Positions 1 through 64,000 of a DNA stretch of 64,000 bases are shown here, in pieces. The stretch covers positions 7,647-71,646 of the IMG/VR virus record IMGVR_UViG_3300024264_000024; one strand, 5' to 3'. How positions within the stretch are numbered: position 1 is the first letter of the stretch; every line of letters begins with the position of its first letter. This stretch comes from a virus. Below the pieces are notes generated by a model. That model did not search any database, was not told the origin of the DNA, and saw only the letters and a list, made by a program, of their open reading frames with translations. Both the position numbers and the translations under genes were made by a program.

Positions 1-863
1 AAGCATTAGCTACTTTAGTCATTAATAAAATTAGAGGTGGTCTTAAGATAGCAGCTGTTAAAGCTCCTGGTTTTGGAGAAAGAAGAAAAGGGATGCTAGA
101 AGACTTAGCTGTATTAACAGGAGGGACTGTTATTTCTGAAGAGAATGGTGTAAAGCTTGAAGAAGCCACACTGGATTTATTAGGTACTGCAGAAACAATA
201 ACTATTGATAAAGACAATACTACAATTGTAAATGGTTTAGGTGATGCTGATTCTATTAAAGAAAGGGTTATGAACCTTCAGTTTCAAATTGATACATGTG
301 AAAATGAAAGTGATAAAGAAGTTTTACAACAACGTTTAGCTAAACTATCCGGTGGTGTTGCTGTACTTTATGTTGGTGCTGTATCAGAAATAGAAATGAG
401 AGAGAAAAAGGACCGTGTTGATGATGCTTTAGCAGCAACAAGAGCTGCAGTTGAAGAAGGTGTTGTTCCTGGTGGTGGTATTGCTTTAATAAGAGCAGGT
501 AAGATATTACATTCTTTTGAGTCTGATGTTCTTGATGAGGTAACCGGTGTTGATATTGTAAGAAGAGCCATCCGTGCACCATTTAAAACTATTTGTGATA
601 ATGCTGGTGTAAGTTCTGATGTCAAATTAGAGAGAATTATGAATGAACCAATTGGTACAGGTTATAATGCTAAGACAGATGAATTTGTAGATATGTTGGA
701 AGCAGGTATAGTTGATCCTAAAAAAGTAACAAGGGTAGCTCTAGAAAATGCTGCGTCAGTAGCTGGTATGATACTTACAACAGAATGTGCACTAGTTATT
801 GATGAAGATCCAATGGGTCCAACAATGGGAGGTATGCCAAGTATGCCAGGTATGCCATTTTAA
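1..863 (+). CDS. groEL: Chaperonin GroEL, C-terminal part (5' end outside window)
   Basis: Frame is open from the window start ([29 protein letters not shown]). Canonical motifs [42 protein letters not shown] and [27 protein letters not shown], plus a Gly/Met-rich tail. Confidence 0.97.
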
Positions 864-881
864 TAAACTAAAAACTAAATT

Positions 882-1181
882 ATGGATTATTTTGAATTAG
901 AATGTGCAGTTGAAAACTGGGCAGAAGAAAAAGGTATTCTTGCTAAAGCTACACCAATGGCCCAGTCATTGAAAACATTAGAAGAAACAACAGAACTTAT
1001 TACGGCTATCAATAATGATGACCGTGAAGAGATTATAGATGCTATGGGTGACATTATGGTCACCTTGATTATTCAAGCTAAGATGCAAAATCTTAGTTTG
1101 GAAGAATGTCTTGAAAGTGCTTACAATGTAATTACAAAACGTACAGGTAGAATGATTAATGGACAATTTGTAAAAGATTAG
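882..1181 (+). CDS. MazG-like nucleotide pyrophosphohydrolase
   Basis: Acidic ExxE...DxxGD motifs (KTLEETTEL...IIDAMGDIMVTL) and the C-terminus AYNVITKRTGRMINGQFVKD typical of phage MazG-like proteins. Confidence 0.85.
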   Translation: MDYFELECAVENWAEEKGILAKATPMAQSLKTLEETTELITAINNDDREEIIDAMGDIMVTLIIQAKMQNLSLEECLESAYNVITKRTGRMINGQFVKD

Positions 1182-1212
1182 TTTGCTGTGTCAGATTAAT
1201 TTATTATATTTA
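1182..1212 (+). promoter_or_regulatory. Bacteroidota sigma-A type promoter (-33/-7)
   Basis: TTTG (1182-1185), 19 nt spacer, TATATTTA (1205-1212). One mismatch to TTTG-N19-21-TAnnTTTG; 20 nt upstream of the ATG at 1233. Confidence 0.6.
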
Positions 1213-1232
1213 CACTTTAAAAGTTTATAACT

Positions 1233-2117
1233 ATGGGTTACAAAAAACCAAAAGATGTTACCAGAACATATCTGGAAAATACTCCCTTACCTAACCACGG
1301 TAAGAGCTATACAGTAGTATCACATAAGTCTGTGATAGACAATACATTAGCACTATTAGCTGCTGGTGGATTTACAATAGAAAAAGAAATATATAGAGCA
1401 AACATGAATGCCAATGTAGCACAAGGCATATATCATATCTATCCATCTCAAACAACTGATAAAGAAATTAGTGCTGAGAAAGAATTAGGAATGATGTTTG
1501 CCTGGACAAACTCTTATGATAAGAGTACAAGATTTCAGTGTGCAGTAGGTGCATATGTAGCAGTTTGCTATAATGGTATGATTGCTGGAGACATGATGAA
1601 CTTCAAAAGGAAGCACACTGGATCAGCAGATTATGATGTTAAAGTACATTTAGCTGATCAAATTAAGAATGCTGAAAAGTATTATAAGCGTATTATAGCA
1701 GATAAAGAAACCTTAAAGAGTGTGGGATTGTCTGCATGTCAGCAAGCTGAGCTTGTTGGTAGATTGTTTATTGAAGAAGATTTACTTGACTCACAACAAA
1801 TGAGCTGTGTTAAGTCTGAATTAGATAAACCATCTTATGATTATGAGACTGAATCTACTTCAGCATGGTCCTTTTACAATCATGTTACGCATGCATTAAA
1901 GAAAGCACATCCAAGAGATTGGTTGTCTGATCAGCAGAACTTCCATGATTTTATGACTGCCAACTGTTTGAATAACGGTTTGAATTTAAATGCATTTGAA
2001 ATAAATACTGACAATACTGATTTAGGTATTACTATGTCTGATACAGATAATGCAATTGAGATAGATGAAGACATTAGTCACTCTATATTAGTTCAAGATG
2101 TATATATGGGCAGATGA
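1233..2117 (+). CDS. DUF932-like phage protein
   Basis: WTNSYDKSTRFQCAVGAYVAVCYNGMI...FKRKHTG and SAWSFYNHVTHALK fit the DUF932/TIGR03299 pattern. Confidence 0.7.
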   Translation: MGYKKPKDVTRTYLENTPLPNHGKSYTVVSHKSVIDNTLALLAAGGFTIEKEIYRANMNANVAQGIYHIYPSQTTDKEISAEKELGMMFAWTNSYDKSTRFQCAVGAYVAVCYNGMIAGDMMNFKRKHTGSADYDVKVHLADQIKNAEKYYKRIIADKETLKSVGLSACQQAELVGRLFIEEDLLDSQQMSCVKSELDKPSYDYETESTSAWSFYNHVTHALKKAHPRDWLSDQQNFHDFMTANCLNNGLNLNAFEINTDNTDLGITMSDTDNAIEIDEDISHSILVQDVYMGR

Positions 2118-2194
2118 TTGAATTCCTTTGTATCATATTAGGAATTGTCTTTTGCATATGGCTAACAAGTAAGAATAAAATGAAACCATTTTAA
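2114..2194 (+). CDS. 26-aa membrane microprotein (not in ORF track)
   Basis: MIEFLCIILGIVFCIWLTSKNKMKPF; ATGA overlap with the upstream stop; one TM helix followed by a basic tail. Confidence 0.5.
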   Translation: MIEFLCIILGIVFCIWLTSKNKMKPF

Positions 2195-2206
2195 AGGGAA
2201 AACCAA

Positions 2207-2240
2207 CCGGGGTCTAAGTTTTTGCATTCTTAGGCTCCGG
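2207..2240 (+). other. GC-rich intergenic RNA hairpin
   Basis: ccggggtctaag / cttaggctccgg 12-bp stem with G-U pairs; no U-tract after it. Confidence 0.5.
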
Positions 2241-2254
2241 CCCTTACTGTTATT

Positions 2255-2473
2255 ATGAAAAGATTTATCATATTTACTATTGTCTGGATTAGTCAACAGC
2301 TTGCTATACCATTTTGGATAGTAGGACACATACATTTATCAATACATAACTATCAGGACCTATATGAAATATTAACTAGTATAGGCCTGCATGTTATTGT
2401 TGCAATTGGATTTATTATAGATTACAAATTAAACAGAGAAAACTACAAATTTCCTCCTTCTAAAAAAGAATAA
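2255..2473 (+). CDS. Small two-TM membrane protein
   Basis: 72 aa with two hydrophobic segments. Confidence 0.65.
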   Translation: MKRFIIFTIVWISQQLAIPFWIVGHIHLSIHNYQDLYEILTSIGLHVIVAIGFIIDYKLNRENYKFPPSKKE

Positions 2474-2476
2474 CAC

Positions 2477-2830
2477 ATGGACGCTAAAGATAGAAAAGAA
2501 AGACCAGTATTTACTGGCGTATTAAAATACTTCCCAGATGCTATTATGGAGATAGCAAGAGTTTCCTTACAAGGAAACAAACAACACCATCCAGATAAAC
2601 CATTACATTGGGATCGTAATAAGTCAACAGATGATTATGATGCATTGGCTAGACATTTAATTGACGCAGGAACTGTAGATGATGATGGAATTCGTCATAC
2701 TGCAAAAGTTGCTTGGCGTGCACTTGCATGCCTACAAAAAGAATTAGAAAATGAAAAAGAAAGTTTTTATGTAGAACAATATAATAGGAACCGTGGTACA
2801 ACGGATCACATTATAGCAGGAACAGAATAA
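2477..2830 (+). CDS. dATP/dGTP diphosphohydrolase-like (DUF5664) protein
   Basis: PVFTGVLKYFPDAIMEIARVSLQGNKQH...W...DALARHL...HTAKVAWRALA pattern. Confidence 0.75.
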   Translation: MDAKDRKERPVFTGVLKYFPDAIMEIARVSLQGNKQHHPDKPLHWDRNKSTDDYDALARHLIDAGTVDDDGIRHTAKVAWRALACLQKELENEKESFYVEQYNRNRGTTDHIIAGTE

Positions 2831-2836
2831 AAGAAA

Positions 2837-3016
2837 TTACTTTCCTTCGTACTGATCCTTTATTATACCATTCATAGTACCTAATACAGTAGTGTTTGGA
2901 TCAGGTCTAAAACCACCTTTACCTCCACCTTCTGAATACTTTACAATAGAACCAGATTCTCTTTTTATACCTGGTTCTACATTACCTAATACTTTATTTG
3001 TTTTTTCTTTTGACAT
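2837..3016 (-). CDS. 59-aa protein with YSEGG motif (not in ORF track)
   Basis: MSKEKTNKVLGNVEPGIKRESGSIVKYSEGGGKGGFRPDPNTTVLGTMNGIIKDQYEGK; last gene of the minus-strand operon. Confidence 0.65.
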   Translation of the reverse strand: MSKEKTNKVLGNVEPGIKRESGSIVKYSEGGGKGGFRPDPNTTVLGTMNGIIKDQYEGK

Positions 3017-3116
3017 AACCTTTTAGTTTTTGTTTTAACCATTCATAATCAGGATGAGATTTAGTAGCTAATAGTCTAAAAGAGATCTCATCTGCTAATT
3101 TATCTGCCTTATCCAT
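2994..3116 (-). CDS. 40-aa microprotein (not in ORF track)
   Basis: MDKADKLADEISFRLLATKSHPDYEWLKQKLKGYVKRKNK; TAATG overlap with the stop of 3116..6337. Confidence 0.55.
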   Translation of the reverse strand: MDKADKLADEISFRLLATKSHPDYEWLKQKLKGYVKRKNK

Positions 3117-6100
3117 TACAGTGTGTATCCAATATTATTTAATGCAGCTTTTACAATATTATAATAATACAGATTAGTATTACCATCAGCAATTTCTGCA
3201 TTATAAGTTAAATAAGTTGGAGACCCTGTTGACTCTGGGTACAACGTTTGTGTATTTATATTATATGCACTAGCTGCTGGTGGGAATCCAAATCCATTTG
3301 CAGTTACACCGCCCGTTGCCATTAAACCATTATCAGCTAATAAAGGATTAAGTTGTACTCCGTTTATTCCTGTGTTATAATCAACCGGGAAGAATATACC
3401 TCTATATATAGAATTGCTTCCTGATGCTGCTACTATGTTACTAATAAAGTTTTTAACGGTAGTTACATCATCTGTTATAGTAGTTACTGTACTATTGGCT
3501 CTATCTCCCCAATCTCCAGTACCATTACCTGCTAAATTATATGAACTTGATTCATCACCAAAACAAAGTAATTGTACTCTATCAGCATTTGGCCAAATTA
3601 ATTGATAATTAGTTCCATCTGCTGGAGTTCCGTTTTCACCTCCTGAGAAGAATGCTATCTGTCTTTCTTGATTTTGATGACACCAATAAACGTGTGTATT
3701 ATATTGATCACGTCCATTTGTAGCTGGGTCTCCATTTCCACTTGCTTCAGTTCCTCCTGTTGCATAGAAATCTTGAAGTAAGTTTCTGAAGTTAGCTGGA
3801 TCAGCATAATCTGCTGCCATTATAGCATTTGTTGTTTCAAATTTTACAATATCATTTTGATTAAGAGTATGTGGATTACTTAATACTGCCGTAGCTTGAT
3901 TAGGTATTGTCCCATCTGTATAAGATACTACAGTTGTTCCTGCTGGAACTCTAGCAGCTGCAGGCCCAACACCTACAACAGTCATACCTACTTGAACACA
4001 GTAAAATGATTTTGCTGTTTCACCATCTGCTGCATTAACTCTACCACTAGTTAAATTTGCTTGTAAAGTATTTCCAAACCTTAGAGTAGTTGTTCCGCTT
4101 CCAGTATTAGTATCAGTTATTCTAGTAATTACTTCTGGAACACTTGCCATTTTAGCAGTTCTTCTAATTGTAGTAACCATAGATCCTGAAGTATCACTCC
4201 AGTATTGGAAGTATGTGTTTACTGTAACACCTAATCCACCAATTGTAAAAGTTTGTGTGTCAGAACTTCCATCATTATCAGTTACGTTTAATACAACCGG
4301 GAAGTTACCTCCAGATGCTGGCATAATTCCACTTAAAGTTCCTGTACAGTCTCCATTGTTGGTAAAAGTTAACCATGATGGTAAACTTGGCGTTGAAAAA
4401 GATAATTGATTACACGGTGTATCATCATCAGCTACTGTCCAACTATAAGTCCACGTGTCTCCTCCTGTTAAATTAGGGTATGTACCGGCTGTTACTGGAT
4501 CAGTAGATGTCCAGATAACTGGATCTGCTACTGCTCTTACAGTTATAGTTTGTGTAGCTATATTACTATCACAATAGCCATCATTTACTGACCATTGGAA
4601 TGAAGTAACACCAAAAAAGTTAGGTTCTGGTGTATAAACCCAATTACCATTTGCAGGATCAAGAGTTATTGAACCCTCACCTGCGGGTATCTGAGTTACT
4701 AATGTATATGTTAAACCATATGAACCAAATCCATCATCATTTGCTATTACTGTACCACCTACTGAAGTATCTTCATCAATAGTAACAGTACCATTATTAG
4801 CTATAGGACATGTGTTTCCTGAATTAGACTTACAACATGCATCCCAGTATAACATATTGTTACCACCTGGTTTATCATAATTGATATAACTAAACTTCAC
4901 TGACTCACCAAATAAAAGACCTGATGTTGGGTATCCATTATCTAAACCAGGAGTCCAAGTAACAGTATTATCAAATAAGTTACCTACAGTACCCCATCCA
5001 TTAGGAAATCTAATAACATCATCTGGTAGTACAGATCCTTGTTGAATATTTTCTGCTACAACCACACCGTGTTGACCATCAGTTAAGTTGTCCATTCCTT
5101 TAATATCAACAAATGCTTGCTTAGATAAGTCTAAAGCTATGTATGCATTTAAAAAGGTTTGAGTCCATGTACCGGTTGGTCCACCATTAGCATTCATTGT
5201 TAATGTATCAAATCCTCTTTGAGGAATTATTGTTGATGCATCTCTGAACTTAACTTCATTAGCTGAACCACTATCTCTTACTAATACTTCTGTAAGAGTA
5301 TCATCTTGTGTAACTGTGTCTAGTCTTACTTCACCTGTTTGATGTAATTTACCATCATTTTTTACTTCAGTAGCTGGTGTACCTAATCCATCACCATCTT
5401 GAATCATTAATGAGCAACCTATAGTTTCATTATCAGGTGCCCATAAAGGAATTCTAAATACTTCACATAATACATCAGGTAATTGAACTGATGGATTATC
5501 TTGCCATGCAAAAGTGACTCCGTCAGATATAAGAATCTGATCTGCAGTACCAATAGCTAACTCTTGCTTTAAATTATTTATATTACCTTGCCATAAGCTT
5601 CCATAAGTTAAAGCTTCTACTACATCATCATCAGACCATACTACTCTTCCGTCAGCTAAACCTACAAGTACTTGAGATAGTTGACCTACATTTCCTTGTG
5701 AATCAGTTATTGGTCCATTAAGTACAGTATTAGAGTTTATTGTTGTAGTTGTAGGAGGTACTGGAGCCATTGTAATACTACCATGTTGTACATTTACTAA
5801 TGCAGTAAATGTAACTCCATCCATTGTAAAGTTACCATCATCTTCTAACTCTCCGTTTGGTCCTACAATAACTATTCTATCTTCAGTTAAGTCTAATATA
5901 TTAGCTGAACCTGCTGTGAGCTGTAAATTTACATTTGCGTTTTGATCAACCTGTAAGTCTCCTTCTACAGTAGCATCTCCTTCAACAACAAGATTACCAT
6001 TATTAATAGTAATAGTATCACCAAGAGCGTTCTGAGTTATGATTGAGTCCATAACAGTGTCCCATGCACAACTTCCTTCTGGTACAGTATAAACTGGTAC

Positions 6101-6337
6101 AAAACCTAAATTACCAGAACCTGGTTGTGTTCTAGTAAGATTTTCAGTTGCTTGACATACAAGATCACCCCATTTAACTACAAAAGGTTCCATTCTTGGA
6201 CCGTAGGTACCTGCATTGTTTAAAGAACTATTTTGATATAGTTTACCAAATTCAAAATGATCTCTTTGTTTATCAAGGACCAGTTTCTTTTTGTTTCTTT
6301 TTAGTAGGCCTAAGACCTCTTGTATGTATACACTCAT
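3116..6337 (-). CDS. Fibre/adhesin-like virion protein with cadherin-like (Big_9), putative Ig and vWA-like domains
   Basis: N-terminal helix shared with two paralogues. Big_9-like PIANNGTVTIDED...WVYTPEPNFFGVTSFQWSVNDG; He_PIG-like SLPSWLTF...GTLSG; MIDAS-like DTSGS. Confidence 0.7.
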   Translation of the reverse strand: MSVYIQEVLGLLKRNKKKLVLDKQRDHFEFGKLYQNSSLNNAGTYGPRMEPFVVKWGDLVCQATENLTRTQPGSGNLGFVPVYTVPEGSCAWDTVMDSIITQNALGDTITINNGNLVVEGDATVEGDLQVDQNANVNLQLTAGSANILDLTEDRIVIVGPNGELEDDGNFTMDGVTFTALVNVQHGSITMAPVPPTTTTINSNTVLNGPITDSQGNVGQLSQVLVGLADGRVVWSDDDVVEALTYGSLWQGNINNLKQELAIGTADQILISDGVTFAWQDNPSVQLPDVLCEVFRIPLWAPDNETIGCSLMIQDGDGLGTPATEVKNDGKLHQTGEVRLDTVTQDDTLTEVLVRDSGSANEVKFRDASTIIPQRGFDTLTMNANGGPTGTWTQTFLNAYIALDLSKQAFVDIKGMDNLTDGQHGVVVAENIQQGSVLPDDVIRFPNGWGTVGNLFDNTVTWTPGLDNGYPTSGLLFGESVKFSYINYDKPGGNNMLYWDACCKSNSGNTCPIANNGTVTIDEDTSVGGTVIANDDGFGSYGLTYTLVTQIPAGEGSITLDPANGNWVYTPEPNFFGVTSFQWSVNDGYCDSNIATQTITVRAVADPVIWTSTDPVTAGTYPNLTGGDTWTYSWTVADDDTPCNQLSFSTPSLPSWLTFTNNGDCTGTLSGIMPASGGNFPVVLNVTDNDGSSDTQTFTIGGLGVTVNTYFQYWSDTSGSMVTTIRRTAKMASVPEVITRITDTNTGSGTTTLRFGNTLQANLTSGRVNAADGETAKSFYCVQVGMTVVGVGPAAARVPAGTTVVSYTDGTIPNQATAVLSNPHTLNQNDIVKFETTNAIMAADYADPANFRNLLQDFYATGGTEASGNGDPATNGRDQYNTHVYWCHQNQERQIAFFSGGENGTPADGTNYQLIWPNADRVQLLCFGDESSSYNLAGNGTGDWGDRANSTVTTITDDVTTVKNFISNIVAASGSNSIYRGIFFPVDYNTGINGVQLNPLLADNGLMATGGVTANGFGFPPAASAYNINTQTLYPESTGSPTYLTYNAEIADGNTNLYYYNIVKAALNNIGYTL

Positions 6338-6357
6338 TTTATTTCTTTTTTATACTT

Positions 6358-9321
6358 TTATTTTGCTACTGTTGGATAAAATCTAATTTCAATATTACCT
6401 TGATGTAAGCCCATTGTAGTTGGTGTATTGTCTTCATTTAGAAAATCAATCTCAACTGTACGTGGTCCACTTATTGAAACAGGAACTTCTCTAAAATATA
6501 GTTCTGCAGGATCAATTCCTTCTGTTATTGTAGATCTACCACCTACTAAACACCATATAGTTTTAGTACGTGCATCTTCACATGCAGTTGTAGGTTGACC
6601 TGGTGCATGTATAGTAAAAGTGTACTGACCTACTTTTGATAGAGTACAAGTAATTTCACAGCCTGTTGTGTTTTCTAACTGAGTCAATGTGATAGGAGCA
6701 CCTTTTGGGTGAGTCCATGTTGCAACGTATGTTTCATAAGGTAGAACAGCACCGCCTGATCCATTACTAGCTGCAGTAACTTGACCTTGTGCATTTACTG
6801 TAATATTAGCATTTGTATAAGCACCTGCAGTTACAGCAGTGTTATCTAAGTCAACTGTTAATGTATCTGTTGCAGTTACTGTAGTTGTTAAACCAACACC
6901 ACCAGCAATCTTTGCTGTGTTTCCATCTTTAATATCTTCAGAAGTTCCTAAGTCACCACCAAGCAACCAACCATCATATGCAGTAGGTATTGTTGGGAAT
7001 GTTTGTAGTTTAAAAGTACCATCTATGTATTGTGCTGTAGTACCTTGAACGTCCCAATTAAGTTGTGTATTTGGACCATTTAAGTTAACTTCTGTTAAAG
7101 TCATTGCTACATTTGCACCGCTTGGCCATGATGTACTTAATGACTCAATACCTGAAGCTGATTGAGCAAAATCAATTATAGCATCTATACCTCCAGTACC
7201 GTTAGACATTGTAACTCCTGGACCTGTAAACTCAAATTTACCTATTTTGGTAGAACTACCTACTTTGATACTATTTACAATTGATGGAAGACTTGTATTT
7301 AGTTGTATTGTTTTAATCCCACTACCATCAGTAGATGTAGTTTGAGATATACCAGAACCCATACTTATTTTGTCAAGCCAGTAACCTGCTTGAGTATCTG
7401 CTGCATCAATTTTAAATTTTTCATCAGTTGATACCCCACTTGTTGACCAAGGTACATTTACAACTAATTGATCATCTGAATTAAATTGAACACCGTATGT
7501 TCTATCTTTAACAGTTGATACTGCCTCAGCTGCTTCAAGCTGTACTGTATCATCCCATAATTTACCTGTTCCAGTTACCGTAGATGTCATCACTGGTACT
7601 GCTGCAGGAATAACAGGGAATGTTTCTAATGCACCATCACCTCTAACATATTGACCTGGTACCCCTTTAAATTCTAAAGTTAAGAAAGGTGTAGTAGTTG
7701 AATTTGCTACAGCAGGTACTATTGAATCTGCTATACCTGGAGTTACATCACATCCAAAGTCAGTTACAGTCCCAACATTACCTCCTGGAACTGCTGCCCA
7801 AGTATTATCACCTCTTAAGAAAGTTGTACTATCTGCAGTTCCTGTTGCTGAAAGATCTGCTGTAACAACAACAGCTCCACTTGTAGCAGATGCAGGTGTA
7901 AGTGCTATAAATGTACCATCTGTAGTATCTACTGTCTCAACTATATTTGCTGGTACACTTGGAATAGAAGGGAAAGCTTGTAAAGCACCTGTCCCATCTA
8001 TATAATCTGTTGTTGCTCCTGCACCTGCAAGAGTTAATACTCCACTAGTTGTTACAGGACTATTAGTTACAGTGAATGCTGAAGGTGCAGCTAAACCAAC
8101 ACTAGTTACTGTTCCACCACTTGCTGGAAAAGTAGATATTAATCCTTTTTTAATATCACCATTATCACTAGAATCACTAAACCAAATGTAATCCTCTGCT
8201 GTTGGTGCCACTGTAGGTGCAATAATTATTGCATTACTAGGTCCTGCATATTCTACGTTTACTACTGGATCAGTAGCTGTACCTGTTACAACTATTCCGT
8301 TACCTTCTGTTACACTTGTAACTGTTCCTCCACCACCTGATCCTTCAACCCATGGTACATTAACAACAAGTTGGTCTGCATCATTAAATTGAACTCCATA
8401 TGTTCTTTCACCTATTTCTGATACAGCTGCTGCTGGTTGTACTTGTACAATATCACTCCATAGTTTACCAGTACCAAAAACGGTTGATGTCATTTTTGGT
8501 ACAGTTGACTCTCTAGGTAAGGTTACTGTTTTAACATTTACTGCTGTTGGGTGTCCTGTTGCATCTTGTGTAATAGAATCTACTACTGTAAATGTATCTC
8601 CACCTGCTGGTGATACTGCTGATGTTGTATCAGTTCTAGTTGTATTATCATGACTAAATGTAACTGATTGATTTCCACTGCTAGCTATAGAAGTAAGCTT
8701 TGTTCCTCCTATAAATAAAACACTTTCTCCATCTGTTACTGAAAAACCACCTTCACCACCTACATTCCATGAGCTCATTGATCCAACTATTGGAAAAGTT
8801 TCTAAGTCTCCAGCACCATTAACATACTGAGTTGCATTACCTAAATAATTAAATGTAAGAACACCTGAAGTTGTAACAGGACCTCCAGAGACTGCAATTG
8901 CATTTCCATTAGTAGCAGCGTCTACACTAGTAACAGTTCCAACAAACTGATCTGTACTATTTATAGTAACATTATTAGAGCCATCATCAACTAAAGAGAT
9001 GTTTGTACCACCAATAAGTTTTACTATATCTATAGTAGCATCTGACCCTGTAAGTATTAAGTTAACAGAACCATCTATATTTCCTGCACTACTATAATCA
9101 TATGTAGTATTACCACCACCAGCAATAACTGCTGCAAGATCATATATAGAAATTAACTCTTGTTCTAGTTTTGGCAGGTATGCCATAACATTTAAAGAAC
9201 TATCTACTTTAGTAGATAAAATTAAGTAATCTTCCTTACCATCTTTATTAAGATCATATGGTTTTGGTGCGTATTTCTTTTTGGAAAATAATCCAATTAC
9301 GTCTTGCAGTAGTGAACCCAT
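6358..9321 (-). CDS. Tail fibre-like protein with internal repeats
   Basis: Gly/Thr/Ser-rich; GTVTSV and G..QY..G.G.L.TFP repeats; duplicated ~50-aa module; VTAGAYTNANITVNAQGQVTAASNG fibre motif. Confidence 0.8.
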   Translation of the reverse strand: MGSLLQDVIGLFSKKKYAPKPYDLNKDGKEDYLILSTKVDSSLNVMAYLPKLEQELISIYDLAAVIAGGGNTTYDYSSAGNIDGSVNLILTGSDATIDIVKLIGGTNISLVDDGSNNVTINSTDQFVGTVTSVDAATNGNAIAVSGGPVTTSGVLTFNYLGNATQYVNGAGDLETFPIVGSMSSWNVGGEGGFSVTDGESVLFIGGTKLTSIASSGNQSVTFSHDNTTRTDTTSAVSPAGGDTFTVVDSITQDATGHPTAVNVKTVTLPRESTVPKMTSTVFGTGKLWSDIVQVQPAAAVSEIGERTYGVQFNDADQLVVNVPWVEGSGGGGTVTSVTEGNGIVVTGTATDPVVNVEYAGPSNAIIIAPTVAPTAEDYIWFSDSSDNGDIKKGLISTFPASGGTVTSVGLAAPSAFTVTNSPVTTSGVLTLAGAGATTDYIDGTGALQAFPSIPSVPANIVETVDTTDGTFIALTPASATSGAVVVTADLSATGTADSTTFLRGDNTWAAVPGGNVGTVTDFGCDVTPGIADSIVPAVANSTTTPFLTLEFKGVPGQYVRGDGALETFPVIPAAVPVMTSTVTGTGKLWDDTVQLEAAEAVSTVKDRTYGVQFNSDDQLVVNVPWSTSGVSTDEKFKIDAADTQAGYWLDKISMGSGISQTTSTDGSGIKTIQLNTSLPSIVNSIKVGSSTKIGKFEFTGPGVTMSNGTGGIDAIIDFAQSASGIESLSTSWPSGANVAMTLTEVNLNGPNTQLNWDVQGTTAQYIDGTFKLQTFPTIPTAYDGWLLGGDLGTSEDIKDGNTAKIAGGVGLTTTVTATDTLTVDLDNTAVTAGAYTNANITVNAQGQVTAASNGSGGAVLPYETYVATWTHPKGAPITLTQLENTTGCEITCTLSKVGQYTFTIHAPGQPTTACEDARTKTIWCLVGGRSTITEGIDPAELYFREVPVSISGPRTVEIDFLNEDNTPTTMGLHQGNIEIRFYPTVAK

Positions 9322-9332
9322 TTTTTTTTATT

Positions 9333-9536
9333 TTATTTACAATATCCACTTTTGAAAGCAGCAGATTGAACTGGCTCACTTGCTCTAGTAGATTTTTGTG
9401 GTGGATTTAAATTTGTTTTCTTAGCCAATTTAATTCTTGCTTCAACCTTTCTTCTATTCTTTTTTTGCTGTATAGCTTGTGGAATAGATGTAGGGTTAAA
9501 ATAACCGTTAGTTACTTCTTTTATTTTTTTTGCCAT
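9333..9536 (-). CDS. Small basic hypothetical protein
   Basis: 67 aa, Lys-rich, in a tightly packed operon. Confidence 0.65.
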   Translation of the reverse strand: MAKKIKEVTNGYFNPTSIPQAIQQKKNRRKVEARIKLAKKTNLNPPQKSTRASEPVQSAAFKSGYCK

Positions 9537-9538
9537 GA

Positions 9539-9622
9539 CTATTTATTTTTTACGTGAGAGCCATCACAATTTCCACTTGGATCTTGTGATTGTCCACATT
9601 TACATTTTACTTTGTTTTCCAT
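9539..9622 (-). CDS. 27-aa CDGSH iron-sulfur microprotein (not in ORF track)
   Basis: MENKVKCKCGQSQDPSGNCDGSHVKNK contains C-x-C-x2-S...C-D-G-S-H and fills the gap between two genes exactly. Confidence 0.8.
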   Translation of the reverse strand: MENKVKCKCGQSQDPSGNCDGSHVKNK

Positions 9623-9626
9623 AATC

Positions 9627-9827
9627 TTATTTCTTTTTAGCTCTTCCCATGTTACCATAAGATGCTTTATTCATAAGTGGATCTAATACAGAACCGCCAG
9701 CCATAAAACCTTTTAGTCCACCACCTGCAGCCATTGATGTCATTGCTACTTTTTGTGGAGACATATCTCCATCTCCAGCTCCATAAGTTGCACCACCTAC
9801 GTTGTATTTTTCTTTTGCTTTTGCCAT
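9627..9827 (-). CDS. Small Gly-rich protein with three xxxGG motifs
   Basis: YNVGG, MAAGG and FMAGG in 66 aa; TAATG-coupled to the upstream holin. Confidence 0.7.
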   Translation of the reverse strand: MAKAKEKYNVGGATYGAGDGDMSPQKVAMTSMAAGGGLKGFMAGGSVLDPLMNKASYGNMGRAKKK

Positions 9828-10237
9828 TATTTATCTTTTTTAATTGAATTTACTTTTTCAAGAGACCTTCCCCCAAAATATGAACCTATTACTGTTATTA
9901 AAACTAACTGCAATAAGTCTGTCCATTTATCTTCTACATTAAAGTCTATAACACCTGCGTCTATAAATATTAAAATGACAGTTGATATAACTAAAAATAT
10001 AAGAACCATTGGTCTTACGTTTTTACTTAGCCAGCTATCACTGGCCATATCTGCAGCCCATCTAGTAGAGATTTCTTTTTCCATCTCTACTTCATGCTTT
10101 GCAATTAGTTCTTTAATTTTTCTTGCAGCTTCTAACTTTTCATCTTTTGATGTTATAAGTTCATCTAAGACACCACCTATACCTTCAACTAGTTTTGTTG
10201 CTCCGCCTGAAAATAATCTTGTTATAAAGTTTGGCAT
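9827..10237 (-). CDS. 3TM holin family (GTA holin-like) protein
   Basis: RWAADMASDSWLSKNVRPMVLIFL and LITVIGSYFGGRSLEK signatures. Confidence 0.8.
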   Translation of the reverse strand: MPNFITRLFSGGATKLVEGIGGVLDELITSKDEKLEAARKIKELIAKHEVEMEKEISTRWAADMASDSWLSKNVRPMVLIFLVISTVILIFIDAGVIDFNVEDKWTDLLQLVLITVIGSYFGGRSLEKVNSIKKDK

Positions 10238-10243
10238 AATTTT

Positions 10244-11362
10244 CTATTGATAAATTCTTATTTCTATTGGTGTGTCTAACAATACACTATCTTCTTCAGG
10301 TGCTAAACTAGCATCAAGCTTATTAGTAACTACTGTAAAACTAGAATTAGTAGCTGCAATTACATTTATACTGTTAGGAGCATTTTTAAATACTGGCATA
10401 GGGTTTATTATAAAGTCATCTCCAGCAGTTATTGGTGTAGACCAAGTTGCTCTATATTGTCCTACACCCACTCTTGACCATGTTAATGTTAATCCTGTGT
10501 CATTATATACTATAGTCTCTGTTGGGTCATTAGTAAGACTTTGAGTTATCTTACATATATATGCTTTATAATAATGATCTAATGCTATTGCTACTGACTT
10601 AGGATTAGCTGTTGAACCTAAAGGAACACCAGTTATTGTTCCTACTCCATTACGTCCCCAAAATAAAACATTATCTGAATCATTTACAGTAAAGCCTGGT
10701 CCTGCACCACTTGGATTCTCATCATATACATTGAAGCTAGTCATACCGCCACCTCCACCTGATGCATAATTAGGAATATTTAAAACACCACTTGCTAAAG
10801 TTGCTGCTCCAGATGTTCCATTTGTAGTTAGGCTTAAACCTGCACCTGCGGGAACACTAAGTGATATTTGATTTGTACTTTGTGCTACAACTATATTGCT
10901 TCCCTGTACTATACTTCTAAAGTTAAGTGTCTCACCAACTTTATCTTTCCATACTTCAGCACCACTTCCTACATTAGCTGCAAGATTAGGTTCTCCTTCT
11001 GTTGTTAGCTCAATGTAATTATCATCAGCAGAAATAGCAAGAGTAAGATTGCTGCTTAAAGATTTTAATGAACGGAAATAATTAGTACACTTTTCTGTTA
11101 CAGGATCTATATCTGTTTTCTGATAGACACCTGGTGTATTAGGGTTTTTAATTGCTGGTACATTTTCTAGATCACATGATTCTGATGCCACTTTAAGATC
11201 TTTAATCTTAATTAGCTTTACACTTTTATAAGGTATAGGTGAAGCAACCCCAGTCATATCAGGCTCTTCATTAACACCCAACACTAAGACATCATTAGGT
11301 TCTGCTTTCTTTGCAAAGACACCTCTTCTTAATAAACTTAATACATCCGTTAAGATATTCAT
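10244..11362 (-). CDS. Short fibre-like virion protein
   Basis: Shares its N-terminal helix and C-terminal domain with 6358..9321; NVGSGAEVWKDKVGETLNFRSI module. Confidence 0.7.
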   Translation of the reverse strand: MNILTDVLSLLRRGVFAKKAEPNDVLVLGVNEEPDMTGVASPIPYKSVKLIKIKDLKVASESCDLENVPAIKNPNTPGVYQKTDIDPVTEKCTNYFRSLKSLSSNLTLAISADDNYIELTTEGEPNLAANVGSGAEVWKDKVGETLNFRSIVQGSNIVVAQSTNQISLSVPAGAGLSLTTNGTSGAATLASGVLNIPNYASGGGGGMTSFNVYDENPSGAGPGFTVNDSDNVLFWGRNGVGTITGVPLGSTANPKSVAIALDHYYKAYICKITQSLTNDPTETIVYNDTGLTLTWSRVGVGQYRATWSTPITAGDDFIINPMPVFKNAPNSINVIAATNSSFTVVTNKLDASLAPEEDSVLLDTPIEIRIYQ

Positions 11363-11622
11363 TTCTTTCTATTTTTACTTCTCTTAGTTTTAGATGGTCC
11401 ACTATATGTGTTATGGGTTCCACCTCCTAATTTATAAGCTTGCTTTGATTCTACTCCTGTTTCATTGTTTCTTACAATTCTCTCAGCATTACCGCCTCTA
11501 TTCATCTTTTCTATTACAGAAGACATCATGATTTCTTCTAGCTCACCGCCAGATCTCATAAGCATCTTTGTTTTTTGTCTACTCATTTTTCCTTTTGATA
11601 GACATGGTCTTTTCTTTGCCAT
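11359..11622 (-). CDS. Small basic protein with three xxxGG motifs
   Basis: MRSGG, MNRGG and YKLGG in 87 aa. Confidence 0.7.
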   Translation of the reverse strand: MAKKRPCLSKGKMSRQKTKMLMRSGGELEEIMMSSVIEKMNRGGNAERIVRNNETGVESKQAYKLGGGTHNTYSGPSKTKRSKNRKK

Positions 11623-11625
11623 AAT

Positions 11626-11772
11626 TTAAAAATCAAAAGTTAATGTTACTATAAACAAATATAATTTAATAGTTCTATAATCATATTCCTTATCACTATC
11701 TATAAACTCCCATCCTAGTGCAAATCTATTGTGGGGCCAATGAAATGCTATTTCTAATTGCCAATCTTCCAT
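11626..11772 (-). CDS. 48-aa beta-stranded microprotein (not in ORF track)
   Basis: MEDWQLEIAFHWPHNRFALGWEFIDSDKEYDYRTIKLYLFIVTLTFDF; TAATG coupling to the upstream ORF. Confidence 0.7.
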   Translation of the reverse strand: MEDWQLEIAFHWPHNRFALGWEFIDSDKEYDYRTIKLYLFIVTLTFDF

Positions 11773-11873
11773 TATAATTTACTTTTTGTTTTGTTACATA
11801 ATCCTTGACGGCAATATCCTAAACAGACTTTACCCTTTGTAATCCATTGAATTAACAAACACACTTGTCTCAT
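11772..11873 (-). CDS. 33-aa Cys-rich microprotein (not in ORF track)
   Basis: MRQVCLLIQWITKGKVCLGYCRQGLCNKTKSKL; TAATG overlaps at both ends. Confidence 0.6.
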   Translation of the reverse strand: MRQVCLLIQWITKGKVCLGYCRQGLCNKTKSKL

Positions 11874-12127
11874 TACTTGACTTCTTTTTTCTTTCTGCCT
11901 TTTCTAGCTTTACCTTTTACAGCACCACTAACATCAGCAAGTTGACTGCCAACTTCTTTAATTGCTCTACCTACATCAGCTAATTCATCTGCGGTAAGCT
12001 TATATCTTTTAACTATTTCAACCAAAGTCTTCTCAGCTTTTTCATCTATAGAAGTCTTTGACCATACAGCTCTCCAATAATCTTGAGGGCCATACGTCCA
12101 TAAAACGTTTACTATTTTTTTAAACAT
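11873..12127 (-). CDS. Hypothetical helical protein with basic C-terminus
   Basis: Likely start is the ATG at 12127 (MFKKIVN...), downstream of the promoter-like motif, rather than 12196. Confidence 0.7.
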   Translation of the reverse strand: MFKKIVNVLWTYGPQDYWRAVWSKTSIDEKAEKTLVEIVKRYKLTADELADVGRAIKEVGSQLADVSGAVKGKARKGRKKKEVK

Positions 12128-12154
12128 GATAAAGTATTTTAATGTACTATATAA

Positions 12155-12242
12155 ATAATATACAAATTTTGTATCACTTAAGCAACTCAAACACATATAT
12201 TAATGCTATCTTTGTCTTGCTTGCATATGTATAATATACAAA
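12155..12242 (-). promoter_or_regulatory. Two copies of candidate phage late promoter TTTGTATATTAT
   Basis: Exact ataatatacaaa at 12155-12166 and 12231-12242, upstream of a minus-strand operon. Confidence 0.55.
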
Positions 12243-12284
12243 ATTTTACTAACAAAATTAGACATTAACCAATAAGAAAACCAC

Positions 12285-12473
12285 ATGAACAAAATTGATC
12301 ACCTACAATTTAAATCTAAATTTTCCTTAGAACTCTTTCCAACAGAAACACTTTTGGGCATAAAAACAGTCAACTGTGAAGTACTTTGTGAAGATGATAA
12401 CTACCGTCCTATGGGTGGTGTTGAATTAGGTTTTATTTTTTTTACTATAACATTTGTAAAATTGTTTGTATAG
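12285..12473 (+). CDS. 62-aa beta-stranded hypothetical protein
   Basis: Alternating hydrophobic strands; resembles 11626..11772. Confidence 0.65.
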   Translation: MNKIDHLQFKSKFSLELFPTETLLGIKTVNCEVLCEDDNYRPMGGVELGFIFFTITFVKLFV

Positions 12474-12517
12474 ACTTTTCAGTCTAATCAAAATTTCTTA
12501 CATTATATATACCAAGC

Positions 12518-12553
12518 AGCTGTATTTCTCTTATGTAGATATACAGCTTTTTT
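12518..12553 (+). terminator. Rho-independent terminator-like hairpin just upstream of nrdB
   Basis: agctgtatttct / agatatacagct stem followed by a T-run. Confidence 0.5.
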
Positions 12554-12574
12554 AACCCATAAAAAATTTTAATT

Positions 12575-13555
12575 ATGAATAAAGACATCTTTAAGTCTAG
12601 AGTAAATATATTACCTTATGAGTACCCACAACTATTAGCATACAAGGATGCTATCAGACATTCCTACTGGATTGACACAGAGTTTAACTTCACAGAAGAC
12701 ATACAAGATTTTAAAGTAAATATAACTAGCAAAGAAAAAGATGTCATTAAAAAGACAATGCTTGCAATTGCACAGATAGAAGTAAATGTAAAAACCTTTT
12801 GGGGTGATCTCTATAAACGCATGCCTATAACAGAAGTAGGTGATGTAGGTTTTACTTTTGCTGAGTCAGAAGTAAGACATAAAGATGCTTACGCTAGACT
12901 ACTTAGAATATTAGGGTTAGAAGAAGAATTTCAATCAGTAGTTAAAGTGCCTGCAATAGAAGGTAGACTTAAGTACTTAAAGAAGTACCTAGATGGTACA
13001 CGTTCTAGAGACAATAAAATGTATACTAAGTCTGTGCTACTGTTCTCTTTATTTATAGAGCACGTAAGTCTATTTAGTCAGTTCTTAATTATGATGAGCT
13101 TTAACAAAGAAAAAAATGTACTCAAGGGTATATCTAATGTTGTTGAAGCTACTAGTAAAGAAGAAGAGATACATGGTAACTTTGGTGCTGAACTTATTAA
13201 TATTATTAAGAAAGAAAACCCTGAGTGGTTTGATGCAGAGTTTGAAGAGCTCATTTATTCTGCATGTAGAAAAGCATATAGAGCAGAGTGTAGCATACTA
13301 GATTGGATCTTTGAACAAGGAGAGCTTGAGTTCTTACCAAAACAAACAATCTATCACTTTATAAAAAACAGATTTAATAACTCTCTAGAAAAGATAGGTA
13401 TGAAACCAATCTTTGAAGTAAATAAAGAAATATTAAAATCAGTAGAATGGTTTGACATAGAGATAACAGGAACCAAGGAGGGAGACTTCTTTTACAAAAA
13501 GAGTGTAGACTATAATAAAAAAAGCAAGAGCATCACAGTTGATGACTTGTTCTAA
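12575..13555 (+). CDS. nrdB: Ribonucleotide reductase class I beta subunit, class Id (Mn)-type
   Basis: Ferritin-like ligands LAIAQIEVNVK (Glu as first ligand, Lys at +4), EVRHKDAY, IEHVSLFSQF and EEEIH; C-terminal DFF..K..DY. Confidence 0.93.
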   Translation: MNKDIFKSRVNILPYEYPQLLAYKDAIRHSYWIDTEFNFTEDIQDFKVNITSKEKDVIKKTMLAIAQIEVNVKTFWGDLYKRMPITEVGDVGFTFAESEVRHKDAYARLLRILGLEEEFQSVVKVPAIEGRLKYLKKYLDGTRSRDNKMYTKSVLLFSLFIEHVSLFSQFLIMMSFNKEKNVLKGISNVVEATSKEEEIHGNFGAELINIIKKENPEWFDAEFEELIYSACRKAYRAECSILDWIFEQGELEFLPKQTIYHFIKNRFNNSLEKIGMKPIFEVNKEILKSVEWFDIEITGTKEGDFFYKKSVDYNKKSKSITVDDLF

Positions 13556-13565
13556 AACCAAAGAC

Positions 13566-15191
13566 ATGGAATATAATAAGTATTACTGGCTAAATGAAGA
13601 CAGCCGCACATTTTTATCAAGGGGATATATTACTGAATCACCAGAACAAAGAATCAAAGACATTGCTATTAAAGCAGAAAAGTATTTGAATATAAAAGGA
13701 TTTGCAGAAAAGTTTGAGGACTATATGGCAAGAGGGTTTTACTCTCTGTCTACTCCTGTATGGATTAACTTTGGTAAACAAAAAGGTTTGCCTATAAGCT
13801 GCTATGGATCCAACATAGATGATAACTTAGACAGTATACTTAACGCAGGACGTGAAATAGGAATGATGTCTAAGTATGGTGGTGGTACTAGTGCTTACTT
13901 AGGTAACATTAGACCAAGAGGAAGTGAAATATCTACAGGAGGTCATGCTGACGGTCCTATTCACTATGCTAGAATGTATGACACTGTGGTAGATGTATGT
14001 AAACAATCTGAAGCTAGACGTGGTGCTTGTGCAGTATATTTACCTGTAGAACATCAAGACATTGATGAGTTCCTAGATATTGGTACTGAGGGAAACCCAA
14101 TACAAAATCTACAGTATGGTGTTACAGTTGGTGATACTTGGATGGAAGAGATGAAAGAAGGAGATAGAAAGAAACGTAAGATATGGGCAAAAATAATACA
14201 GCGTAGATCTGAGTTTGGCTTTCCATACATAATGTTTAAAGATAGTAGCAATAATAACTCTCCTTACAAAGAACTTGGTATGGAGATCACAGCCTCTAAC
14301 TTGTGCTCTGAGATTCAGCTTCCTACAGATAGCTATAATTCTTTTGTATGTTGCTTAGGTTCTATTAATCTTTTACACTGGGACCAGATAAAAGAAACTG
14401 ATGCAATTGAGACATATGTATATTTCTTAAACGCAGTAATGGATGAATTCATTATTAAGTCTGAGACTATGCCAGGCATGAAGAGAGCGTTTAACTTTGC
14501 TGAAAAGCATAGAGCTATTGGCCTTGGTGTATTAGGTTATCATTCTTTATTTCAATCTAAGCTTCTTGAGTTTGACTCACTCCAAGCTAAAGGGTTGAAC
14601 AGTGAGATCTTTAGAACTCTTAAAGACAGAAGTGAAATTGCTTCTAGAGAGTTACACAATGAGTATGGTTATTCATCTCTTAGAGAAGGGTATGCTAACA
14701 CTACTCTTATGGCCATTGCTCCTACTAAGTCTAGTTCATTTATTCACGGTGCTGTGTCTATGGGTATAGAGCCTATTAAGTCTAACTACTTCATTAAAGA
14801 TCTTGCTAAGTCTAAGACTGTATATAAAAACCCATTCTTAGAAAAAGAGCTTGAAATGTATGGTCTAAACAATGACAAAACTTGGAAGTCTATTCTAAGT
14901 AAAGATGGGTCTGTGCAACACCTTGACTTTCCTACTAAAGAAGTATTTAAATCCTTTGTTGAAATATCTCCTAAAGAACTTGTTTTACAAGCTGCACAAA
15001 GACAGAAGTATATTGATCAATCACAATCTCTTAATTTAATGATTGATCCATCTGTATCAGCTAAGCAGATTAATCAACTGTATTTGTATGCTTGGGAAGA
15101 AGGTGTAAAAACTTTGTACTATCAATTTAGTAAGAGTAGTGCTCAGGATTTTGCACGTAACATATTAGAATGTTCAAGTTGTGAAGGTTAA
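13566..15191 (+). CDS. nrdA: Ribonucleotide reductase class I alpha subunit, no ATP-cone
   Basis: GLPISC, SNLCSEI, AIAPTKSSS, QKYIDQSQSLN, KTLYY and C-terminal CSSC. Likely start is the ATG at 13566 rather than 13539. Confidence 0.95.
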   Translation: MEYNKYYWLNEDSRTFLSRGYITESPEQRIKDIAIKAEKYLNIKGFAEKFEDYMARGFYSLSTPVWINFGKQKGLPISCYGSNIDDNLDSILNAGREIGMMSKYGGGTSAYLGNIRPRGSEISTGGHADGPIHYARMYDTVVDVCKQSEARRGACAVYLPVEHQDIDEFLDIGTEGNPIQNLQYGVTVGDTWMEEMKEGDRKKRKIWAKIIQRRSEFGFPYIMFKDSSNNNSPYKELGMEITASNLCSEIQLPTDSYNSFVCCLGSINLLHWDQIKETDAIETYVYFLNAVMDEFIIKSETMPGMKRAFNFAEKHRAIGLGVLGYHSLFQSKLLEFDSLQAKGLNSEIFRTLKDRSEIASRELHNEYGYSSLREGYANTTLMAIAPTKSSSFIHGAVSMGIEPIKSNYFIKDLAKSKTVYKNPFLEKELEMYGLNNDKTWKSILSKDGSVQHLDFPTKEVFKSFVEISPKELVLQAAQRQKYIDQSQSLNLMIDPSVSAKQINQLYLYAWEEGVKTLYYQFSKSSAQDFARNILECSSCEG

Positions 15192-15444
15192 AGAAAAAAT
15201 ACTCCAATTGTTAGCTTATAATAATAAGCTTACAGCGTATCAGAAGGTTGCATCCCGTATAGGTTATATGGGTGCAGGCTTTTTGATAGCAGCTCAGTGG
15301 ACATTGCATCCGGGATTATTTATACTAGGTTTTATATGTGTACTTGTACAGACTTCATCACGTAAGCAATGGAATCTTGTTGTTCTTAATGTAAATGGAT
15401 TAATTGCTTGGATAGGACACTTCCTTAAAGACTTTTTGACATAA
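15181..15444 (+). CDS. Small membrane protein
   Basis: 87 aa with about three hydrophobic segments; overlaps the nrdA stop. Confidence 0.6.
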   Translation: MKVKEKILQLLAYNNKLTAYQKVASRIGYMGAGFLIAAQWTLHPGLFILGFICVLVQTSSRKQWNLVVLNVNGLIAWIGHFLKDFLT

Positions 15445-15453
15445 ACTAATAGT

Positions 15454-15867
15454 TTATTTTCTTAATCCTTTATGATTATCAATCCTATCTAGAATTTTGT
15501 TAAGCTCATCTGTTTTTATCAAACCTGCCATTGAAGCATTCTTTAGAGCACTTATAAGTTGTAGTATCATAAAGGGAACTACAATTACTTCTGATAGCCA
15601 GCCTGTTCCATCAAAACCTTTTTCTATCATAAGTATGACTGTTAGAATTGCCAGCCATGTAAAGGTGTTCTTGGTTATCCTTAATGCTTTATAGGTTTTA
15701 AAGCCTTCTCTTTTACAGCCAGCCCACACTCCAAAAATGCCATCTAACCATAATACTGAACAAACCGCCAGGTACTGTTCCATGTTTTCCATTGATAAAT
15801 CAAAAAAGTACGTACATAAATACGTACAGAAGGCTGTTATACTCACTATTGATAATTTAGTTGTCAT
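15454..15867 (-). CDS. Phage holin (toxin secretion/phage lysis holin-like)
   Basis: Three to four TM segments; LDGIFGVWAG...K and ISALKNASMAG motifs. Confidence 0.7.
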   Translation of the reverse strand: MTTKLSIVSITAFCTYLCTYFFDLSMENMEQYLAVCSVLWLDGIFGVWAGCKREGFKTYKALRITKNTFTWLAILTVILMIEKGFDGTGWLSEVIVVPFMILQLISALKNASMAGLIKTDELNKILDRIDNHKGLRK

Positions 15868-15908
15868 TTATTAATTCTTTGAGCCATTTAATATTCAACG
15901 GTTATACA

Positions 15909-15920
15909 ATAATATACACT
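15909..15920 (-). promoter_or_regulatory. Candidate late promoter variant (AGTGTATATTAT)
   Basis: ataatatacact, 41 nt upstream of the holin start. Confidence 0.4.
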
Positions 15921-15970
15921 TTCTAAGTGGTACATTAAAATTATTTACCTGTTAATATGTCTGGTATTAG

Positions 15971-18900
15971 TTATTTAGTTCCCATATAAAAATCATCATT
16001 CTGTAAGTATGAGTTGTATTTCTGTATAGAGTATATAATAGGAAGAACATCTTTCCAGTTTTTATAAACTTTTAAACTACCTTTTTTACTTCCTCTTTGA
16101 TATACATGTTCAGAGTTTAAATAAAATTCATCTTTGCTTTGTGTTGTATATGCTAAAGGTGTAGCTACAAGATAATACATTGCTTCTGCTAGCTCTCCCA
16201 TAGTTCTTGATGCAGCTAATGGTGAGTCAAACATCTGACGCATTTGTGTATATCCACCTAAACCTGGAATAGGATTAAATATTACAGTTTCTTTATAAGC
16301 TCTCTGTGCTTGATACTTAATCATATTCTTAAGTCTTTTAGTTAAGTCATCATCGTCATCATCAGAAAGTATATTATCTAAGATCATGCTGATTGCTAAT
16401 GTGCTTAATATGATACCTATCTCACCCATAGTTCTGTAAAAACCAAACAGTTTATTCTGAGCACGTTGATCTGCATTACCACCTTTACCATCATATCCTA
16501 TTTTCCTTTTAACACCATCTTTTCCCGTCACTGTCTTAACCTGGGCTTCCATAAACCCTTGACCGTAAGTAGTAAAGGCAATATTACCTTTCATAATTTC
16601 TCTCTTAGCATAACCTAAGAAAGACCAAAAAGATAAATATCTTCCTTCCATCCAACCTAAGTTTTGATCAAAGTATTCTCTTTGGTATCTAGCTCTTACT
16701 GCTGGTGCCACCCACTTTTTAAATTGAGCTGCAAGGTTTCCAATAGTATTACTTTGAATAACCATTCTATCTTCTTTAGCATAGTTACCATGTATCTGTT
16801 TGTTTACCTCACGTATTTTATTTCTAATCTCATATCTAATTGCATCAGTGTACTCTTGCTCAACCCCATTATATATGATTGTATTAAAACCTTCTTTAAT
16901 TTCATTTTTATGAGTCTCTGAATTATAAGTAAATGCATCATAAAAAGATAGTTCTGTCCCTTCTAATGGATGGCCTTTAGTTGTGTTCTTAACCACAATA
17001 TCCATAAGCATTGCCATACCTACTTTAGTTTGTACATTATATTCTGCAGCATCTTGCATAACATAACCCCATTCAGAAGCTCTTTCAAACCAGCTCCTAC
17101 CTTGAGAAGTTTCATAACCTGCTCCTTGTTCACGTAAGTCTGACATACTGTCCATCATTCTAAACATATCTACAAAAGCTTCCCACTTATTATTAGCTTT
17201 CTTTGGATCATAATCAGATTTTCCTAAACCAGGTATCATACCAAACGTTGCTATATCAGCAAGATCACGTGTGCTTTCTCCTGTATAAGAAGTTCTTTGT
17301 ACTAAAGACATTAAAGCTTTTTTATTAAACTCAGCAGAAGACCTCATATAAGATCCTTTCTTGTAGAACCTGCCTCCCAACATTTCTATGTTGTTATTTA
17401 TTCTACCTATAACGTAGTTATTAAAGTTACCAAATGGGTTAAATGCTACATAAGATAAAGAAGACAGTTGTATTAACCCATCTGCTATTTTATCAAAAGC
17501 ACCTTTACTTATAAGCTCATTGTCATAGAAGACCATGTTTATCCACTTCTTTGCTCTTCTTTCTACATTACTTTGTTGTGTGCTTGTACTTGCTTTTACA
17601 CCAACTGCTTTCTTTATACCATCTTTAGTTACTGTAGTTAGTTTAGTATCACCAGAAGGTTCATACTCTCTACTTTCTATAACCTTAACAAAAGCATTCA
17701 TGGTATCTTCTACAGTACTCATAGTCTCATAGTTTTGTGCCATTGCACTAAACTTTAATAGACTTGAAGTTAAGTCTGTACTTATCTGACCCATTGATGG
17801 TTTTGATCTTAACCGTTGTCTTTTACCATTAAGTGCTGCTATATCTGTTTTATAATCATCTGAACTAATTTCACCTTTTTTTAACTCATCTTTTTTAGCT
17901 TGTATTTCTTTAGATACTTTGTCTAGCTCAGCATCTGTTCTAGGTACACCAGTATAAAATATAGGCATTGAGTTTACCAAGTTGTTGTTTTCATCTAATG
18001 AAATACCTTTAGTTGATGATGTTCTTTTAAATGTATTCCAAGCTCTGCTTCCTATTGTTGATGCATAAAGTTTATTATAAAGACTGCTCTTTCCTTTAAG
18101 CTCATTTAAGACACCATTCATCACTAAAGGAACTCTACCTGTCATTTGATTCATAACACCACCTGGTAGCATTTTTAATAACTCTCCTTCAAACATTCCA
18201 ACAAAAAGTTCATAAAATTCTTTTTGAGCTTGTTCTAATGCATTGTTAGGCTTCATTATTTTCCCATACTTTTCACTAGTCATATCTCTACCAGATCTTG
18301 ATGTGCTAAGTGCAGTAACAAATTTCTTTTTAGCTGCACGGAAACTTTGATCTTTAACTATTGATCCAATAGGTTGACCGTTTACTCTAACAGCTTTGGT
18401 ATACGCATGCATGTCATAATACTTAGCTTCATATGTTGTATACTTTGCATCAGATATGTTGGGTTTTCTATACCAATTACCGTAAGGATTAGATTCATCA
18501 CCAGGAACAAAGTACTCATAAATGTCTCTTGCATCTTTAAACTCTTGTGTATAACCATGGTACTCTCCATCTACTGGGTTTCCTGATTCATTTTTAATCT
18601 CAGCTCTAAAGAAATCACTAAGTGCTCTTTTATCATTTGCTAACTTTATATTATAGTCTATGTCTTCTTTAGAAGCATCATCTAGATTGGTAATGTCTCT
18701 ATAGTAATATGGGTCTCCTTCATTATCATATAATCTAGATCTTATCTCATCTTGCATTTGATAATATTGTTGACCTATTCTTTTAACATAGAATCCTGTA
18801 AATTGACCATCATCAGAATATTCTAACATAAAGTCATAAAGCTTTTCTAAATCCTTATTGTTTGAAAGCTTTAATAATTTTTGTCCAGCATTTCTTATAA

Positions 18901-21739
18901 GAGTTTCTCTTTGTCCAATCTTATCTAAAAGCTCTTGCTTTTTTGCTTTGTAGATTTTATCCATAACAGCTAACATAACATCTGTTGACGTAGCCATATC
19001 TCTTGTATAAAGATCTACCAAACTAATATCATCTGCTTGAGTCATTAAATCATCCAAGTCTTCCTTAGTAAAGTAACTACCATCAGCACCAAATTCATTT
19101 GATGATCTAGTTCTTATAACTTCTTTTACATAATTGTTTAGTGCGTCTTTTATAAGTCCTAAGTCAGTCTTTGATGATCCTCCTGTAAGTTTGTTAATGC
19201 TTTGACCCATTGTTAAAACCAATGATCTCTGTGTAGCATTTAACTCTTTTATCTCAGTACCTTCTAAAGTATGTAAACCTTTAAATTTGTTTATGAATCT
19301 ATCAAAATTAAGTACATAAGTAATATATTCAGGCTTGCCAACATTCTTTGGATCTTCTATATACTCAGTAAAAGATCTAATTTGTTTTATTGCATCTTGT
19401 AATAGCTGAGTAAAAGCAACTGATCTAGCAATTGGACCCTCACTCTTTGCTATACTTATAAAAGCAATAGCTAAAGCAAGTGATTCTGTTTCTGCAGTTT
19501 TTGTTCTATCCATATAGATAGAGCTTCTTACTTGTTCTATTGCAGTTTTAGTATCTATCATAGCTGATTGATAAGTATTCAGTGCAGTTGCAATGACATT
19601 ATACTCTGGAAACTTTTCTGCTTCTATCTTATCTGCTAATGTAGCATCTTCTTCTATTTGTTCTGAACCTCTAAACACTGCATCTTCAGCATTTTTTGTT
19701 TCTTCCTCAAGTCTTTCTGCATTAAGGTTATCTTGCAATAGTGGAACTAACATGTTAACCATGTTTATATTTTCACTAGATGGATGGTCAATTAATTGAT
19801 CATATGTTATCCCTCCTGTAAATTTTTGATTTTGACCCTTACCTGTTATGCCTACTGTAACATGTATAGTAGATGCAGCACGGTCCCCTTCAAATACTTT
19901 ATACCCCATATTCTCAAACATTCTTCTGTACAAGTTCACTTGTAAGTTATGTTGAGTTCTAGTTGACAGCTTGTCTATACCTTGTTGTTTTAATAAACTC
20001 TCAGGAGAAAGGCCCCACTCTTTATCATAATATGACTTCTGTTGTCTACCGGCTTTAGTATCTATTATAGCTTGAGTACTTAAAGCATTCTTGCTTGTTT
20101 TTAAATCTACTATTCTAATACTACCATCTCTATCAACAATTACTAAATCAGCTGTACCAGCAAGTTTTGTTGCTTCATCAAAAACTACAACTTGTGTTAA
20201 TGCTATTGAGCCTTCTGGCTTAATATTCTTTAATGTAGTATCTAGAATGTTGTATGCTTCTTTTGCTTGCTCTTCATTTAACATGATCATTTGATCCATA
20301 ACACTAGCTACAGATTCATTTGCTACCAAAGCATCTAACAATGCATCAACATCATTTCCAATATCTAAATTAAGCTGTACATCTTTCTGATTAGCCAGCT
20401 TACCTTTAATTGCTGTAGTAACTGAAGTAAATATTTCACCATTAGTTATATCAACATATGTATGGTCTGCTTTATTAAGTGTAACAATTGTTGATCCATC
20501 ACTTGCATTAGCTGAATATGAATCAATAACTTCATCAACATTCATTGCTTGATGAAACAAGCGTTTGATGACTGCTCTTTGTGGACCACTTGATTCAGAA
20601 ATAATTTTATCAATTAACTTTTGTTTCTTAGGCGTTAAGCTATATCTAACTTTACCATCAACTCTCTTAGTTAATTTAAATTGGATACCCTCAGTATTTA
20701 ATAGTTTAGCTATATCAGACATAGAACTATTTGAGTTAATAACATCTACAGTTAATGGTCTACCTGTAATGTATTCATTAAGATTATTGATTACATTCTT
20801 AAACCATTCTAATAACTCTTTAATTTTTTCTACAAATCTTTGTGTAGGATTCTGCTCAAATTCTTTTTTAAAGTATCTAGCCAATCCTTGAGTTACTATT
20901 TCTAAGTCTCTCTCAACATCATTAAAGGTTCTTCCTTTGTTGTATTCTGCTTCAATCTCTTGAACCATAGCAGGGAAGTTAGTAGTTACTTCACCAAGCA
21001 AACTGTTAAATAAACCTTCATTGTCTACTTTAACTGCGTCTATAAATGGGTGTAGTATTTCCTCAATTGCTGTCTCGTCTGTTACTCTTCCTTTTATTAA
21101 GTAAGCTGTACCATCTACATAAAATGAATTAACTCTAGAAAAGTTTACATTATTTTTTTTCCATGCAGGTAAAGACTCATATAGATTTTTTGCATCTGCT
21201 ACACTTAACATTTTTATATCTACTTGTGGAAACATTTTCTTTAAATGTAATACCACAGCTCTTGATCTTGGAGTATCCCATGATCTTGTTTTCTCTATTA
21301 AGTCTCTTGCTGTGAACATGTCTTCATTGACTTGCACAACATATGATTTAGGAGTTCTAGTTATACTTACAGTAGATTCAGGTATATTATTTATTTCTAA
21401 ATATCTTTTTAATCTTTTTAAATTGCTAGATAAAAACATTTCATCATACTCCCTGGTTGCTGGATTAGAGTTATTCAAAAAGAATACCCCTTGATACATA
21501 GATCCTATTCTCTCTCTGCTTAAGTTTGTCAAAAGACTATCAGCAAAATCTTTTTGCTTTAATGAAAAAGCTATCTTTTGATCATTAACCATTTCTGCTG
21601 CTTCTAATACAGTAGGAAAAGCATCTGAGTTATTTAGCTCTTGCCATGTATTAATAACATCATTAGTAACTAATTCAGTATTGTATACATCTTGCAATGC
21701 TCTATATTCTCCTGTATTTTTATTAGGACATTTTGCCAT
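15971..21739 (-). CDS. Giant virion cargo protein with degenerate zincin and PD-(D/E)xK nuclease domains
   Basis: EEILH at the HExxH position; GTADLVIVDRDGSIRIVDLKTS...QVNLY nuclease motif; long helical C-terminal part; lies downstream of the vRNAP as in crAss-like phages. Confidence 0.75.
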   Translation of the reverse strand: MAKCPNKNTGEYRALQDVYNTELVTNDVINTWQELNNSDAFPTVLEAAEMVNDQKIAFSLKQKDFADSLLTNLSRERIGSMYQGVFFLNNSNPATREYDEMFLSSNLKRLKRYLEINNIPESTVSITRTPKSYVVQVNEDMFTARDLIEKTRSWDTPRSRAVVLHLKKMFPQVDIKMLSVADAKNLYESLPAWKKNNVNFSRVNSFYVDGTAYLIKGRVTDETAIEEILHPFIDAVKVDNEGLFNSLLGEVTTNFPAMVQEIEAEYNKGRTFNDVERDLEIVTQGLARYFKKEFEQNPTQRFVEKIKELLEWFKNVINNLNEYITGRPLTVDVINSNSSMSDIAKLLNTEGIQFKLTKRVDGKVRYSLTPKKQKLIDKIISESSGPQRAVIKRLFHQAMNVDEVIDSYSANASDGSTIVTLNKADHTYVDITNGEIFTSVTTAIKGKLANQKDVQLNLDIGNDVDALLDALVANESVASVMDQMIMLNEEQAKEAYNILDTTLKNIKPEGSIALTQVVVFDEATKLAGTADLVIVDRDGSIRIVDLKTSKNALSTQAIIDTKAGRQQKSYYDKEWGLSPESLLKQQGIDKLSTRTQHNLQVNLYRRMFENMGYKVFEGDRAASTIHVTVGITGKGQNQKFTGGITYDQLIDHPSSENINMVNMLVPLLQDNLNAERLEEETKNAEDAVFRGSEQIEEDATLADKIEAEKFPEYNVIATALNTYQSAMIDTKTAIEQVRSSIYMDRTKTAETESLALAIAFISIAKSEGPIARSVAFTQLLQDAIKQIRSFTEYIEDPKNVGKPEYITYVLNFDRFINKFKGLHTLEGTEIKELNATQRSLVLTMGQSINKLTGGSSKTDLGLIKDALNNYVKEVIRTRSSNEFGADGSYFTKEDLDDLMTQADDISLVDLYTRDMATSTDVMLAVMDKIYKAKKQELLDKIGQRETLIRNAGQKLLKLSNNKDLEKLYDFMLEYSDDGQFTGFYVKRIGQQYYQMQDEIRSRLYDNEGDPYYYRDITNLDDASKEDIDYNIKLANDKRALSDFFRAEIKNESGNPVDGEYHGYTQEFKDARDIYEYFVPGDESNPYGNWYRKPNISDAKYTTYEAKYYDMHAYTKAVRVNGQPIGSIVKDQSFRAAKKKFVTALSTSRSGRDMTSEKYGKIMKPNNALEQAQKEFYELFVGMFEGELLKMLPGGVMNQMTGRVPLVMNGVLNELKGKSSLYNKLYASTIGSRAWNTFKRTSSTKGISLDENNNLVNSMPIFYTGVPRTDAELDKVSKEIQAKKDELKKGEISSDDYKTDIAALNGKRQRLRSKPSMGQISTDLTSSLLKFSAMAQNYETMSTVEDTMNAFVKVIESREYEPSGDTKLTTVTKDGIKKAVGVKASTSTQQSNVERRAKKWINMVFYDNELISKGAFDKIADGLIQLSSLSYVAFNPFGNFNNYVIGRINNNIEMLGGRFYKKGSYMRSSAEFNKKALMSLVQRTSYTGESTRDLADIATFGMIPGLGKSDYDPKKANNKWEAFVDMFRMMDSMSDLREQGAGYETSQGRSWFERASEWGYVMQDAAEYNVQTKVGMAMLMDIVVKNTTKGHPLEGTELSFYDAFTYNSETHKNEIKEGFNTIIYNGVEQEYTDAIRYEIRNKIREVNKQIHGNYAKEDRMVIQSNTIGNLAAQFKKWVAPAVRARYQREYFDQNLGWMEGRYLSFWSFLGYAKREIMKGNIAFTTYGQGFMEAQVKTVTGKDGVKRKIGYDGKGGNADQRAQNKLFGFYRTMGEIGIILSTLAISMILDNILSDDDDDDLTKRLKNMIKYQAQRAYKETVIFNPIPGLGGYTQMRQMFDSPLAASRTMGELAEAMYYLVATPLAYTTQSKDEFYLNSEHVYQRGSKKGSLKVYKNWKDVLPIIYSIQKYNSYLQNDDFYMGTK

Positions 21740-21745
21740 TTCTAT

Positions 21746-24700
21746 CTATTTTAATATGCAACGTTTAATATTATCTATAAAATCTTTCTGACTCTCTTCA
21801 GATGTCTTTGCTGCATCTTTAGAAAACCTGCTTTCATATGCCTCAATCATATTAGACAAAGGAAACAAATTTTGATTAATTAATGTCAGTCTAGCAGCTT
21901 TATCTTTTGTAATAGCATCAAACTCTTCAGTAATTATATCATAAGAATCAGCAAGTTCAAATTGTAAATCTAATGTAAGTTGTTCTTGTTCAGCTGTCAT
22001 CTCTGGCATTGCTTGATCAACATCTTCTATTATATTTCCTTCTAATTCTTGTTCATTTATTGATTGTTTATCATCTTTCTTTTGAGCCTTGAGTTGTTTT
22101 ATATCTGATATATTAACACCTCTGCCTTCTACATCATAACTAATATTTACACCCTCTTCAGTAGCTGTAATTATTGAACTTTCATTTTTTAAAGCCTCTT
22201 GCTGAACAAACTTATTTTCATCAATTGACATTTCACTTATTTCTGATTCAATCTTTTTAACATCTAAAGCAGTACCTGCTACCCCTCCGTTGCTTCTTAC
22301 ATATTCTCTAACTTCAGTATATGTTGGTCTATCTCCAAACATAAATCCAATTCCATTTTGTTGATTAGACCCCATTGTATCTACTTCATTAAATACATTT
22401 TGTTTGATAGATGATAACTGAGTGTTATATCTAAATGTCTTATATACTTTTTGACCTGTTACATTACCAAAACCAACTCTTAAGTATTTAACTAATGGTG
22501 CCTCAGCAGATCCTTCTGTATTCTTTATTACTAATTTCTTTTCTGTTCTATCATATCTAACTGTGCTTGGTAATGGTGTTATTTCATCTGTCTCAATTGT
22601 AAACAACTTAGAGTTATTTGCATTAGATAATAAATAACCATCAGAAAATTCAGCTTTCATCTCATCTACTGTTATACCAAATGTATCTACAAATGATATT
22701 TCACCTTTCAGTGCTTTCTCAACAGATGGTAATGTATCTAAATAAGAAGTTAATACTACAGGGCTTATTACTGATAGTAAAGAACCATAGCCCAATTGTA
22801 AACCACCTTTAACCATTTCATAGTTAATGATTGTTTTAGCATCATTTCTAGTTTCTAATGAACCATACAGCTTAGCAAAGTCATTTTGAAGTTGAATCTT
22901 TTGACCCGCATTAAGTTGTCTAAATGTATTAGAGTTTGCTTGATTAAATCCTGCATTACTTTCTGATGCTTTTGTTGTAATCACATAATTATCTAAGAAG
23001 AAATTATTCTTACCTACATCAGTAGTACGCAATCTATCAATAACATCTACTATAGAATTATATTCTGTTGGATAAATTATATCATTGCTTAATGTTGCTA
23101 CTGACTGAGCATCACTATCCAAACCTTTTTTCTGATATGCTTTAATAGATAAGTAAGAAAGTAAATCTAATCTCACCTTTGCCATCACATCTTCTGTAAA
23201 CTCTATTGTATTAGTGTTCATTTGACTAATAGCAGGATCTAATATTTCATTAAACTGTGGTATTGTAGATATAAAAGTAGCAGGCAATAAATCATTTGTT
23301 ATTTGAGTAAATATTTTCAAATAAGTATTTTGCCAAGTGTTTCCATAATATATAGGTTTTACATCCATAGGTAACTCTAAACCAGGAGCAGCATTAAATA
23401 AAGAAGCAGTGTCTTTATATTTTTGATTTACTTCAGCAATGCTAGCACCTAAACCTTTTGTTAAACTAGTAGGAGCTCCCATCTTAGATGTAAATTCTTT
23501 TAGCTGTGTTCCTTTTGAAAACACATTAAGTATGCTCCACATTTCATCTGTACTCACATCTTCAGGGTTATTAAGTGCATCTATTAATAATGCATCATCA
23601 ACACGTACAAATTTTCTTTTGCCTTTTACCCTTTCTAATTGTGCTATTGTAAGATCTGTAAGCTTACTAACTCCCGGATCTAATTTAGAAGATTTGTTTA
23701 ATGCCTGAGAATATATATCCTGTATAGTAGGATTATTAACTAATAGTAATGCTGTCTTTAATGGTACAGTCAATGCTGTTAAATTAGCCAATAAACCAAC
23801 AGCATGTCTATTTAAACCTAACTTAGCAACCAAACGGTCTTTAGCATTATCAGTAGCCATTGTTATTAAAGCTGAAAGAACATCTTGCTTTCTACCTCCT
23901 TGTTTATATTCTGTCTTACCATAATCATTATAGGCTTGACCATTCAAATATATTGCAGCTTTCTTAGTAAGTTTAACGTTATACTCTGTAAGCAAGCTTA
24001 AGTATAAGTTAGGTAATACAACTGCTCCAATTGATGCCCCTTTATTAGCAGTAAATGCTTTTATCTTACCGGTCATATTATCTACATCAATATTCCCTTC
24101 TTCAATTCTTTCTTTAAATACATCAGAAACTTCTGCTAGCTCAGCAAGAACACCTGTTCTAGTCTTAGCATCCCAAAGAACATTTGTATTTGCAGCTTGA
24201 TAAGAAATAGGCACCCCATCCTTAGATTCAGAAACACCTTTGTTACCAATTAAAGCATATCTATAATCTAAAACTTGATTGTTTAATGGAGCTGCAAATG
24301 GTACACCATGTTTTTCATTATATGTATCAAATTGACTTGACGTAACTGGCAAACCTAATGTTTGTAATGCTCTTATAGTTCTTTTTTCTAATCCTGCTTT
24401 TAATGCTGATTTTATTTGAGCATCTGTAACTTCAGTTGCTCCCTTTAATTCATTGCCTGCAAATAAACTTAATGCCTCAGAGTAAGTTGTACCTGGTGTA
24501 TTTGTTTTTTGATTTGCATATCTAATATACTCTTCATATAAATTACCTTTACCATACTCTATAAATTCTCCGTCTTGCACATAGAATTCTTTCATCAAAG
24601 AGAAAACCTTATCTATATCAAAATCTGCTCCTGATACTTCAACAAGTTCTTTTGCAAACATTGCTGTTGATCCATAGTATGCTGGTAGGAAATCTACCAT

Positions 24701-27700
24701 CTTCATGTTTACAGCAGAATGATTATCTTGAGAAGGAATTCTTACACCAAACATTTTTGATATTGCTTCTGGTAATTTAGCACTTGGTACATTTTCAATT
24801 AAGTCCATCACATTTTTATAATGTGAAGGCATCATCATCTCAGTATACCTCAGACCAGTAGAAGTATTTTTATCTTTTGGGTCTGTATATTCCATAAGAC
24901 CATGTCTTAAATCATCCAATACAATTAAACCTTCTGATAAACCTTTTGTGTCAGATGTAATAGTATTTAGGTCAGTTAAATCATTTGTAGAATATTCTTC
25001 AGCAAATGTTTTTTCTCTAATTATCTCTGATCTAACAGGTATAGTAATAAAGTCTCCATTCTTTTCTATGGTTTCTACTTCATAAACTCTTCTATATACT
25101 TTGTTACCAAAATCTGATAACAGTGTAAGTGAAGTACCCGGTGATTTTTCTGACAACACTCCCTTGCTAAAATAAGATAAGAATAGCTGTTCTGCTTTTT
25201 GAACAACCAACGGATTGTTAAGATCATAATTTTGAACACCATCAGTCATAGAAAAGAAATCTAATATTTGTTGACTAGACTTTGATGCTTTTAAACCTTC
25301 TTGTGCATAAGTAAGGAATGCTGCTAAATTTGGAGTAACCCCTCCTCCTGGTTTTGAAGATAATTTTAATTCATCTAATGCAGTCTCTAATGTAAAGACT
25401 AAGTTTCTTTTGTTTTTATAATTTAAAACAACTCTTTGTGAAATAGCTTTATTATATGCTTTCTTAATTTCACCAACAGTTAATCCTAATGCCTCAACCT
25501 TTACATTATCTTTTTGTTCAGATGTAATTATTTGTTTGATCTGTGTAGGATCTAACATCTCTAATTTATTACTTGGGTTAATTACTTGTAGACCCATATA
25601 TCTAGCATCTAATTGTGTTGCAGGATTTGTAAATGGTTTAGGGTTATCTAATTCTTCTAAAGTATTAACACCTTGCTTCTTCATTTTAATTGCACTCAAT
25701 GGAGCTGCAATACCTAATGTTTCTGCATTTGGTTCTGACTCAATTGCTTCTAATTTAACTCTTAAATTGTGTAGCTTAACTCTATGTGGTTTAGCAATCC
25801 AGGTTCCATCTTCTAGTTGTCTAGAAGTAAACTCAGGTGTAAGAACAAAAGCAGACATCTTAAGAAAAGTAGAACCATCTCCGTATACAAGCTTTTTAGA
25901 ATTAAGCATTGCACCTTTTTTAATATATCCTTCTGATGCTTCAACTGATCCAAATATATCATCAGAGGTAATGCTTTGACCTGCTTCTATATTATCTATC
26001 ATAGCTGCTTGACTTGGGCTAAGTCTACCAAAACCAAACCATAAATATCTAAATGCTTTAGTTGTAAGATACATTTGTGCATCAGCTTGATCAATGTTTT
26101 GTCCTGTTATACTAGATTCACCAACAGGCTCTTGTAAAGTTACCAGAGATATTTTTTCTACATTGTGTGTTACTCCATGTGATGGAGCACTAACAGCACT
26201 GTATGCACTATCATATGCAGCATTCTGCATTTTTGCTCTTTTAATTCTATCAACTGAATCTTTTAAAGAGACAGCTTGATCACCAAGAATAATTTCATTA
26301 ATTGCTCCTGTGTTTGCCCAGTCATTAAAAAATATTTGTTTTAAGTTATGAGTAGTATCATAATTAAGGTTGAGTAATCTAGCTGAATCAACTAATTCTT
26401 TTCTTTGTACACCTGCTGCATTAACCGGGCCTTCTGATACATTGTTAGATATATCATTAAGCATGTTCAATTCAGTCAAGGTATTCATAAACTGATCAAA
26501 AGAGTTATTAAGATTAAGCTTGACATTATTCTTTAAAGCTTTTAATGTAGAGATTTCTTTTATTGCAGCATCAAGAGTTATTTCTTTTTTTGCTTTTCCT
26601 TCTCTAATAGCTATTTGTCTTAGCTTTTCCTGTACATCACTTGATATTACTGTAGAGTTATTAGTAAACTGATATGCTCTACCATTTTTTGTATTGTAAC
26701 CTAGAATTTCATTCTCTTGAGTAAGAGAGTCCATTGTAAATGCTTCTCTATTTATTCTTGCAAACTCAGTTCTAATTCTATCTACAAATACATTAATTAA
26801 TTTATCTGATAAAGTTGATGTACCATTATTAAAATCAACAGCCTTTAATACAGGCAGTGATATTAAATCTCCAGTATTAGACGCTTCCATTACTCTAATT
26901 AATACTGGTGCCAATGCTCTTTTAAACTTGTTTCCTTTTACATCTACTCCCTCAACACTATCTACTTTATTACTCTTAGTATTTAATAATGCTGTATAGT
27001 TATTGATTACAGCTAATGCAAACTCTTGAGATGTAAAATCTCCATATGTTTGTGTAGAAGTAATTCCTGTGATACTATCATTTAAATCTTGTTCAGATGA
27101 TAAAACTTGTCCAACTTTACTCCCCGCTATTCTTAAAACCTTTAATCTATTTTCAGCAGATAACAATTCAAAAGCTGCACTATTCAATAAGAAGTTATTT
27201 AATAAATATTCATCAGAAAGTTTTAACTCATCTATTTTACCTGGGTTATTTAAATCAGCAATTGATTTTAAATGTAACGTAGGTTTTTGATGAGCGTATA
27301 CTAAATCACCATTTGGATTTTTAAATACTGATGCACCAATAGTTTCATCAAACGGTGCACTGTGTATACTCATTTCTCTTAACCTAGAGTCCATACCAGA
27401 ATCATCAGTAGCAAAAATATCAGCATTGTTTTGTATTATATCAGACATCATTTTTATATCTGTAGCAAGCAATGGTGTTTCATCACTATATAAATTAACT
27501 AATGCTTTTTGTTTTACTGTGTTTTTAGGTCTGTTTTGTAATATACTATATTGTAAATACAAAGGGCTTAACCTTATACCTACCAAATCAAATAGTTTTC
27601 TTGAAAAATCTAGTGATATATCTGAAAGAGCTTGATTAGTCAATGTTGTTTTAGAGCTAGCTTTCTTATCTTTTTTTGCAGGTTGTTTCTTTCCACTCAG

Positions 27701-30700
27701 ATAAGTTTCAAACTCTTCAAGCATAGTAAGCGTTTGGTCTTTTGTATTTTTATCTGATTTAATTATTTTCCATTTGCTTATCCAAGCTTGATTCCATCTG
27801 TCAAGTTGAGAGTTTATATCATCTCTTTGAGCTGCAGAATAAATTCTAATATTACCAAGCTCATCTCTTTCATTAAATATGTAATCTACTCTAAAGTTTT
27901 CAAATGCTTTTACAACAGATTGTAATAAACTAGGATTAGTAAGATTACCCAATGACTTAGAACTTACTAATTCATCAGTAGTAATTCCAACATCTTGTAA
28001 TAATCTATTTACTACTGCACCTACTTGTGCATTTTCCTGACCAAAGAAATACATGCTTTGTAAAATCTTTTTTGGATCAGATATATTTTTAACTGCTTTA
28101 AGCAAACCATTGTAAGCTTCTACAAAATCTACAGCAACAATTAAAGGTACCCCATCTTTTAATTCTGTATTACCAAAGTAATCTGTTTCAGATAAAGTAG
28201 TAGTAGCAATATATGTTTTTAGCTTAGAGGATAAAGAGGTATGTCCTCCTATTAAAGAAGCATCAATATCATATTGTGATGTGCTTCTTAAACCTGTACT
28301 ATCTTCTAATTCATCTAATGTATAATCAGTTTCATTAATTTGATCACCTAAAACATTTAGTAATTTGATTACTTCTGTTTTAATTTCTACATCATATATA
28401 TCAAAAGCTTCTTCAATCTCTTCTAACTTTTCAATCTGAGTATCACTCTTTTCTAAGTTATTTGGATTTGATGGGCTATATAACCATGCAAAATCATTTA
28501 GTATTTCATCCATTTCAACGGCAGGACTATATGTTGCTTCTGTAATTTTAGATGTCCTATCTAAATACATAGCAGCAATACTTCTAATCAAAGGATCTGC
28601 AATATCATTATCTAAGTATAAATAACCTGTTCTTACATTTCCACTGTTATCTTCCGTTTGTATTGGACTATAAGGTACTAATGCATTTGCTTCTAGTGTT
28701 ACACCTTCCTGTAAACTTTGTGTAAACTCATTACTAGCTAATGGAGCATTTTGATATTTACCAGCGTCAATGCTTTCAAATAAAACTGATAGCTCATTTT
28801 TAGCAGGTGTGCTAAATAAAGTTTTAATAAAATCAAGAATTCTTGTAAACAAAGATTTTATCTCTGGAGAACTCTTAGTTTTTGATGGAGACATTTTAAA
28901 CTTCTCAAACTCATCTGCTAAATATTCTTCATAGTATTCATTCATTAACTCTTTCTCAGTCATATTACTATATGTATCTGCAGAGTTTCTAAATATTTCT
29001 AATTCTGTTTTAAAGTTTTTACCCTCAGATCTTAACTTAGCTCTTACTTCTTTTCTAGCAATAGAACGGTATCTTTGTATTTCTGTATCAGATAATAACA
29101 TTCTAAACACACTATGAAAAGCTTCATGATATTTAAAAGGAGATGTGGCACCAGTATAAATAGTTCCGTCAACTGTAAGTCCTCCAGCAATATTTTTTAA
29201 AGACATTACAAAGGCTCCAACTCTCATACCGCCAGCCTTTTGATTGTTTCTTAGCTGATCTATATCTTCTATAGTAATGTATGATGGTAAAGCTCCTAAT
29301 GCCCAAGCACTAAATGTATCTATATTCTCAATTTCTTGTTCATTTAATTCTGTAAAAGGAAGAATCTTATTACTTATGTTACCTAGCTTTCTTACTTTTT
29401 CTTTTAGCTTCTGATACTCTTCATTATTCTTTAATACTTTACGTACACTTCTGCCATCTACACCTTCAGACAATTTAGCTTTTAAAGCTTGTAATTCAGC
29501 TTGAGCTACAGCCAATGGTGTATTTGAAGTTTGTTGTGTTGGTTCTAAATAATCAACACCTCTTTGAAACCAAGCCTGTATTTTTCCTCCTAGACCAGGT
29601 ATTGCAGATTTGGCTTGTTCTAGTGATACTCCGTTAGCTTTAAGTGACTCTGCTACCTCAAAACCTGAAGCATCTATGTTAAAAAATAAACCTCCTCCAG
29701 TGTAGATAGATATTAATTCTTTTACACCAGGGCTTCTTTCACCAGTATACTCTATGTCATTGTTAATAGTTACAGATCCTGCACCACCTTCTTTTGCAAC
29801 TAACATATTGATTTTACTTTCTAAAAACTTATATGCTTGTTGTTCACGTGCTGATAACTCTTCACCTCTTACTATTTTGTTTACTATGTGACCTAAGAAT
29901 TCTTTTTTAAAGGTTGCAAACTCTTCTTCCAGTTGTGCATCAAACTCTGCATCAGATAAATCAAGTATACTTTCTGCTGCTTCTTCAGCAATTGTATATT
30001 GAGCATTAGGTTTTACATCATTAGTTTTATTATCATTAACTGTTGCAGCAGCATCTCTTGAAGCTTGAATGTCTGCAGATGTTCCTATAACTCTTAAAGA
30101 CTGATTTTCTATAACACTTGGTAATACATTAGTTTCAGAATTATTTATAACTTCTTCAACTGATGCTGTATCAGCAAATGATCTTCTTAAATTGTTTACT
30201 GTAACATTTACTCCAGCAAGATTAATTTCTGTGTCTTCATTAAAATTGTTAATTAAAGTTTGAATTTTTTTAACAGAAGACATCTTCTTGTCATTTATAA
30301 TCTTTTGATTAATGGTTATAGTCTCACCTACTTGCTTCTTACTATTCTTATCAAAAACATCCATTTGTATTTTACCCCATGGAGTTACTTGTAAAGCTAC
30401 ACTGAAACCTGGTTTAGTACTTATGAATAAACCATTGGACAAATCATCATTGTATTCTATATTATATGCTTCATTTTTTGCTTCACCTTTCTCATCTAGG
30501 TTTTCTTTTTGAGTTAGCTGTGCTCTCTCAATAAGTTCTGTATATAAATTTTCAACTTCTTCCTGTGAAAATCTAGTGGTTTTTAAATTAACTAATCCGT
30601 ATTGACCGTTAGGTAAAAGTACAGCAGCTAAATATCTATCTGTTCCTGCAATCATAGCATCCCATTGCCCAGACTGCTCTAGTGCTGTCTTAACTTTATT

Positions 30701-33700
30701 TCTTAATGCTGTTGCATCTCTTCCTTCTAAGTTAGTTTTAGATTGGATAGTTCTTCCTCTACCTCCTTTATCTCTTTTAAGATCATAAACCAAGTAGTTA
30801 CCTTCTGTATCTGCATGTTGATAGTTTAAAGAACTTAAGCTTCTTGATTCTTGTAGCTCTTTTGGACCATATGCCATTTGTGCTCCACCTATAGAAAGCC
30901 CAATATCTTTTGGAAAAGCTTGTAATAACATAGCTGTTGGCTCAGATATATTCATACCATCTAATGTTTCAACTAACATTGCATTTAATGCAAAATTATT
31001 ACGTGCTAATTCTAGTGTCTCTTCTTTTGTTAGATTATTAGATATTGCTTTAGGTACATATAATGTATTTAAAGCTTGTTCTTTTGTTATATTACGTGGG
31101 TCAATTGGGTTTTTCTGGTTATCATAAAACACATATGACTCATTAGGTAAGTATGCAAAAATACCATTTACATCTTCTGATACTTGAAACCCTGCTTCTC
31201 TTAAGCTTTGATTAACTTTATTTCTAACTTTTTCATCTGCTATTCTAATTCCAATATCATACTTAGATTTTATTCTACGTATATATGGATTAGATTCTTT
31301 ATATACTTTACCATCAGAACTTTCTATAGCATAGTATCTACCTAACTTCCCTGCTTCTGGGTTTGGAATTACGTATAATTCAAGTTGAGCAAGTTCAACA
31401 GGGGATAACTGTGATATAATATGATTATATCTTTGTTGAGCTAATGCTCTGCTTTCTTGATTGTTCTTATAAGGATATGGAGATATAACATCATTGATCT
31501 CTAATCTACTTGTAGTTGCAGGAAGCAGATCCATTTTAATTTCTTGTAATGAATACCTTCCTTTAAATTGTCCAGGTTGTAATTTAATTACAGACTTTTC
31601 TCTTTCTTGTAAGTTATTAGTATTCTTACTTGCTTCTATAATTCTTAAGTATCCACCTTGAACTTGTTTAGGTGTACTCAGCACTATATACTTGTTACCC
31701 AGTTTATCAAATAATATTTCACCTTGTTGTAACTCAACTTCATCAAATAAAAATGTAGCTGTATCTGGTGCAGTTGCTTCAATCTTTTTAAGTGCTGCTA
31801 CTGCTTCTGCAGGCGTACTAAAAGCACCAAACTTAGAGTCTATAAGTTCTAGTAGTTTGTTTGATATTGGATTACCATTGTTGTCAACCAATTTATATAT
31901 TTCTACTAGCTCTCCAGTTTCTTGGTCTTTAGTTTTTATTCTAATTATACTAGCTTTTGCACCTCTTTTATATATCTTTCTATTCTTATTTCCTTTAAGA
32001 GTATCACCTTCTTGACCTAAATCAGTTTCTGACTCAACAATATCAGTTATAACTAAACCTGCTTGATCTAATATTCTTTTTACAATAGGGCTTTCTTTAA
32101 CTTCTCTTGTTTTAAACCAATCTTTGAATCCTTCTTCTTTAGTAACATTCTCTCTAGTTACAACTGTCTTATAAGGATTACCTTCACTATCTGCCTGTAG
32201 TACAACTCCTGATGCCCATACTCTCTTTAAAGCATTAAACGTGTTCTGAAAATTTAAACCATCTATACTGTTTCTCCACTCTTCAAATAGTAATACATTC
32301 TCTCCACTTATTGCTGCTGTTGCTTTATACTTTCTATATTGTCTTTCTAACAATTCATTTAGCATAGGTGTGTCATTAGTTTTTTCTAATTCTACATCTA
32401 CACCTAAATCTTTTAGGATGTCATTTTGGTCTGTTCTGGTTTCTTCTGCCTTTTCTGTTTCTTTTTTTTCTGTGGCTTCTGTTTTTTCTTCAGTTGCCCT
32501 AGTGCTGGTATAGTGTTCAATAATCCTTTCAATTTGACCATATAATATTGTATCTATTTTAGGTTCTACTTTACCATTCTCATTATAAAAAGTCTTTAGA
32601 TTTGATATATCACCTGTTTGCAAAAACGCTTTTGTTTCTGATGGATCAGGATAGACACCTAATGCAGCCAACTGATTCATTACTTCATTTGTCTCAGTAA
32701 TTTCTAAATACTTTTCAATAGATGCTTGCACTTGACTTTTAATATTCTTATACAAGTTTTGACCATACTCAACAGTTCTTTGTGTTATCTCATTAAGTCT
32801 TGCTGGATTAGATAAATACTCTACAGCTTTATCATATACCTGAGCTCTTCCTTTTAATGCGTGATAATCAACTAACTGTTTTAAAGCATTGTCTACTTTA
32901 TCTCTCTCTAAAAAAGATCCTTCTGTAGATGCTAAGTATCTTACATAGTTTTTAAACGCTGGTCTTAGCTTTGTAATTTTTCTTCTATCAAATGCACCAT
33001 TCTTAGTTTGATTCTTTGGATCAGAAATAACTTTTAATATACTTTGTAAGTTATCAATCTTTTGTTGTTTTCTTTTATTTGTTTCTCCTACACCTTGATT
33101 AGGTACTTTTGCAGAATTCTCATCTATCTCAATAGTACTCATTATCTCTTGTGTAAGCAATGCTATCTCTCTATTTATATTATCAATAGAAGTTAAAATA
33201 GAAATGTCTTTAGCTGCCATTTTTTCAAATAAAGGCTCCATCTCTAAACTACTAAAAATAGATTCTGATCTCTCTAAGGCTCTCTCAAAATTATCTTGAG
33301 TATACATAAGCAAATACTTTGCATGCTGGTACCCTTGATAATTTAATGCTTCTAAAGCAAACTCTCTTGTGCCTACTTCATATGCTGATGGGTCATAAGG
33401 GTTTTCAAACTTATCATTAAGATTATTGTAGTTTGATTCTGTTTTTTCTGCATAGTTGATAAAGTCTTGTATACGCCCTCTAATCTTTCCATTTGCAATA
33501 TCCTTAGCTTCCCCAGGGAATGCTTGTAATAACTCTTCATCAGTTAGCTTTAAATAATCTTCAAGTTGTTCAGTAAATTGTTGTATACCCCCTTGAGATA
33601 ATAATGTATGTATCTGACTAAACTTAGCAAGATCTTTTTGATCAATGAAACCAAACATATCTTGATCATATGAACTGGTTTTCATTCCTTCTGAAACTTG

Positions 33701-35725
33701 CTTCTGAATTAAATAATTAAATTTTGTCTTATCAAATATAGCACCTGGGTTATCTACTTGACTGTTCCATGCTTTATTCCAACCATTTACTGCTTCTTGA
33801 ACTAAATCTTTTCTGTTCTTTTTATATTCAGCATATTCAGCTTTCATTTTTTCTGTACCAAACTTACCCTTACCAGCTTCATATATAGCAGGAACCCCTT
33901 GGAAAAATAACTTTTGTGGTCCTTGGATAGCACCACCCATTAAGAACCCAGACATAAATACACTAAAACCTTCTCCAGATAATTGATGTCCCATACCTGA
34001 TGAAATCATTTGATTTCTAAGCGTAATACCACCAGCCATTGGGTCATTTAATACAGCAGTAAAGTATCCTTTAGTTGCTGCTGATACAGCTTCTTGAGAA
34101 ACTTCTTGTATACCTTCTGCCACATTATTAGAAAAGTATCTTAAGGATGCACCAGCTGCATTAGATAAACTACCTTTAACACCTGCCGCTCTTAATCCTC
34201 TTAAGTATCCTTTTAAACCTGTTCCTGAAGCTTCAAAAACATTTTTGTTAAGTGCTCCCGTTGCTGATCTTGTGGCTTTTGTTTTTATTATCTTTCCTCC
34301 TAATCCTTTTCTAAAGGTATCATTCATCATTCTACCTAAAGACTTATTAAAACCACCTAATGCATTTCCTAATACAAACCAGTTACTTGCATATATAATA
34401 GGTGCGTTAGCCATTTGAGTATAAAATCCTGCCTTGCTTGATTTCTCTCTTATAACTTTCATCTCTTCAGGAGAAACCTGAGCATTATTTCTTACATTAA
34501 ACTTTATCTCTTTGCCATCAACAATTTTTGTTTCTAGATTATTTTTGTTATAAGTATCAATACCAGTTCTCATAACATCATTATAAACCATACCAGCTTC
34601 CATCTTGGATTCAGCCATTGCATAATTTACCATTCTTACATCTCTATAAAAACCACCAAAAGTGCTAGACATCTTTGCTAAGTTTACACCATTTTGAGTT
34701 GCATTTTGTGCAGTCTTAAAATTCTTAAGAGCATACATTGTATTAGGAACAAACATTTGTCCTAAAACTTTACCTCCTGTTTTAGCTGCATCATAGAAAC
34801 TCTTAGCATGTTCAGCATTTCTTAAAGTTCTATATATGTCTCTAGTTGTACCTGCAAATCTACTAACATTAAAAAAGTTTTTAAATGCATTACCTGCTCT
34901 ACCAACATTTATAGCGGTTCTAACTCCAGCAGCAGGTGCTGCTCCTCCTCCAGTTAGTACTGTTGCTCCTGCCATAGCTAATTCTTCTACAGCAATAGAG
35001 CTTAATATACCAACAGTATAAGCACTGTTTAATAGAAAGTTGTTTGTCCATGCCATACCACCACTTCTGCTTGAATTACCAATGCCCATTGCATCTTCAA
35101 ACTCACTTGCAGATTCTAAATCAGGTGCTGACCAGTATGAATCTCCATCAAAAGCATCACCAATAGATCTGTATACACTACTAAATCCTGAGCCAGCTAA
35201 ACTTGTATACTGACTCCACATTCTAGTCATATCATCGTATACTGTACTGTTAACATTATAATAAGATTCCATATTTGCATATGGACTAAAACCTAAATCA
35301 CTAAAATCTGGATGTTTGTAATATCTCATAAATTGACTCTGTCTCATACCAGCAAAGCCAGGTGCTACTCTTTCATCTCCTGTTGTATCATTTAATGTAA
35401 ATGCACTTTTTAATTTTGAATAAGTATTATCAGGAGGATTTTGTTGATCAACAGGATTGTATGTATCTGTTGCAAAACTTGGAACAGCTATGCCCAAACT
35501 TGCCATAGCATCAATACCATACTTTTGTATATCAGTTTTGTATAAATCTACTCTAGCCACAGAATCAGGATCAGTTGCAAGAGCATCTGCCAGAAGCGTG
35601 TCTGGTGTATCAAACATTTCTGTTATAGGTATAAAGTTAGGTTGACCTGCAGGTGTTATACTCATTGCAGGTCTTTGGTTGTTATCTATAGTTTCCTTTA
35701 AGGCGTTCTTAGATTGGTTCTCCAT
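21746..35725 (-). CDS. Giant virion-packaged DNA-dependent RNA polymerase fused to a zincin metallopeptidase
   Basis: RIPSQ...GADFDIDK catalytic motif (24611-24625), as in crAss-like vRNAPs such as phi14:2 gp66. HEAFH...EEYLAD zincin motif (29114-29128). 4659 aa. Confidence 0.92.
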   Translation of the reverse strand: MENQSKNALKETIDNNQRPAMSITPAGQPNFIPITEMFDTPDTLLADALATDPDSVARVDLYKTDIQKYGIDAMASLGIAVPSFATDTYNPVDQQNPPDNTYSKLKSAFTLNDTTGDERVAPGFAGMRQSQFMRYYKHPDFSDLGFSPYANMESYYNVNSTVYDDMTRMWSQYTSLAGSGFSSVYRSIGDAFDGDSYWSAPDLESASEFEDAMGIGNSSRSGGMAWTNNFLLNSAYTVGILSSIAVEELAMAGATVLTGGGAAPAAGVRTAINVGRAGNAFKNFFNVSRFAGTTRDIYRTLRNAEHAKSFYDAAKTGGKVLGQMFVPNTMYALKNFKTAQNATQNGVNLAKMSSTFGGFYRDVRMVNYAMAESKMEAGMVYNDVMRTGIDTYNKNNLETKIVDGKEIKFNVRNNAQVSPEEMKVIREKSSKAGFYTQMANAPIIYASNWFVLGNALGGFNKSLGRMMNDTFRKGLGGKIIKTKATRSATGALNKNVFEASGTGLKGYLRGLRAAGVKGSLSNAAGASLRYFSNNVAEGIQEVSQEAVSAATKGYFTAVLNDPMAGGITLRNQMISSGMGHQLSGEGFSVFMSGFLMGGAIQGPQKLFFQGVPAIYEAGKGKFGTEKMKAEYAEYKKNRKDLVQEAVNGWNKAWNSQVDNPGAIFDKTKFNYLIQKQVSEGMKTSSYDQDMFGFIDQKDLAKFSQIHTLLSQGGIQQFTEQLEDYLKLTDEELLQAFPGEAKDIANGKIRGRIQDFINYAEKTESNYNNLNDKFENPYDPSAYEVGTREFALEALNYQGYQHAKYLLMYTQDNFERALERSESIFSSLEMEPLFEKMAAKDISILTSIDNINREIALLTQEIMSTIEIDENSAKVPNQGVGETNKRKQQKIDNLQSILKVISDPKNQTKNGAFDRRKITKLRPAFKNYVRYLASTEGSFLERDKVDNALKQLVDYHALKGRAQVYDKAVEYLSNPARLNEITQRTVEYGQNLYKNIKSQVQASIEKYLEITETNEVMNQLAALGVYPDPSETKAFLQTGDISNLKTFYNENGKVEPKIDTILYGQIERIIEHYTSTRATEEKTEATEKKETEKAEETRTDQNDILKDLGVDVELEKTNDTPMLNELLERQYRKYKATAAISGENVLLFEEWRNSIDGLNFQNTFNALKRVWASGVVLQADSEGNPYKTVVTRENVTKEEGFKDWFKTREVKESPIVKRILDQAGLVITDIVESETDLGQEGDTLKGNKNRKIYKRGAKASIIRIKTKDQETGELVEIYKLVDNNGNPISNKLLELIDSKFGAFSTPAEAVAALKKIEATAPDTATFLFDEVELQQGEILFDKLGNKYIVLSTPKQVQGGYLRIIEASKNTNNLQEREKSVIKLQPGQFKGRYSLQEIKMDLLPATTSRLEINDVISPYPYKNNQESRALAQQRYNHIISQLSPVELAQLELYVIPNPEAGKLGRYYAIESSDGKVYKESNPYIRRIKSKYDIGIRIADEKVRNKVNQSLREAGFQVSEDVNGIFAYLPNESYVFYDNQKNPIDPRNITKEQALNTLYVPKAISNNLTKEETLELARNNFALNAMLVETLDGMNISEPTAMLLQAFPKDIGLSIGGAQMAYGPKELQESRSLSSLNYQHADTEGNYLVYDLKRDKGGRGRTIQSKTNLEGRDATALRNKVKTALEQSGQWDAMIAGTDRYLAAVLLPNGQYGLVNLKTTRFSQEEVENLYTELIERAQLTQKENLDEKGEAKNEAYNIEYNDDLSNGLFISTKPGFSVALQVTPWGKIQMDVFDKNSKKQVGETITINQKIINDKKMSSVKKIQTLINNFNEDTEINLAGVNVTVNNLRRSFADTASVEEVINNSETNVLPSVIENQSLRVIGTSADIQASRDAAATVNDNKTNDVKPNAQYTIAEEAAESILDLSDAEFDAQLEEEFATFKKEFLGHIVNKIVRGEELSAREQQAYKFLESKINMLVAKEGGAGSVTINNDIEYTGERSPGVKELISIYTGGGLFFNIDASGFEVAESLKANGVSLEQAKSAIPGLGGKIQAWFQRGVDYLEPTQQTSNTPLAVAQAELQALKAKLSEGVDGRSVRKVLKNNEEYQKLKEKVRKLGNISNKILPFTELNEQEIENIDTFSAWALGALPSYITIEDIDQLRNNQKAGGMRVGAFVMSLKNIAGGLTVDGTIYTGATSPFKYHEAFHSVFRMLLSDTEIQRYRSIARKEVRAKLRSEGKNFKTELEIFRNSADTYSNMTEKELMNEYYEEYLADEFEKFKMSPSKTKSSPEIKSLFTRILDFIKTLFSTPAKNELSVLFESIDAGKYQNAPLASNEFTQSLQEGVTLEANALVPYSPIQTEDNSGNVRTGYLYLDNDIADPLIRSIAAMYLDRTSKITEATYSPAVEMDEILNDFAWLYSPSNPNNLEKSDTQIEKLEEIEEAFDIYDVEIKTEVIKLLNVLGDQINETDYTLDELEDSTGLRSTSQYDIDASLIGGHTSLSSKLKTYIATTTLSETDYFGNTELKDGVPLIVAVDFVEAYNGLLKAVKNISDPKKILQSMYFFGQENAQVGAVVNRLLQDVGITTDELVSSKSLGNLTNPSLLQSVVKAFENFRVDYIFNERDELGNIRIYSAAQRDDINSQLDRWNQAWISKWKIIKSDKNTKDQTLTMLEEFETYLSGKKQPAKKDKKASSKTTLTNQALSDISLDFSRKLFDLVGIRLSPLYLQYSILQNRPKNTVKQKALVNLYSDETPLLATDIKMMSDIIQNNADIFATDDSGMDSRLREMSIHSAPFDETIGASVFKNPNGDLVYAHQKPTLHLKSIADLNNPGKIDELKLSDEYLLNNFLLNSAAFELLSAENRLKVLRIAGSKVGQVLSSEQDLNDSITGITSTQTYGDFTSQEFALAVINNYTALLNTKSNKVDSVEGVDVKGNKFKRALAPVLIRVMEASNTGDLISLPVLKAVDFNNGTSTLSDKLINVFVDRIRTEFARINREAFTMDSLTQENEILGYNTKNGRAYQFTNNSTVISSDVQEKLRQIAIREGKAKKEITLDAAIKEISTLKALKNNVKLNLNNSFDQFMNTLTELNMLNDISNNVSEGPVNAAGVQRKELVDSARLLNLNYDTTHNLKQIFFNDWANTGAINEIILGDQAVSLKDSVDRIKRAKMQNAAYDSAYSAVSAPSHGVTHNVEKISLVTLQEPVGESSITGQNIDQADAQMYLTTKAFRYLWFGFGRLSPSQAAMIDNIEAGQSITSDDIFGSVEASEGYIKKGAMLNSKKLVYGDGSTFLKMSAFVLTPEFTSRQLEDGTWIAKPHRVKLHNLRVKLEAIESEPNAETLGIAAPLSAIKMKKQGVNTLEELDNPKPFTNPATQLDARYMGLQVINPSNKLEMLDPTQIKQIITSEQKDNVKVEALGLTVGEIKKAYNKAISQRVVLNYKNKRNLVFTLETALDELKLSSKPGGGVTPNLAAFLTYAQEGLKASKSSQQILDFFSMTDGVQNYDLNNPLVVQKAEQLFLSYFSKGVLSEKSPGTSLTLLSDFGNKVYRRVYEVETIEKNGDFITIPVRSEIIREKTFAEEYSTNDLTDLNTITSDTKGLSEGLIVLDDLRHGLMEYTDPKDKNTSTGLRYTEMMMPSHYKNVMDLIENVPSAKLPEAISKMFGVRIPSQDNHSAVNMKMVDFLPAYYGSTAMFAKELVEVSGADFDIDKVFSLMKEFYVQDGEFIEYGKGNLYEEYIRYANQKTNTPGTTYSEALSLFAGNELKGATEVTDAQIKSALKAGLEKRTIRALQTLGLPVTSSQFDTYNEKHGVPFAAPLNNQVLDYRYALIGNKGVSESKDGVPISYQAANTNVLWDAKTRTGVLAELAEVSDVFKERIEEGNIDVDNMTGKIKAFTANKGASIGAVVLPNLYLSLLTEYNVKLTKKAAIYLNGQAYNDYGKTEYKQGGRKQDVLSALITMATDNAKDRLVAKLGLNRHAVGLLANLTALTVPLKTALLLVNNPTIQDIYSQALNKSSKLDPGVSKLTDLTIAQLERVKGKRKFVRVDDALLIDALNNPEDVSTDEMWSILNVFSKGTQLKEFTSKMGAPTSLTKGLGASIAEVNQKYKDTASLFNAAPGLELPMDVKPIYYGNTWQNTYLKIFTQITNDLLPATFISTIPQFNEILDPAISQMNTNTIEFTEDVMAKVRLDLLSYLSIKAYQKKGLDSDAQSVATLSNDIIYPTEYNSIVDVIDRLRTTDVGKNNFFLDNYVITTKASESNAGFNQANSNTFRQLNAGQKIQLQNDFAKLYGSLETRNDAKTIINYEMVKGGLQLGYGSLLSVISPVVLTSYLDTLPSVEKALKGEISFVDTFGITVDEMKAEFSDGYLLSNANNSKLFTIETDEITPLPSTVRYDRTEKKLVIKNTEGSAEAPLVKYLRVGFGNVTGQKVYKTFRYNTQLSSIKQNVFNEVDTMGSNQQNGIGFMFGDRPTYTEVREYVRSNGGVAGTALDVKKIESEISEMSIDENKFVQQEALKNESSIITATEEGVNISYDVEGRGVNISDIKQLKAQKKDDKQSINEQELEGNIIEDVDQAMPEMTAEQEQLTLDLQFELADSYDIITEEFDAITKDKAARLTLINQNLFPLSNMIEAYESRFSKDAAKTSEESQKDFIDNIKRCILK

Positions 35726-35736
35726 CTTTTAATCTT

Positions 35737-38700
35737 TTATTTTTTACCGTTAACAGATACATCTTTTTCTTTGGCTAATCTATTTTGTTCTCTTAAATTA
35801 AACAAAACTTGTTGCCAAGACACAACTTGTTTATCTAGACCTTCAAGCCCTTGACTCATATCTATTTGTGTAGTATTTTCTTCAACAAGATATTGTCCTC
35901 CTTCTTGATAGGTGTGTGTTTTAGAGTATACATAGTATCCACCTTTTTCTTGAACAATTCTATATGTACCTGTAGGATTAAGCCCATCTGCAACAGTATA
36001 ATCTGCAAAACCTTTTTTTGCAATATCAGCTTGTACAAAAGAATAATATGTTTTTTTATCTGCTTTTGTATTTTGATCAACCTCTTGTTCATAGAGAAAG
36101 AATACACCTGAATCTGTAGTTGGATCATCTTCATCATTTGTAATACCTTGTAAAAATTTTATCTCTTCACCTGTTAAAGCTCCTATCTCACTTGAGTTTG
36201 CAGTATTAGTTCCTATTCTTTTGCTTGCTAACCAATCTGAACTGAATACAATTCTATATCCAGCAAAATTTTTCTCACCATCTTCTGATAAACCAACAAC
36301 TGGCATGTATACAATTTTAGCAGCTGGTGCTTTTTGACCTGTAGAAACAGCAGGTCTTTTATTACTTAACCATAATGCTGCATCATCCTTCCATATATTA
36401 AATGCTTTAACTGCTATCTCACTCTTCATATTAGTTAACTCATCACTTGATCCAAATTGATCAATTGACCCAGCAAACATTCCATATGGTCTTCCTTCTG
36501 CATCTAATGTATTCATTTGTGTAATCATCTGGAAAACTTCTTTTTCAGCTAGCTCATTTTTAACCATAGGATTAAAATTTCTTTCATAACTATTGTTACT
36601 AACTACATCAGAATAATTTCCACTATAACCATATATTTCTGAATCAAGATCTCTTACTTCAAAGTTCCCTGTCTTACCTGATAATGCATCATTAAGATTT
36701 GTATATAATGCATTATAGATTAACTCAGCTTCTTCTTTCACAGCAGACATATCTATAACCTTTCTACCTGTTTTTTCTGATCTAACTTTATCTACTATAG
36801 GTCCTTCACCACTTCTACCCTTATATGTTGTATACTTGATCTCATCCATCAGATAACCAGAATCTGAAGTACCGGTATCCCACCCATCTAGATCTGGATT
36901 AGTAATATTACCATTATTAATTCCTTCTACTACTTTATCAAGATATTCATCTTTTGTAAGTATTGTTCTATCAGTATCTAGAATATCAGGGAAGCCAGAT
37001 TTATATATAGATACTAAATTTGCATCAGTACCATCAACTACATTTCCTCTTGTAGCTTCATATGCTTTTGCATAGTTATCATGCACATTAGTAATAAAAG
37101 TATTCAGTGCATTAACTTGTGTGTTGGTTCCATTAAGACCGGCAATCTCATTATATAAATCATCATATTGAGTTCTTTGATCACTACCTAAAGTTAATTC
37201 TGGATTAAGTCTAGTAACATCAGCTGTATTAGTAAAGCCTGTAGATACATAACCATATATAGAATTAATTGCATCTCTGTTTATATACCCAACCATTTGT
37301 TGATCTTCTCCTTTACCTTCAATTTGTGGATCTAATAATAAAGAAGTCATTTCATCTAATGAGTTTGCAGTAAACTTATCTGTACCTCCTGTACTGTTTG
37401 GTATTTCTATTTCATAAATGCCTGTACCCATTTGCTCTGGAGTTGCATCTGTTCCTGTTGGATATAATAATTTTAAAGCTCTTGTTATTTTATCAACTTG
37501 ATTAACAGCTAAAGCATTATCCTTTTCTAGGTACTGTGCTGCTGTTCTTTCAATCATATTAGCATTTTGAGTAACTTCTCCATCTTCATCTACTGGTACA
37601 TCTATTGTATTACTATTACCTCTAGTAACTCTATTACCTTTTAAAAGCTCAATCAACGGATCATTTTCACCATTCTCATTTACCAACTCACCTTTCTTTC
37701 TTGCTAAATCTTCATCAAGTTCAGCCTTATATTTTATTCTAGCAAGATGGTTAATTTGATTAGCTTTCATCTTAGCTAGATCATATTGATATTGCTGATC
37801 ATTTAAAGCAAATTTACTTTCTCTTATTAAATATTCTTGATCTCTTGCAGAGTATGATTGTGCAGCTGCTGTTAAATCACTCATTATATTATGATTCATT
37901 AACATACTATAAGCCTGATTTAATGAACCATCAACAGTATTTGGTTGATTATTACCTTGAGTTTGAATACCTTTTAATTTATCTAAAGCTATTTGTGTTG
38001 CTTCTGCTGCAGATAAATTTTCTAACATTGCATTATCATCATCAGACCCTTCTATAATTCCATTTTTCTTTTTATAGTTTGCCCATCTAACATTTGCATT
38101 TTCTAATTTAGTTAACTCTTGACCAGTTTCTTCAATTCTTTTATTGTTAATCTCAGTAATTCTACCTATTGTTTCACTAGCCCATGCTTGTTGACCTTGT
38201 TCAACATTACTAAATGTACCTTCTTGTATACCTTTATCTGCAAATTGTCTGCTTTGCACAAAAGATCTTTCTGCATATGCTCTTTGAACTCTAGGGTCAT
38301 TCAACAATGCTCCTTCTAAAGTTTGTAAAGCAGCTCCAGTTATGAGTCTACCATTCTTTTCAGTAATAATAAAATTACCATTAGGCCCTGGTCTATCCAT
38401 CTTCATACTAAGATTAGGATCCATGTCCTCTAAGATTTGTGTAGCTAATTTAAATAGCTTTACATCATCTACATACTTTGGTACTGTCATGCCTAATGCT
38501 TGTTCTGATGAAGCATTAACAAAATCTTGCATTCTATAATTTAAACCTTGTTCTCCTATATCCCAATATCTTTCATGCATATCTTCACTAGGACTATTTC
38601 TTAATCTTTCAGCATGTTTCATTTGATCTTTATAGTTTGAAGTATAAACTATATCTTTAACTGTAAGATCATCATCAAAGAATGGGGCAAACACAGATTT

Positions 38701-38976
38701 AGCAGCATTAACATTTTGAGCTAAAGATAAATCCATTCCAGATATTTTCTCTAAATGAGGCCCTATTTGTTCTGCATATTGATCTCTTCTTTCTTTTGTA
38801 TCTTCTCTAGAAAGATCAGCATATACTACTTTATTATAGAGTTCATTAGTTGCTTTAAAATTTGTGTCATATTTATCTTGTCTTGTTTCCAAAACGGCAG
38901 ACAGAAATTTATAATCCGGTGTAAACGGTTTAATATCTGGTGTATATTGCTGTGCTCCTTTAACGTATGTTGCCAT
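35737..38976 (-). CDS. Large putative virion cargo protein
   Basis: 1079 aa immediately upstream of the vRNAP; helical N-terminal half. Confidence 0.65.
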   Translation of the reverse strand: MATYVKGAQQYTPDIKPFTPDYKFLSAVLETRQDKYDTNFKATNELYNKVVYADLSREDTKERRDQYAEQIGPHLEKISGMDLSLAQNVNAAKSVFAPFFDDDLTVKDIVYTSNYKDQMKHAERLRNSPSEDMHERYWDIGEQGLNYRMQDFVNASSEQALGMTVPKYVDDVKLFKLATQILEDMDPNLSMKMDRPGPNGNFIITEKNGRLITGAALQTLEGALLNDPRVQRAYAERSFVQSRQFADKGIQEGTFSNVEQGQQAWASETIGRITEINNKRIEETGQELTKLENANVRWANYKKKNGIIEGSDDDNAMLENLSAAEATQIALDKLKGIQTQGNNQPNTVDGSLNQAYSMLMNHNIMSDLTAAAQSYSARDQEYLIRESKFALNDQQYQYDLAKMKANQINHLARIKYKAELDEDLARKKGELVNENGENDPLIELLKGNRVTRGNSNTIDVPVDEDGEVTQNANMIERTAAQYLEKDNALAVNQVDKITRALKLLYPTGTDATPEQMGTGIYEIEIPNSTGGTDKFTANSLDEMTSLLLDPQIEGKGEDQQMVGYINRDAINSIYGYVSTGFTNTADVTRLNPELTLGSDQRTQYDDLYNEIAGLNGTNTQVNALNTFITNVHDNYAKAYEATRGNVVDGTDANLVSIYKSGFPDILDTDRTILTKDEYLDKVVEGINNGNITNPDLDGWDTGTSDSGYLMDEIKYTTYKGRSGEGPIVDKVRSEKTGRKVIDMSAVKEEAELIYNALYTNLNDALSGKTGNFEVRDLDSEIYGYSGNYSDVVSNNSYERNFNPMVKNELAEKEVFQMITQMNTLDAEGRPYGMFAGSIDQFGSSDELTNMKSEIAVKAFNIWKDDAALWLSNKRPAVSTGQKAPAAKIVYMPVVGLSEDGEKNFAGYRIVFSSDWLASKRIGTNTANSSEIGALTGEEIKFLQGITNDEDDPTTDSGVFFLYEQEVDQNTKADKKTYYSFVQADIAKKGFADYTVADGLNPTGTYRIVQEKGGYYVYSKTHTYQEGGQYLVEENTTQIDMSQGLEGLDKQVVSWQQVLFNLREQNRLAKEKDVSVNGKK

Positions 38977-38980
38977 AATG

Positions 38981-39011
38981 TAAAATTAATATAATTTAAT
39001 AAGTGTACAAA
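38981..39011 (-). promoter_or_regulatory. Bacteroidota-type promoter, possibly giving a near-leaderless transcript
   Basis: TTTG (39011-39008), 19 nt spacer, TAATTTTA (38988-38981), then ATG at 38976. Confidence 0.5.
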
Positions 39012-39035
39012 GTGTATTACATAAACTCTTTAAGT

Positions 39036-41861
39036 TTATATTCCCACCTTACCTGTATAAAACGGTACTGCCCACTTAGCTATTTTTCCTATTTCTAATC
39101 CTTTTTTACCTTCTACTGTTTTTTGAGTATTATATTCACCTGTGTTTCCGGCTGCTCTGTTTTTTCTATACTCTTCTTGAGCTGCAGTGAGTTGTTCATT
39201 AGAAGTTACTGCTCCCGGATAAAGTTGTTCCATTAGTTTATCAGGCATAGGTTTACCTGTTTTAATTTCATAGTCAGCAACTCTATCATAATAAGCATTT
39301 AATGCATCTTGTTGATTAGTCTTAACAAGCTTTCTACCATCTGTTGTAAATTCAGCATCCCCATATACTTGTGGGTTTATATTATAATTATCATAAAGCT
39401 GATTAAGATTATATGTATTAGCTGCATTAGTTGCACCTGCATTAAACAACTCATTAGCTTTGATCTTTCTTTTATTAGCATTTTGCTCATAGTTTTCTAA
39501 TGCTAATTGAGTATTATCATATACTCCTTGATTCATTTGATTATTAAACATATCAACTTTAAGATCTAACTGTGGCTGTAAACTTGCAACTCTATTCATA
39601 GTGTTAACATTCTTTTGATTTACATCTGTCTGAGCTTTTATATTACCTGCCATTGTTTTACCAAAAAGATCACTTGCTAATAAAGCCTGTGGACCACCTG
39701 CTGCAGTTAAAGCATCTCCTGCAGTTTTTAATGCTGAATTATTAGCACCTACTTGAGATGCCCAATCATCTAATACATAATCAATTTTTTGACGTTCAAG
39801 AGGTACACCAAAAGGAGTTCTTAATGTATCATCTAAAGAAGCTAAAGTGATTAAATTATTTTCATCTTGTGCCCACCATCTTTTTGGTATTCCTTCTGGT
39901 GTTTCTAACTCTATCTTTTTCTCAACTTCAGGTTCATCAGGAAGATCCATTGAATACCTTTCTTCTTTTGTAAAATCTACATCAAGTCTAGGTGTATTAT
40001 ATGTATGTAAACCTAAAGCTCCATCATAACCTTCTCCTTGTACATATCCATCTGAGCCTTTTTCCTTAAAATATGGAACATAAGGTATACCCATTGTTTC
40101 TGCTTCTTCTTTTCTTTTAGCTTCAGATTTTCTTTGAAACTCTGTCCATTGCTTTTTATATTGTGGTGTACCCCTTTGAGCTTTATAATCAAAGCCATCT
40201 ATTGTTTCTGTAACATCTCCCCATCTATCTTGAAAATCAAGTTGACTTTCTTCTAGCTCAATATCAGCAGAACCAAAACTTGATGTCCCTGTCTTTTTTT
40301 GTTTTCTGTCTCTTGAACCTTCTGATAGACTTCCATATCTATATCTACCTATTCCACTTTCATTTACTACATCACCTTGACCTTCTATATCTTCAGAATA
40401 AATTGGTACACCTTTACCATCTGTTGGTGTTCCAGAACCTGAACCTCTAGCATTAGTATTCTTTTCCCACTTAGATGTTCCTGCTTTAAAAATATCTATC
40501 TTACCATCTTTCTCTGTTATAGTATAACCTTCATCATGATACTTTTGTAATTTTTTATAGTTATCACTACCTTCTGGATATGGATTTTTAAAATTATCGT
40601 TAGCAGTAGTTACTACAGTACCATCTGATTGCTCACCTGATACTCCAAGATCAAGTGGTGGTTTCATGCCTGGGTTGATTGACAAGTCTCCTTGTAATGG
40701 TACTGTATTGAATGGATCATAATTTTCAACAGTAGGTTGTAAAGCTTGTCCATACATTTGTTTTTCTTCTTCTGTTAGATCACTTATTTTATCATTTAAT
40801 GAACCATCCATATTTCTATGCATATTATTTCTAATTACATAGTCTATATATGTAGCTCTATCTACATCTTGACCATTAATAGTATATGTTGATGTGGTTC
40901 TTTCTGCATTACCTTTTTGTGCTTTTTCTAAAAAATCACCAAGTTCAGAACCAAATTTTGCAGTTTGCATCATGTCATTGTTGGCAACATTTAAATCCAT
41001 TTGATCTATTTGACCTTGTGGTGGATTGCCTTCCATAGCCATTTGCTCTTCAGGTCCAACATTACCTTGTTGATTACCCTGTTGAGATTGTGCAATCATC
41101 ATTTGTAAAAATTGCAATTGCTCTTGTTCAGCTGGAGATAATGCTTCTATAGCTTTTTGTCTAGCTTGTTCAACACTAATCTTTTCCATTTTTGCAGTAA
41201 ACTCTAATGGATCTATTCCTGCAGATATTAAATAAGGATGAGATGCTAATGGTACACCATCTTCAAAATCTTTTTTAGACTCTTGCATAAATGCTAATTT
41301 AGATAAATCTTCCATATTCTTTTTTAACATAAGTTCTGCACTACGTGATGAAATATTATCAGCATAGTCAGAATTTAATTCAGCATAAAATTCATTTAAA
41401 CCAAAAGTGTTTGATATTTTAGCTGGTGTTTTTTTATCACCTCCCATACCAAACTCACTCATTTCATCTTTAGTAAATTTTAATTTTGGTGTATCAGAAT
41501 AAATAAAAGATTGTTCAGGTAAAAACATAGGAACTCCACCTTGAGAATGTCTAGGACCCCTTATGTTATATAATCCAAAATCTCCATTGTCATTTAAATC
41601 TGTCAATACAGTTTCTCCACCTTCTGCTTCTATGTTAGCATTATCTCTTGGAACACTAGATAAACTATACCTAACACTTTCATCAGATGTATTATTAAAT
41701 GTTGTGTCACCAACATAATTTTGTGGAGTTGTTACCAAACCATAATCAGCTTGATCACCCGTTCTTAGATCACCACCGTATCTCATTAACTTATCTTCTA
41801 CAACTTTACCATCAACAAGTTTAAATCCTTTAGGTAGTTTATTTATTTTTATTTTTTTCAT
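39036..41861 (-). CDS. Putative virion cargo protein (EAEGGE...GPRHSQGG domain)
   Basis: 941 aa; NIEAEGGETVL...GPRHSQGGVPMFLPEQSFIYSD domain; MRYGG, AKFG and AQKG motifs. Confidence 0.65.
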   Translation of the reverse strand: MKKIKINKLPKGFKLVDGKVVEDKLMRYGGDLRTGDQADYGLVTTPQNYVGDTTFNNTSDESVRYSLSSVPRDNANIEAEGGETVLTDLNDNGDFGLYNIRGPRHSQGGVPMFLPEQSFIYSDTPKLKFTKDEMSEFGMGGDKKTPAKISNTFGLNEFYAELNSDYADNISSRSAELMLKKNMEDLSKLAFMQESKKDFEDGVPLASHPYLISAGIDPLEFTAKMEKISVEQARQKAIEALSPAEQEQLQFLQMMIAQSQQGNQQGNVGPEEQMAMEGNPPQGQIDQMDLNVANNDMMQTAKFGSELGDFLEKAQKGNAERTTSTYTINGQDVDRATYIDYVIRNNMHRNMDGSLNDKISDLTEEEKQMYGQALQPTVENYDPFNTVPLQGDLSINPGMKPPLDLGVSGEQSDGTVVTTANDNFKNPYPEGSDNYKKLQKYHDEGYTITEKDGKIDIFKAGTSKWEKNTNARGSGSGTPTDGKGVPIYSEDIEGQGDVVNESGIGRYRYGSLSEGSRDRKQKKTGTSSFGSADIELEESQLDFQDRWGDVTETIDGFDYKAQRGTPQYKKQWTEFQRKSEAKRKEEAETMGIPYVPYFKEKGSDGYVQGEGYDGALGLHTYNTPRLDVDFTKEERYSMDLPDEPEVEKKIELETPEGIPKRWWAQDENNLITLASLDDTLRTPFGVPLERQKIDYVLDDWASQVGANNSALKTAGDALTAAGGPQALLASDLFGKTMAGNIKAQTDVNQKNVNTMNRVASLQPQLDLKVDMFNNQMNQGVYDNTQLALENYEQNANKRKIKANELFNAGATNAANTYNLNQLYDNYNINPQVYGDAEFTTDGRKLVKTNQQDALNAYYDRVADYEIKTGKPMPDKLMEQLYPGAVTSNEQLTAAQEEYRKNRAAGNTGEYNTQKTVEGKKGLEIGKIAKWAVPFYTGKVGI

Positions 41862-41863
41862 AA

Positions 41864-44581
41864 TTATAACATTTCTATGTCTGCACCAGCTGCAATTAGT
41901 TTTGCTAACATTGTTGAATCAACACTCACTGTTTCTCCTCCTTGTTGATTTCTCCAAGTGGCCCCGTCAGATGTCATTCCTCTGCTTTTTCTATGTTCAT
42001 TATCAAACTTTAATTTTTCCCCTTCTTCTTTACTATTACCTCTAAACATTTCTAAAAATGGTAATCCAGTCATAGTCGCAAGTATTGCAGGATCAATCAT
42101 AGCAAAACTGTTCATATATTCATTAAATGCATTGGGTCCATTCTGTGGTATATCATCAGCTCCAAATCCTTTAAAGCTTACATAAGGATTGGCTTTATCA
42201 CTATTTCCAAAATATGTTTTAAGTTTTCTTAAAGCACCAGGTAATTGTTCAACACCTTCTTTAATGAGTCTTCCTAACCCTGCCTTTCCCGCTATTGGAC
42301 CACCTGTAGCCAGATAAGCTTCTGGACCTGTAGATCCACCATAAGCAAGATTGCTAAGTATGTTATGCTGAACAGATGCAGGTAATGCTTTAAATCCAGC
42401 ATTATTAGTACCACCACCCATCTTGGATGTTACTACTCCTTGATTTAAATATAAACCTGTTGTTCTATCTGCTTCAGAACCTTTAGGTCCACCTTGAATA
42501 TTATTAGTTCCTCTAGAATTAAATGGATCTGTTTCAATTGCAAATAATTCATCAGCTACAATTCTACTTCTTTTATCTTTATCCTGGTTTAAAGCATTCT
42601 TTCTGTTTTTCAAAGGATTAAATATGTTTGCAGTAAGATCTATAATACCACCACTTACACCTTCAAAGCCTTTCATAAGACTGCTATCGTATGCTCTTTT
42701 AGCAAATCCACCTACTCCTCCAAAGTCTACATCTACTGTAGGTTTCACAACCTTATCATATGCAGATTGAAAGTCACCTGCTACACCAGTGCCATCACCC
42801 ATATCAATATCTATTCCCATATCAGGAATACCATCACCATCCTTATCCCATTCTGTTGGACTAATAATACCAGCAGGTTCAGGTAAAGGAACTGTGCTAG
42901 CTTCTGGTATTTGCTCTTCACTACCTATGCTTTCAACATAAGCTTGATACTCTTGTGGAGCGTTAGCACCACCTCTTCCAACAGAGTCTTGCATCACCCA
43001 CTCTTGGAAACTTAGTGTTTCAGTAGCATCTTCTGCAGGTTCTTCCATTGGGTTTGCAAAAGGTGCACCACTATCTGGAACACTAAATTGTGCTTTAGCC
43101 AATGAACCACCAAGTTGAAAACCTAATTTTTTTCTTAATGCCTCATATGTTGCTTTTGCTGTATCACCTAATAGATCTGTATTTTTTTCTATAAAATCTT
43201 TGTATTCTTCTTCTGTACCTTGAGGAATCTCAATCTTAGGTATATTGTTGTCTTCTAACCCTGCATTAACTAGATTACCTACTGCATCATACTGATCATC
43301 TGCTGTTGGGTTTTCAAAAATAAATTTTTTGTATGCAACCTGAGCATTGTTTAAATTCTCTTCAGTAACTACATCATCTAGATTTATATTGTAATTTGCA
43401 TTTGCATATTTATCAATTTTTGCATTTATTGCTTTTGGTTTTAAGTCTCTTAAATAACCATCTTTAGTTCCATCACCATCAAGGTCTTTACTACTAAAGG
43501 CATTGTTACCTACTCTTAAAACAGAATTAAAAGCATTCCCTAAAGAAAAACCATCTTTCTCATATAGGTTAGGAGAAACATATAATGGTCCTTGAGATAT
43601 AGTATTATTTACTTTTTTTATAGTGTTGTCTCCCTGTGTATTTTGTTCACCAAGAGTAGTGTTCATATTATTCATAAACTGAGTCATGAAATCAACTTCA
43701 TCTGTGTCCTGCCCTGCTTCACCTGCTGCTACTGCTGCCGCTGCTGCTTCCTTCTTTTGTAACTCAAGTCCATCATTTGCTTGAGGCATCATTGCAAACG
43801 GAAGTGCATTAGATGATGTAGCTGCACCAACTGGATATATCATATCTCCACCTTTTCTTGCTTTTTTACGTTCATCAGCATGAACATAACCATCTTCTTT
43901 TAATCTTAAATGATCTTCAATAGTATTTGCTTTTACAGCTTGTTGACCCTTGTACATCATATGAGCAGTAAATGCTTCTCCACCTTCTTCCTTTTTCCAT
44001 CCTGCAGCATTCTTTGCAAAATTAGCCATCTTAACTACAGATGGAGGGTAAGCCTTACTATTAGACATAACCTTGTTATATGCTTCCTTAACAGTCATAC
44101 CACGTGCTTTAGCCCATCTAGTAAACTTACCCTCATTTTTAGGATTTATTTCTATACCAGACTTAGCAATCATGGTCTCAGATATTTCTGTATCAATTGA
44201 TTCAGTTTCAACAGGTCCTTGTTGACGTTGCTCTATCTGTTGATTACGTGCTAATTGTTGAGGATTTTGATTTACTTCATTTGCACCAGCTTGTTTTTGT
44301 TGTGCTAATACTTGAACCTGCTCAAATAAAGTAACAACATCTTCTTGCTGATACCCAACCATCATAAATGCTTGACCAATAATTTGTTGATCAACTTCTT
44401 GTTGTACTAAACTCATTACTAGTTCTTCAGGTTTTGCACCATCTTCTAGTGATTGTTTAATAAACTCACTAATTTGTTGAACAGCAGGATCAACCTCTGG
44501 TTGCTGTAGCATACCAGGTTGTTCAGGAATCATTGCTCCTCCATCTTGTTTTACACTTTTTTTGTTTACTTTCAAACTCAT
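41864..44581 (-). CDS. Modular putative virion cargo protein with about ten xxxGG/AxxG motifs
   Basis: 905 aa of short modules separated by KQDGG, AKSG, KEEGG, ARKGG, FQLGG, SKMGG, LAYGG, LATGG and NQQGG. Confidence 0.65.
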   Translation of the reverse strand: MSLKVNKKSVKQDGGAMIPEQPGMLQQPEVDPAVQQISEFIKQSLEDGAKPEELVMSLVQQEVDQQIIGQAFMMVGYQQEDVVTLFEQVQVLAQQKQAGANEVNQNPQQLARNQQIEQRQQGPVETESIDTEISETMIAKSGIEINPKNEGKFTRWAKARGMTVKEAYNKVMSNSKAYPPSVVKMANFAKNAAGWKKEEGGEAFTAHMMYKGQQAVKANTIEDHLRLKEDGYVHADERKKARKGGDMIYPVGAATSSNALPFAMMPQANDGLELQKKEAAAAAVAAGEAGQDTDEVDFMTQFMNNMNTTLGEQNTQGDNTIKKVNNTISQGPLYVSPNLYEKDGFSLGNAFNSVLRVGNNAFSSKDLDGDGTKDGYLRDLKPKAINAKIDKYANANYNINLDDVVTEENLNNAQVAYKKFIFENPTADDQYDAVGNLVNAGLEDNNIPKIEIPQGTEEEYKDFIEKNTDLLGDTAKATYEALRKKLGFQLGGSLAKAQFSVPDSGAPFANPMEEPAEDATETLSFQEWVMQDSVGRGGANAPQEYQAYVESIGSEEQIPEASTVPLPEPAGIISPTEWDKDGDGIPDMGIDIDMGDGTGVAGDFQSAYDKVVKPTVDVDFGGVGGFAKRAYDSSLMKGFEGVSGGIIDLTANIFNPLKNRKNALNQDKDKRSRIVADELFAIETDPFNSRGTNNIQGGPKGSEADRTTGLYLNQGVVTSKMGGGTNNAGFKALPASVQHNILSNLAYGGSTGPEAYLATGGPIAGKAGLGRLIKEGVEQLPGALRKLKTYFGNSDKANPYVSFKGFGADDIPQNGPNAFNEYMNSFAMIDPAILATMTGLPFLEMFRGNSKEEGEKLKFDNEHRKSRGMTSDGATWRNQQGGETVSVDSTMLAKLIAAGADIEML

Positions 44582-44593
44582 AATATTATATTA

Positions 44594-44605
44594 TTAATAT
44601 ACAAA
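44594..44605 (-). promoter_or_regulatory. Candidate late promoter (TTTGTATATTAA)
   Basis: 12 nt upstream of the ATG at 44581. Confidence 0.5.
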
Positions 44606-44635
44606 TAATTAGGGAGATTCACTAATCTTTAGGGT

Positions 44636-47600
44636 TTAAGAATTGGGAATTATATAAGTCATAACATAATTAGAAGGTGTCATTCCTTGTTCTCTTGCTT
44701 TACTTAAATACTTTCTGTTTAACTTATCATATATGTTTTCTCCTTTAGAATCCATTTTAGTTCCTTCATATCTACCATCCATATAGTTTTTATAAATTAG
44801 TTTTTCTTCTATTTCTCCTCCTGCTTTCATTATATCTAATTGTTCTATATCTAAGTATTTAGAATTTTGTTCTACCCTTTTAGCATAATTACTTCTATTA
44901 TTCCATTTAGAAGGTAAGTACTTCATTGGATTCTTTTTTTGAGAAGGTGTTAATTGTTCATTATATCTAATACCTAATACTACAGCTGTAGCTATTGCAG
45001 ACTTTTCAGGATCTAACATATCTGAATTGTTTGTAATATTAAACTTCTTTAAAGCAGCTTTCTCAGTATCATTTAAAAATGAAAATCTTATTTGTGTATA
45101 TCCTACACTATTAGAATCACTATCAGCACCATATGTAGAATATTTAGATTGTACATCAGGACTTGATGATTGTTTTGGATTAAAATATTTATTAACAGCT
45201 CTACTAAAATTACCTGTTGCAGAATGAGTATCTCCATAATTTGATTCAGTACCGTATATTCCAAAAGCAATTTTTGCTATTTGATTATATATATCACTAG
45301 GTATTTGAGAAGTTTGCATAATCTTTTTCTTATTATCCATTAATGCATTTATAAATGGAATAGTTGTTTTATACAATTCATCTTCATCATTAAAATCAAG
45401 TGCAGTAAATATATCTTCTTTAAATTTTTCTACATCAAACTGTGCACGTATAGGTTTATAGTTTAATGTATTAATAGTATAGTTACCTCCTTGACCTTTA
45501 TATGTTTGACCATTTCTTTCATAGCTTTGGTAACTTTCTCTATTTTCTCTATTCATTCTTAATACAGCCTGACCATCAACCATTTCAAAAGCATTACCCT
45601 CATCATCAGGTAAAATATACACGTTTGTATTATTTGGTAAACCCATATCATATAAACCTTGCAGATCACTACATTTACCGTTTATACAACCATTAGAACT
45701 TCTGTTATCTGTTATATCATTATTATCAAAATACTTTTGTCTATAAGAAGGTGCTCCGTGAATTGCTGTACTAACTTCTATACCTGCTTCATTTATTAAA
45801 TTAAAACTTGGAGCATTCATATATTTTTTACTACTTGTTGGACTAGAATTACTAATTTTAAATTTACCTGCTCCTGTAGATAAATTACCTTTGCTCCAAT
45901 CTACTTGATATATACCATTTATCTTATCCTCCTCAGTAATTTTACCATCTCTATTTTTATCAATGGGTTGCGTAACAGTTTGTTGATCTCCTTCATTCTT
46001 TCCTGTCAACACTTCAAAATCAGTAATAACCTCATCACCATGGTAAAGTTTTAACCTTCCATTCTTTTTATCTATAACAACATATCTTTCATTAGGACTA
46101 TTTAATAATTGAGATTTAACAATTACTTGTTCATCAGCTAATGAATTAATGTCTTCATTGTTTTTCTTTAATACATCTGTACTTATCCATGATTCTTCAG
46201 CTAAAGGTACTTCTTCTCTGTAGTCTTCAGGTAATAAAATATCTTGATTAACACGTATCATGTTTGGATCAGATATGTTATTTATTTTAGCTAGCTTTTG
46301 ATATGACGTATTATGTCTTGAAGCAATCTTTCCTAACGTATCTCCTGGCTTAACTGTATAGCTAGAACGTGTATTGCCAAGTGATACACCTTGTGGCATT
46401 AATAACTCTTGATCAATACTAATCATACTTGGATTAGGTATATCATTTATACTTACTATTTCATCTACAGAAGTATTATAGTTTCTTGCTATTCTACTTA
46501 AGTTATCTCCTTTTTTTACTTTATAAATATTTTCACCACCATCTTGATAAAACTCATTAGTAATTTTCAAATAGTCTTTAGGAGTTTTATTTGGTTGCTT
46601 AACATTTTCTCCAAACAATTTTGGAAAGACCTCACCTAATGGCATACCATCTCTTATAACGTTTCCAAAGTATTTTCTAGTACCACCTCTACCTAAATAA
46701 TTAGATAATGCTGCTACATCTTCATATGAAAAATTCCAGTCATCACCTAGCTGATCTTTGTATTCAGCAGTTAATTCAAATGCATCTCTTAATAATGGAG
46801 TTGTTTCATTAGACTCTATTCCTTCATTTAAACGCATTCTAAAAAATCTGTCTTGTGCTTCTAAATCTTCTGAAAATTCTTCTCTTGTTCCTTTATATAA
46901 TTCTTCAATTTCAGAAAATCTTTGACCATAGTTTCCTGTTGCTGTAGAATATGGGTTCATCATTAATGTACCATCAGCACTTTCAACTCTTCTAAGACCT
47001 TTCATTAATCCTTCCACATTAATATTTAAATCTTTCCAAGAAGTAGGAGTAGAACCTTTATCAGTTCCAGGACCTTTTTGTTGTTGACTTAATCCATACC
47101 CCCCTATTGTTAATGGTACTGCTGCTCTATAAATATTTTTGTCCATTAAATTAAAATTACCATCGTTACCAAATAATGATTTAGCATATTTACCTTTTTT
47201 GTTATTATGAATAAGAACATCTCCTACACCAAAATCATATACATTTTTTATTGTAGCTCTATCTCCTCCTACTTGTTCAAGTAATGATGCCACATCATCT
47301 GTTGCAAATGTTTCTTTATATAAAGCATTAGGGTCATACATAACTGAGTTGCCTCCAGTTGGTCTAGCTCTTTTTGATGCTGCTTGTAATTCAGGAGACA
47401 TCATATCCCAAACATAAGGCTCATTAAGATTTGTCCAATCTCTACGTCCTGCATCAAATTGAATATGCTTAGCATCATCTACATTAGGTATAGCCAACTT
47501 GTATATACCACCTTCATCACCAAATTTAAGAGCACTTTTTTTATTACCACCAGCAGCTATAATATCATCTAATGTTTTTTGAGTAGATGTAAAATATGGA

Positions 47601-49648
47601 AAAGAACCACTCTTAAGAGCAAAATTACCATATTCACTTGCTAAGTCTAAATTTCCAGTAAACAAACCAGAACCTACCTTTGGTCTAACAACATCATTAT
47701 TGTATATACTAGAAAATTCTCCTCTCATACCGTCAGGTATATGTTGATCAGCTCCTCTATAAGTTACATCCATGCCATCAGGATATGCCTTTTTAAAGTT
47801 CTTACTATTTGTTTGAACAAACTGTTCTGCTGTACCTAAGCTTCCATCTGGTAATGTAAATGCAGATCCATCAGCGTTCTTCATCCATGATCCATCTGCT
47901 TTAGCAAGTTTCTCAATTTCTGTATATTCATCTACTAAACCTTTATTACTTGGAATGTCTTTATTCCATTTACCCCAATTTATTTCTGACTTAAAATTAT
48001 CAACATTCTTTAGTATATCATCTGTGCTTTTTGCTCCTTTAGAAGTTATGGTTTTTATTACTTTAGGTATTACCTTTTTACCTCCCTTTGCTAACATATT
48101 TTTAAGTACACCAACGCCTAAATAAGAAGTAGGATCTGTAAGCAAATCAACTCCAAGCCCTCCCCAAAAATTATCTATACCTAAAGTTTGTGATACTGTT
48201 TTTTGTTTTGCATCATCATCTAGTATAGTGGTATTATATAGATCAGGGAGAATATTACCCCAATTAAATTCACCATCTCCTTGGTCACTTAACCCTTCAA
48301 TACTTTCTCTAACTAAATTAGCAGGTATACCTAAAACTTGTAGTGCATTATCAGCAACAAGTAAAGGATTAAAAGTATTATTCAAAGTATTTAAAAACCA
48401 ATTCTTTTTCTTTTTACCAATAACCTCTACTTCAGGTAAATTTACAGTTTGGATATTGTCATCTTCTGTTGTTTCTCCTGCCTCTTGCATAACACGTCCA
48501 CCCATTCTTTTCATCTTCTCTAAGTTAGAGATAATGGTTTTATCTAGAGGGATTATTTGATATGCATCTCTTATGTCTGCACCTTTGTAGTCTTGTGTTA
48601 TAATAGCATCAAATCCATCATCAATAAGTTTCTGTACATCTTCTACTGAATAAGTTCTTGGTTGTTGTTCTATAAATGGGTTTTTAGGATTTATTTTTGC
48701 TCCCCATTTTTCTGCACCATAGTCATTAAATGCATAATTGTTTGGTGTAAAGAAACTTAAGTTTTGAGGAGCTTTCCAATTTGCATATTCTCTTGGATTT
48801 ACAAAATCAAGAGGCTCCATTATAGTTTCCGGATTGCTTGTATTTCTATAAAATATGTAATCTTCTGCAGGAGGTCTATTTAGTTGTTTAGGTGTATCAG
48901 AAAAAAATGACATTGCATTTGGAGTTTCTTCAACAACTTCTTCAACAACTTCATCTCCTTGTTTAGAGAATAGGTTTTTTATATAACTAGCTGCATCATC
49001 CATATATGGTGCTGCTTTTTTTGCTATGTTTTTAATTATACCTCTTTGTGCTTTAGGTAATGAACCTCCGTATTCAGCTTTTGGTTTCCAAGAACCTTCA
49101 CCAAACTTTATTGCACTTTCTCTATCAGTACCAAAGTCTATAACCTCACCTCTTCTTTTAGCTTCTTCATATACAGGCTTCCAATTTTTCTTTGCTTGTT
49201 CAGACATGTCAAGCCATGTGCCATCTTCATTTTGAAATAATGTAGGAAAAGAAAACCAGTTTTTTTTATCAAAAGTTTCCGTCTTCATTATGTGACTTGA
49301 CTCACCAATTACATTACCTTGTTCATCATAGTTTAGTCTAACACCATCTCTTTTTGGAAGTGGGCTATCTGATAGACCATATTGAGCCATAGGTATTTCC
49401 ATTACCATATCACCTGGAAATTGGTATTCATTCTCAGGGAACATCATTTGTGAATTGCCTAAGTTATCTGCACCCAATATAGGAAAGTCAACATTCTTCA
49501 TGCTTATATCCCCTGACGGAATCAGATTAACCGGATTGGTTTTATCTGGGCTATCATTTCTATATCCATCTACAGATATATATTGTGTTATATCTTGTAG
49601 GAATTCATTTGGTCCTCCTGGTAGTCCTATGCTTTTTTTATGTCCCAT
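44636..49648 (-). CDS. Polyvalent virion protein: ART-like x2, lysozyme-like, LysM x2, L,D-transpeptidase-like, lysozyme-like
   Basis: Two clear LysM repeats (YKVKKGDNLSRIA..., YTVKPGDTLGKIA...); YkuD motif AIHG...SNGCIN; RVES...STATGNYG and TESNYG...SVGYTQ lysozyme-like motifs; YR...FF/LF ART-like segments. Confidence 0.75.
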   Translation of the reverse strand: MGHKKSIGLPGGPNEFLQDITQYISVDGYRNDSPDKTNPVNLIPSGDISMKNVDFPILGADNLGNSQMMFPENEYQFPGDMVMEIPMAQYGLSDSPLPKRDGVRLNYDEQGNVIGESSHIMKTETFDKKNWFSFPTLFQNEDGTWLDMSEQAKKNWKPVYEEAKRRGEVIDFGTDRESAIKFGEGSWKPKAEYGGSLPKAQRGIIKNIAKKAAPYMDDAASYIKNLFSKQGDEVVEEVVEETPNAMSFFSDTPKQLNRPPAEDYIFYRNTSNPETIMEPLDFVNPREYANWKAPQNLSFFTPNNYAFNDYGAEKWGAKINPKNPFIEQQPRTYSVEDVQKLIDDGFDAIITQDYKGADIRDAYQIIPLDKTIISNLEKMKRMGGRVMQEAGETTEDDNIQTVNLPEVEVIGKKKKNWFLNTLNNTFNPLLVADNALQVLGIPANLVRESIEGLSDQGDGEFNWGNILPDLYNTTILDDDAKQKTVSQTLGIDNFWGGLGVDLLTDPTSYLGVGVLKNMLAKGGKKVIPKVIKTITSKGAKSTDDILKNVDNFKSEINWGKWNKDIPSNKGLVDEYTEIEKLAKADGSWMKNADGSAFTLPDGSLGTAEQFVQTNSKNFKKAYPDGMDVTYRGADQHIPDGMRGEFSSIYNNDVVRPKVGSGLFTGNLDLASEYGNFALKSGSFPYFTSTQKTLDDIIAAGGNKKSALKFGDEGGIYKLAIPNVDDAKHIQFDAGRRDWTNLNEPYVWDMMSPELQAASKRARPTGGNSVMYDPNALYKETFATDDVASLLEQVGGDRATIKNVYDFGVGDVLIHNNKKGKYAKSLFGNDGNFNLMDKNIYRAAVPLTIGGYGLSQQQKGPGTDKGSTPTSWKDLNINVEGLMKGLRRVESADGTLMMNPYSTATGNYGQRFSEIEELYKGTREEFSEDLEAQDRFFRMRLNEGIESNETTPLLRDAFELTAEYKDQLGDDWNFSYEDVAALSNYLGRGGTRKYFGNVIRDGMPLGEVFPKLFGENVKQPNKTPKDYLKITNEFYQDGGENIYKVKKGDNLSRIARNYNTSVDEIVSINDIPNPSMISIDQELLMPQGVSLGNTRSSYTVKPGDTLGKIASRHNTSYQKLAKINNISDPNMIRVNQDILLPEDYREEVPLAEESWISTDVLKKNNEDINSLADEQVIVKSQLLNSPNERYVVIDKKNGRLKLYHGDEVITDFEVLTGKNEGDQQTVTQPIDKNRDGKITEEDKINGIYQVDWSKGNLSTGAGKFKISNSSPTSSKKYMNAPSFNLINEAGIEVSTAIHGAPSYRQKYFDNNDITDNRSSNGCINGKCSDLQGLYDMGLPNNTNVYILPDDEGNAFEMVDGQAVLRMNRENRESYQSYERNGQTYKGQGGNYTINTLNYKPIRAQFDVEKFKEDIFTALDFNDEDELYKTTIPFINALMDNKKKIMQTSQIPSDIYNQIAKIAFGIYGTESNYGDTHSATGNFSRAVNKYFNPKQSSSPDVQSKYSTYGADSDSNSVGYTQIRFSFLNDTEKAALKKFNITNNSDMLDPEKSAIATAVVLGIRYNEQLTPSQKKNPMKYLPSKWNNRSNYAKRVEQNSKYLDIEQLDIMKAGGEIEEKLIYKNYMDGRYEGTKMDSKGENIYDKLNRKYLSKAREQGMTPSNYVMTYIIPNS

Positions 49649-52600
49649 TATCTTTGTGATAGTAAAAGTTTAGTATTATTTAATCTCAATAACATCTTTC
49701 TATTTCCAGACACATTTTTTCTAAGTATAACATTATTTGAGTAATGTCTAAACTTTTTACGCTGTGTTGCTGATTTAGCATAGTTAATATTAGTTGAATT
49801 TAAAGGTCTGATGTATCCATTACAATCTGTATTAAATATAGACTGTTGAGTTATTACTCCTGATGGATCAGGGAACTCACCTCTATTATTTGTTACATCC
49901 CAAAATTGATTAAATCTAAATTTATGTTCTACTTTAGAAGATAATATATCTATGTTGTTAGCATTTATAATTGGATAATTTAAATTACCCCATGGATCAT
50001 TTGTAGCTTGTTGATTAATAACTAGCAATCCAGAAGTCTGATCATTATTATATACTATAGCTGCATCAAAATTAAAATTTAAATCTTCCCATTTATCACC
50101 ACCACACATATTGTATTGAGGATCTCCTTTGTATACATATGATTCTAATTGATATTCAAAACTTCTAATTGTATTTACCGCTTGCCCTGTATTAGATATT
50201 AAATCTATTTCCCATGGATAGTCAACATTATAAAAATTAGCAAATGAATCACACCTAACATTATGTCTCCAAAAACCACCAACTTCATAATTAGGTATAG
50301 TACTTATGTAAAAGAAATAATTACATTGTCTATCACTTACAAAATTTGGATCTCCTACTTGATATATTAAAGGAGCACTATCTGGACATGTACCTAATTC
50401 TGTAGTTACTGTACCTGGTATTGTAGCGGGTGGACATTCACAAGTTACCTTTCTACATATAGGAGGAGTAACATCATCACATACACCTGAGTCAGCTGTA
50501 TATGTATTGGTTGCTGGGTCTAAATAAACTTTAGTATATCCTGTAGGACACTCACACACAAATGGTGTTGAACATACATCTCCTGCAATTTGATTAGCTG
50601 ATGCATTTAATTCACCAACAACATCAGTATTCATTGCATATTGATTTGGACCTGGTATAGAATTAGGAACATCATATGTTGTATTAGAAATACTATCTAA
50701 TAATATTGGATCATCAGGTACTGCATTACTGTTACCACAGAATACTGCATAAATTTCTTGCTTAGTTGCATCTTGTAAATCTATATCTGCTGATTGATTT
50801 GCTCCTGCCGCCCAAGCTCCAGTATTAGTTGCTTGAGGAGGATTATTTGGAACATTAGGAGATTGCATAGCAGCTATACCTGTAGCTTCAGTACCATCAG
50901 TTCCATCCGTAACAACAATTAAAATTTGTTTGAAAGAAGGATCTTGAGTTCTAGCTGGATATTGAGCAGCATAAGAAGAGTTTGCTTTATCATTTAATTG
51001 ACCTAATCCTCCAGTACCACTAAATGGATTTGCTGCATTAATAGCTGCTTCAGCACTAGTTGAATTAGTAGTATTCCAATTAGCACTATATAAAGCAATT
51101 AGTCCTGCACCAGTAGCATTACTACTCATACTTAAAGAACCTTGATTTAAATGCATACTTTGGGTACCCCAACCAGTAATACCAACTTGCATTGTTCCTG
51201 CAGCTAATGAATCTCTAACATTTGGATTAGCCATAAATACATCTAACCAACGCATCTGTGCTGTAGCAGCTGAATTATTACCCATATTACCACCACCAGT
51301 TTGATTACCAGCAGAATCAAAAGTCATGGGTGTATAATTAATATTACCAGTACTTCCTGACCAATCTATAGCAATCACAATATCTAGTAAACAGTTTGTT
51401 GCACCACCTGTTACTGTTGCTGCTAATTCATCAATATTTATTTCTGCACCAATAGTTTCATTTACACTTTGCTCACATAAATTTGTAACTGGATTAAAAT
51501 TATATCCAGGAGGACACTGAGGTACTGTTGTTGTTGCACTGCTTGTTGTAAAGAAATGATTAATGCTTGGTAAGGCTAATTGAGGATGCCAGTCATGAAA
51601 TGAAATCCACGCTTTTAATTTAGGATCATATGATATAGTCCATGAGCAATCATCAAAGTATATTGGATCTCCAATGTCAACGTTAAGACTTCCATAAACT
51701 CCTGAAGATATAGTTACAGGTTTTGTTAATCCATCTGTAAATACTGCACCGTCTATATATGCTGGTTTTAATTGGTAATCTTTTTTCATAAAGTAGACTA
51801 TATCATCTACTGAATCATACATTACTTGACAACCAACACCGTTTACTGGGTTATCTACCCACACAGAATTTTCTGAATTAGGAAATTGTTTTATAAATTT
51901 AGAAGGTAAATATTTAGCAAACCACCATTTCATTCCAGCATTAGATATAGGATCTAAAGCTTTACCACCGTAATGAAATATTTTTCCTTGTGCTTGAGAC
52001 ATAAAGAATAATCCCATTGGTGTATTTATAACACCTCTCAAACTTTCCATTGATCCGTACTCAGTAGATATATCAGCGTTAGCAATATTTTGTAAAGGTT
52101 GATTAAATAATTTACCATCTCCTATTGTAACGTTAGTACCTGAACCTAATTTTAAAGCATCAACACCTTGAAATAGTTGAGGAGACATATAAGGGAAAAA
52201 TATTATTGCACCTGATTTGCTTATAGGTTTAATTACACTAACAGCATTTTTAAAGTCTTTATAATTAAAATTTAAAAACACTCTCCAATAATCTCTTCTT
52301 GCTTCATTTTGAGCTTGCAATGAATAAATCAATCTCTTAGGATAATTAATAAAACATTGCTCACTAACTAATGGATCATAATCTCTAAGCTGTAGTGCAC
52401 CAAATGTACTTAATTGTGTTACAAACTTTGATGGGCTTAATGATTCATCATACTTATAAAAGTTACCTGACTTCTCAATCTTAGCATGAAAGAGTTCATC
52501 TATATCATTGTTATTATATACATCATATATTTTTTTAGCAGGATGTTCTTCCCAATCTCTTTGATCTAAATTAACTTCTGATTCAACATAGAAATCTAAT

Positions 52601-55600
52601 ATACCATTAGTATGAGTGTACATATATGCAAACTCCATTGCTAACATTGGATTAGGATCACTACTTCCTTTCATTATTCTATTCCATGCAGTATTCCCAC
52701 ATGATTGATTACCTCTATCTAAATAAAATAAATCTCCTGGCATAGCTTCACTTAATTGGCCTGGTTGAAATACTCCAAGACCAATTATCTCATCTGCCAA
52801 TGGTGTTATATCATATCTTTGTGAGTTTAACCAAAACCTTGGGTAAGGTAGATTTACATATAGTGAATAATCAAATGTAAACTCATTAGGTTGACCAATA
52901 AGAAAGTTAGAGAATACAGGCATAATTACTTTCTCAGTAAATCTACCAACAAAAGTATCCCCTGCAAAAATTGGTCTGCTTGAATATATTGTTGCTTCAG
53001 GTGCATCAAGATCTAACAGCTCAAGACAACCTCTCATAGGAACTTGTTTTATACCATCTAGTTGACCATATTGATTATCAAAATTATATTTCAATGCTCC
53101 ATAGTGAGCTGATATAGCTGCTTTTTTACTTTCTTTAGGATCTAATAAATAATTGTTACTCCATTTAATTCCAGTACCAGCACTATTAACATATCCACCT
53201 ACACAAAATCTAGACTTATCTTCTACATCTGGATTATCAATATCATCTTTTAATGCAACTGCTACTGTTTCAGGTCTAAATAAATTGTTTATTTTATAAT
53301 TACCATCATCAAACATTTGAAAAGATGATCCTAAATAATTTGAAGCAGTATTTTTAATTCTCCATAATCCTGAATTTACTGGTGCAAAATTTGTAAACAA
53401 ACCATATGAATTATATTTCCATGCAAAATCAGATTCTTTAATTAAATTATAAAATAATTCAATCATCTCATTTCCTCCTAAAGCAATGTTTGCTCTAGAA
53501 ACTGTTGCTGATATTATTGTTCTTAATAGTAATGGCATTGAAGACAACGGTGTTGTTGTTTCTTGTGATGATTCTTCATAACCACCCTGGATACCAGGTA
53601 TATCTCCTTGATTTTGACCAGCTATGCTTTTTATTGTTTGTTGAGCATAAAAAAGAGCACCACCAGTATATAAATCAGCAACACCTGCTACTGTTTCAAA
53701 TATTGCTTCCAGGACCTCATTTATCACTGTTGAAGCTCCATTACTTGCTGCAGTAGCTGTAAGATATGCTGCCATAGCAAGACCTGGTTGATTACCAACA
53801 CCAGCAAATCCTCCAAATGTTCCTGATTGAGAAGATAGGTTTCCTCTTGGTCCTACCACTTTCTGTTTTTGTGAACCTCTAATTTGCTGCATTGCATACC
53901 CTACACCAAGAACTGCACTGATAATTGCAGCACCTCCTCTTAGTAATTTAAACTTAGGGTGTTCTTCTGAAGGTATAAAGTATCCACTAGAATTTCCTGA
54001 AACTTGTCCATACAATCTAGTTTCATATGCATTTAAAAATGGTTTAGTAAACATTAACTCCGGTGAAGATAATGTAAATACTTTTTTAGAATATCCACTT
54101 AGCGGTGGGTAATCACGTATTGATTCTGACCAACTATCACAACCCTTAGTTATATTAGTACCACTAGTACCTGAACCAGTATGAAAATATGGATCTGGTC
54201 TTAAATCATTATAAGGATGATTAGGATATAATCCTTGTACACTTCCTCCTATAAGGTTTTCTGCATTAGGTAAATCATACTCACGCATATTTCTAAATAA
54301 CCCTTTAGCAAGGATAGATCTAGCACCTTGTCTTGAACCTCTAAGCAATTCATATCCTACTACATTTGTAATGTATGTACCATCATTATATTTTGGTCTT
54401 TTTATATTTGCAAACTCAACACCTAAAACATTAATTAAATCAGCATTTGTACTAGATAAATGTAAATATGGTCCTAATTCTTCTGTTGGCATTTTATGGT
54501 GTCTAATGAACTCACCACATAAATCATATTGTGTATCATTAGTTCCTCCAATATTTACTCCTGTTTCTGGATCAACATAAGTTGAATTCCATATGTCTGG
54601 TTTTCTTGTTGGGTATCTTTCTGATGATTGCCAGTATCCCATTTCACCACGGGCTATAACTATCCCTGCACCATCAACAGGTTCTGCTAACCCTGACGCT
54701 GTAGTAGATGCTGTATTATATACTTTAAATAATAAATCTCCATCAGGATCTAAAACATTATTTCCATATACTTTCTCATTCTCCATTGTTCCATTGTACA
54801 TTTCTGCAGCTCTTCCAGGTATATGGTATGAAGAAGATCTTTCACCTGTATTATATATCCATCTAATAAAAAATGCATATTGTTCATCACGCATCAAACC
54901 AGTCTTATTACCACCTTTGTAGTAATATTCACTTTGTACTTGATTAACAACCCAGTTTACTTTAATTTGATTTGCTATAGGTTGATAGTTAAAATCAAAT
55001 TGTTCTGTTGGCCCTTGTCTTATTAACCAGTCATTTACAACAAACATTGACTCAGATTTTTCATAAGCTGGACTCATCTGAGGAAGTTCTGCAATAGGGA
55101 TATTTTTTAATTCAACTGCAATAAAATCTATATTGACTTCTTTTATTTCTGTACTATATATTCCTATTTGTTTTGCATCTGTTTGACCTTGGTTTCTTCT
55201 TAGTATTACTAATTCAAAATAAAAATAATCTTGATCAATATTAGAAAATGATACATCTAATGAACCATCTGTACCTAAATGACTCCATAAACTTTGTACA
55301 TTAGACATGCCTATGTAATCTGTTACTCTCTGGTCATTTTCAATATATGCTACAAAAGCCTGATATGTTCCATTTGCTAACATACCACTATCTGTAGATT
55401 TATTTAACTTGACACAAGGAGTATCTAATAATGGAGCAAGTCTTATTTGCTCACAATCTAACATCTTAGGTTCTATAACTTCAAATACTGTACAAGGTAA
55501 TCCATCAACATCTAACCCAGATACTTTAATTTTTTTATAAGGTATATTGTCTAGGTTTAATGAGCGTGAAGGATTATTGCCGTCATCCCAATAAACTTGC

Positions 55601-56016
55601 CATGAACAATCAAAATTTTCTTTTGCTGCTCCAGTTATTAAAAACTTCTTGCTAAAATTTAAACATGTATCATTTACTAATGTAGTATACTTACATTCAC
55701 TATCATCAAATAAACCTATTTCAGAATTTATGTTATCAGTAGAATAAACAATCCACTCATCACCGTATCTATGTATAGCTCCTATAACTGTATAGGGTAT
55801 TACTCCACATAATAAATTTGATGGCTCATTTCCAATAATACCTAAGTCACCATCTTCAGAATTATTTGCAACATTTCTAGCATGCCACCATGCTTGGTTA
55901 TTCTCCATAGATGGAGTAATATCCTTATTCATCCCTTTTACAAATGTATTTGTATTTACAGATGAGCTAGTTTGACTGCTTGGTGCACTCTTTGGTGTAG
56001 ACTTTTTCTTTGCCAT
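49648..56016 (-). CDS. Tail stabilisation/muzzle-like protein with inserted vWA and EGF-like modules
   Basis: crAss-like signatures FVKGMNKD...WHARN, GLMRDEQYAFFIRW, SWTISYD...WISFHDW and FWRHN...ANFY; MIDAS DWSGS lies in the insert. Confidence 0.75.
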   Translation of the reverse strand: MAKKKSTPKSAPSSQTSSSVNTNTFVKGMNKDITPSMENNQAWWHARNVANNSEDGDLGIIGNEPSNLLCGVIPYTVIGAIHRYGDEWIVYSTDNINSEIGLFDDSECKYTTLVNDTCLNFSKKFLITGAAKENFDCSWQVYWDDGNNPSRSLNLDNIPYKKIKVSGLDVDGLPCTVFEVIEPKMLDCEQIRLAPLLDTPCVKLNKSTDSGMLANGTYQAFVAYIENDQRVTDYIGMSNVQSLWSHLGTDGSLDVSFSNIDQDYFYFELVILRRNQGQTDAKQIGIYSTEIKEVNIDFIAVELKNIPIAELPQMSPAYEKSESMFVVNDWLIRQGPTEQFDFNYQPIANQIKVNWVVNQVQSEYYYKGGNKTGLMRDEQYAFFIRWIYNTGERSSSYHIPGRAAEMYNGTMENEKVYGNNVLDPDGDLLFKVYNTASTTASGLAEPVDGAGIVIARGEMGYWQSSERYPTRKPDIWNSTYVDPETGVNIGGTNDTQYDLCGEFIRHHKMPTEELGPYLHLSSTNADLINVLGVEFANIKRPKYNDGTYITNVVGYELLRGSRQGARSILAKGLFRNMREYDLPNAENLIGGSVQGLYPNHPYNDLRPDPYFHTGSGTSGTNITKGCDSWSESIRDYPPLSGYSKKVFTLSSPELMFTKPFLNAYETRLYGQVSGNSSGYFIPSEEHPKFKLLRGGAAIISAVLGVGYAMQQIRGSQKQKVVGPRGNLSSQSGTFGGFAGVGNQPGLAMAAYLTATAASNGASTVINEVLEAIFETVAGVADLYTGGALFYAQQTIKSIAGQNQGDIPGIQGGYEESSQETTTPLSSMPLLLRTIISATVSRANIALGGNEMIELFYNLIKESDFAWKYNSYGLFTNFAPVNSGLWRIKNTASNYLGSSFQMFDDGNYKINNLFRPETVAVALKDDIDNPDVEDKSRFCVGGYVNSAGTGIKWSNNYLLDPKESKKAAISAHYGALKYNFDNQYGQLDGIKQVPMRGCLELLDLDAPEATIYSSRPIFAGDTFVGRFTEKVIMPVFSNFLIGQPNEFTFDYSLYVNLPYPRFWLNSQRYDITPLADEIIGLGVFQPGQLSEAMPGDLFYLDRGNQSCGNTAWNRIMKGSSDPNPMLAMEFAYMYTHTNGILDFYVESEVNLDQRDWEEHPAKKIYDVYNNNDIDELFHAKIEKSGNFYKYDESLSPSKFVTQLSTFGALQLRDYDPLVSEQCFINYPKRLIYSLQAQNEARRDYWRVFLNFNYKDFKNAVSVIKPISKSGAIIFFPYMSPQLFQGVDALKLGSGTNVTIGDGKLFNQPLQNIANADISTEYGSMESLRGVINTPMGLFFMSQAQGKIFHYGGKALDPISNAGMKWWFAKYLPSKFIKQFPNSENSVWVDNPVNGVGCQVMYDSVDDIVYFMKKDYQLKPAYIDGAVFTDGLTKPVTISSGVYGSLNVDIGDPIYFDDCSWTISYDPKLKAWISFHDWHPQLALPSINHFFTTSSATTTVPQCPPGYNFNPVTNLCEQSVNETIGAEINIDELAATVTGGATNCLLDIVIAIDWSGSTGNINYTPMTFDSAGNQTGGGNMGNNSAATAQMRWLDVFMANPNVRDSLAAGTMQVGITGWGTQSMHLNQGSLSMSSNATGAGLIALYSANWNTTNSTSAEAAINAANPFSGTGGLGQLNDKANSSYAAQYPARTQDPSFKQILIVVTDGTDGTEATGIAAMQSPNVPNNPPQATNTGAWAAGANQSADIDLQDATKQEIYAVFCGNSNAVPDDPILLDSISNTTYDVPNSIPGPNQYAMNTDVVGELNASANQIAGDVCSTPFVCECPTGYTKVYLDPATNTYTADSGVCDDVTPPICRKVTCECPPATIPGTVTTELGTCPDSAPLIYQVGDPNFVSDRQCNYFFYISTIPNYEVGGFWRHNVRCDSFANFYNVDYPWEIDLISNTGQAVNTIRSFEYQLESYVYKGDPQYNMCGGDKWEDLNFNFDAAIVYNNDQTSGLLVINQQATNDPWGNLNYPIINANNIDILSSKVEHKFRFNQFWDVTNNRGEFPDPSGVITQQSIFNTDCNGYIRPLNSTNINYAKSATQRKKFRHYSNNVILRKNVSGNRKMLLRLNNTKLLLSQR

Positions 56017-56030
56017 AATATATTAACTCT

Positions 56031-56978
56031 TTAACAAGTTGGACATTCAGTTGTTGCACTTGTTGATGTTCTTGGTCCTGCAACTACTTGAGGGTTTACT
56101 GGTGCATAACTTAAAAACATGTTATAATAATTATGATATTGTGCTCTTCTATTCATTGTCCAAAGCTTTTTCATTTCTTGGAAATTAGGAGTATTAACAA
56201 AACCTAAAGCATTATTTCTTGCTGCTCTTAATCTTCCTTCTACTAATGATAATTGTTGAGAAACATTTTCACCAGCCCATACCATATTTTCTAATATTCT
56301 TTGTTTTATAGCATACTCATAATATTCATTACAATATGGTTGATCTAAAACTAATAAATCACCTTGATCATTTTCCATGGCTCCTTGAAAACTTAAATAT
56401 ACTTTACCTGTTTTAAATGTAGTAACCAAAAAACCATCTCTTATTTCTGCAATATCTATTCCTTGAGCACCTAAACTTGGACAAAAACAAACAGGACTAT
56501 TTACATCTTTTATTTGTAAAGGTGTCCAGTCAGTATATGTTCTAAATTGTGATGGTCCAATTTTTTGAACTAACTGATGACTATTTGTTTTATCACATGT
56601 TTTTACAATACATACATCTTTACATGCTTCACCGTCTTCACAAGGAGCTGTTTCATTTGGTGCTGGTACATAGGGTACATCATTAAATGTTTCAACATGT
56701 GTACCAGATGGCATTGTGTTATTAATTTTATATGATCCACATCTAAATGCATAGTTTAAATATTTAAAGTCCATAGGTAACTGCCCTCTACCATGTTCAA
56801 TATCTATTACTACTTCTTTAGTTCTATGTATTCTTAAACCAAGATCATAATTTACTCTTGTTGCAACCTTAATCAATTGCTGAGGTTCAATCATGCCTTC
56901 TAAAGCATAATTAGCAAAGTCTATGGAAACATCTTCCATTAATTGACTAAAGGTTCTATATTGTGTTGATACTCCCAT
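56031..56978 (-). CDS. Tail ring/tubular-like protein
   Basis: Position before the muzzle gene; FKTGKVYLSF...LLVLDQPYCNEYYEYAIK pattern. Confidence 0.6.
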   Translation of the reverse strand: MGVSTQYRTFSQLMEDVSIDFANYALEGMIEPQQLIKVATRVNYDLGLRIHRTKEVVIDIEHGRGQLPMDFKYLNYAFRCGSYKINNTMPSGTHVETFNDVPYVPAPNETAPCEDGEACKDVCIVKTCDKTNSHQLVQKIGPSQFRTYTDWTPLQIKDVNSPVCFCPSLGAQGIDIAEIRDGFLVTTFKTGKVYLSFQGAMENDQGDLLVLDQPYCNEYYEYAIKQRILENMVWAGENVSQQLSLVEGRLRAARNNALGFVNTPNFQEMKKLWTMNRRAQYHNYYNMFLSYAPVNPQVVAGPRTSTSATTECPTC

Positions 56979-56989
56979 AATTGTTTATT

Positions 56990-57664
56990 TTAATTTCTCA
57001 TTGCATTACGTTTGTTGTCAGAATCTTCTGAAGGAACTTGTAATGTATTCATCATAGTTTGAACTACTTGAGATTCTATTTCAGCAAACAATGCTTCAGG
57101 TATGTAAATGTCTTGTTCATACCGTGGAGTACAATCATTAGTTTTATCACAATCCCATGCTGTAATATCTGAGTCAAATACACCTTCTACTTTTATAGCA
57201 TCCCATGCTATATTAGGACAATATATATATCCATCTAACCACCAAAAATATAATGTATTATTATATTTAAAAGAAGTTGTTTTAGTCATTGAAGTATATG
57301 TACCTGGTTGGGTTGCTTGTAATTCTTGTGAACCATCTATTGAACTAATAGTACGGATTAATGGACCCCAGTATCCTTCAAACATAGATGGTAATTTTAA
57401 TTTTGTACGTTTTATTGTACATCCACTTTGTATTCCTGAACAATGTGCTTCAACTTTATCTACATCTATTAATTCTACATAAGGCAATGTTTTCCATACA
57501 GAATTAAATTTTAATAATTTATTTGCATAATCTTGCCTTCTCATTAAAAATTGAGCATGCTTTTCTATTAAACTATAAATATATCTGTCTGTTACAAAAC
57601 CATCTTGCACTTCTGCTTTGACTTGACCTCTTATTCTAGATATTACTTGTGCTATTGTTGACAT
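56990..57664 (-). CDS. Tail ring-like structural protein
   Basis: MSTIAQVISRIR...TDRYIYS...YFWWLDGYIY pattern and synteny. Confidence 0.55.
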   Translation of the reverse strand: MSTIAQVISRIRGQVKAEVQDGFVTDRYIYSLIEKHAQFLMRRQDYANKLLKFNSVWKTLPYVELIDVDKVEAHCSGIQSGCTIKRTKLKLPSMFEGYWGPLIRTISSIDGSQELQATQPGTYTSMTKTTSFKYNNTLYFWWLDGYIYCPNIAWDAIKVEGVFDSDITAWDCDKTNDCTPRYEQDIYIPEALFAEIESQVVQTMMNTLQVPSEDSDNKRNAMRN

Positions 57665-57669
57665 GTTGT

Positions 57670-58236
57670 TTATTTTTCAAATTCATTATAACGCTCTAAT
57701 GCTTTATTAGTTTCTTCTAAGTTTGCATCATACAAATGAGCTACTCTATATTTGTTTTTCATAACTACATATTTTGTCCAATTACCCGGATAATCTTTAG
57801 CAACAGTTCTTTTAAAATCTCTACAAGCAACAAATCTCCATAGCTCTCTATTTTTAAATCTATATTTAGTAGAATAATTTGTATAAAATATTTTACCTAA
57901 ATTACCATCTGTTTCCCAATTCTTATTTTGTAAAACTTTACCATACTCTTTTGACAATGCATAATTTGTATTTACAGATTTAGAAGCTTTACATGTTCCT
58001 ATAAACATATAACCTAATGAATCAGGTAACTCAACTCCATCTCTATTTTCAATCACTGCTTTCCACAAATTAGTATTATATAGTTTTATTATCTTTTTTA
58101 ATTTAACGTTATCTATGTCTGAGTATAAAGGTTTTTTATCTTTAAACTCTTTTATTGTTTGCTCATTTAGTAGCCCAAGTCTTTTTTCTCTATATCTTGG
58201 AGCATTTAAATCAGGTTTTTTAAAATTGTTGATCAT
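57670..58236 (-). CDS. IHF/HU-like basic protein
   Basis: NRDGVELPDSLGYMFI...WRFVACRDFKRTV resembles an HU/IHF fold; syntenic with the crAss-like IHF-like gene. Confidence 0.5.
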   Translation of the reverse strand: MINNFKKPDLNAPRYREKRLGLLNEQTIKEFKDKKPLYSDIDNVKLKKIIKLYNTNLWKAVIENRDGVELPDSLGYMFIGTCKASKSVNTNYALSKEYGKVLQNKNWETDGNLGKIFYTNYSTKYRFKNRELWRFVACRDFKRTVAKDYPGNWTKYVVMKNKYRVAHLYDANLEETNKALERYNEFEK

Positions 58237-58248
58237 ATAGTTATATTT

Positions 58249-58295
58249 ATAATTTACAAAAAAAACCCCACTTTATGAAATTAAAAGTAAGGTCT
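58249..58295 (-). terminator. Terminator fused to a candidate late promoter
   Basis: accuuacuuu/aaaguggggu stem with G-U pairs and a U-tract that runs straight into TTTGTAAATTAT (58249-58260). Confidence 0.55.
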
Positions 58296-59519
58296 TTATA
58301 ATGCTTGGTAAGTTAATTCACATATATTACCCATTGTAGGATGCTGAAGTTCAAGTTTACCTGATCTTCTATTACCTACATATTTATTACTATAATGATA
58401 ATAATCAGTTTTTCCTAAGCTAGGTAAAGTCTTTTCTATAAACCCTGCTGTTTCATTGGATGTCATATACTCCACTTTTCTATCAGTATGTATATGACCT
58501 TTGAATAATGTTCTATTTGTTGTAGCACCCCATTGTTTTGGATATTCAGATGCATAAATCAATGGGTTGTTTTTACTACGTTTATCTCCATGTTCAAATG
58601 CATTAAAGTTATTATGCCATACATGGACTTTTCTTTCCTCATATTTTGTATCCCAAATTATTTCATCACTTACTATAGATCTAGATAGTGCGTGTACTAA
58701 ATGGTATGATGACAATCTATCATGATTACCTGGTACATATACAATTACTAATTCTTTACAAAATGCTTTAATATAATTTATTGCCCAATGCATAGCATCA
58801 AATGCTTGCACATAAGCCTCTGTAGCACTCATACAGTTATCTAAAGGTGTACCACTAGTAGTAGACCCAGAAAAGGTATCCATGTTGATTAGATCACCTC
58901 CTACAACAAAATACATTCTTTCTATATAATTTACAGGAGCTGCTCTTTCTATTAAGTTAATGATTGTATCTTCAAAATCTTTATCTATAGTTTCATTACC
59001 TTGTTTACCAAAATGAATATCTTGTAATGATATTACTCCACAGACCGGGTCTTTGGTTGCAAGATTTTTTAAACTTACTTTTGGTAATTTATATTTTTTA
59101 GGTTTCCAGTTTTCTAAAAGATTTTTAAATAGTTTTTCTTCAGAGTTTTTAATTTGAGATATTAATGCAGATACTCTCCAATGATCACCCATTTGTTTAT
59201 TCCAATATTGAGATAGCTTCCATTTATCAGTATCTATTTTTAACAATTCAATTATTTCTTCTGCACTCTTGGGTTCATGATTAAAGGTTCCTGATATTTT
59301 ACCTTCTCCTTTTTCTAGATCAATTGACTCAACTAGTTGTGCATTCTCTGCTGCTTTACTAAAAAACAATGTTTTTTTCTTTTTAATTTTTCTATCTGCT
59401 AAAACTTCTTTTTTAATTTTTTTGTATTGTGATTCTGTTATGTCTAATTTTGCTGCACAATACGCTGGATGTTTTTTCCACTTAAGGGACTCAAGTACTC
59501 TTTGCTTTAAATTGCTCAT
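58296..59519 (-). CDS. Calcineurin-like metallophosphoesterase with possible N-terminal HTH
   Basis: DIHFG, GGDLINMD, GNHD, HGD and GHIH motifs. Confidence 0.85.
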   Translation of the reverse strand: MSNLKQRVLESLKWKKHPAYCAAKLDITESQYKKIKKEVLADRKIKKKKTLFFSKAAENAQLVESIDLEKGEGKISGTFNHEPKSAEEIIELLKIDTDKWKLSQYWNKQMGDHWRVSALISQIKNSEEKLFKNLLENWKPKKYKLPKVSLKNLATKDPVCGVISLQDIHFGKQGNETIDKDFEDTIINLIERAAPVNYIERMYFVVGGDLINMDTFSGSTTSGTPLDNCMSATEAYVQAFDAMHWAINYIKAFCKELVIVYVPGNHDRLSSYHLVHALSRSIVSDEIIWDTKYEERKVHVWHNNFNAFEHGDKRSKNNPLIYASEYPKQWGATTNRTLFKGHIHTDRKVEYMTSNETAGFIEKTLPSLGKTDYYHYSNKYVGNRRSGKLELQHPTMGNICELTYQAL

Positions 59520-59552
59520 AATGTTTTATTAAATTTTTGGGATAAAGATACT

Positions 59553-59586
59553 AAAAAAAAAGAGACCGGGGTAATACCCGGCCTCT
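59553..59586 (-). terminator. Rho-independent terminator
   Basis: agaggccggg-uauuac-cccggucucu followed by a U-tract on the minus strand. Confidence 0.8.
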
Positions 59587-59635
59587 CCCAACGTTTGCAG
59601 TAGAAAACCAACAAACCACTACTTGCTGTTGTTTC

Positions 59636-60193
59636 TTATGATGCCAGAGTAGAAAATAAAATTTCTATTGGTTTACATCCTGTATTACCAGCATCTACAA
59701 CTTTTACTTTGTATGCTGTACTAGCTATCAAATTTGTTATTTTAAAATTATTTATTGATGTTACTATTGGTATAGGATTTTGAAGAGCCCATCCTGATGG
59801 TGCAACTTGTGTATCTATAAATACATTTAGACCTAAGCTTGAACTCCATATACCATCCCATAATACTTCTGCAGTAGAACTTGTTATTACACCAGCATAT
59901 ACATTGTAAGGATCATGTTGAACATCACTTGATGTACACGCACCCAATCCATTTACAAGTATCATAGAAAACTTTTGTATAATAGAATCTAGTCTTTCAC
60001 CAGAAGTTATAACTATTTGACTACCAGGATCACCTATGGTAAATGATGTACCACAATAGCTTACACATGATGCACATTGAATATCATCACATCTTTCACT
60101 ACCTACACTGCAATCAGTATAAGTACACGCATTTGTTAAAGCTGTGTCAGCACAACCACATTTACTACTACATTTTGTACAATTACATGCCAT
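59636..60193 (-). CDS. Cys-rich protein with C-terminal Fn3-like domain
   Basis: About 11 Cys in the first 46 aa; FKITNLIASTAYKVKV Fn3 signature. Confidence 0.7.
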   Translation of the reverse strand: MACNCTKCSSKCGCADTALTNACTYTDCSVGSERCDDIQCASCVSYCGTSFTIGDPGSQIVITSGERLDSIIQKFSMILVNGLGACTSSDVQHDPYNVYAGVITSSTAEVLWDGIWSSSLGLNVFIDTQVAPSGWALQNPIPIVTSINNFKITNLIASTAYKVKVVDAGNTGCKPIEILFSTLAS

Positions 60194-60210
60194 TTTTTTT
60201 GTTTTTTATT

Positions 60211-62439
60211 TTATGAACAACCAGCTATAATTTCACCACTAATTGTTGTTGCGTCAGCTGAAACATTCCAATTTCCTCCAGTTTGTGTTGCCAGTTCTCT
60301 CCAAGGATATAAAGGTGTTACACTTCCTCCTGTGTAGCTTGTTCCAGGTCCACATACAAAATACTTAATTCCATTTAAGTTTGCATAAGTAATCATTGAT
60401 TGTATACCTGCCCATACAGTATTGTTAAATGAATCTCCTGTACCTCCTGGTAATTTATCTGTTATAATAATAACATACTTAGCAATACCCGCTCTAAATG
60501 ATCCAGTTAAGTTACTAGTTGTAACAAGCTGTGCAGCATAATCAGTTGGTTCAGGTGTTCCTGCTCCATTTCCTAAATTTATACAAGTACCATCTACACC
60601 TCCATTTAATTTATCTAATTCAGCTGTAAAAGATACTCCATTATTATTTTGGAACATTTCCCATGCTGTAATATATTGTGTTACATTATTAGTTCCAATA
60701 TTTACTATTTTTTGAGAAGTTGGTAAACCTGTATATGTAGCACATGCACTATAACTAGGTGCAGAACCACCACCTGTATAATATTCATCAGCTGTAACTA
60801 GTGATAATCTATAATCATTTGCACCAGATAATGTTGATATAGTAGAAACTAAATTTGATACACCAGATTTAACAGAATCAATTATAGGACCCATAGATCC
60901 TGTATAGTCTATAACAAATGATACATCCATTCCTGCACTACATGGTGCTGACCCTGTTAAAGTGGTAATAGGTGTTAATGCACAAACTTCTGTAGCTCCT
61001 TGATATTGTGTTGTTATTCTAACATTATATGTTGTATCAGGAATTAAACCTGTAAATTGTATTGATGGATTTGGAGCTGGATTAGTAATTGTTTGCGTTG
61101 CTATAACTGTTGTTCCTCCTGCATCTAATACATCTACTACATATACTGCAGTAGTTCCTAAGTTTTGAGTAAAGCCTACTGTAAATCCATCTTGTACCAC
61201 TGCTGAAATTGATATGTTACCTGGACAAGGTAAAAATCCTGTCACTACTGAAGCCAATCTTGTTTCACATGTATCTGATCCATCTGTTACAGAATAATCA
61301 ATAGTAACAGATAAATCTTGAGCTGTTACTAATGCACCAGTCTGAAAGTCAAAACCTGCAGGTACATTTTGTAAACTAGAAACACTTACTATTTGTGATA
61401 ATGATAATCCGTTTACATCCGTTAATGTTATTAAACTACTACCTGTACTATCATTAAATGTAGCAGGTATACTTGATCCTGTGAAATTAAAATTAATTGC
61501 ATCAATTAGTCCAGTTGATACATCATATTGACTTGCTTGTGTTGATGCAAATACAACAGAATCACATCCTCCTGGACAACAATTTGTTTGTATAGATTGA
61601 ATAGCAGAATACATATCATCTATAACAATCCAAGCGTTTTGCACAGATTGTGCTAAAGTTGGTGCTGGATTTTGCCATCCACCTATTGAACCATAAGATA
61701 CTGCTGAGTCAGATAATGTAACGCTTGAACCAGTTATAGATGATTGACCTATAGCATTATTAATTAATGCTGCTGTTCCTACTGCATCTCTTAAAGTACA
61801 AAAAGCACTTTCAAGTGCTAATACTACTACTGATACATTTGTTAATACTCCTACTGTACTTACACAAGTTGGAACAATTTGAATTTCTGCAACTGTTCCT
61901 GAGCAAGGTAATACACATGCTTCTAAAATATCTATTCTTGAATTAAAACTTGTAAGAGTAGAGTTAATTACATTTATACTAGCTAAATTAGTACACACCT
62001 GTTGAGCTATTAAAGTAGCAAACTCATCTAAACGTAGTTCTGTAACAGGGTTACCATTTCTATCATTGTACTGCAAGCATGCAGGCAATGTCATTATTGG
62101 TAGACTATCTTCTACCTGTTTTTTAGAAGGACCAGATCCACCTCCATCTGTGTTATCACAGATCTGATTTACCATTGCTTGTAATACAGGAACTAACTCT
62201 GTAGGAGTTACACCTGGTATATTTAAACAACTTAAATCCAATCCTGTTAAATTTGGATTTGCTGCAACACCATCCGTAATAAGATCACATACCTTTGTGG
62301 CTAATTTTGCTGTTACTTCACTAATTGTATCACCATTGCATATATCTATACATGCAATGTCTGGTCCCTGCCATATAACGCAATTAGATGATATATTGTC
62401 ACAACCATTAGTTGTGCCACCTGAGTTTGTTGGAATCAT
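60211..62439 (-). CDS. Cys-rich structural protein with Fn3 and C-terminal vWA domains
   Basis: FTGLIPDTTYNVRI (Fn3); DVSFVIDYTGSM...KYVIIITD (vWA MIDAS). Confidence 0.75.
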   Translation of the reverse strand: MIPTNSGGTTNGCDNISSNCVIWQGPDIACIDICNGDTISEVTAKLATKVCDLITDGVAANPNLTGLDLSCLNIPGVTPTELVPVLQAMVNQICDNTDGGGSGPSKKQVEDSLPIMTLPACLQYNDRNGNPVTELRLDEFATLIAQQVCTNLASINVINSTLTSFNSRIDILEACVLPCSGTVAEIQIVPTCVSTVGVLTNVSVVVLALESAFCTLRDAVGTAALINNAIGQSSITGSSVTLSDSAVSYGSIGGWQNPAPTLAQSVQNAWIVIDDMYSAIQSIQTNCCPGGCDSVVFASTQASQYDVSTGLIDAINFNFTGSSIPATFNDSTGSSLITLTDVNGLSLSQIVSVSSLQNVPAGFDFQTGALVTAQDLSVTIDYSVTDGSDTCETRLASVVTGFLPCPGNISISAVVQDGFTVGFTQNLGTTAVYVVDVLDAGGTTVIATQTITNPAPNPSIQFTGLIPDTTYNVRITTQYQGATEVCALTPITTLTGSAPCSAGMDVSFVIDYTGSMGPIIDSVKSGVSNLVSTISTLSGANDYRLSLVTADEYYTGGGSAPSYSACATYTGLPTSQKIVNIGTNNVTQYITAWEMFQNNNGVSFTAELDKLNGGVDGTCINLGNGAGTPEPTDYAAQLVTTSNLTGSFRAGIAKYVIIITDKLPGGTGDSFNNTVWAGIQSMITYANLNGIKYFVCGPGTSYTGGSVTPLYPWRELATQTGGNWNVSADATTISGEIIAGCS

Positions 62440-62490
62440 ATTAATGTTATTTTATCTAATGTAATATTCTCTTATGAACTATATACATTA

Positions 62491-62545
62491 ATAATATACA
62501 AAATTTTTTAAAACCAAACAAGTATTGCTGGTTTTAAAAAATTTT
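62491..62545 (-). promoter_or_regulatory. 17-bp inverted repeat (terminator-like) overlapping TTTGTATATTAT
   Basis: aaaattttttaaaacca (62500-62516) / tggttttaaaaaatttt (62529-62545); motif at 62491-62502. Confidence 0.55.
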
Positions 62546-62569
62546 ACATTAACAAATATGAAAAGGAAA

Positions 62570-62830
62570 TTATACTGCTGCTAAAGGAGCCTCTTCTTTT
62601 ATTTCTGATACAGTACCGTCTTCTAAACTAATGTTTACATTACCGTACTTCTTTTCTAATTTAGAAGTTTCAACTTTCCAATCTTCTTGTAACTTTACGT
62701 GAGTTGTAGTAAGTTGATTTTGTACAACAGCTGCATTACCTAAATTCATAATTACAGTATTGATTTTTTCTTGAAGAGCTTTGATGCTTTCAAGCTCTTT
62801 TGCAGTTATTTTTTTTGCTTTTTTAGCCAT
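62570..62830 (-). CDS. Small coiled-coil hypothetical phage protein
   Basis: 86 aa with LEKKYGNVNISLEDG near the C-terminus. Confidence 0.75.
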   Translation of the reverse strand: MAKKAKKITAKELESIKALQEKINTVIMNLGNAAVVQNQLTTTHVKLQEDWKVETSKLEKKYGNVNISLEDGTVSEIKEEAPLAAV

Positions 62831-62862
62831 CTTAATATTTGGTTTTAATAATTATTATAGAG

Positions 62863-62893
62863 CAAAGATAATTAAAAATAGATAATTACCAAG
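62863..62893 (-). promoter_or_regulatory. Bacteroidota-type promoter
   Basis: CTTG, 19 nt spacer, TATCTTTG (perfect -7 element). Confidence 0.6.
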
Positions 62894-63404
62894 GATGATC
62901 AGTAATTATTTTATATTCAGGCATAAGTTCTTTATGAATTATTTCTTTCATACCCTCTATATATGTTGGTCTAACATTAGATAGAAGCAACTGTATTATG
63001 TCATTTCTTTTAATTGATCTATAATCTTTGATTCTAACTGCATGATCCAAATCATGAGGAACTATATATGTTCCGCTTACAGAATATGAACCTGATTTAT
63101 AATTTAACTTCTGAGATTGAGGTATAACCATAGTACCCTTATACTCAAATACAATATGCTCTAATAAATTATTAACATCTACTTCAACAGATTCTATATG
63201 AAAACTGTATCTGATATATGGTTTTTCTTTCTTTCTTAACTCCTCTTGCTTTAAGATAGCTTCATGTTTAAGTTTTAATATACTTTCTTGAGAAGGCTTT
63301 CTTATTGCTCTAGGTTTTTTAACCTTTTTAGCATCTGGCTTTTTTACAGCAGTTTTCTTTGATGATGCCTTTTTAGCAACTGATTTTTTTTTCTTCTTTG
63401 TCAT
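62886..63404 (-). CDS. Hypothetical protein with Lys-rich N-terminal tail
   Basis: MTKKKKKSVAKKASSKKTAVKKPDAKKVKKP followed by a globular domain. Confidence 0.7.
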   Translation of the reverse strand: MTKKKKKSVAKKASSKKTAVKKPDAKKVKKPRAIRKPSQESILKLKHEAILKQEELRKKEKPYIRYSFHIESVEVDVNNLLEHIVFEYKGTMVIPQSQKLNYKSGSYSVSGTYIVPHDLDHAVRIKDYRSIKRNDIIQLLLSNVRPTYIEGMKEIIHKELMPEYKIITDHPW

Positions 63405-63431
63405 AATAGTTAGTTTAAATATTAAAATTGA

Positions 63432-63998
63432 TTACGGGCAAACACTTAATGTTACACAAGCTGTGCTTCCATCTTCAAAAGTAATTAGTAAATATTTTGA
63501 TTTACCTTCAGTAAAAAACTCTTGAGTTTTTATACTTGATTCTCTTCCATTTAGATAAATAGTTCCACCACCATCACTTCCTGCAGGTCCTGTAGCACCA
63601 GTTGCTCCAGTTGCTCCGTCTTTTCCATCTGCTCCAGCAGGTCCTTGTGTTCCTTGATTACCTTGATCTCCTTTTGGCCCTTGAGCACCAGTGCTTCCTG
63701 TTAAACCTGTAGCACCTCTTGGTCCAGTAGATCCAGTATCACCCTTAGCTCCATTAGTTCCATTAGTTCCATTGCTTCCTGCAGGCCCTTGAGAACCTGT
63801 ATTTCCTTTAGCTCCAGCAGGTCCCTGAGATCCTGTAGCACCTTGAATACCTTGAATACCTTGAGATCCAGTGTCCCCTTTAGGTCCTGTCAAACCTGTT
63901 GGATTACCTACCCAGTCTCCTTTAATATTAATTACTTCATTACCGTCTATTTTAACAGATCCTACATCCGCAACTCCTTTAAGTTTTAATTGACCAGT
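63432..63998 (-). CDS. Collagen-like (Gly-X-Y) fibre protein, 5' end outside window
   Basis: About 35 uninterrupted Gly-X-Y triplets; the frame stays open to the window end. Confidence 0.85.
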
Positions 63999-64000
63999 AG

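Follow-up and report, generated by a model that had tools for sequence, protein, structure and literature searches.

A 27-codon gene in a late phage operon

We analysed a 64,000-nucleotide stretch of viral DNA, hereafter the window, which corresponds to positions 7,647–71,646 of virus record IMGVR_UViG_3300024264_000024 (71.6 kb; 63% complete according to CheckV) and has a G+C content of 32.7%. The ORFs from approximately 12196 down to 3116 all lie on the minus strand, and embedded among them is a very short gene (9539–9622, minus; ATG at 9622–9620, TAG at 9541–9539) that encodes the 27-residue peptide MENKVKCKCGQSQDPSGNCDGSHVKNK. Its upstream neighbour (9627–9827, minus) encodes a 66-residue protein of family F5, rich in Gly and with a basic tail, and ends in a TAA (9629–9627) that is separated from the ATG of the micro-ORF by the four nucleotides GATT. 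On the other side, two nucleotides (TC) separate its TAG from the start of a gene for a 67-residue basic protein (family F4; 9333–9536, minus). The micro-ORF therefore fills the gap between its neighbours with 4-nt and 2-nt spacers, as the first-pass annotation had described, and reads on the minus strand. Neither neighbour belongs to a known Pfam or PHROGs family, and PHROGs likewise holds no family for the 27-residue peptide. No terminator-like site was found in 9000–12600.

The surrounding genes place the micro-ORF in a late block. Upstream of the F5 gene lies a holin gene (136 aa; 9827–10237, minus; phrog_3427, E = 1.1e-30; the match of its product to GTA_holin_3TM, E = 3.5e-4, was under the cut-off). 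Downstream of the F4 gene are two large genes, one encoding a 987-residue protein with a weak filamin-repeat match (family F0; 6358–9321, minus; E = 0.039) and the other a 1,073-residue protein with bacterial Ig and cadherin-like domains (3116–6337, minus; Big_9, E = 1.5e-13; Cadherin_5, E = 2.3e-8). The F0 gene recurs beside the module in related phages, and its product is probably a fibre- or adhesin-like virion protein. The late setting beside a holin and fibre genes that had been proposed at first pass is thus borne out by the holin match and the large Ig-domain, fibre/adhesin-like genes. Virion and tail-fibre proteins are also encoded in the window.

Translation signals bear on the likely host. 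A Shine–Dalgarno-like motif accompanies 1 of the 37 ORFs in the window, and 24 of the 37, including the micro-ORF, have an A at position −3, which is described in the available part of Baez 2019 (PMC6847099) as a positive start determinant in Bacteroidetes lacking Shine–Dalgarno sequences. A genome essentially without such sequences and with A at −3 fits a Bacteroidota-type host, which we infer for this phage.

Several other features of the window are recorded here. The F5 and F4 genes (3411–3817 in locus L001), whose products are conserved and very basic, stay adjacent in related phages and are followed there by a gene for a conserved 114-residue protein that is absent from the window. Two further small ORFs are tightly packed in the late block on the minus strand (11626–11772, 48 aa; 11772–11873, 33 aa), and one of them has a weak PHROG match (phrog_27835, E = 0.019). 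A second weakly holin-like ORF (15454–15867, minus; phrog_199, E = 1.1e-4) lies beside a block of giant minus-strand ORFs, at 21746–35725 (4,659 aa), 49648–56016 (2,122 aa), 15971–21739 (1,922 aa) and 44636–49648 (1,670 aa). The 1,670-residue product alone has recognizable domains, LysM and transglycosylase at residues ~1023–1177; the other three have no PHROG at E ≤ 0.001 besides a weak exonuclease match. Plus-strand genes within 93–863, 882–1181 and 12575–15191 encode a GroEL-like chaperonin, truncated at the start of the window, as well as MazG and the small and large subunits of a class I ribonucleotide reductase.

An in-frame ATG at 9658 would extend the micro-ORF to a 39-residue form that overlaps the upstream gene. 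This exact 39-residue sequence is found on 32 contigs, and it is the form used by gene callers. We rejected this start: in relatives a stop codon immediately precedes the conserved ATG or lies three codons upstream of it, and the conserved product is therefore the 27-residue peptide. Codons 7–23 (9554–9604, minus) encode a long-loop CDGSH-like module, CKCGQSQDPSGNCDGSH, with C7, C9, C19 and H23 as presumed ligands, preceded by six residues and followed by four. The module motif appeared in 0 of 300 first-order Markov simulations of the window, and the expected number of occurrences of the bare pentapeptide CDG(S/A/T)H is 0.027 per window.

The micro-ORF is conserved and optional

Related loci were collected through the holin; 597 of 600 stretches were confirmed and the best 80 of the 597 were kept. 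In three of these 80 a 27-codon orthologue occupies the same position, and orthologues of the same length were found in L002, L004, L021, L083 and L088. Within the Cys-Asp-Gly-Ser-His codons, the nucleotide differences among such orthologues fall mostly at third positions. Among the six 27-residue orthologues, pN was lower than pS in 15 of 15 pairs, and dN/dS was 0.10–0.60 in the 14 pairs with computable dS. Within the motif core, the closely related pair formed by the window and L083 differs by no synonymous and five non-synonymous changes. The micro-ORF is a genuine, conserved gene for a 27-residue protein, and the first-pass reading of it as a protein-coding ORF is upheld by its recurrence at 27 residues, with synonymous changes, in related phages.

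The gene is also dispensable in its lineage. In L001, the closest holin relative among the best 80 (87%), the F5 and F4 genes abut with 2 nt between them and without the micro-ORF, indicating that the gene is an optional insertion in the lineage of the window. Such dispensability, the shortness of the ORF and the failure of gene callers to recognize its true start would all suit a non-functional sequence, either a chance or decaying frame or a spacer for translational coupling between the neighbouring genes. The absence of the motif from every simulated window, the low pN relative to pS in all pairs and the invariant Cys, His and Gly of 48 distinct sequences whose gene contexts are unrelated argue against such an explanation, which we regard as very improbable and already close to refuted.

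Assembled contigs from three seawater metatranscriptome runs span the micro-ORF without mismatch (9000–9807, 9269–9949 and 9401–9962); they document its presence in RNA libraries and are no proof of transcription. Metatranscriptome contigs from a relative match 9522–9544, carry a replacement of 9378–9522 and part from the window sequence precisely at 9544, where the micro-ORF has its boundary; this pattern probably reflects a co-occurring strain without the insertion. In a set of 50,697 cultured-phage records, no match was found to the DNA of 9000–12500, and tblastn of the peptide at E ≤ 1 and E ≤ 10 also returned no match, a search limited by the low-complexity filter and the short query.

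We considered whether the product is itself a holin or antiholin and rejected this identity: the peptide has no hydrophobic stretch, and the gene accompanies the same holin in just the three of the best 80 loci noted above and is missing from L001. Given the same distribution and the lack of a membrane segment, nothing links the gene to the lysis timing that had been suggested at first pass.

The module is a long-loop variant of the CDGSH motif

The published CDGSH motif, as set out in the available part of Lin 2011 (PMC3174974), comprises 17 residues, with eight between Cys4 and Cys13 that end in P11 and hydrophobic residue 12. The phage module keeps the 3Cys-1His ligand order C-x-C ... C-x3-H, with C7, C9, C19 and H23 invariant in 48 of 48 distinct family sequences, and the residues listed in that part of the source as maintaining the site (C2, C4, S/T7, C13, D14, G15, S/T16 and H17) are all kept in the family; the window counterparts of (S/T)7, D14, G15 and (S/T/A)16 are S12, D20, G21 and S22. 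The loop differs from the canonical one. As noted at first pass, it is one residue longer, with nine residues between the second and third Cys, and its Pro is shifted, lying one place earlier relative to the third Cys in the window peptide. The nine residues end in P-S-G-N in the window and in (P)-x-G-x in the family, and every alignment of the module to canonical motifs needs a one-residue gap.

The Pfam model recognizes this sequence poorly. The search with zf-CDGSH (PF09360) that the first-pass annotation had proposed as a check fails (11.9 bits against a cut-off of 29.5; E = 0.29), with the module aligned to positions 32–47 of the 48 of the profile, and three of four orthologues match weakly (best E = 0.076). 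Other comparisons reach CDGSH proteins. With a profile built from the 48 family sequences, 7 of 10 PDB hits were CDGSH proteins, the best being 3tbn_A (E = 0.0022), followed by 3tbm_A (E = 0.055), CISD2 chains (E = 0.14–0.57), CISD3 and At-NEET; the other three hits were two actinidin chains and one unrelated small protein. Alignment of the family to seven canonical-only CISD proteins with hhalign gave a probability of 94.9% (E = 4.2e-8) with a one-column gap, a result that is not independent because the family profile had itself been used to retrieve these seven proteins.

The strongest evidence for homology comes from three intermediate proteins, P0224, P0268 and P0334, which are full-length homologues of the type-6 CISD 3tbn_A (E = 6.3e-21, 1.3e-21 and 2.6e-13, respectively) and are also homologous to human CISD3. 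In each of them the long loop aligns to the first or the second canonical motif with a single one-residue gap. P0224 (41.1 bits), which is known from one 1.9-kb contig, and P0236 (53 bits) pass the Pfam zf-CDGSH cut-off. Loop length ranges from 8 to 13 residues among such full-length CISD-like proteins, and one protein consists of three bare modules with canonical spacing. Because the long loop replaces a canonical motif within two-motif CISD proteins, the reading of the phage module as a natural variant of the CDGSH cluster loop, one residue longer, is well supported by sequence comparison. The kinship with CDGSH domains claimed at first pass accordingly stands through profile searches and intermediate proteins, although it does not reach the Pfam gathering threshold.

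Everything around the loop is missing. According to the available part of Lin 2011 (PMC3174974), a CISD domain combines the 17-residue motif with a beta-sandwich, an N-strand and a P motif that includes a lid-proline, and that part of the paper concludes that the modules are obligatorily paired and that the sandwich is required. The window peptide has a polar residue in place of hydrophobic residue 1; it lacks the N-strand, the lid-proline and the beta-sandwich, and offers no room for a strand. An AlphaFold2 model of a 40-residue single-module homologue (L094; pLDDT 72.0) contains one short helix and no strand of three or more residues; the model of a tandem protein (P0005; pLDDT 56.3) was unusable. 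Searches with the L094 model returned no Foldseek match in the PDB at E ≤ 10 and no VIA-align match at Z ≥ 2 among 48,161 chains; the model is too small for these tools, and these null results consequently say nothing on the fold. The window peptide is a single module, and 43 of 358 fetched relatives are tandem-only.

The module family in viruses and beyond

Scanning viral contigs with four of the orthologues yielded 112 stretches, of which 90 were confirmed and 78 loci kept. All 78 contain C-x-C-G-x8-C-D-G-(S/T)-H at identical spacing, and the fuller pattern in the family is C-x-C-G-x-(S/T)-x4-G-x-C-D-G-S-H. Eight positions (C7, C9, G10, G17, C19, D20, G21, H23) do not vary across the 48 distinct family sequences, and the conservation of S22 is at least 90%. 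Stand-alone ORFs of 27–58 codons from stop to stop account for 60 of the loci, and in one the module lies within a 103-codon frame. In the remaining 17, it forms the extreme C-terminus of XkdF-like prohead proteases (PF14550, E ~1e-12, with DUF3721), encoded in a portal/protease/scaffold/capsid-like gene order.

These fusions raise the possibility that the peptide is a virion-assembly module that docks on a capsid or assembly protein and is packaged or morphogenetic, whatever metal it binds. The position of the micro-ORF among virion and other late genes of the window would fit such a role, as would three loci (L139, L142 and L146) in which a tail-less XkdF-like gene is immediately preceded by a free micro-ORF, and 87 of the 120 long homologues among the matches listed contain PF14550 and/or PF12518. 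Against it, an XkdF-like gene is absent from the 63% complete record and from all five micro-ORF-bearing, near-complete (94–100%) relatives, most copies of the module occur in bacteria without a phage context, and the lack of the micro-ORF in the closest relative means that the gene is not needed for assembly. We consider an assembly role improbable. DUF3721 was not found in the virus record of the window, which is 63% complete.

DUF3721 has features of its own. It is carried by module-ending XkdF-like proteins of L151, L118, L123, L124 and L152 (PF12518, E down to 1.7e-15), and in L151:1876–3063 it reads G-C-x-G-x-H ... W-M-P-C-x2-H (residues ~177–208), a second small Cys/His motif. XkdF-like head proteins may thus hold two different mini metal sites.

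The family extends well beyond these viruses. Searches of large protein collections yielded 617 short and 562 long proteins at E ≤ 1e-3, and in a library of 1.84 billion proteins the module matches 363 clusters at 50% identity. The 358 fetched proteins divide into 276 with a single long-loop module, 43 made up of two or three such modules and little else, 12 hybrids of long-loop and canonical motifs, 14 whose motifs are all canonical and 13 in which the motif is damaged. A precomputed Pfam hit exists for 1 of the 120 short homologues among the matches listed. We found the module in marine phages, streamlined flavobacteria, Verrucomicrobiota and probably algae.

Some architectures are elaborate. 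In P0143, three tandem modules follow an N-terminal segment resembling an organelle transit peptide. P0185 joins three modules to a PAP_fibrillin domain (E = 2.8e-32), and the PSP1-domain protein P0243 (E = 3e-28) ends in a single module. The module has thus reached probable algae as well as other proteins in bacteria.

Bacterial homologues lie near redox genes

A scan of bacterial genomes returned 257 stretches, of which 222 were confirmed. The best 80 of the 222 come almost entirely from marine Flavobacteriaceae and other Bacteroidota, some on complete chromosomes, and 79 loci bear the motif. In 56 of the 79, the gene immediately upstream, in the same orientation, is YceI-like and ends 25–82 nt before the first Cys codon of the module. 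In one further locus (L226), the module is fused in frame to a YceI domain through a hydrophobic segment, bringing the YceI-linked flavobacterial loci, adjacent and fused, to 57 of 79. A module at G079:C8:8856–8933, in a genome of the family sample, lies within a 238-residue open frame that may represent a second module–YceI fusion. In an even sample of the family, 10 of 201 genomes, mostly small ones, contained the module.

Other neighbours recur in these 79 loci, including genes for MarR regulators (31 loci), rhodanese (30), divergent HxlR regulators (19), FMN reductase (14) and pirin (13). The trp operon, which also recurs nearby, we take to be a mere neighbour. This bacterial context leans, indirectly, towards redox or electrophile-stress biology, and the PSP1 fusion of P0243 leans towards redox as well. 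The YceI-linked bacterial modules comprise the same 17–18-residue unit, whereas in the window the unit forms a free 27-residue phage protein, encoded in a late operon without YceI.

Among the roles suggested at first pass, redox sensing or redox chemistry is the one to which any evidence may point, indirectly and through the bacterial homologues rather than the phage, in which no redox or iron gene is adjacent to the micro-ORF. Iron scavenging is not borne out: nothing links the micro-ORF to such a role.

We also considered a RiPP precursor and rejected it: Pfam and PHROG searches found no modification or export enzymes among the 11 ORFs surrounding the micro-ORF, and there were none in the 78 viral and 79 bacterial contexts.

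A candidate minimal metal site

Taken together, these comparisons lead us to propose that the peptide is a free-standing CDGSH loop that likely binds a labile [2Fe-2S] cluster, pairs and serves as an accessory redox or cluster-carrying factor, a reading whose chances we put at about half. It would be made late, co-directionally with the holin, small basic and fibre-like genes, and would wrap a metal centre, with C7, C9, C19 and H23 as its ligands. The homology makes a [2Fe-2S] cluster the most likely centre, a call in which we have about equal confidence and doubt. Such a cluster would be exposed and labile, because the beta-sandwich, the N-strand and the lid-proline are absent. General turn propensities suggest that (D/N)-P-x-G could form a self-contained turn, taking the place of the hydrophobic anchor that in canonical motifs lies buried in the sandwich. 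Two peptides, or one peptide and a host module, would probably pair back to back, because CDGSH modules always work in pairs. Most speculatively, the peptide may act as an accessory redox-active or cluster-carrying factor that touches host redox or iron–sulfur homeostasis late in infection; it would not be an essential part of the virion or of lysis.

A different metal would change this picture. The module may be a descendant of the CDGSH loop that has become a zinc or single-iron knuckle, in which one Zn2+ or Fe held by three Cys and one His forms a rigid structural or binding unit without redox activity. Four ligands lie within 17 residues, with no hydrophobic core and no elements to shield a would-be cluster, and a 3Cys-1His knuckle of such size could equally hold zinc. 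The module also occurs as a terminal appendage on XkdF-like protease, PSP1, PAP_fibrillin and YceI proteins, as small zinc knuckles often do, and one source gives the name 'CDGSH-type Zn-finger protein' to 15 of the 120 short homologues among the matches listed, although this name is historical. What weighs against a knuckle is that S/T7 and the D, G and S that shape the CISD cluster site stay invariant or nearly so, that the long loop replaces a canonical motif inside otherwise normal two-cluster CISDs, and that the tandem pairing of modules recalls the obligatorily paired CISD modules described in the available part of Lin 2011. We judge the knuckle to be a possible but distinctly less probable outcome than the [2Fe-2S] loop.

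The closest known systems to the proposed [2Fe-2S] loop are the type 5/6 CISDs (MmCISD, PDB 3TBN; human CISD3/MiNT, PDB 6AVJ), which share C-x-C ... C-D-G-S/T-H, an S/T after CxC and D-G-S, and which have natural hybrids with the long loop in place of either motif. Type 5/6 CISDs are proteins of ~80–90 residues with a beta-sandwich, N-strands, lid-prolines and eight-residue loops ending in P-hydrophobic, whereas the phage peptide is one bare 27-residue module with a nine-residue loop ending in (D/N)-P-x-G-x. The type 1 proteins mitoNEET/CISD1 and CISD2 (PF09360) have 3Cys-1His ligation in common with it, together with the weak profile match to CISD2 chains; unlike the phage peptide, which falls under the Pfam cut-off, they are membrane-anchored homodimers whose soluble domains, of ~70 residues, form a strand-swapped sandwich. 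Rubredoxin and desulforedoxin are very small metal–thiolate proteins whose fold is essentially the metal site, as that of the phage peptide would be. They bind one iron through four Cys and are longer than the peptide, and we claim no sequence relation to them.

More broadly, and with considerable reservation, the 27-residue peptide and its relatives of as few as 21–26 residues could be the smallest natural iron–sulfur proteins, each a coreless, labile [2Fe-2S] cradle, probably paired, that would serve as a plug-in redox or cluster-transfer module in marine bacteria, algae and phages; the phage copy would then be an accessory gene that taps or senses the Fe–S or redox state of the host late in infection. 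The apparent use of the bare loop hundreds of times, as single, tandem and fused modules, contradicts the need for a beta-sandwich as stated in the available part of Lin 2011. If [2Fe-2S] binding is true, the peptide would be a natural minimal iron–sulfur peptide that can be made by chemical synthesis, would open a new way to study the holding and release of NEET-type clusters, and would represent a new class of phage accessory gene concerned with iron or redox in the iron-poor ocean. If zinc binding is true, an iron–sulfur motif would have been recycled as a zinc knuckle.

No publication on a CDGSH module that is minimal, free-standing or viral came up in a literature search. In five text files of the six supplements of Lin 2011 (PMC3174974), six G-x-CDGSH strings occurred 0 times, a count from which alignment gaps and line breaks could hide matches, and the available part of PMC5859297 makes no mention of virus, phage, short or minimal. 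The CDGSH likeness of the module is already recognized in the automatic names given by one pipeline. With its true start, the gene lies under the size cut-off of gene callers, and genes of this kind are therefore systematically missed or mis-started.

Follow-up and report, generated by a model that had tools for sequence, protein, structure and literature searches.

A conserved junction peptide at the module borders of predicted crassvirus cargo proteins

Packaged proteins in known systems and the genes behind the muzzle

Crassviruses, which rank with the most abundant phages, store and eject cargo protein amounting to several megadaltons. In T4 and phiKZ, packaged and injected internal proteins undergo processing by a head protease and carry short N-terminal leaders or capsid-targeting sequences, and GG-directed viral proteases exist in the form of adenovirus adenain and ASFV pS273R. 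The locus studied here shares with the adenain and pS273R systems the Gly-Gly at unit borders, here in probable virion-internal proteins, which is a resemblance only; it differs from them in that no clan CE protease was detected here and that the consensus is longer and bipartite. With regard to T4 and phiKZ, the probable cargo proteins here resemble the internal proteins in their short N-terminal leaders, and a GGE sequence would suit a site of the Gly-x-Glu type, but no S78 family was found here and the conserved peptides recur within the chain and are not confined to the N-terminus.

Crassvirus ejection proteins have yet to be resolved according to the available text of a 2026 paper on N4 (PMC13434306). 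In crAss001, gp45 is treated as one chain spanning tail and capsid, from whose connecting stretch peptides were recovered by mass spectrometry, and a segment of it was modelled as residues 425-552 (Bayfield et al. 2023, PMC10172136, as far as its available sections go). A second comparison is offered by the polyvalent proteins of phages and conjugative elements (PMC5512222), which carry many unrelated effector domains per polypeptide, as do P0001 of this study and its relatives. No junction peptide is described in the available text of that paper, in which neither "linker" nor "crAss" occurs.

The window, a stretch of 64,000 nucleotides from IMG/VR record IMGVR_UViG_3300024264_000024 (positions 7,647 to 71,646), belongs to a marine crass-like phage, as indicated by the presence of muzzle and ring genes. 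The context is set by the gene for the muzzle protein (2122 aa, 49648..56016; Pfam crAss_MUZ, E 7e-24; PHROG virion structural protein), since the cargo genes begin directly after it. P0001 (1670 aa, 44636..49648), P0002 (905 aa, 41864..44581) and P0003 (941 aa, 39036..41861) follow directly downstream and, like every feature located below, lie on the (-) strand. The same order, muzzle and then cargo, is found in cr128_1 and crAss001. The three proteins are most likely particle cargo. Judged from their sequences, each is built as a chain of exchangeable modules, and the links between these are formed by a single short peptide that is conserved and is referred to as the joint. P0001 consists of a constant N-domain, variable modules, two LysM domains and a YkuD domain (both recognised by Pfam) and a constant C-tail, and its relatives additionally contain ART-PolyVal, SLT and PG_binding_1. 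P0002 is a string of mini-domains. In P0003, a conserved N-domain (residues 1-255) is followed by a Q/P-rich spacer, a degenerate joint, a variable middle and a conserved C half.

Like crAss001 gp45 (C1), the cargo starts with the next gene after the muzzle, and the P0002 mini-domain at residues 142-203 (43973..44158), which ends in the joint KEEGG-E, is probably homologous to crassvirus C1 (gp45-like): it aligned with cr128_1 C1 with an hhalign probability of 97.9% (E 5e-13), while P0002 128-197 aligned with gp45 366-425 (74%, E 2.7e-5). No further mini-domain of P0002 gave a match. The P0002 joint would therefore correspond to G427-G428 of gp45. Half-joints of the type aromatic-x-GG occur near structured segments of gp45 / cr128_1 C1 (SAYGG 206-210, AEGGG 261-265, AFGG 425-428, FAYGG 559-563). 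In contrast, the gut C1 proteins lack the LPKAQxG half, and the cargo here is divided among three genes (905-1670 aa) and includes enzyme modules. The hhalign match ends at gp45 425, and no homologue of the portal-bound domain (gp45 425-552) was found, and no similarity was found between P0003 and C1.

Pfam and PHROGs gave no match for P0002, P0003 or the 1079-aa protein. With tblastn against GenBank phages, P0001 matched 179 records through LysM only, none of them with at least 80% coverage, P0002 aligned with 2 cr128_1 records along 8% of the protein, and P0003 had no match. Profile searches of PDB sequences yielded one chance-level hit for A1 (Shedu, E 0.29) and none for A2, and a crAss001 chain was found with neither. 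When a model of P0001 1-1100 was compared with the PDB by Foldseek, nothing was obtained at E <=0.001, and no protease fold; MltD (E 0.019) and chains with LysM came closest. A weak lytic-transglycosylase-like fold thereby joins LysM and YkuD among the cell-wall modules of P0001.

Joints at borders where modules come and go among relatives

The preliminary description had proposed about 20 copies of a motif written as xxxGG / A[QK]xG in the three cargo genes, and all 19 copies that it spelled out (6 + 9 + 4) were found in place. The compound form claimed for two proteins was likewise present, as GGSLPKAQ at P0001 residues 194-201 and as GGSLAKAQ at P0002 residues 491-498. Chance was evaluated by shuffling the three proteins 5000 times at constant composition. 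Plain GG was observed 33 times versus 27.5 +/- 4.8 expected, a number reached in 758 of the shuffles, and A[QK]xG 7 times versus 2.9 +/- 1.7 (reached in 129). As originally written, the motif is too loose. Two patterns defined post hoc were rarer by chance: [KQ]xGG[SED], with 5 occurrences versus 0.74 expected (3/5000 shuffles), and [LIMF][PA]KAQ, with 2 versus 0.02 (1/5000). Hence, against a Gly-matched background plain GG is not enriched and the refined joint is; the copies, the compound form and the position at module borders stand, but a convincing enrichment of the loose motif does not.

The refined consensus reads [YFK]-[KQ]-x-G-G-[SE], 0-8 residues, and then L-P-K-A-Q-x-G, and either half also occurs alone. 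It is a real junction peptide of crassvirus cargo proteins that has apparently gone undescribed so far; no description of it was found in the literature, and among the texts containing the string LPKAQ none was on phages. A scoring matrix for the six residues preceding GG, derived from 47 IMG/VR joints after removal of close relatives, ranked the GG sites of the cargo above those of the other 19 window ORFs (32 versus 90 sites, Mann-Whitney p = 0.0067), with scores >0 in 9/32 cargo sites and 6/90 others (Fisher p = 0.0034). After GG, Glu, Asp or Ser is favoured in the cargo and Thr, Asn or Ala elsewhere. The preliminary description had seen no comparable boundary copies in the non-structural genes, of which the window has few. 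In the complete relative G002 (122 ORFs by an ATG-only caller), the full joint is confined to the first two genes behind the muzzle.

The modules that the joint delimits differ from relative to relative, being gained, lost or exchanged. In P0001, where the copies had been placed at domain boundaries, 432 internal BLASTP HSP ends were collected against 120 relatives, and 258 of them (60%) fell within 12 residues of six listed sites, an area that covers 11.2% of the protein. Of the 17 heavy HSP-end bins, 12 touched a listed site, which was equalled by none of 20000 random placements. Only 0-2 HSP ends were found near the GG at 496, 700, 713, 765, 794, 988 and 1387, which the preliminary description had not listed and which are therefore ordinary in-domain glycines. 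These borders, together with the alignments of relatives, agree with its view of modular cargo-type proteins that have a conserved short peptide between modules.

Each of the three window proteins opens with a conserved leader, which is short and ends in GG. In P0001 it ends in IGLPGG (residues 7-12, 49613..49630), with G8, L9, G11, G12 and P13 conserved at >=90% in alignment A3. The N-domain ends with the half-joint PMAQYG (residues 87-91, 49376..49390), located by HSP ends and the relatives' alignment, and the full joint KAEYGGSLPKAQRG lies at residues 190-203 (49040..49081). Between them a module has been inserted within a joint: P0001 reads PMAQYG, the 92-193 module and then AEYGGSLPKAQRG, whereas relatives without that module read PMAAGGGSLPKAQRG at the same site. 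Further on, the half-joint MKRMGG (residues 379-384, 48497..48514) has 16 HSP ends within 12 aa, and QQKG (residues 856-859, 47072..47083) stands just before a lysozyme-like helical domain, with HSP starts piling up at 861-880 and the domain modelled at 867-1035. The half-joint YQDGG (residues 1034-1038, 46535..46549) marks the border between this helical domain and LysM-1 (47 HSP ends within 12 aa), and MKAGG (residues 1607-1611, 44816..44830) precedes the constant C-tail (48 HSP ends within 12 aa).

In P0002, the leader ends in KQDGG (residues 11-15, 44537..44551; family consensus KKSVKQQGG). Its full joint, FQLGGSLAKAQF, occupies residues 488-499 (43085..43120; family consensus GGxLPKAQ) in a segment of pLDDT<50 (482-520). 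It is followed by the half-joints SKMGG (residues 719-723, 42413..42427), LAYGG (residues 745-749, 42335..42349), which precedes the AYLANRDRVIKR-type unit of relatives, and NQQGG-E (residues 878-883, 41936..41950), which stands before an invariant C-terminal helix and in which G881, G882 and E883 are conserved at >=90%. In P0003, MRYGG is found at residues 26-30 (41772..41786), with M26, G29 and G30 invariant in 28 sequences, and the degenerate joint AKFG-SELGDFLE-KAQKG at residues 301-317 (40911..40961), with A301 and G304 invariant. At this degenerate joint the alignment block shows that two relatives (P0156 and P0160) insert P0002-type mini-modules, and GGE copies bracket insertions in relatives of both P0002 and P0003.

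The AlphaFold models were poor, with mean pLDDT values of 47.1 (P0002) and 47.2 (P0001 1-1100), and were therefore used only to place the ends of confident mini-domains. In P0002, 13 of 14 GG are in segments of pLDDT<50, compared with a background of 563/905 residues, and a dip at 194-202 coincides exactly with WKKEEGGEA; YQDGG of P0001 shows a four-residue dip at 1036-1039. In the comparison with modelled domain borders that the preliminary description had suggested, joints were thus seen at low confidence, but as evidence of disorder this is weak because the models are poor.

Uncut or cut joints

We give a probability of about 0.45 to the reading in which the joint stays uncut in the particle, separates modules, and offers its Lys/Gln half as a handle for a phage component. 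The joint would be a conserved, disordered peptide between independently folding cargo modules, and the uncut cargo chain would be stored partly unfolded and driven through the tail with its N-terminus leading, a route that has been proposed for gp45 of crAss001. The Lys/Gln half may be recognised by a conserved component of the phage, for which the portal, the tail barrel, the capsid interior and an assembly chaperone are candidates, and new modules would come as cassettes carrying their own joint. A complex prediction for the ring proteins R1 and R2 with P0001 residues 180-240, run without controls, gave scores of 0.07 and 0.13, the mark being 0.32, and argues neither way on binding. Several points count against an uncut joint. 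A 13-residue consensus is unnecessary for a plain hinge, and a docking tag is needless at every junction; by analogy, one conserved peptide per module border resembles viral polyprotein cleavage sites. The structural support for uncut chains comes from a gut phage that has half-joints only (aromatic-x-GG). In addition, the cell-wall modules of P0001 and the modules replaced by ART-PolyVal in relatives might need separating. The joints provide defined sites for mutagenesis and allow a direct test of long threaded chains versus cut pieces, by spanning peptides versus neo-termini in mass spectrometry of virions.

It is possible, though we are inclined to doubt it, that the joints are processing sites and that the cargo polyproteins are cut after GG and/or within LPKAQxG, either at head maturation or post-ejection, by a phage enzyme that escaped recognition (the 4659-aa protein with its HExxH region may be such an enzyme) or by a host enzyme, so that effectors and small peptides are freed. 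The other role suggested in the preliminary description, a packaging tag, is likewise a candidate one. A joint at every major module border, the long conserved consensus and the preference for Glu, Asp or Ser after GG in the cargo speak for processing, as does the precedent of GG-directed viral proteases. The GG-ending leaders of the window proteins and the small basic proteins of other phages that carry several joints (L040, L044, L059) point in the same direction and count against an uncut joint. Zincin-mediated processing of polyvalent proteins has also been predicted (Iyer, Burroughs, Anand, de Souza, Aravind 2017, PMC5512222, available text); the same text reports that the N4 vRNAP, which has a zincin domain, is packaged unprocessed. 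Against processing, the probably homologous half-joint G427-G428 of gp45 falls inside the modelled segment 425-552, and in the available text of the crAss001 structural paper (PMC10172136) the strings cleav-, proteoly- and protease occur 0 times. Furthermore, the crAss001 virion gel bands given in the available part of PMC6235969 are of 85, 100, 150, 270 and >300 kDa, and those of 150, 270 and >300 kDa suggest that the giant cargo proteins of this phage are not fragmented.

No prohead-protease or GG-directed cysteine-protease family came to light in the searches. Peptidase_S78, C48, C5 and C39, the last being the peptidase of double-glycine leader peptides, were each found in 0/5 records (the window's record and four complete relatives), the C5 control giving a signal only below the cut-off. 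Peptidase_S77 was also 0/5 in these records, but its control gave no signal anywhere and this search is therefore uninformative. Since most ORFs of these phages match nothing, the lack of known protease families is weak evidence. The G002 gene between the portal and capsid genes appears to encode a scaffold-like acidic coiled-coil protein rather than a protease, and nothing on crassvirus proteases was found in the available text of PMC11835377. The protease candidate of the preliminary description, the zincin domain of the vRNAP, is sought in the neighbouring 4659-aa protein, whose HEAFH (residues 2200-2204, 29114..29128) is the only HExxH in the cargo block and is intact; this candidate "zincin" rests on a single HExxH. 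The protein, HExxH region included, had no Pfam match, and MPTase-PolyVal was not detected in it. Domains of polyvalent proteins are carried by the nearest Atlas clusters (score 0.94; 20% of members have LPD23), and these neighbours have LPD23 and LPD1, not MPTase. A protease invisible to profiles, possibly this HExxH region, may cut at the joints and the cargo genes may be true polyproteins, but we hold this to be less likely than not. If it were so, the injected enzymes and small peptides would be released as a mixture of variable make-up, and the single tail-to-capsid chain of crAss001 gp45 would have to be re-read as separate fragments.

Conservation and spread of the joint

Among 27 aligned relatives, both glycines were kept in KEEGG and SKMGG (27 and 25 sequences each), NQQGG (26 and 26) and MRYGG (27 and 27), as was the single glycine of AKFG and AKSG (27 each). 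In ARKGG only the first G was kept (26/27), and LATGG was not conserved (G in 1/27). The full joint was present in 67 copies in 45 of the 120 P0001 relatives, in unrelated contexts, and LP[KEVIRT]AQ occurred 75 times in these relatives versus 0.52 expected from composition, a count in which copies related by descent are included repeatedly.

A joint with neither partner nor cut, left as a recombination scar or as the shared linker of mobile module cassettes, is improbable. Modules do come and go with a copy of the joint at their edge, and joints tend to be alike within one protein (P0359 has AQWGALG twice and AQEGxE three times), as such an inherited edge would leave them. However, the peptide is kept between proteins without flank similarity and across phages with <45% identity. 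Moreover, synonymous sites vary freely, the 55 instances comprising 49 distinct 24-nt cores, so that selection acts on the protein and homology at the level of the DNA is not maintained. The varying synonymous sites also rule out a recombination signal at the DNA level.

In IMG/VR, for which the in-frame count and a scan of cellular genomes served as controls, all 62 pattern matches were in frame, the surrounding open frames having lengths of 157-2689 aa, and 14 of 15 joint-bearing records tested contained crAss_MUZ, the exception being a 63%-complete fragment. In 596 Gb of cellular genomes there were 24 matches; only 5 of them fell within an open frame of at least 250 aa, and the context was phage-like for 2. 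These matches are at chance level, which rejects a host-type motif. The joint is restricted to crass-like viruses, and it provides a sequence handle to find cargo genes and modules in metagenomes. The idea that GG dipeptides of glycine-rich proteins were merely strung into a pattern by the reader is very hard to maintain: the GG count is within composition, several GG sit inside domains and LATGG is not conserved, but the LP[KEVIRT]AQ excess and the cellular-genome scan speak against it and, for the refined joint, it is refuted by the in-frame IMG/VR matches, the matrix scores and the clustering of HSP ends.

The joint and its two halves

The preliminary description had proposed a recurring xxxGG / A[QK]xG motif in three consecutive cargo proteins on the minus strand, P0001 (1670 aa, 44636-49648), P0002 (905 aa, 41864-44581) and P0003 (941 aa, 39036-41861), and 19 of the 19 copies that it spelled out were found there. 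The motif is present, but as written it is too loose to be tested well. In 5000 composition-preserving shuffles of the three proteins, the 33 observed GG (27.5 +/- 4.8 expected) were reached 758 times, and the observed/expected ratios per protein were 1.26, 1.53 and 0.67; therefore, plain Gly-Gly is not enriched. A[QK]xG occurred 7 times versus 2.9 +/- 1.7 expected, a number reached in 129 shuffles.

In seven diverse P0001 relatives (among 120 listed), GG contexts read, for example, RKEGGESKSLPKAQFG, YKELGGSLPKAQKG, EYQKGGELSLPKAQDG and KKHGGSLPEAQWG. Since the relatives' consensus is bipartite, a single joint accounts for both motifs, xxxGG being one of its halves and A[QK]xG the other; its full form is KAEYGGSLPKAQRG. 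The full-joint regular expression gave 67 copies in 45/120 P0001 relatives, 2/120 P0002 relatives and 0/120 P0003 relatives. The core LP[KEVIRT]AQ occurred 75, 26 and 5 times in the P0001, P0002 and P0003 sets versus about 0.5 each from composition, homologous copies being counted repeatedly. The alignment of P0002 with 27 of its 495 matches (A1) showed the family consensus KKSVKQQGG, WKKEEGGE, GGxLPKAQ, SKxGGG, AYGG and KxQxGGETV, and that of 27 of 753 matches of the P0003 family (A2) showed invariant M26, G29 and G30 and a degenerate joint, A[KR][FY]G-SELxDFxxKAQxG.

Occurrence and genome setting

Back-translated GG[ST][LF]PKAQxG matched 57 IMG/VR stretches 62 times, always in frame (62/62) within open frames 157-2689 aa in length; KKYGG, FKQGG and YQDGG were among the sequences preceding it. 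The same pattern was found in 24 stretches from 596 Gb of cellular genomes, 5 of them in open frames of at least 250 aa, and only two (L090 and L094, on short low-GC MAG contigs) had a phage-like context. The crAss muzzle gene was present in 14 of 15 joint-bearing records tested, the exception being a fragment 63% complete. Codon choices were ordinary and A/T-ending, and because the 24-nt cores differ among instances (49 distinct cores among 55 distinct instances), selection is on the peptide and not on a DNA site. In the complete relative G002 (124 kb, 122 ORFs by our own caller), the full joint occurred only in the two genes directly after the muzzle gene, in 3 and 1 copies; the preliminary description had seen no comparable boundary copies in non-structural genes. 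A matrix of the six residues preceding GG, trained on 47 IMG/VR joints, ranked cargo GG sites above the remaining ones in both the window (p = 0.0067) and G002 (p = 2.8e-5).

Joint-like sites were also seen in small Lys-rich ORFs of the window, putative genes at 9627-9827 (minus strand, 66 aa; KYNVGG, FMAGGS), 11359-11622 (minus, 87 aa; LMRSGGE, MNRGGN, AYKLGGG) and 2837-3016 (minus, 59 aa; YSEGGG); similar putative genes of G002 lie at 76525-76728 and 76921-77193 (YAMYKKGG). Within its head-gene module, G002 encodes a ferritin-like protein (L074, 9907-10473, plus strand; PF00210, E 4e-21). Another record, G006 (that of L061; 245,646 bases, rated 100% complete), has two separate muzzle genes, whose open frames span 2730 and 4226 aa; the contig may be chimeric or hold two genomes.

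The viral record bearing the window is 71.6 kb long and 63% complete (CheckV), and the head genes are outside the contig. On the minus strand, tail ring proteins CrAss_Ring_2 and CrAss_Ring_1 precede a 2122-aa muzzle protein (crAss_MUZ, E 7e-24), past which follow ORFs of 1670, 905, 941, 1079, 4659 and 1922 aa. The same slot holds cargo proteins C1 and C2 and RNA-polymerase-associated giants in crAss001 and cr128_1 (PMC10172136). An ORF at 93-863 (plus strand), its start possibly upstream of the window, matches Cpn60/TCP-1 chaperonin (PF00118, E 2e-30, profile positions 285-484), which suggests a phage-encoded chaperonin. The 1922-aa protein (15971-21739, minus strand) matches a PD-(D/E)xK nuclease (PF12705, E 5e-5) and is without HExxH.

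Joints at module borders

The motif had been placed at apparent domain boundaries of the 1670-aa protein, and homology ends indeed concentrate at the six sites proposed. Aligned by BLASTP with its 120 listed relatives, P0001 had 432 internal ends in 315 HSPs of no more than 85% identity; 258 of these ends (60%) lay no more than 12 residues from the six sites, although the sites take up 11.2% of the protein. Such a site was touched by 12 of the 17 heavy 10-residue bins (0/20000 random placements reached that), and the remaining GG dipeptides of P0001 had just 0-2 HSP ends close by. A joint can enclose a module: in P0001, PMAQYG is followed by residues 92-193 and then by AEYGGSLPKAQRG; there, the relatives P0250, P0251 and P0265 read PMAAGGGSLPKAQRG. 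Extra segments in P0002 and P0003 relatives have GGE or GG copies on both sides, and the mini-modules AYLA[NR]RD..IK and GF[KR]ALP..VQ are common to both families.

AlphaFold models of P0002 and P0001 (1100 residues) were poor (mean pLDDT 47.1 and 47.2), but the confident mini-domains predicted in them stop at joints. In P0002, 13/14 GG fell in segments with pLDDT<50 (563/905 residues overall), and a short dip at 194-202 is WKKEEGGEA. In P0001, 5/5 modelled sites overlapped such segments (671/1100 residues overall), and the GG of YQDGG, with a helical domain on one side and LysM on the other, coincides with a dip of four residues (1036-1039).

Tiny units shift between families and are often repeated in one protein (P0002 relatives of A1; P0156/P0160 of A2). 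Examples are AYLA[NR]RD[RA][VA]IK, GG-xNN[PA]GFKALPxxVQHNIL, GG-[TI]PGQQIPGMPTK[AE]QLD and GGE-FKPH[FM]MYKGxRKI[RK]A...GYxH, the last modelled as a hairpin plus helix (pLDDT ~80, P0002 203-240). The C-terminus of P0002 (residues 883-905; 41864-41935, minus strand), E-TVSVDSTMLAKLIAAGADIEML, is almost invariant in its family, and we take its ETVxV stretch to resemble a TonB box. A 940-aa cargo protein of G002 combines a P0001-type N-domain at its start with a helix similar to the P0002 C-terminus at its end; thus, end modules are also shuffled. The P0002 relatives P0010 and P0066 have an N-terminal Met/His-rich insert of the type HQMPDGTMMPGATHGE, presumably reminiscent of metal-binding Met motifs. 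A minimal 416-aa P0001-family member (L037, 1937-3187, minus strand) retains the constant N-domain and C-tail, together with a single HExxH-bearing module (HEQSH) and one full joint.

Connector or processing site

The most likely reading, to which we give a probability of about 0.45, is that the joint is an uncut connector read by a partner; it would combine a conserved handle with a flexible interruption between modules that fold independently. Homologues of P0002 segments were found in cr128_1 C1 (142-203 against 234-294, 97.9%) and in crAss001 gp45 (128-197 against 366-425, 74%, E 2.7e-5), so that the P0002 joint KKEEGG corresponds to NAFGG 424-428 of gp45. Bayfield et al. (PMC10172136), in the text available, modelled gp45 residues 425-552 as a portal-bound domain, which puts the half-joint inside the built segment, treated gp45 as a single chain from tail barrel to capsid, and had no word on cleavage or proteases. 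In Shkoporov et al. (PMC6235969), crAss001 virions gave gel bands from 15 to >300 kDa, including 85, 100, 150 and 270 kDa, and gp47, gp49 and gp50 were detected. The gp45 model, the silence of that text and the gel bands make wholesale cutting less likely in the gut phage crAss001. However, crAss001 has half-joints only, whereas the marine clade has the full LPKAQxG joint, so the gut-phage evidence covers half-joints.

A processing site ranks second and is a tentative alternative to the uncut connector; in its favour, every border carries a long consensus, and a hinge or a single docking tag could do without one. Peptidase_S78, C48, C39 and C5 were each found in 0/5 records (that of the window plus four relatives rated 99-100% complete), as was S77, whose control also gave no signal anywhere. 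As to the suggested zincin protease, the 4659-aa protein has the only HExxH of the cargo block (HEAFH, residue 2200), and a Pfam search at this region gave no match. Improbable, and third in rank, is that the joint is a mere cassette edge, and chance is negligible.

Text searches found no description of the junction peptide, and none is given in the available text of Bayfield et al. (PMC10172136) or Iyer et al. (PMC5512222). The nearest known kinds are the crassvirus cargo protein C1 (Bayfield et al., PMC10172136) and polyvalent proteins (Iyer et al., PMC5512222). Protein-atlas neighbours of the HEAFH region were polyvalent-protein domain clusters (LPD23 in 20% of members, score 0.94), a lead rather than an identification. 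Between the portal and capsid genes, G002 encodes an acidic, helix-rich protein of 405 aa that matches no family and looks like a scaffold.

Follow-up and report, generated by a model that had tools for sequence, protein, structure and literature searches.

The muzzle protein of an uncultured marine crAss-like podophage, which forms the terminal hexameric assembly of the tail, carries a two-level nested insertion in which a Cys-rich beta stalk (residues 1492-1541 and 1816-1912) bears a vWA domain (residues 1542-1815), and on balance we regard this cassette as a probable accessory, exchangeable, metal-dependent host-adhesion module. The gene lies in a window of 64,000 nucleotides (the whole stretch of viral DNA analysed), and its product is referred to below as P0001. 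The cassette bears on how crass-type phages recognise their hosts and on the role of the muzzle at the cell surface.

The muzzle gene and its insert

Pfam family PF25731 (crAss_MUZ) matched P0001 with 84.5 bits (E 7e-24, cut-off 27 bits), with the best stretch at residues 21-241 and with profile positions 1109-1219 (of 1224) matching residues 1316-1489; this family also turned up in the IMG/VR record to which the window belongs, and P0001 also matched PHROG families for virion structural proteins. The gene order, CrAss_Ring_2, CrAss_Ring_1, muzzle and, next, a protein of 1670 aa that has LysM and YkuD domains, is as expected for a crassvirus muzzle (rings, muzzle, large cargo genes), and the order in crAss001 is alike, with gp40 and gp43 (the R2 and R1 rings of PMC10172136) ahead of gp44 and gp45. 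Two further products of this phage might also bind a receptor, a Big_9/cadherin-like protein of 1073 aa and a protein of 742 aa with fn3 and vWA-like parts.

All ten motifs quoted in the initial annotation were found in the single open frame of P0001 (Table 1). Before or at the start of the insert these are WISFHDW (1470-1476), HFFTT (1487-1491) and CPPGYNFNPVTNLCE (1501-1515); in the vWA part LDIVIAIDWSGS (1544-1555), QILIVVTDG (1697-1705) and IYAVFCG (1755-1761); in the C-terminal stalk CECPTGY (1821-1827) and CRKVTCECPP (1854-1863); and after the insert GFWRHN (1914-1919) and ANFY (1926-1929). The coordinates first assigned to the cassette, 50281-51545, correspond to residues 1491/1492-1912, the in-frame span being 50281-51543.

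Table 1. Coordinates in the window of the muzzle gene, the parts of its insert and the adjacent ring protein genes
Feature	Coordinates	Strand	Remarks
Muzzle protein gene	49648..56016	(-)	2122 aa (P0001), one open frame; crAss_MUZ PF25731 match
Pre-insert flank, residues 1306-1491	51544..52101	(-)	all-beta C-terminal propeller segment, ends WISFHDW...INHFFTT
Stalk, N-terminal half, residues 1492-1541	51394..51543	(-)	disulfide-type hairpin C1501-x12-C1514 and long beta strands
vWA domain, residues 1542-1815	50572..51393	(-)	conserved C1542 and C1815 at its two ends
MIDAS motif D1551-W-S1553-G-S1555 (DxSxS)	51352..51366	(-)	aligns to DGSNS of integrin alpha-1 I domain
MIDAS threonine T1653	51058..51060	(-)	family 'gggT' aligns to GRQT of integrin alpha-1
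MIDAS aspartate D1704 (in ILIVVTDG)	50905..50907	(-)	aligns to VTDG of integrin alpha-1
Stalk, C-terminal Cys-rich half, residues 1816-1912	50281..50571	(-)	8 conserved Cys: 1821, 1823, 1846, 1854, 1859, 1861, 1877, 1898
Post-insert flank, residues 1913-2122 (GFWRHN... to C-terminus)	49651..50280	(-)	aligns to C-termini of Lbo-JY46, csAssE-Sib, Fpv1
Tail ring protein 1 homologue	56031..56978	(-)	315 aa; CrAss_Ring_1 E 1.6e-7, 31.5 bits vs cut-off 27; directly upstream of muzzle gene
Tail ring protein 2 homologue	56990..57664	(-)	224 aa; CrAss_Ring_2 E 8.5e-19, 68.5 bits vs cut-off 27

The insertion of about 420 aa (residues 1492-1912) is real, and the statement in the initial annotation that its flanking segments normally lie close together was borne out by BLASTP, which placed the two flanks next to each other in distant homologues without the insert. 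In Leptolyngbya phage Lbo-JY46, query residues 108-1490 aligned to subject residues 134-1453 and query residues 1902-2112 to subject residues 1443-1644, and the insert therefore has no counterpart there. In csAssE-Sib (query 831-1490 to subject 1391-2056, query 1911-2111 to subject 2065-2246), 8 residues replace the insert. Cellulophaga phi17:2 has only 193 residues after the pre-insert anchor, and a closer relative at IMG/VR locus L078 (1706 aa, 53% identity) has a linker of 12-14 residues at the site. Flavobacterium Fpv1 is a less clear case, about 208 residues separating its two aligned pieces. Alignment with crAss-like muzzle homologues thus confirmed the boundaries and showed the site to be variable; the insert does not belong to a core shared by all homologues, and its fold is indeed vWA. 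Because it is in frame, recurs in hundreds of related genes and has a fold predicted with high confidence, it is no chance feature.

The vWA domain and its Cys-rich stalk

An AlphaFold2 model of the insert reached a pLDDT of 92.6 and a pTM of 0.75, and on structural alignment its core (residues about 1537-1820) folds as vWA, as the initial annotation had supposed. The Foldseek search with this model returned 158 PDB matches at E<=1e-3, with the vWA fold in all matches listed, and VIA-align superposed the model on CMG2 (7n1o) with Z 17.2 and an rmsd of 2.5 Å over 174 residues (insert-model range 46-329), and on the integrin αM I domain (1mf7) with Z 16.9 and an rmsd of 2.8 Å over 184/194 aa. 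The family profile matched the integrin alpha-1 I domain (E 1.2e-4). Pfam VWA (PF00092) scored below its cut-off on the P0001 insert (13.5 bits, E 0.088, vs 23.8) and reached 41.9 bits at the homologous position of a relative (P0152); since the single-sequence score is sub-threshold, vWA membership rests on fold, motif and profile together.

The MIDAS is complete: D1551, S1553, S1555, T1653 and D1704 each align to the corresponding MIDAS residue of the integrin alpha-1 I domain. The complete set is kept in 131 of the 136 family domain instances in which all five MIDAS columns are filled, and column by column the counts among non-gap instances are 143/144 for D1551, 144/144 for both S1553 and S1555, 138/144 for T1653 and 145/145 for D1704; the bracketing C1542 and C1815 are invariant among non-gap domain instances. 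Across 26 homologues, the vWA had the lowest mean identity to the query of the seven protein regions compared (0.35, vs 0.66 and 0.68 in the flanks), and within it the lowest identity and the most gaps fell in windows 1551-1600 (0.35, gaps 0.20) and 1701-1750 (0.26, gaps 0.24), directly after the DxSxS and TDG motifs. The loops after these two motifs form the ligand face in vWA domains, and a conserved metal site in variable surroundings is the pattern that, at the level of sequence, a specificity-determining binding surface would be expected to leave.

The structural neighbours lie on both sides of the divide between eukaryotes and bacteria. Integrin alpha I domains and the CMG2/ANTXR2 vWA have the same fold as the insert (Z 16-17, rmsd 2.4-3.0 Å, 168-186 residues) at 12-16% identity, and the phage domain differs from them in about 100 extra loop residues (284 vs about 185), in its Cys-bracketed termini, in its Cys-rich stalk and in having a viral tail protein as carrier. 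Matches were likewise obtained to vWA domains of bacterial surface adhesins, namely the S. oralis pilus protein PitA (7W6B), the L. rhamnosus pilus adhesin SpaC (6M48) and the P. gingivalis type V pilus tip protein Mfa5 (6TNJ/6TO1), with the S. sanguinis minor pilin PilB (7B7P) and the vWFA of the P. fluorescens LapA adhesin (9NO5) as further neighbours; at Foldseek E values of 5e-7 to 1e-4 and Z 13.6-15.9, the bacterial adhesins equal the eukaryotic vWA domains. The suggested resemblance to eukaryotic adhesion proteins is accordingly nothing special, integrins scoring no better than bacterial pilus-tip adhesins and LapA. Those bacterial proteins are cellular pilus or RTX-type adhesins; in P0001 the domain is nested within a phage tail protein, and no kinship with them was detected at the sequence level. 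A eukaryotic origin was considered and is unsupported: a search of 1.84 billion representatives gave 42 proteins matching the insert at E<=1e-3. HMMs built here identified 40 of these as pieces of muzzle cassettes; the other two, one with LRRs and one with peritrophin-A repeats, were hit through short Cys motifs alone, so that no cellular homologue of the insert was found by sequence in that collection at that threshold. Recent duplication of the window's other vWA-like protein (60211-62439) was also rejected, the best BLASTP E value being 0.44.

The stalk and its immediate surroundings contain twelve conserved cysteines, which are presumably disulfide-bonded. In the family alignment (A2), C1501 and C1514 are invariant (27/27 sequences) and the eight Cys of the C-terminal half are invariant or at least 90% conserved. 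AlphaFold2 placed strands at insert positions 3-47 of the N-terminal half (block pLDDT 77-96) and beta strands at insert positions 326-421 of the C-terminal half (block pLDDT 79-97). The label "EGF-like" given to the stalk holds at the level of a motif only. CxCPxGY resembles part of the EGF signature, the next Cys lies 18 residues beyond it, the six Cys of an EGF domain are not found, and no EGF family matched the insert at E<=1 in Pfam; in relatives, cEGF (PF12662) gave sub-threshold matches of 10 residues (P0125 23.6 bits vs 26.6, P0146 21.5, P0127 18.0). CBM14 (PF01607, peritrophin-A) matched the N-terminal hairpin over profile positions 26-49 only (13.3 bits, E 0.093, vs a cut-off of 22.1), and since the full domain has 53 positions and six Cys and the hairpin has two Cys, the likeness is to the C-terminal half of that domain; the best relative (P0127) scored 21.3 bits, below the same cut-off. 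No Pfam family exceeded its cut-off on the C-terminal stalk of P0001, an ESM Atlas search with residues 1811-1912 gave nothing informative (best score 0.76), and in the whole-insert structure searches with Foldseek and VIA-align the match lists were filled by vWA.

Variation at the insertion site

This clade of uncultured phages, many of marine metagenomic origin, is large: IMG/VR holds 480 relatives and the protein collection has 1283 proteins. We sampled 80 IMG/VR loci via N-terminal patterns, independently of the insert; 8 were cut before the site, leaving 72 evaluable. A stalk with one vWA occupied the site in 60/72, and a double or longer vWA in 2/72. Five (5/72) held a non-vWA module of about 270 aa that is PA14-like, three had the stalk only, one the first hairpin only, and one was empty. 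The PA14 signal of the alternative module is weak (Pfam PA14 E 3.4e-4 in P0146, below cut-off; ESM Atlas lead 0.85), and in P0131, P0141 and P0146 this module showed no Pfam family over cut-off and no PDB sequence match.

In a tree from which the insert columns were left out (MAFFT FFT-NS-2 and FastTree), the stalk-only, hairpin-only and empty forms fell within clades that bear the vWA, at SH-like supports of 98-100, long branches being liable to misplacement. As forms without the vWA are nested among vWA-bearing ones, the vWA is dispensable for an intact muzzle gene; the relatives are metagenomic contigs, so that the forms without it are only presumably viable. The same spot holds one module, a different one or none, which suggests a role in attachment. 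One defined muzzle loop therefore offers a natural experiment, with vWA, double vWA, PA14-like module, bare stalk and empty site; should the module bind the host, crassvirus muzzles would have their first assigned adhesin, the type of cassette could help to predict the hosts of uncultured phages, and the stalk would be a ready-made display socket.

That the cassette is a degenerate passenger without present function would fit its absence or replacement in 10/72 evaluable relatives and the sub-threshold Pfam VWA score of P0001. We disfavour this reading as extremely improbable, given a MIDAS kept in 131/136 instances, invariant bracketing Cys, a pLDDT of 92.6 and retention of the module even where identity within the insert falls to about 30%. 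The same dispensability in some relatives, together with the PA14 (carbohydrate-binding) signal of the alternative cargo and the likeness of the N-terminal hairpin to chitin-binding CBM14, is also consistent with adherence of low specificity, in which the cassette would bind polysaccharide, capsule, mucus-like or particle material and raise encounter rates, as proposed for Ig-like decoration domains. We consider this unlikely, since the PA14 and CBM14 signals are both under their curated cut-offs and a strict MIDAS with variable loops suggests a defined acidic ligand; the present data do not separate such adherence from specific receptor binding.

Position in the muzzle and candidate roles

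A C-terminal span of 814 residues superposed on residues 1065-1371 of crAss001 gp44 (7QOK chain A) with Z 13.1, rmsd 4.4 and 254 aligned residues at 17% identity, the alignment reaching model residue 820 and gp44 residue 1371. Since the flanks superpose on this part of gp44, the site lies in the C-terminal propeller segment and not in the distal crass domain, and the term "tail tip" used in the initial annotation was imprecise; in the crAss001 structure paper (PMC10172136), the IG and crass domains lie below this segment. A model of the insert in its context (residues 1300-2122, 823 residues) had a pTM of 0.45 and a pLDDT of 40-70 after the insert, values too low to orient the cassette on the virion. 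Hhalign of alignment A2 against gp44 aligned the N-terminus only (query 23-396, probability 82.8), so the insertion was mapped on gp44 by Pfam profile coordinates and by the end residues of one structural alignment; the Pfam coordinates put the corresponding point between about residue 1235 and residue 1244 of gp44. Gp44 (1371 aa), which has its protein family and its gene position after Ring_2 and Ring_1 in common with P0001, has no module at this point, whereas P0001 has about 420 aa there. PF25729 (muzzle C-terminal domain) matches gp44 residues 1244-1333 at 97.3 bits; it gave no match in P0001, where no Pfam family was found on residues 1914-2122 even at E<=10, and a phmmer search of PDB sequences with P0001 returned nothing at E<=0.01. 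Bayfield et al. 2023 (PMC10172136) attribute muzzle length variation to insertions in the crass and IG2 domains; the P0001 insertion differs from these in lying in the C-terminal propeller segment. The same authors propose, and go no further than proposing, contact of the muzzle with the cell surface, and they suggest that its surface properties are changed by insertions.

For the host-adhesion module that we favour, homology with crAss001 gp44 would give six copies per virion, and we infer that the cassettes project from the outside of the muzzle, that the MIDAS is occupied by Mg2+ or Ca2+, divalent cations that are plentiful in seawater, and that an acidic group on a host surface molecule completes the coordination of this cation; the vWA may then capture or orient the phage on the cell ahead of ejection. 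A conserved MIDAS with variable adjoining loops, a polymorphic site and bacterial adhesins among the structural neighbours all argue for such a role, as does the proposal of Bayfield et al. Against it stand the sub-threshold Pfam VWA score of P0001, the other candidate receptor binders that the phage encodes (Big_9/cadherin-like; fn3 and vWA-like) and the metagenomic source of the forms without vWA. The propeller, moreover, is the proximal part of the muzzle in crAss001, so that the cassette may not reach the cell surface directly. Retention of the module in 60/72 relatives also fits a conserved structural role.

Within complexes, too, vWA/MIDAS domains commonly make protein-protein contacts, and the partner of the cassette might therefore belong to the virion itself. 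On this structural or assembly role the MIDAS would bind a tail fibre, a hub protein, a ring or a neighbouring muzzle subunit and would stabilise or dock appendages, and a new tail architecture would be revealed. Structural neighbours that include TFIIH, Ku and the proteasome subunit Rpn10 agree with it, as do the second vWA-like protein in the structural module, the 60/72 relatives that keep the cassette, and a site in the propeller, which is near the tail barrel in crAss001 (PMC10172136). We nevertheless hold this role to be fairly unlikely, because intact muzzle genes without the vWA, or with an unrelated module at the site, are nested among the vWA-bearing forms, and because a vWA with the lowest identity of seven regions, at its minimum just after the MIDAS motifs, would be unusual for a fixed internal interface.

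In integrin alpha subunits, the I domain is inserted in a seven-bladed propeller, and the phage vWA likewise sits in a loop of a beta-propeller-containing protein. The insert flanks match the propeller-containing C-terminus of gp44, and the crAss001 gate is a loop in propeller blade 4 whose opening needs domain rearrangements (PMC10172136). Integrin headpieces aligned over 284-294 residues, though at an rmsd of 36-42 Å, which makes this no rigid match. An integrin-style trigger would join these points, with ligand binding at the MIDAS relayed via the stalk to the propeller, where the blade-4 loop gates the channel, and ejection started. This seems to us very improbable: a piston-like relay would probably be damped by the Cys at both vWA ends (C1542 and C1815) and by the length of the stalk, the vWA is missing from some relatives and so cannot be the sole trigger, and no structural sign of two conformations emerged. 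A broader, decidedly unlikely proposal is an integrin-like sensor in which six propeller-inserted vWAs bind a host ligand and signal through a disulfide-rich stalk to the gate, such that the muzzle and not the fibres would license ejection of cargo and DNA, and in which these abundant marine phages would be retargeted by whatever is plugged into the site, be it a vWA, a PA14-like module, a third module of 530-585 aa or nothing.

The host-adhesion module would have parallels in phage tails and phage-tail-like particles. Modular receptor-binding domains of phage tails and eCIS fibres are likewise binding modules exchanged on a conserved scaffold, and VWA is listed among the domains of eCIS tail fibres (PMC12923769); compared with tail fibres and spikes, the scaffold here is a muzzle (nozzle-type) protein, and the cargo stands on a Cys-rich stalk in a propeller loop. 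A literature search on vWA in phage tails or muzzles, with subscription journals and supplements outside its reach, found only this eCIS tail-fibre listing and CobT-type proteins, with no crassvirus muzzle vWA among the matches listed. In BFVD, vWA folds occur in other phage proteins too, for instance in a VWFA protein from Rhodobacter phage RcTitan (E 3e-5) and in one from Pseudomonas phage PaMx28 named 'virion structural protein' (E 1.9e-3).

Insertion in the muzzle protein and its location

The muzzle gene product (P0001) matched the Pfam family crAss_MUZ (PF25731; 84.5 bits, E = 7e-24, cut-off 27) and two PHROG families of virion structural proteins. The neighbouring genes (table) follow the order in crAss001, where gp40 and gp43, which are rings R2 and R1 (PMC10172136; Bayfield et al. 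2023), likewise precede the muzzle gene gp44, and gp45 and other large cargo genes follow it. The source IMG/VR record is linear (71,646 bases; CheckV completeness estimate 63%), and its closest named phages by tblastn, each below 30% identity, were csAssE-Sib, Leptolyngbya phage Lbo-JY46, Cellulophaga phages phi17:2 and phi4:1, and Flavobacterium Fpv phages.

Window coordinates of the muzzle gene and other features
Feature	Coordinates	Strand	Details
Muzzle gene (P0001)	49648-56016	(-)	single open frame, 2122 aa
Gly/Ala-rich, partly hydrophobic stretch (P0001 residues 701-850)	about 53467-53913	(-)	
CrAss_Ring_1 match	56031-56978	(-)	Pfam; immediately upstream of muzzle gene
CrAss_Ring_2 match	56990-57664	(-)	Pfam; upstream of muzzle gene
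LysM/YkuD protein	44636-49648	(-)	1670 aa; two LysM (E 1.2e-29), YkuD L,D-transpeptidase domain (E 1.8e-7); immediately downstream of muzzle gene
742-aa protein	60211-62439	(-)	structural module; fn3 domain (E 1.6e-5)
4659-aa single open frame	21746-35725	(-)	
1073-aa protein	3116-6337	(-)	Big_9 (E 1.5e-13) and cadherin-like (E 2.3e-8) domains
Ribonucleotide reductase, small subunit	12575-13555	(+)	E 1.5e-56
Ribonucleotide reductase, large subunit	13539-15191	(+)	E 6.9e-98
Cpn60/GroEL-type chaperonin	3-863	(+)	E 2e-30; interrupted by window start

The initial annotation had described P0001 residues 1492-1912 as an extra cassette between segments that normally lie close together, and all motifs it quoted were found where it placed them. 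We compared P0001 by BLASTP with four distant muzzle homologues (Lbo-JY46, csAssE-Sib, phi17:2 and Fpv1), the spacing at the site being readable in the first three: the two flanks were adjacent in Lbo-JY46 (subject coordinates 134-1453 and 1443-1644), 8 residues separated them in csAssE-Sib, and just 193 residues followed the pre-insert anchor in phi17:2. Because the flanks are near-adjacent in these homologues, and because the C-terminal 307 of the 1371 residues of gp44 align structurally to an 814-residue span of P0001, the insertion is real, as had been claimed.

P0001 residues 1316-1489 correspond to positions 1109-1219 of the 1224 in the crAss_MUZ profile, which in gp44 stops at residue 1235, with a separate family, crAss_MUZ_C, spanning 1244-1333; the insertion point therefore falls near gp44 residues 1235-1244. 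A model of P0001 1300-2122 (mean pLDDT 78, pTM 0.45, weak after the insert) aligned with the crAss001 muzzle chain 7qok_A, the sole non-vWA match among the 50 matches listed (Z 13.1, rmsd 4.4 Å, 254 aligned residues, 17% identity; model 7-820, chain 1065-1371). As IG2 and the crass domain occupy gp44 residues 318-1021 (PMC10172136), this alignment places the cassette in the C-terminal propeller segment, unlike the length variation that the paper locates in the crass and IG2 regions. The propeller of crAss001 has seven blades and lies above the IG and crass domains, and its blade 4 loop forms the gate (PMC10172136); an integrin-style trigger acting on this gate seems decidedly improbable as the role of the cassette. 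We infer that the cassette is external on the virion, because six 420-residue modules are too big for the channel. A function in which the vWA domain contacts another part within the virion appears unlikely.

Fold, metal site and stalk

An AlphaFold2 model of the insert, built from a 38-sequence alignment, reached a mean pLDDT of 92.6 and a pTM of 0.75, with every segment at 50 or above. Foldseek returned 158 PDB matches at E ≤ 1e-3, and all among the matches listed were vWA-fold proteins, including PitA, CMG2/ANTXR2, the LapA vWFA domain, SpaC, complement factors B and C2a, and integrins. VIA-align superposed the model on 7n1o (Z 17.2, rmsd 2.5 Å, 174 aligned) and on the integrin alpha-M I domain 1mf7 (Z 16.9, rmsd 2.8 Å, 184/194 residues), the vWA-aligned part being model residues 46-329 (P0001 about 1537-1820). 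From sequence alone, the family profile detected integrin alpha-1 I domains (E = 1.2e-4), pairing the family D-x-S-x-S, T and D with integrin DGSNS, GRQT and VTDG. These results support the proposed vWA domain. Pfam VWA scored 13.5 bits on P0001 alone, under its 23.8 cut-off, and 41.9 bits at the homologous position of a relative, P0152.

The MIDAS residues of P0001 are D1551, S1553, S1555, T1653 and D1704. Among 154 vWA instances gathered from relatives, 136 had all five MIDAS columns filled, and the pattern was intact in 131 of these, the five exceptions carrying A (four) or D (one) in the threonine column. That the cassette is a passenger domain without function is extremely improbable. Taken jointly, we regard the insertion, the vWA fold and the MIDAS as very nearly certain.

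The vWA domain is flanked by a stalk of high-confidence beta strands, about 50 residues N-terminal and about 97 C-terminal to it. Twelve cysteines in and around the insert are conserved, each invariant or at least 90%: C1501 and C1514 form a hairpin-type pair, C1542 and C1815 bracket the vWA, and the others lie at 1821, 1823, 1846, 1854, 1859, 1861, 1877 and 1898. They are probably disulfide-bonded; the crAss001 tail is stabilised by disulfides (PMC10172136). The earlier label "EGF-like" did not hold as a family assignment, with no EGF family at E ≤ 1 on the insert and, in relatives, cEGF matches only 10 residues long and under cut-off. The first hairpin resembled the C-terminal half of peritrophin-A CBM14 equally weakly (E = 0.093 in P0001; 21.3 bits against 22.1 in the relative P0127).

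Occupancy and variability of the site

Of 8000 candidates scored in a search with P0001 1400-2122, 1283 proteins reached E ≤ 1e-3; the top 120 covered the region fully at 46-92% identity, and many of these were marine (e.g., Tara). When only the insert served as query, against 1.84 billion representatives, 42 proteins matched at E ≤ 1e-3, of which 40 were pieces of the same cassette according to HMMs built in the analysis; the other two were rejected as unrelated eukaryote-type repeat proteins sharing short Cys motifs only, and no cellular donor was seen among these representatives. Both samples are biased because they were selected with the insert itself, and IMG/VR was therefore sampled through two N-terminal peptide patterns, which gave 480 relatives. 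The best 80 (44-98% identity) were used, and after setting aside eight loci that stop short of the site, 72 were evaluable (the state of L053 was taken from the longest ORF and that of L046 assigned by eye). Sixty loci carried the stalk with one vWA, two a longer or double vWA (L071, L085), five the stalk with a non-vWA module of about 270 aa (L072, L074, L077, L080, L086), three the stalk only (L036, L041, L043) and one the first hairpin only (L046), and one site was empty, with a linker of 12-14 residues (L078).

The non-vWA module, which gave only weak PA14 signals, has similar counterparts in the protein-collection fragments P0131, P0141 and P0146 (41-50% identity among the three). In P0157 (1563-2148) and P0122 (724-1253), the conserved stalk halves at the canonical site enclose a third module of 530-585 aa that matches no Pfam family; the two copies share 33% identity (E = 6e-42). 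Further vWA copies, with their own CPPGY-type Cys motifs, were observed at a second site upstream, roughly at window residues 1425-1444, in P0122 (about 258-579; 45% identity to the window vWA), P0143 (1604-1876) and P0152 (739-816). These sequences suggest relocation or duplication of the cassette between neighbouring loops.

A 75-row phylogeny was computed by FastTree on an alignment stripped of the insert columns and was rooted on Lbo-JY46 and csAssE-Sib; as a fast method, it gives SH-like supports and takes no account of recombination, and several branches are long. Each of the two major ingroup clades included vWA-bearing genes. The stalk-only loci fell in a four-row group with the vWA-bearing L047 (support 98), the hairpin-only locus within a vWA clade (99), the empty locus with three vWA-bearing loci (four rows, 100), and the five non-vWA-module loci in a single clade (100). 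At least seven state changes were needed, against a shuffled mean of 13.9. The simplest reading of these sequence relationships is that stalk and vWA would be old in the clade and were later lost or replaced several times.

Mean identity to P0001 over 26 full-length homologues was 0.66 and 0.68 in the pre- and post-insert flanks, 0.47 and 0.50 in the N- and C-terminal stalk halves, and 0.35 in the vWA, where identity was lowest and gaps most frequent in windows 1551-1600 and 1701-1750, right behind DxSxS and TDG. The loops after these motifs ring the metal site in vWA domains; with the MIDAS conserved and these loops variable, the metal site is fixed and its surroundings change. Low-specificity adherence to polysaccharide or particles is a quite unlikely reading of the cassette. 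Along P0001, the lowest identity among the fifty-residue windows compared (0.21-0.31, same homologues) lay in the Gly/Ala-rich stretch.

Proposed role and neighbouring genes

On the best-supported reading, the cassette is probably an adhesin that is accessory and exchangeable. Each muzzle would display six vWA domains on stalks, and each domain would engage an acidic group of a molecule on the host surface through a cation bound in its MIDAS; the variable loops around the MIDAS would set specificity, and the cargo of the socket could be swapped or lost with a change of host. The cassette gives the proposed part of the muzzle in host contact a tangible form that can be tested. Adhesins of the vWA type, inserted domains in tail proteins of phages, and muzzle proteins as a family are each known already; eCIS tail-fibre domains include VWA (PMC12923769), and vWA folds occur in several phage proteins in BFVD. 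Searches of the open-access literature turned up no account of a crassvirus muzzle with a vWA cassette or a polymorphic socket.

The LysM/YkuD protein lies where crAss001 encodes its cargo protein gp45; because it occupies that position, it may by analogy be ejected and bind or remodel peptidoglycan. The C-terminus of the 742-aa protein is vWA-like (Pfam VWA E = 1.3e-4, 22.6 bits against the 23.8 cut-off; DYTGS motif near residue 511); compared with the muzzle vWA, it gave no significant match (best E = 0.44). A second virion protein with a vWA domain may be encoded here. The phage may have a further receptor binder in the 1073-aa protein, a candidate fibre or adhesin. The window also encodes a chaperonin and both ribonucleotide reductase subunits, and the 4659-aa frame lies in a region corresponding to that in which crAss001 has large virion RNA polymerase genes.
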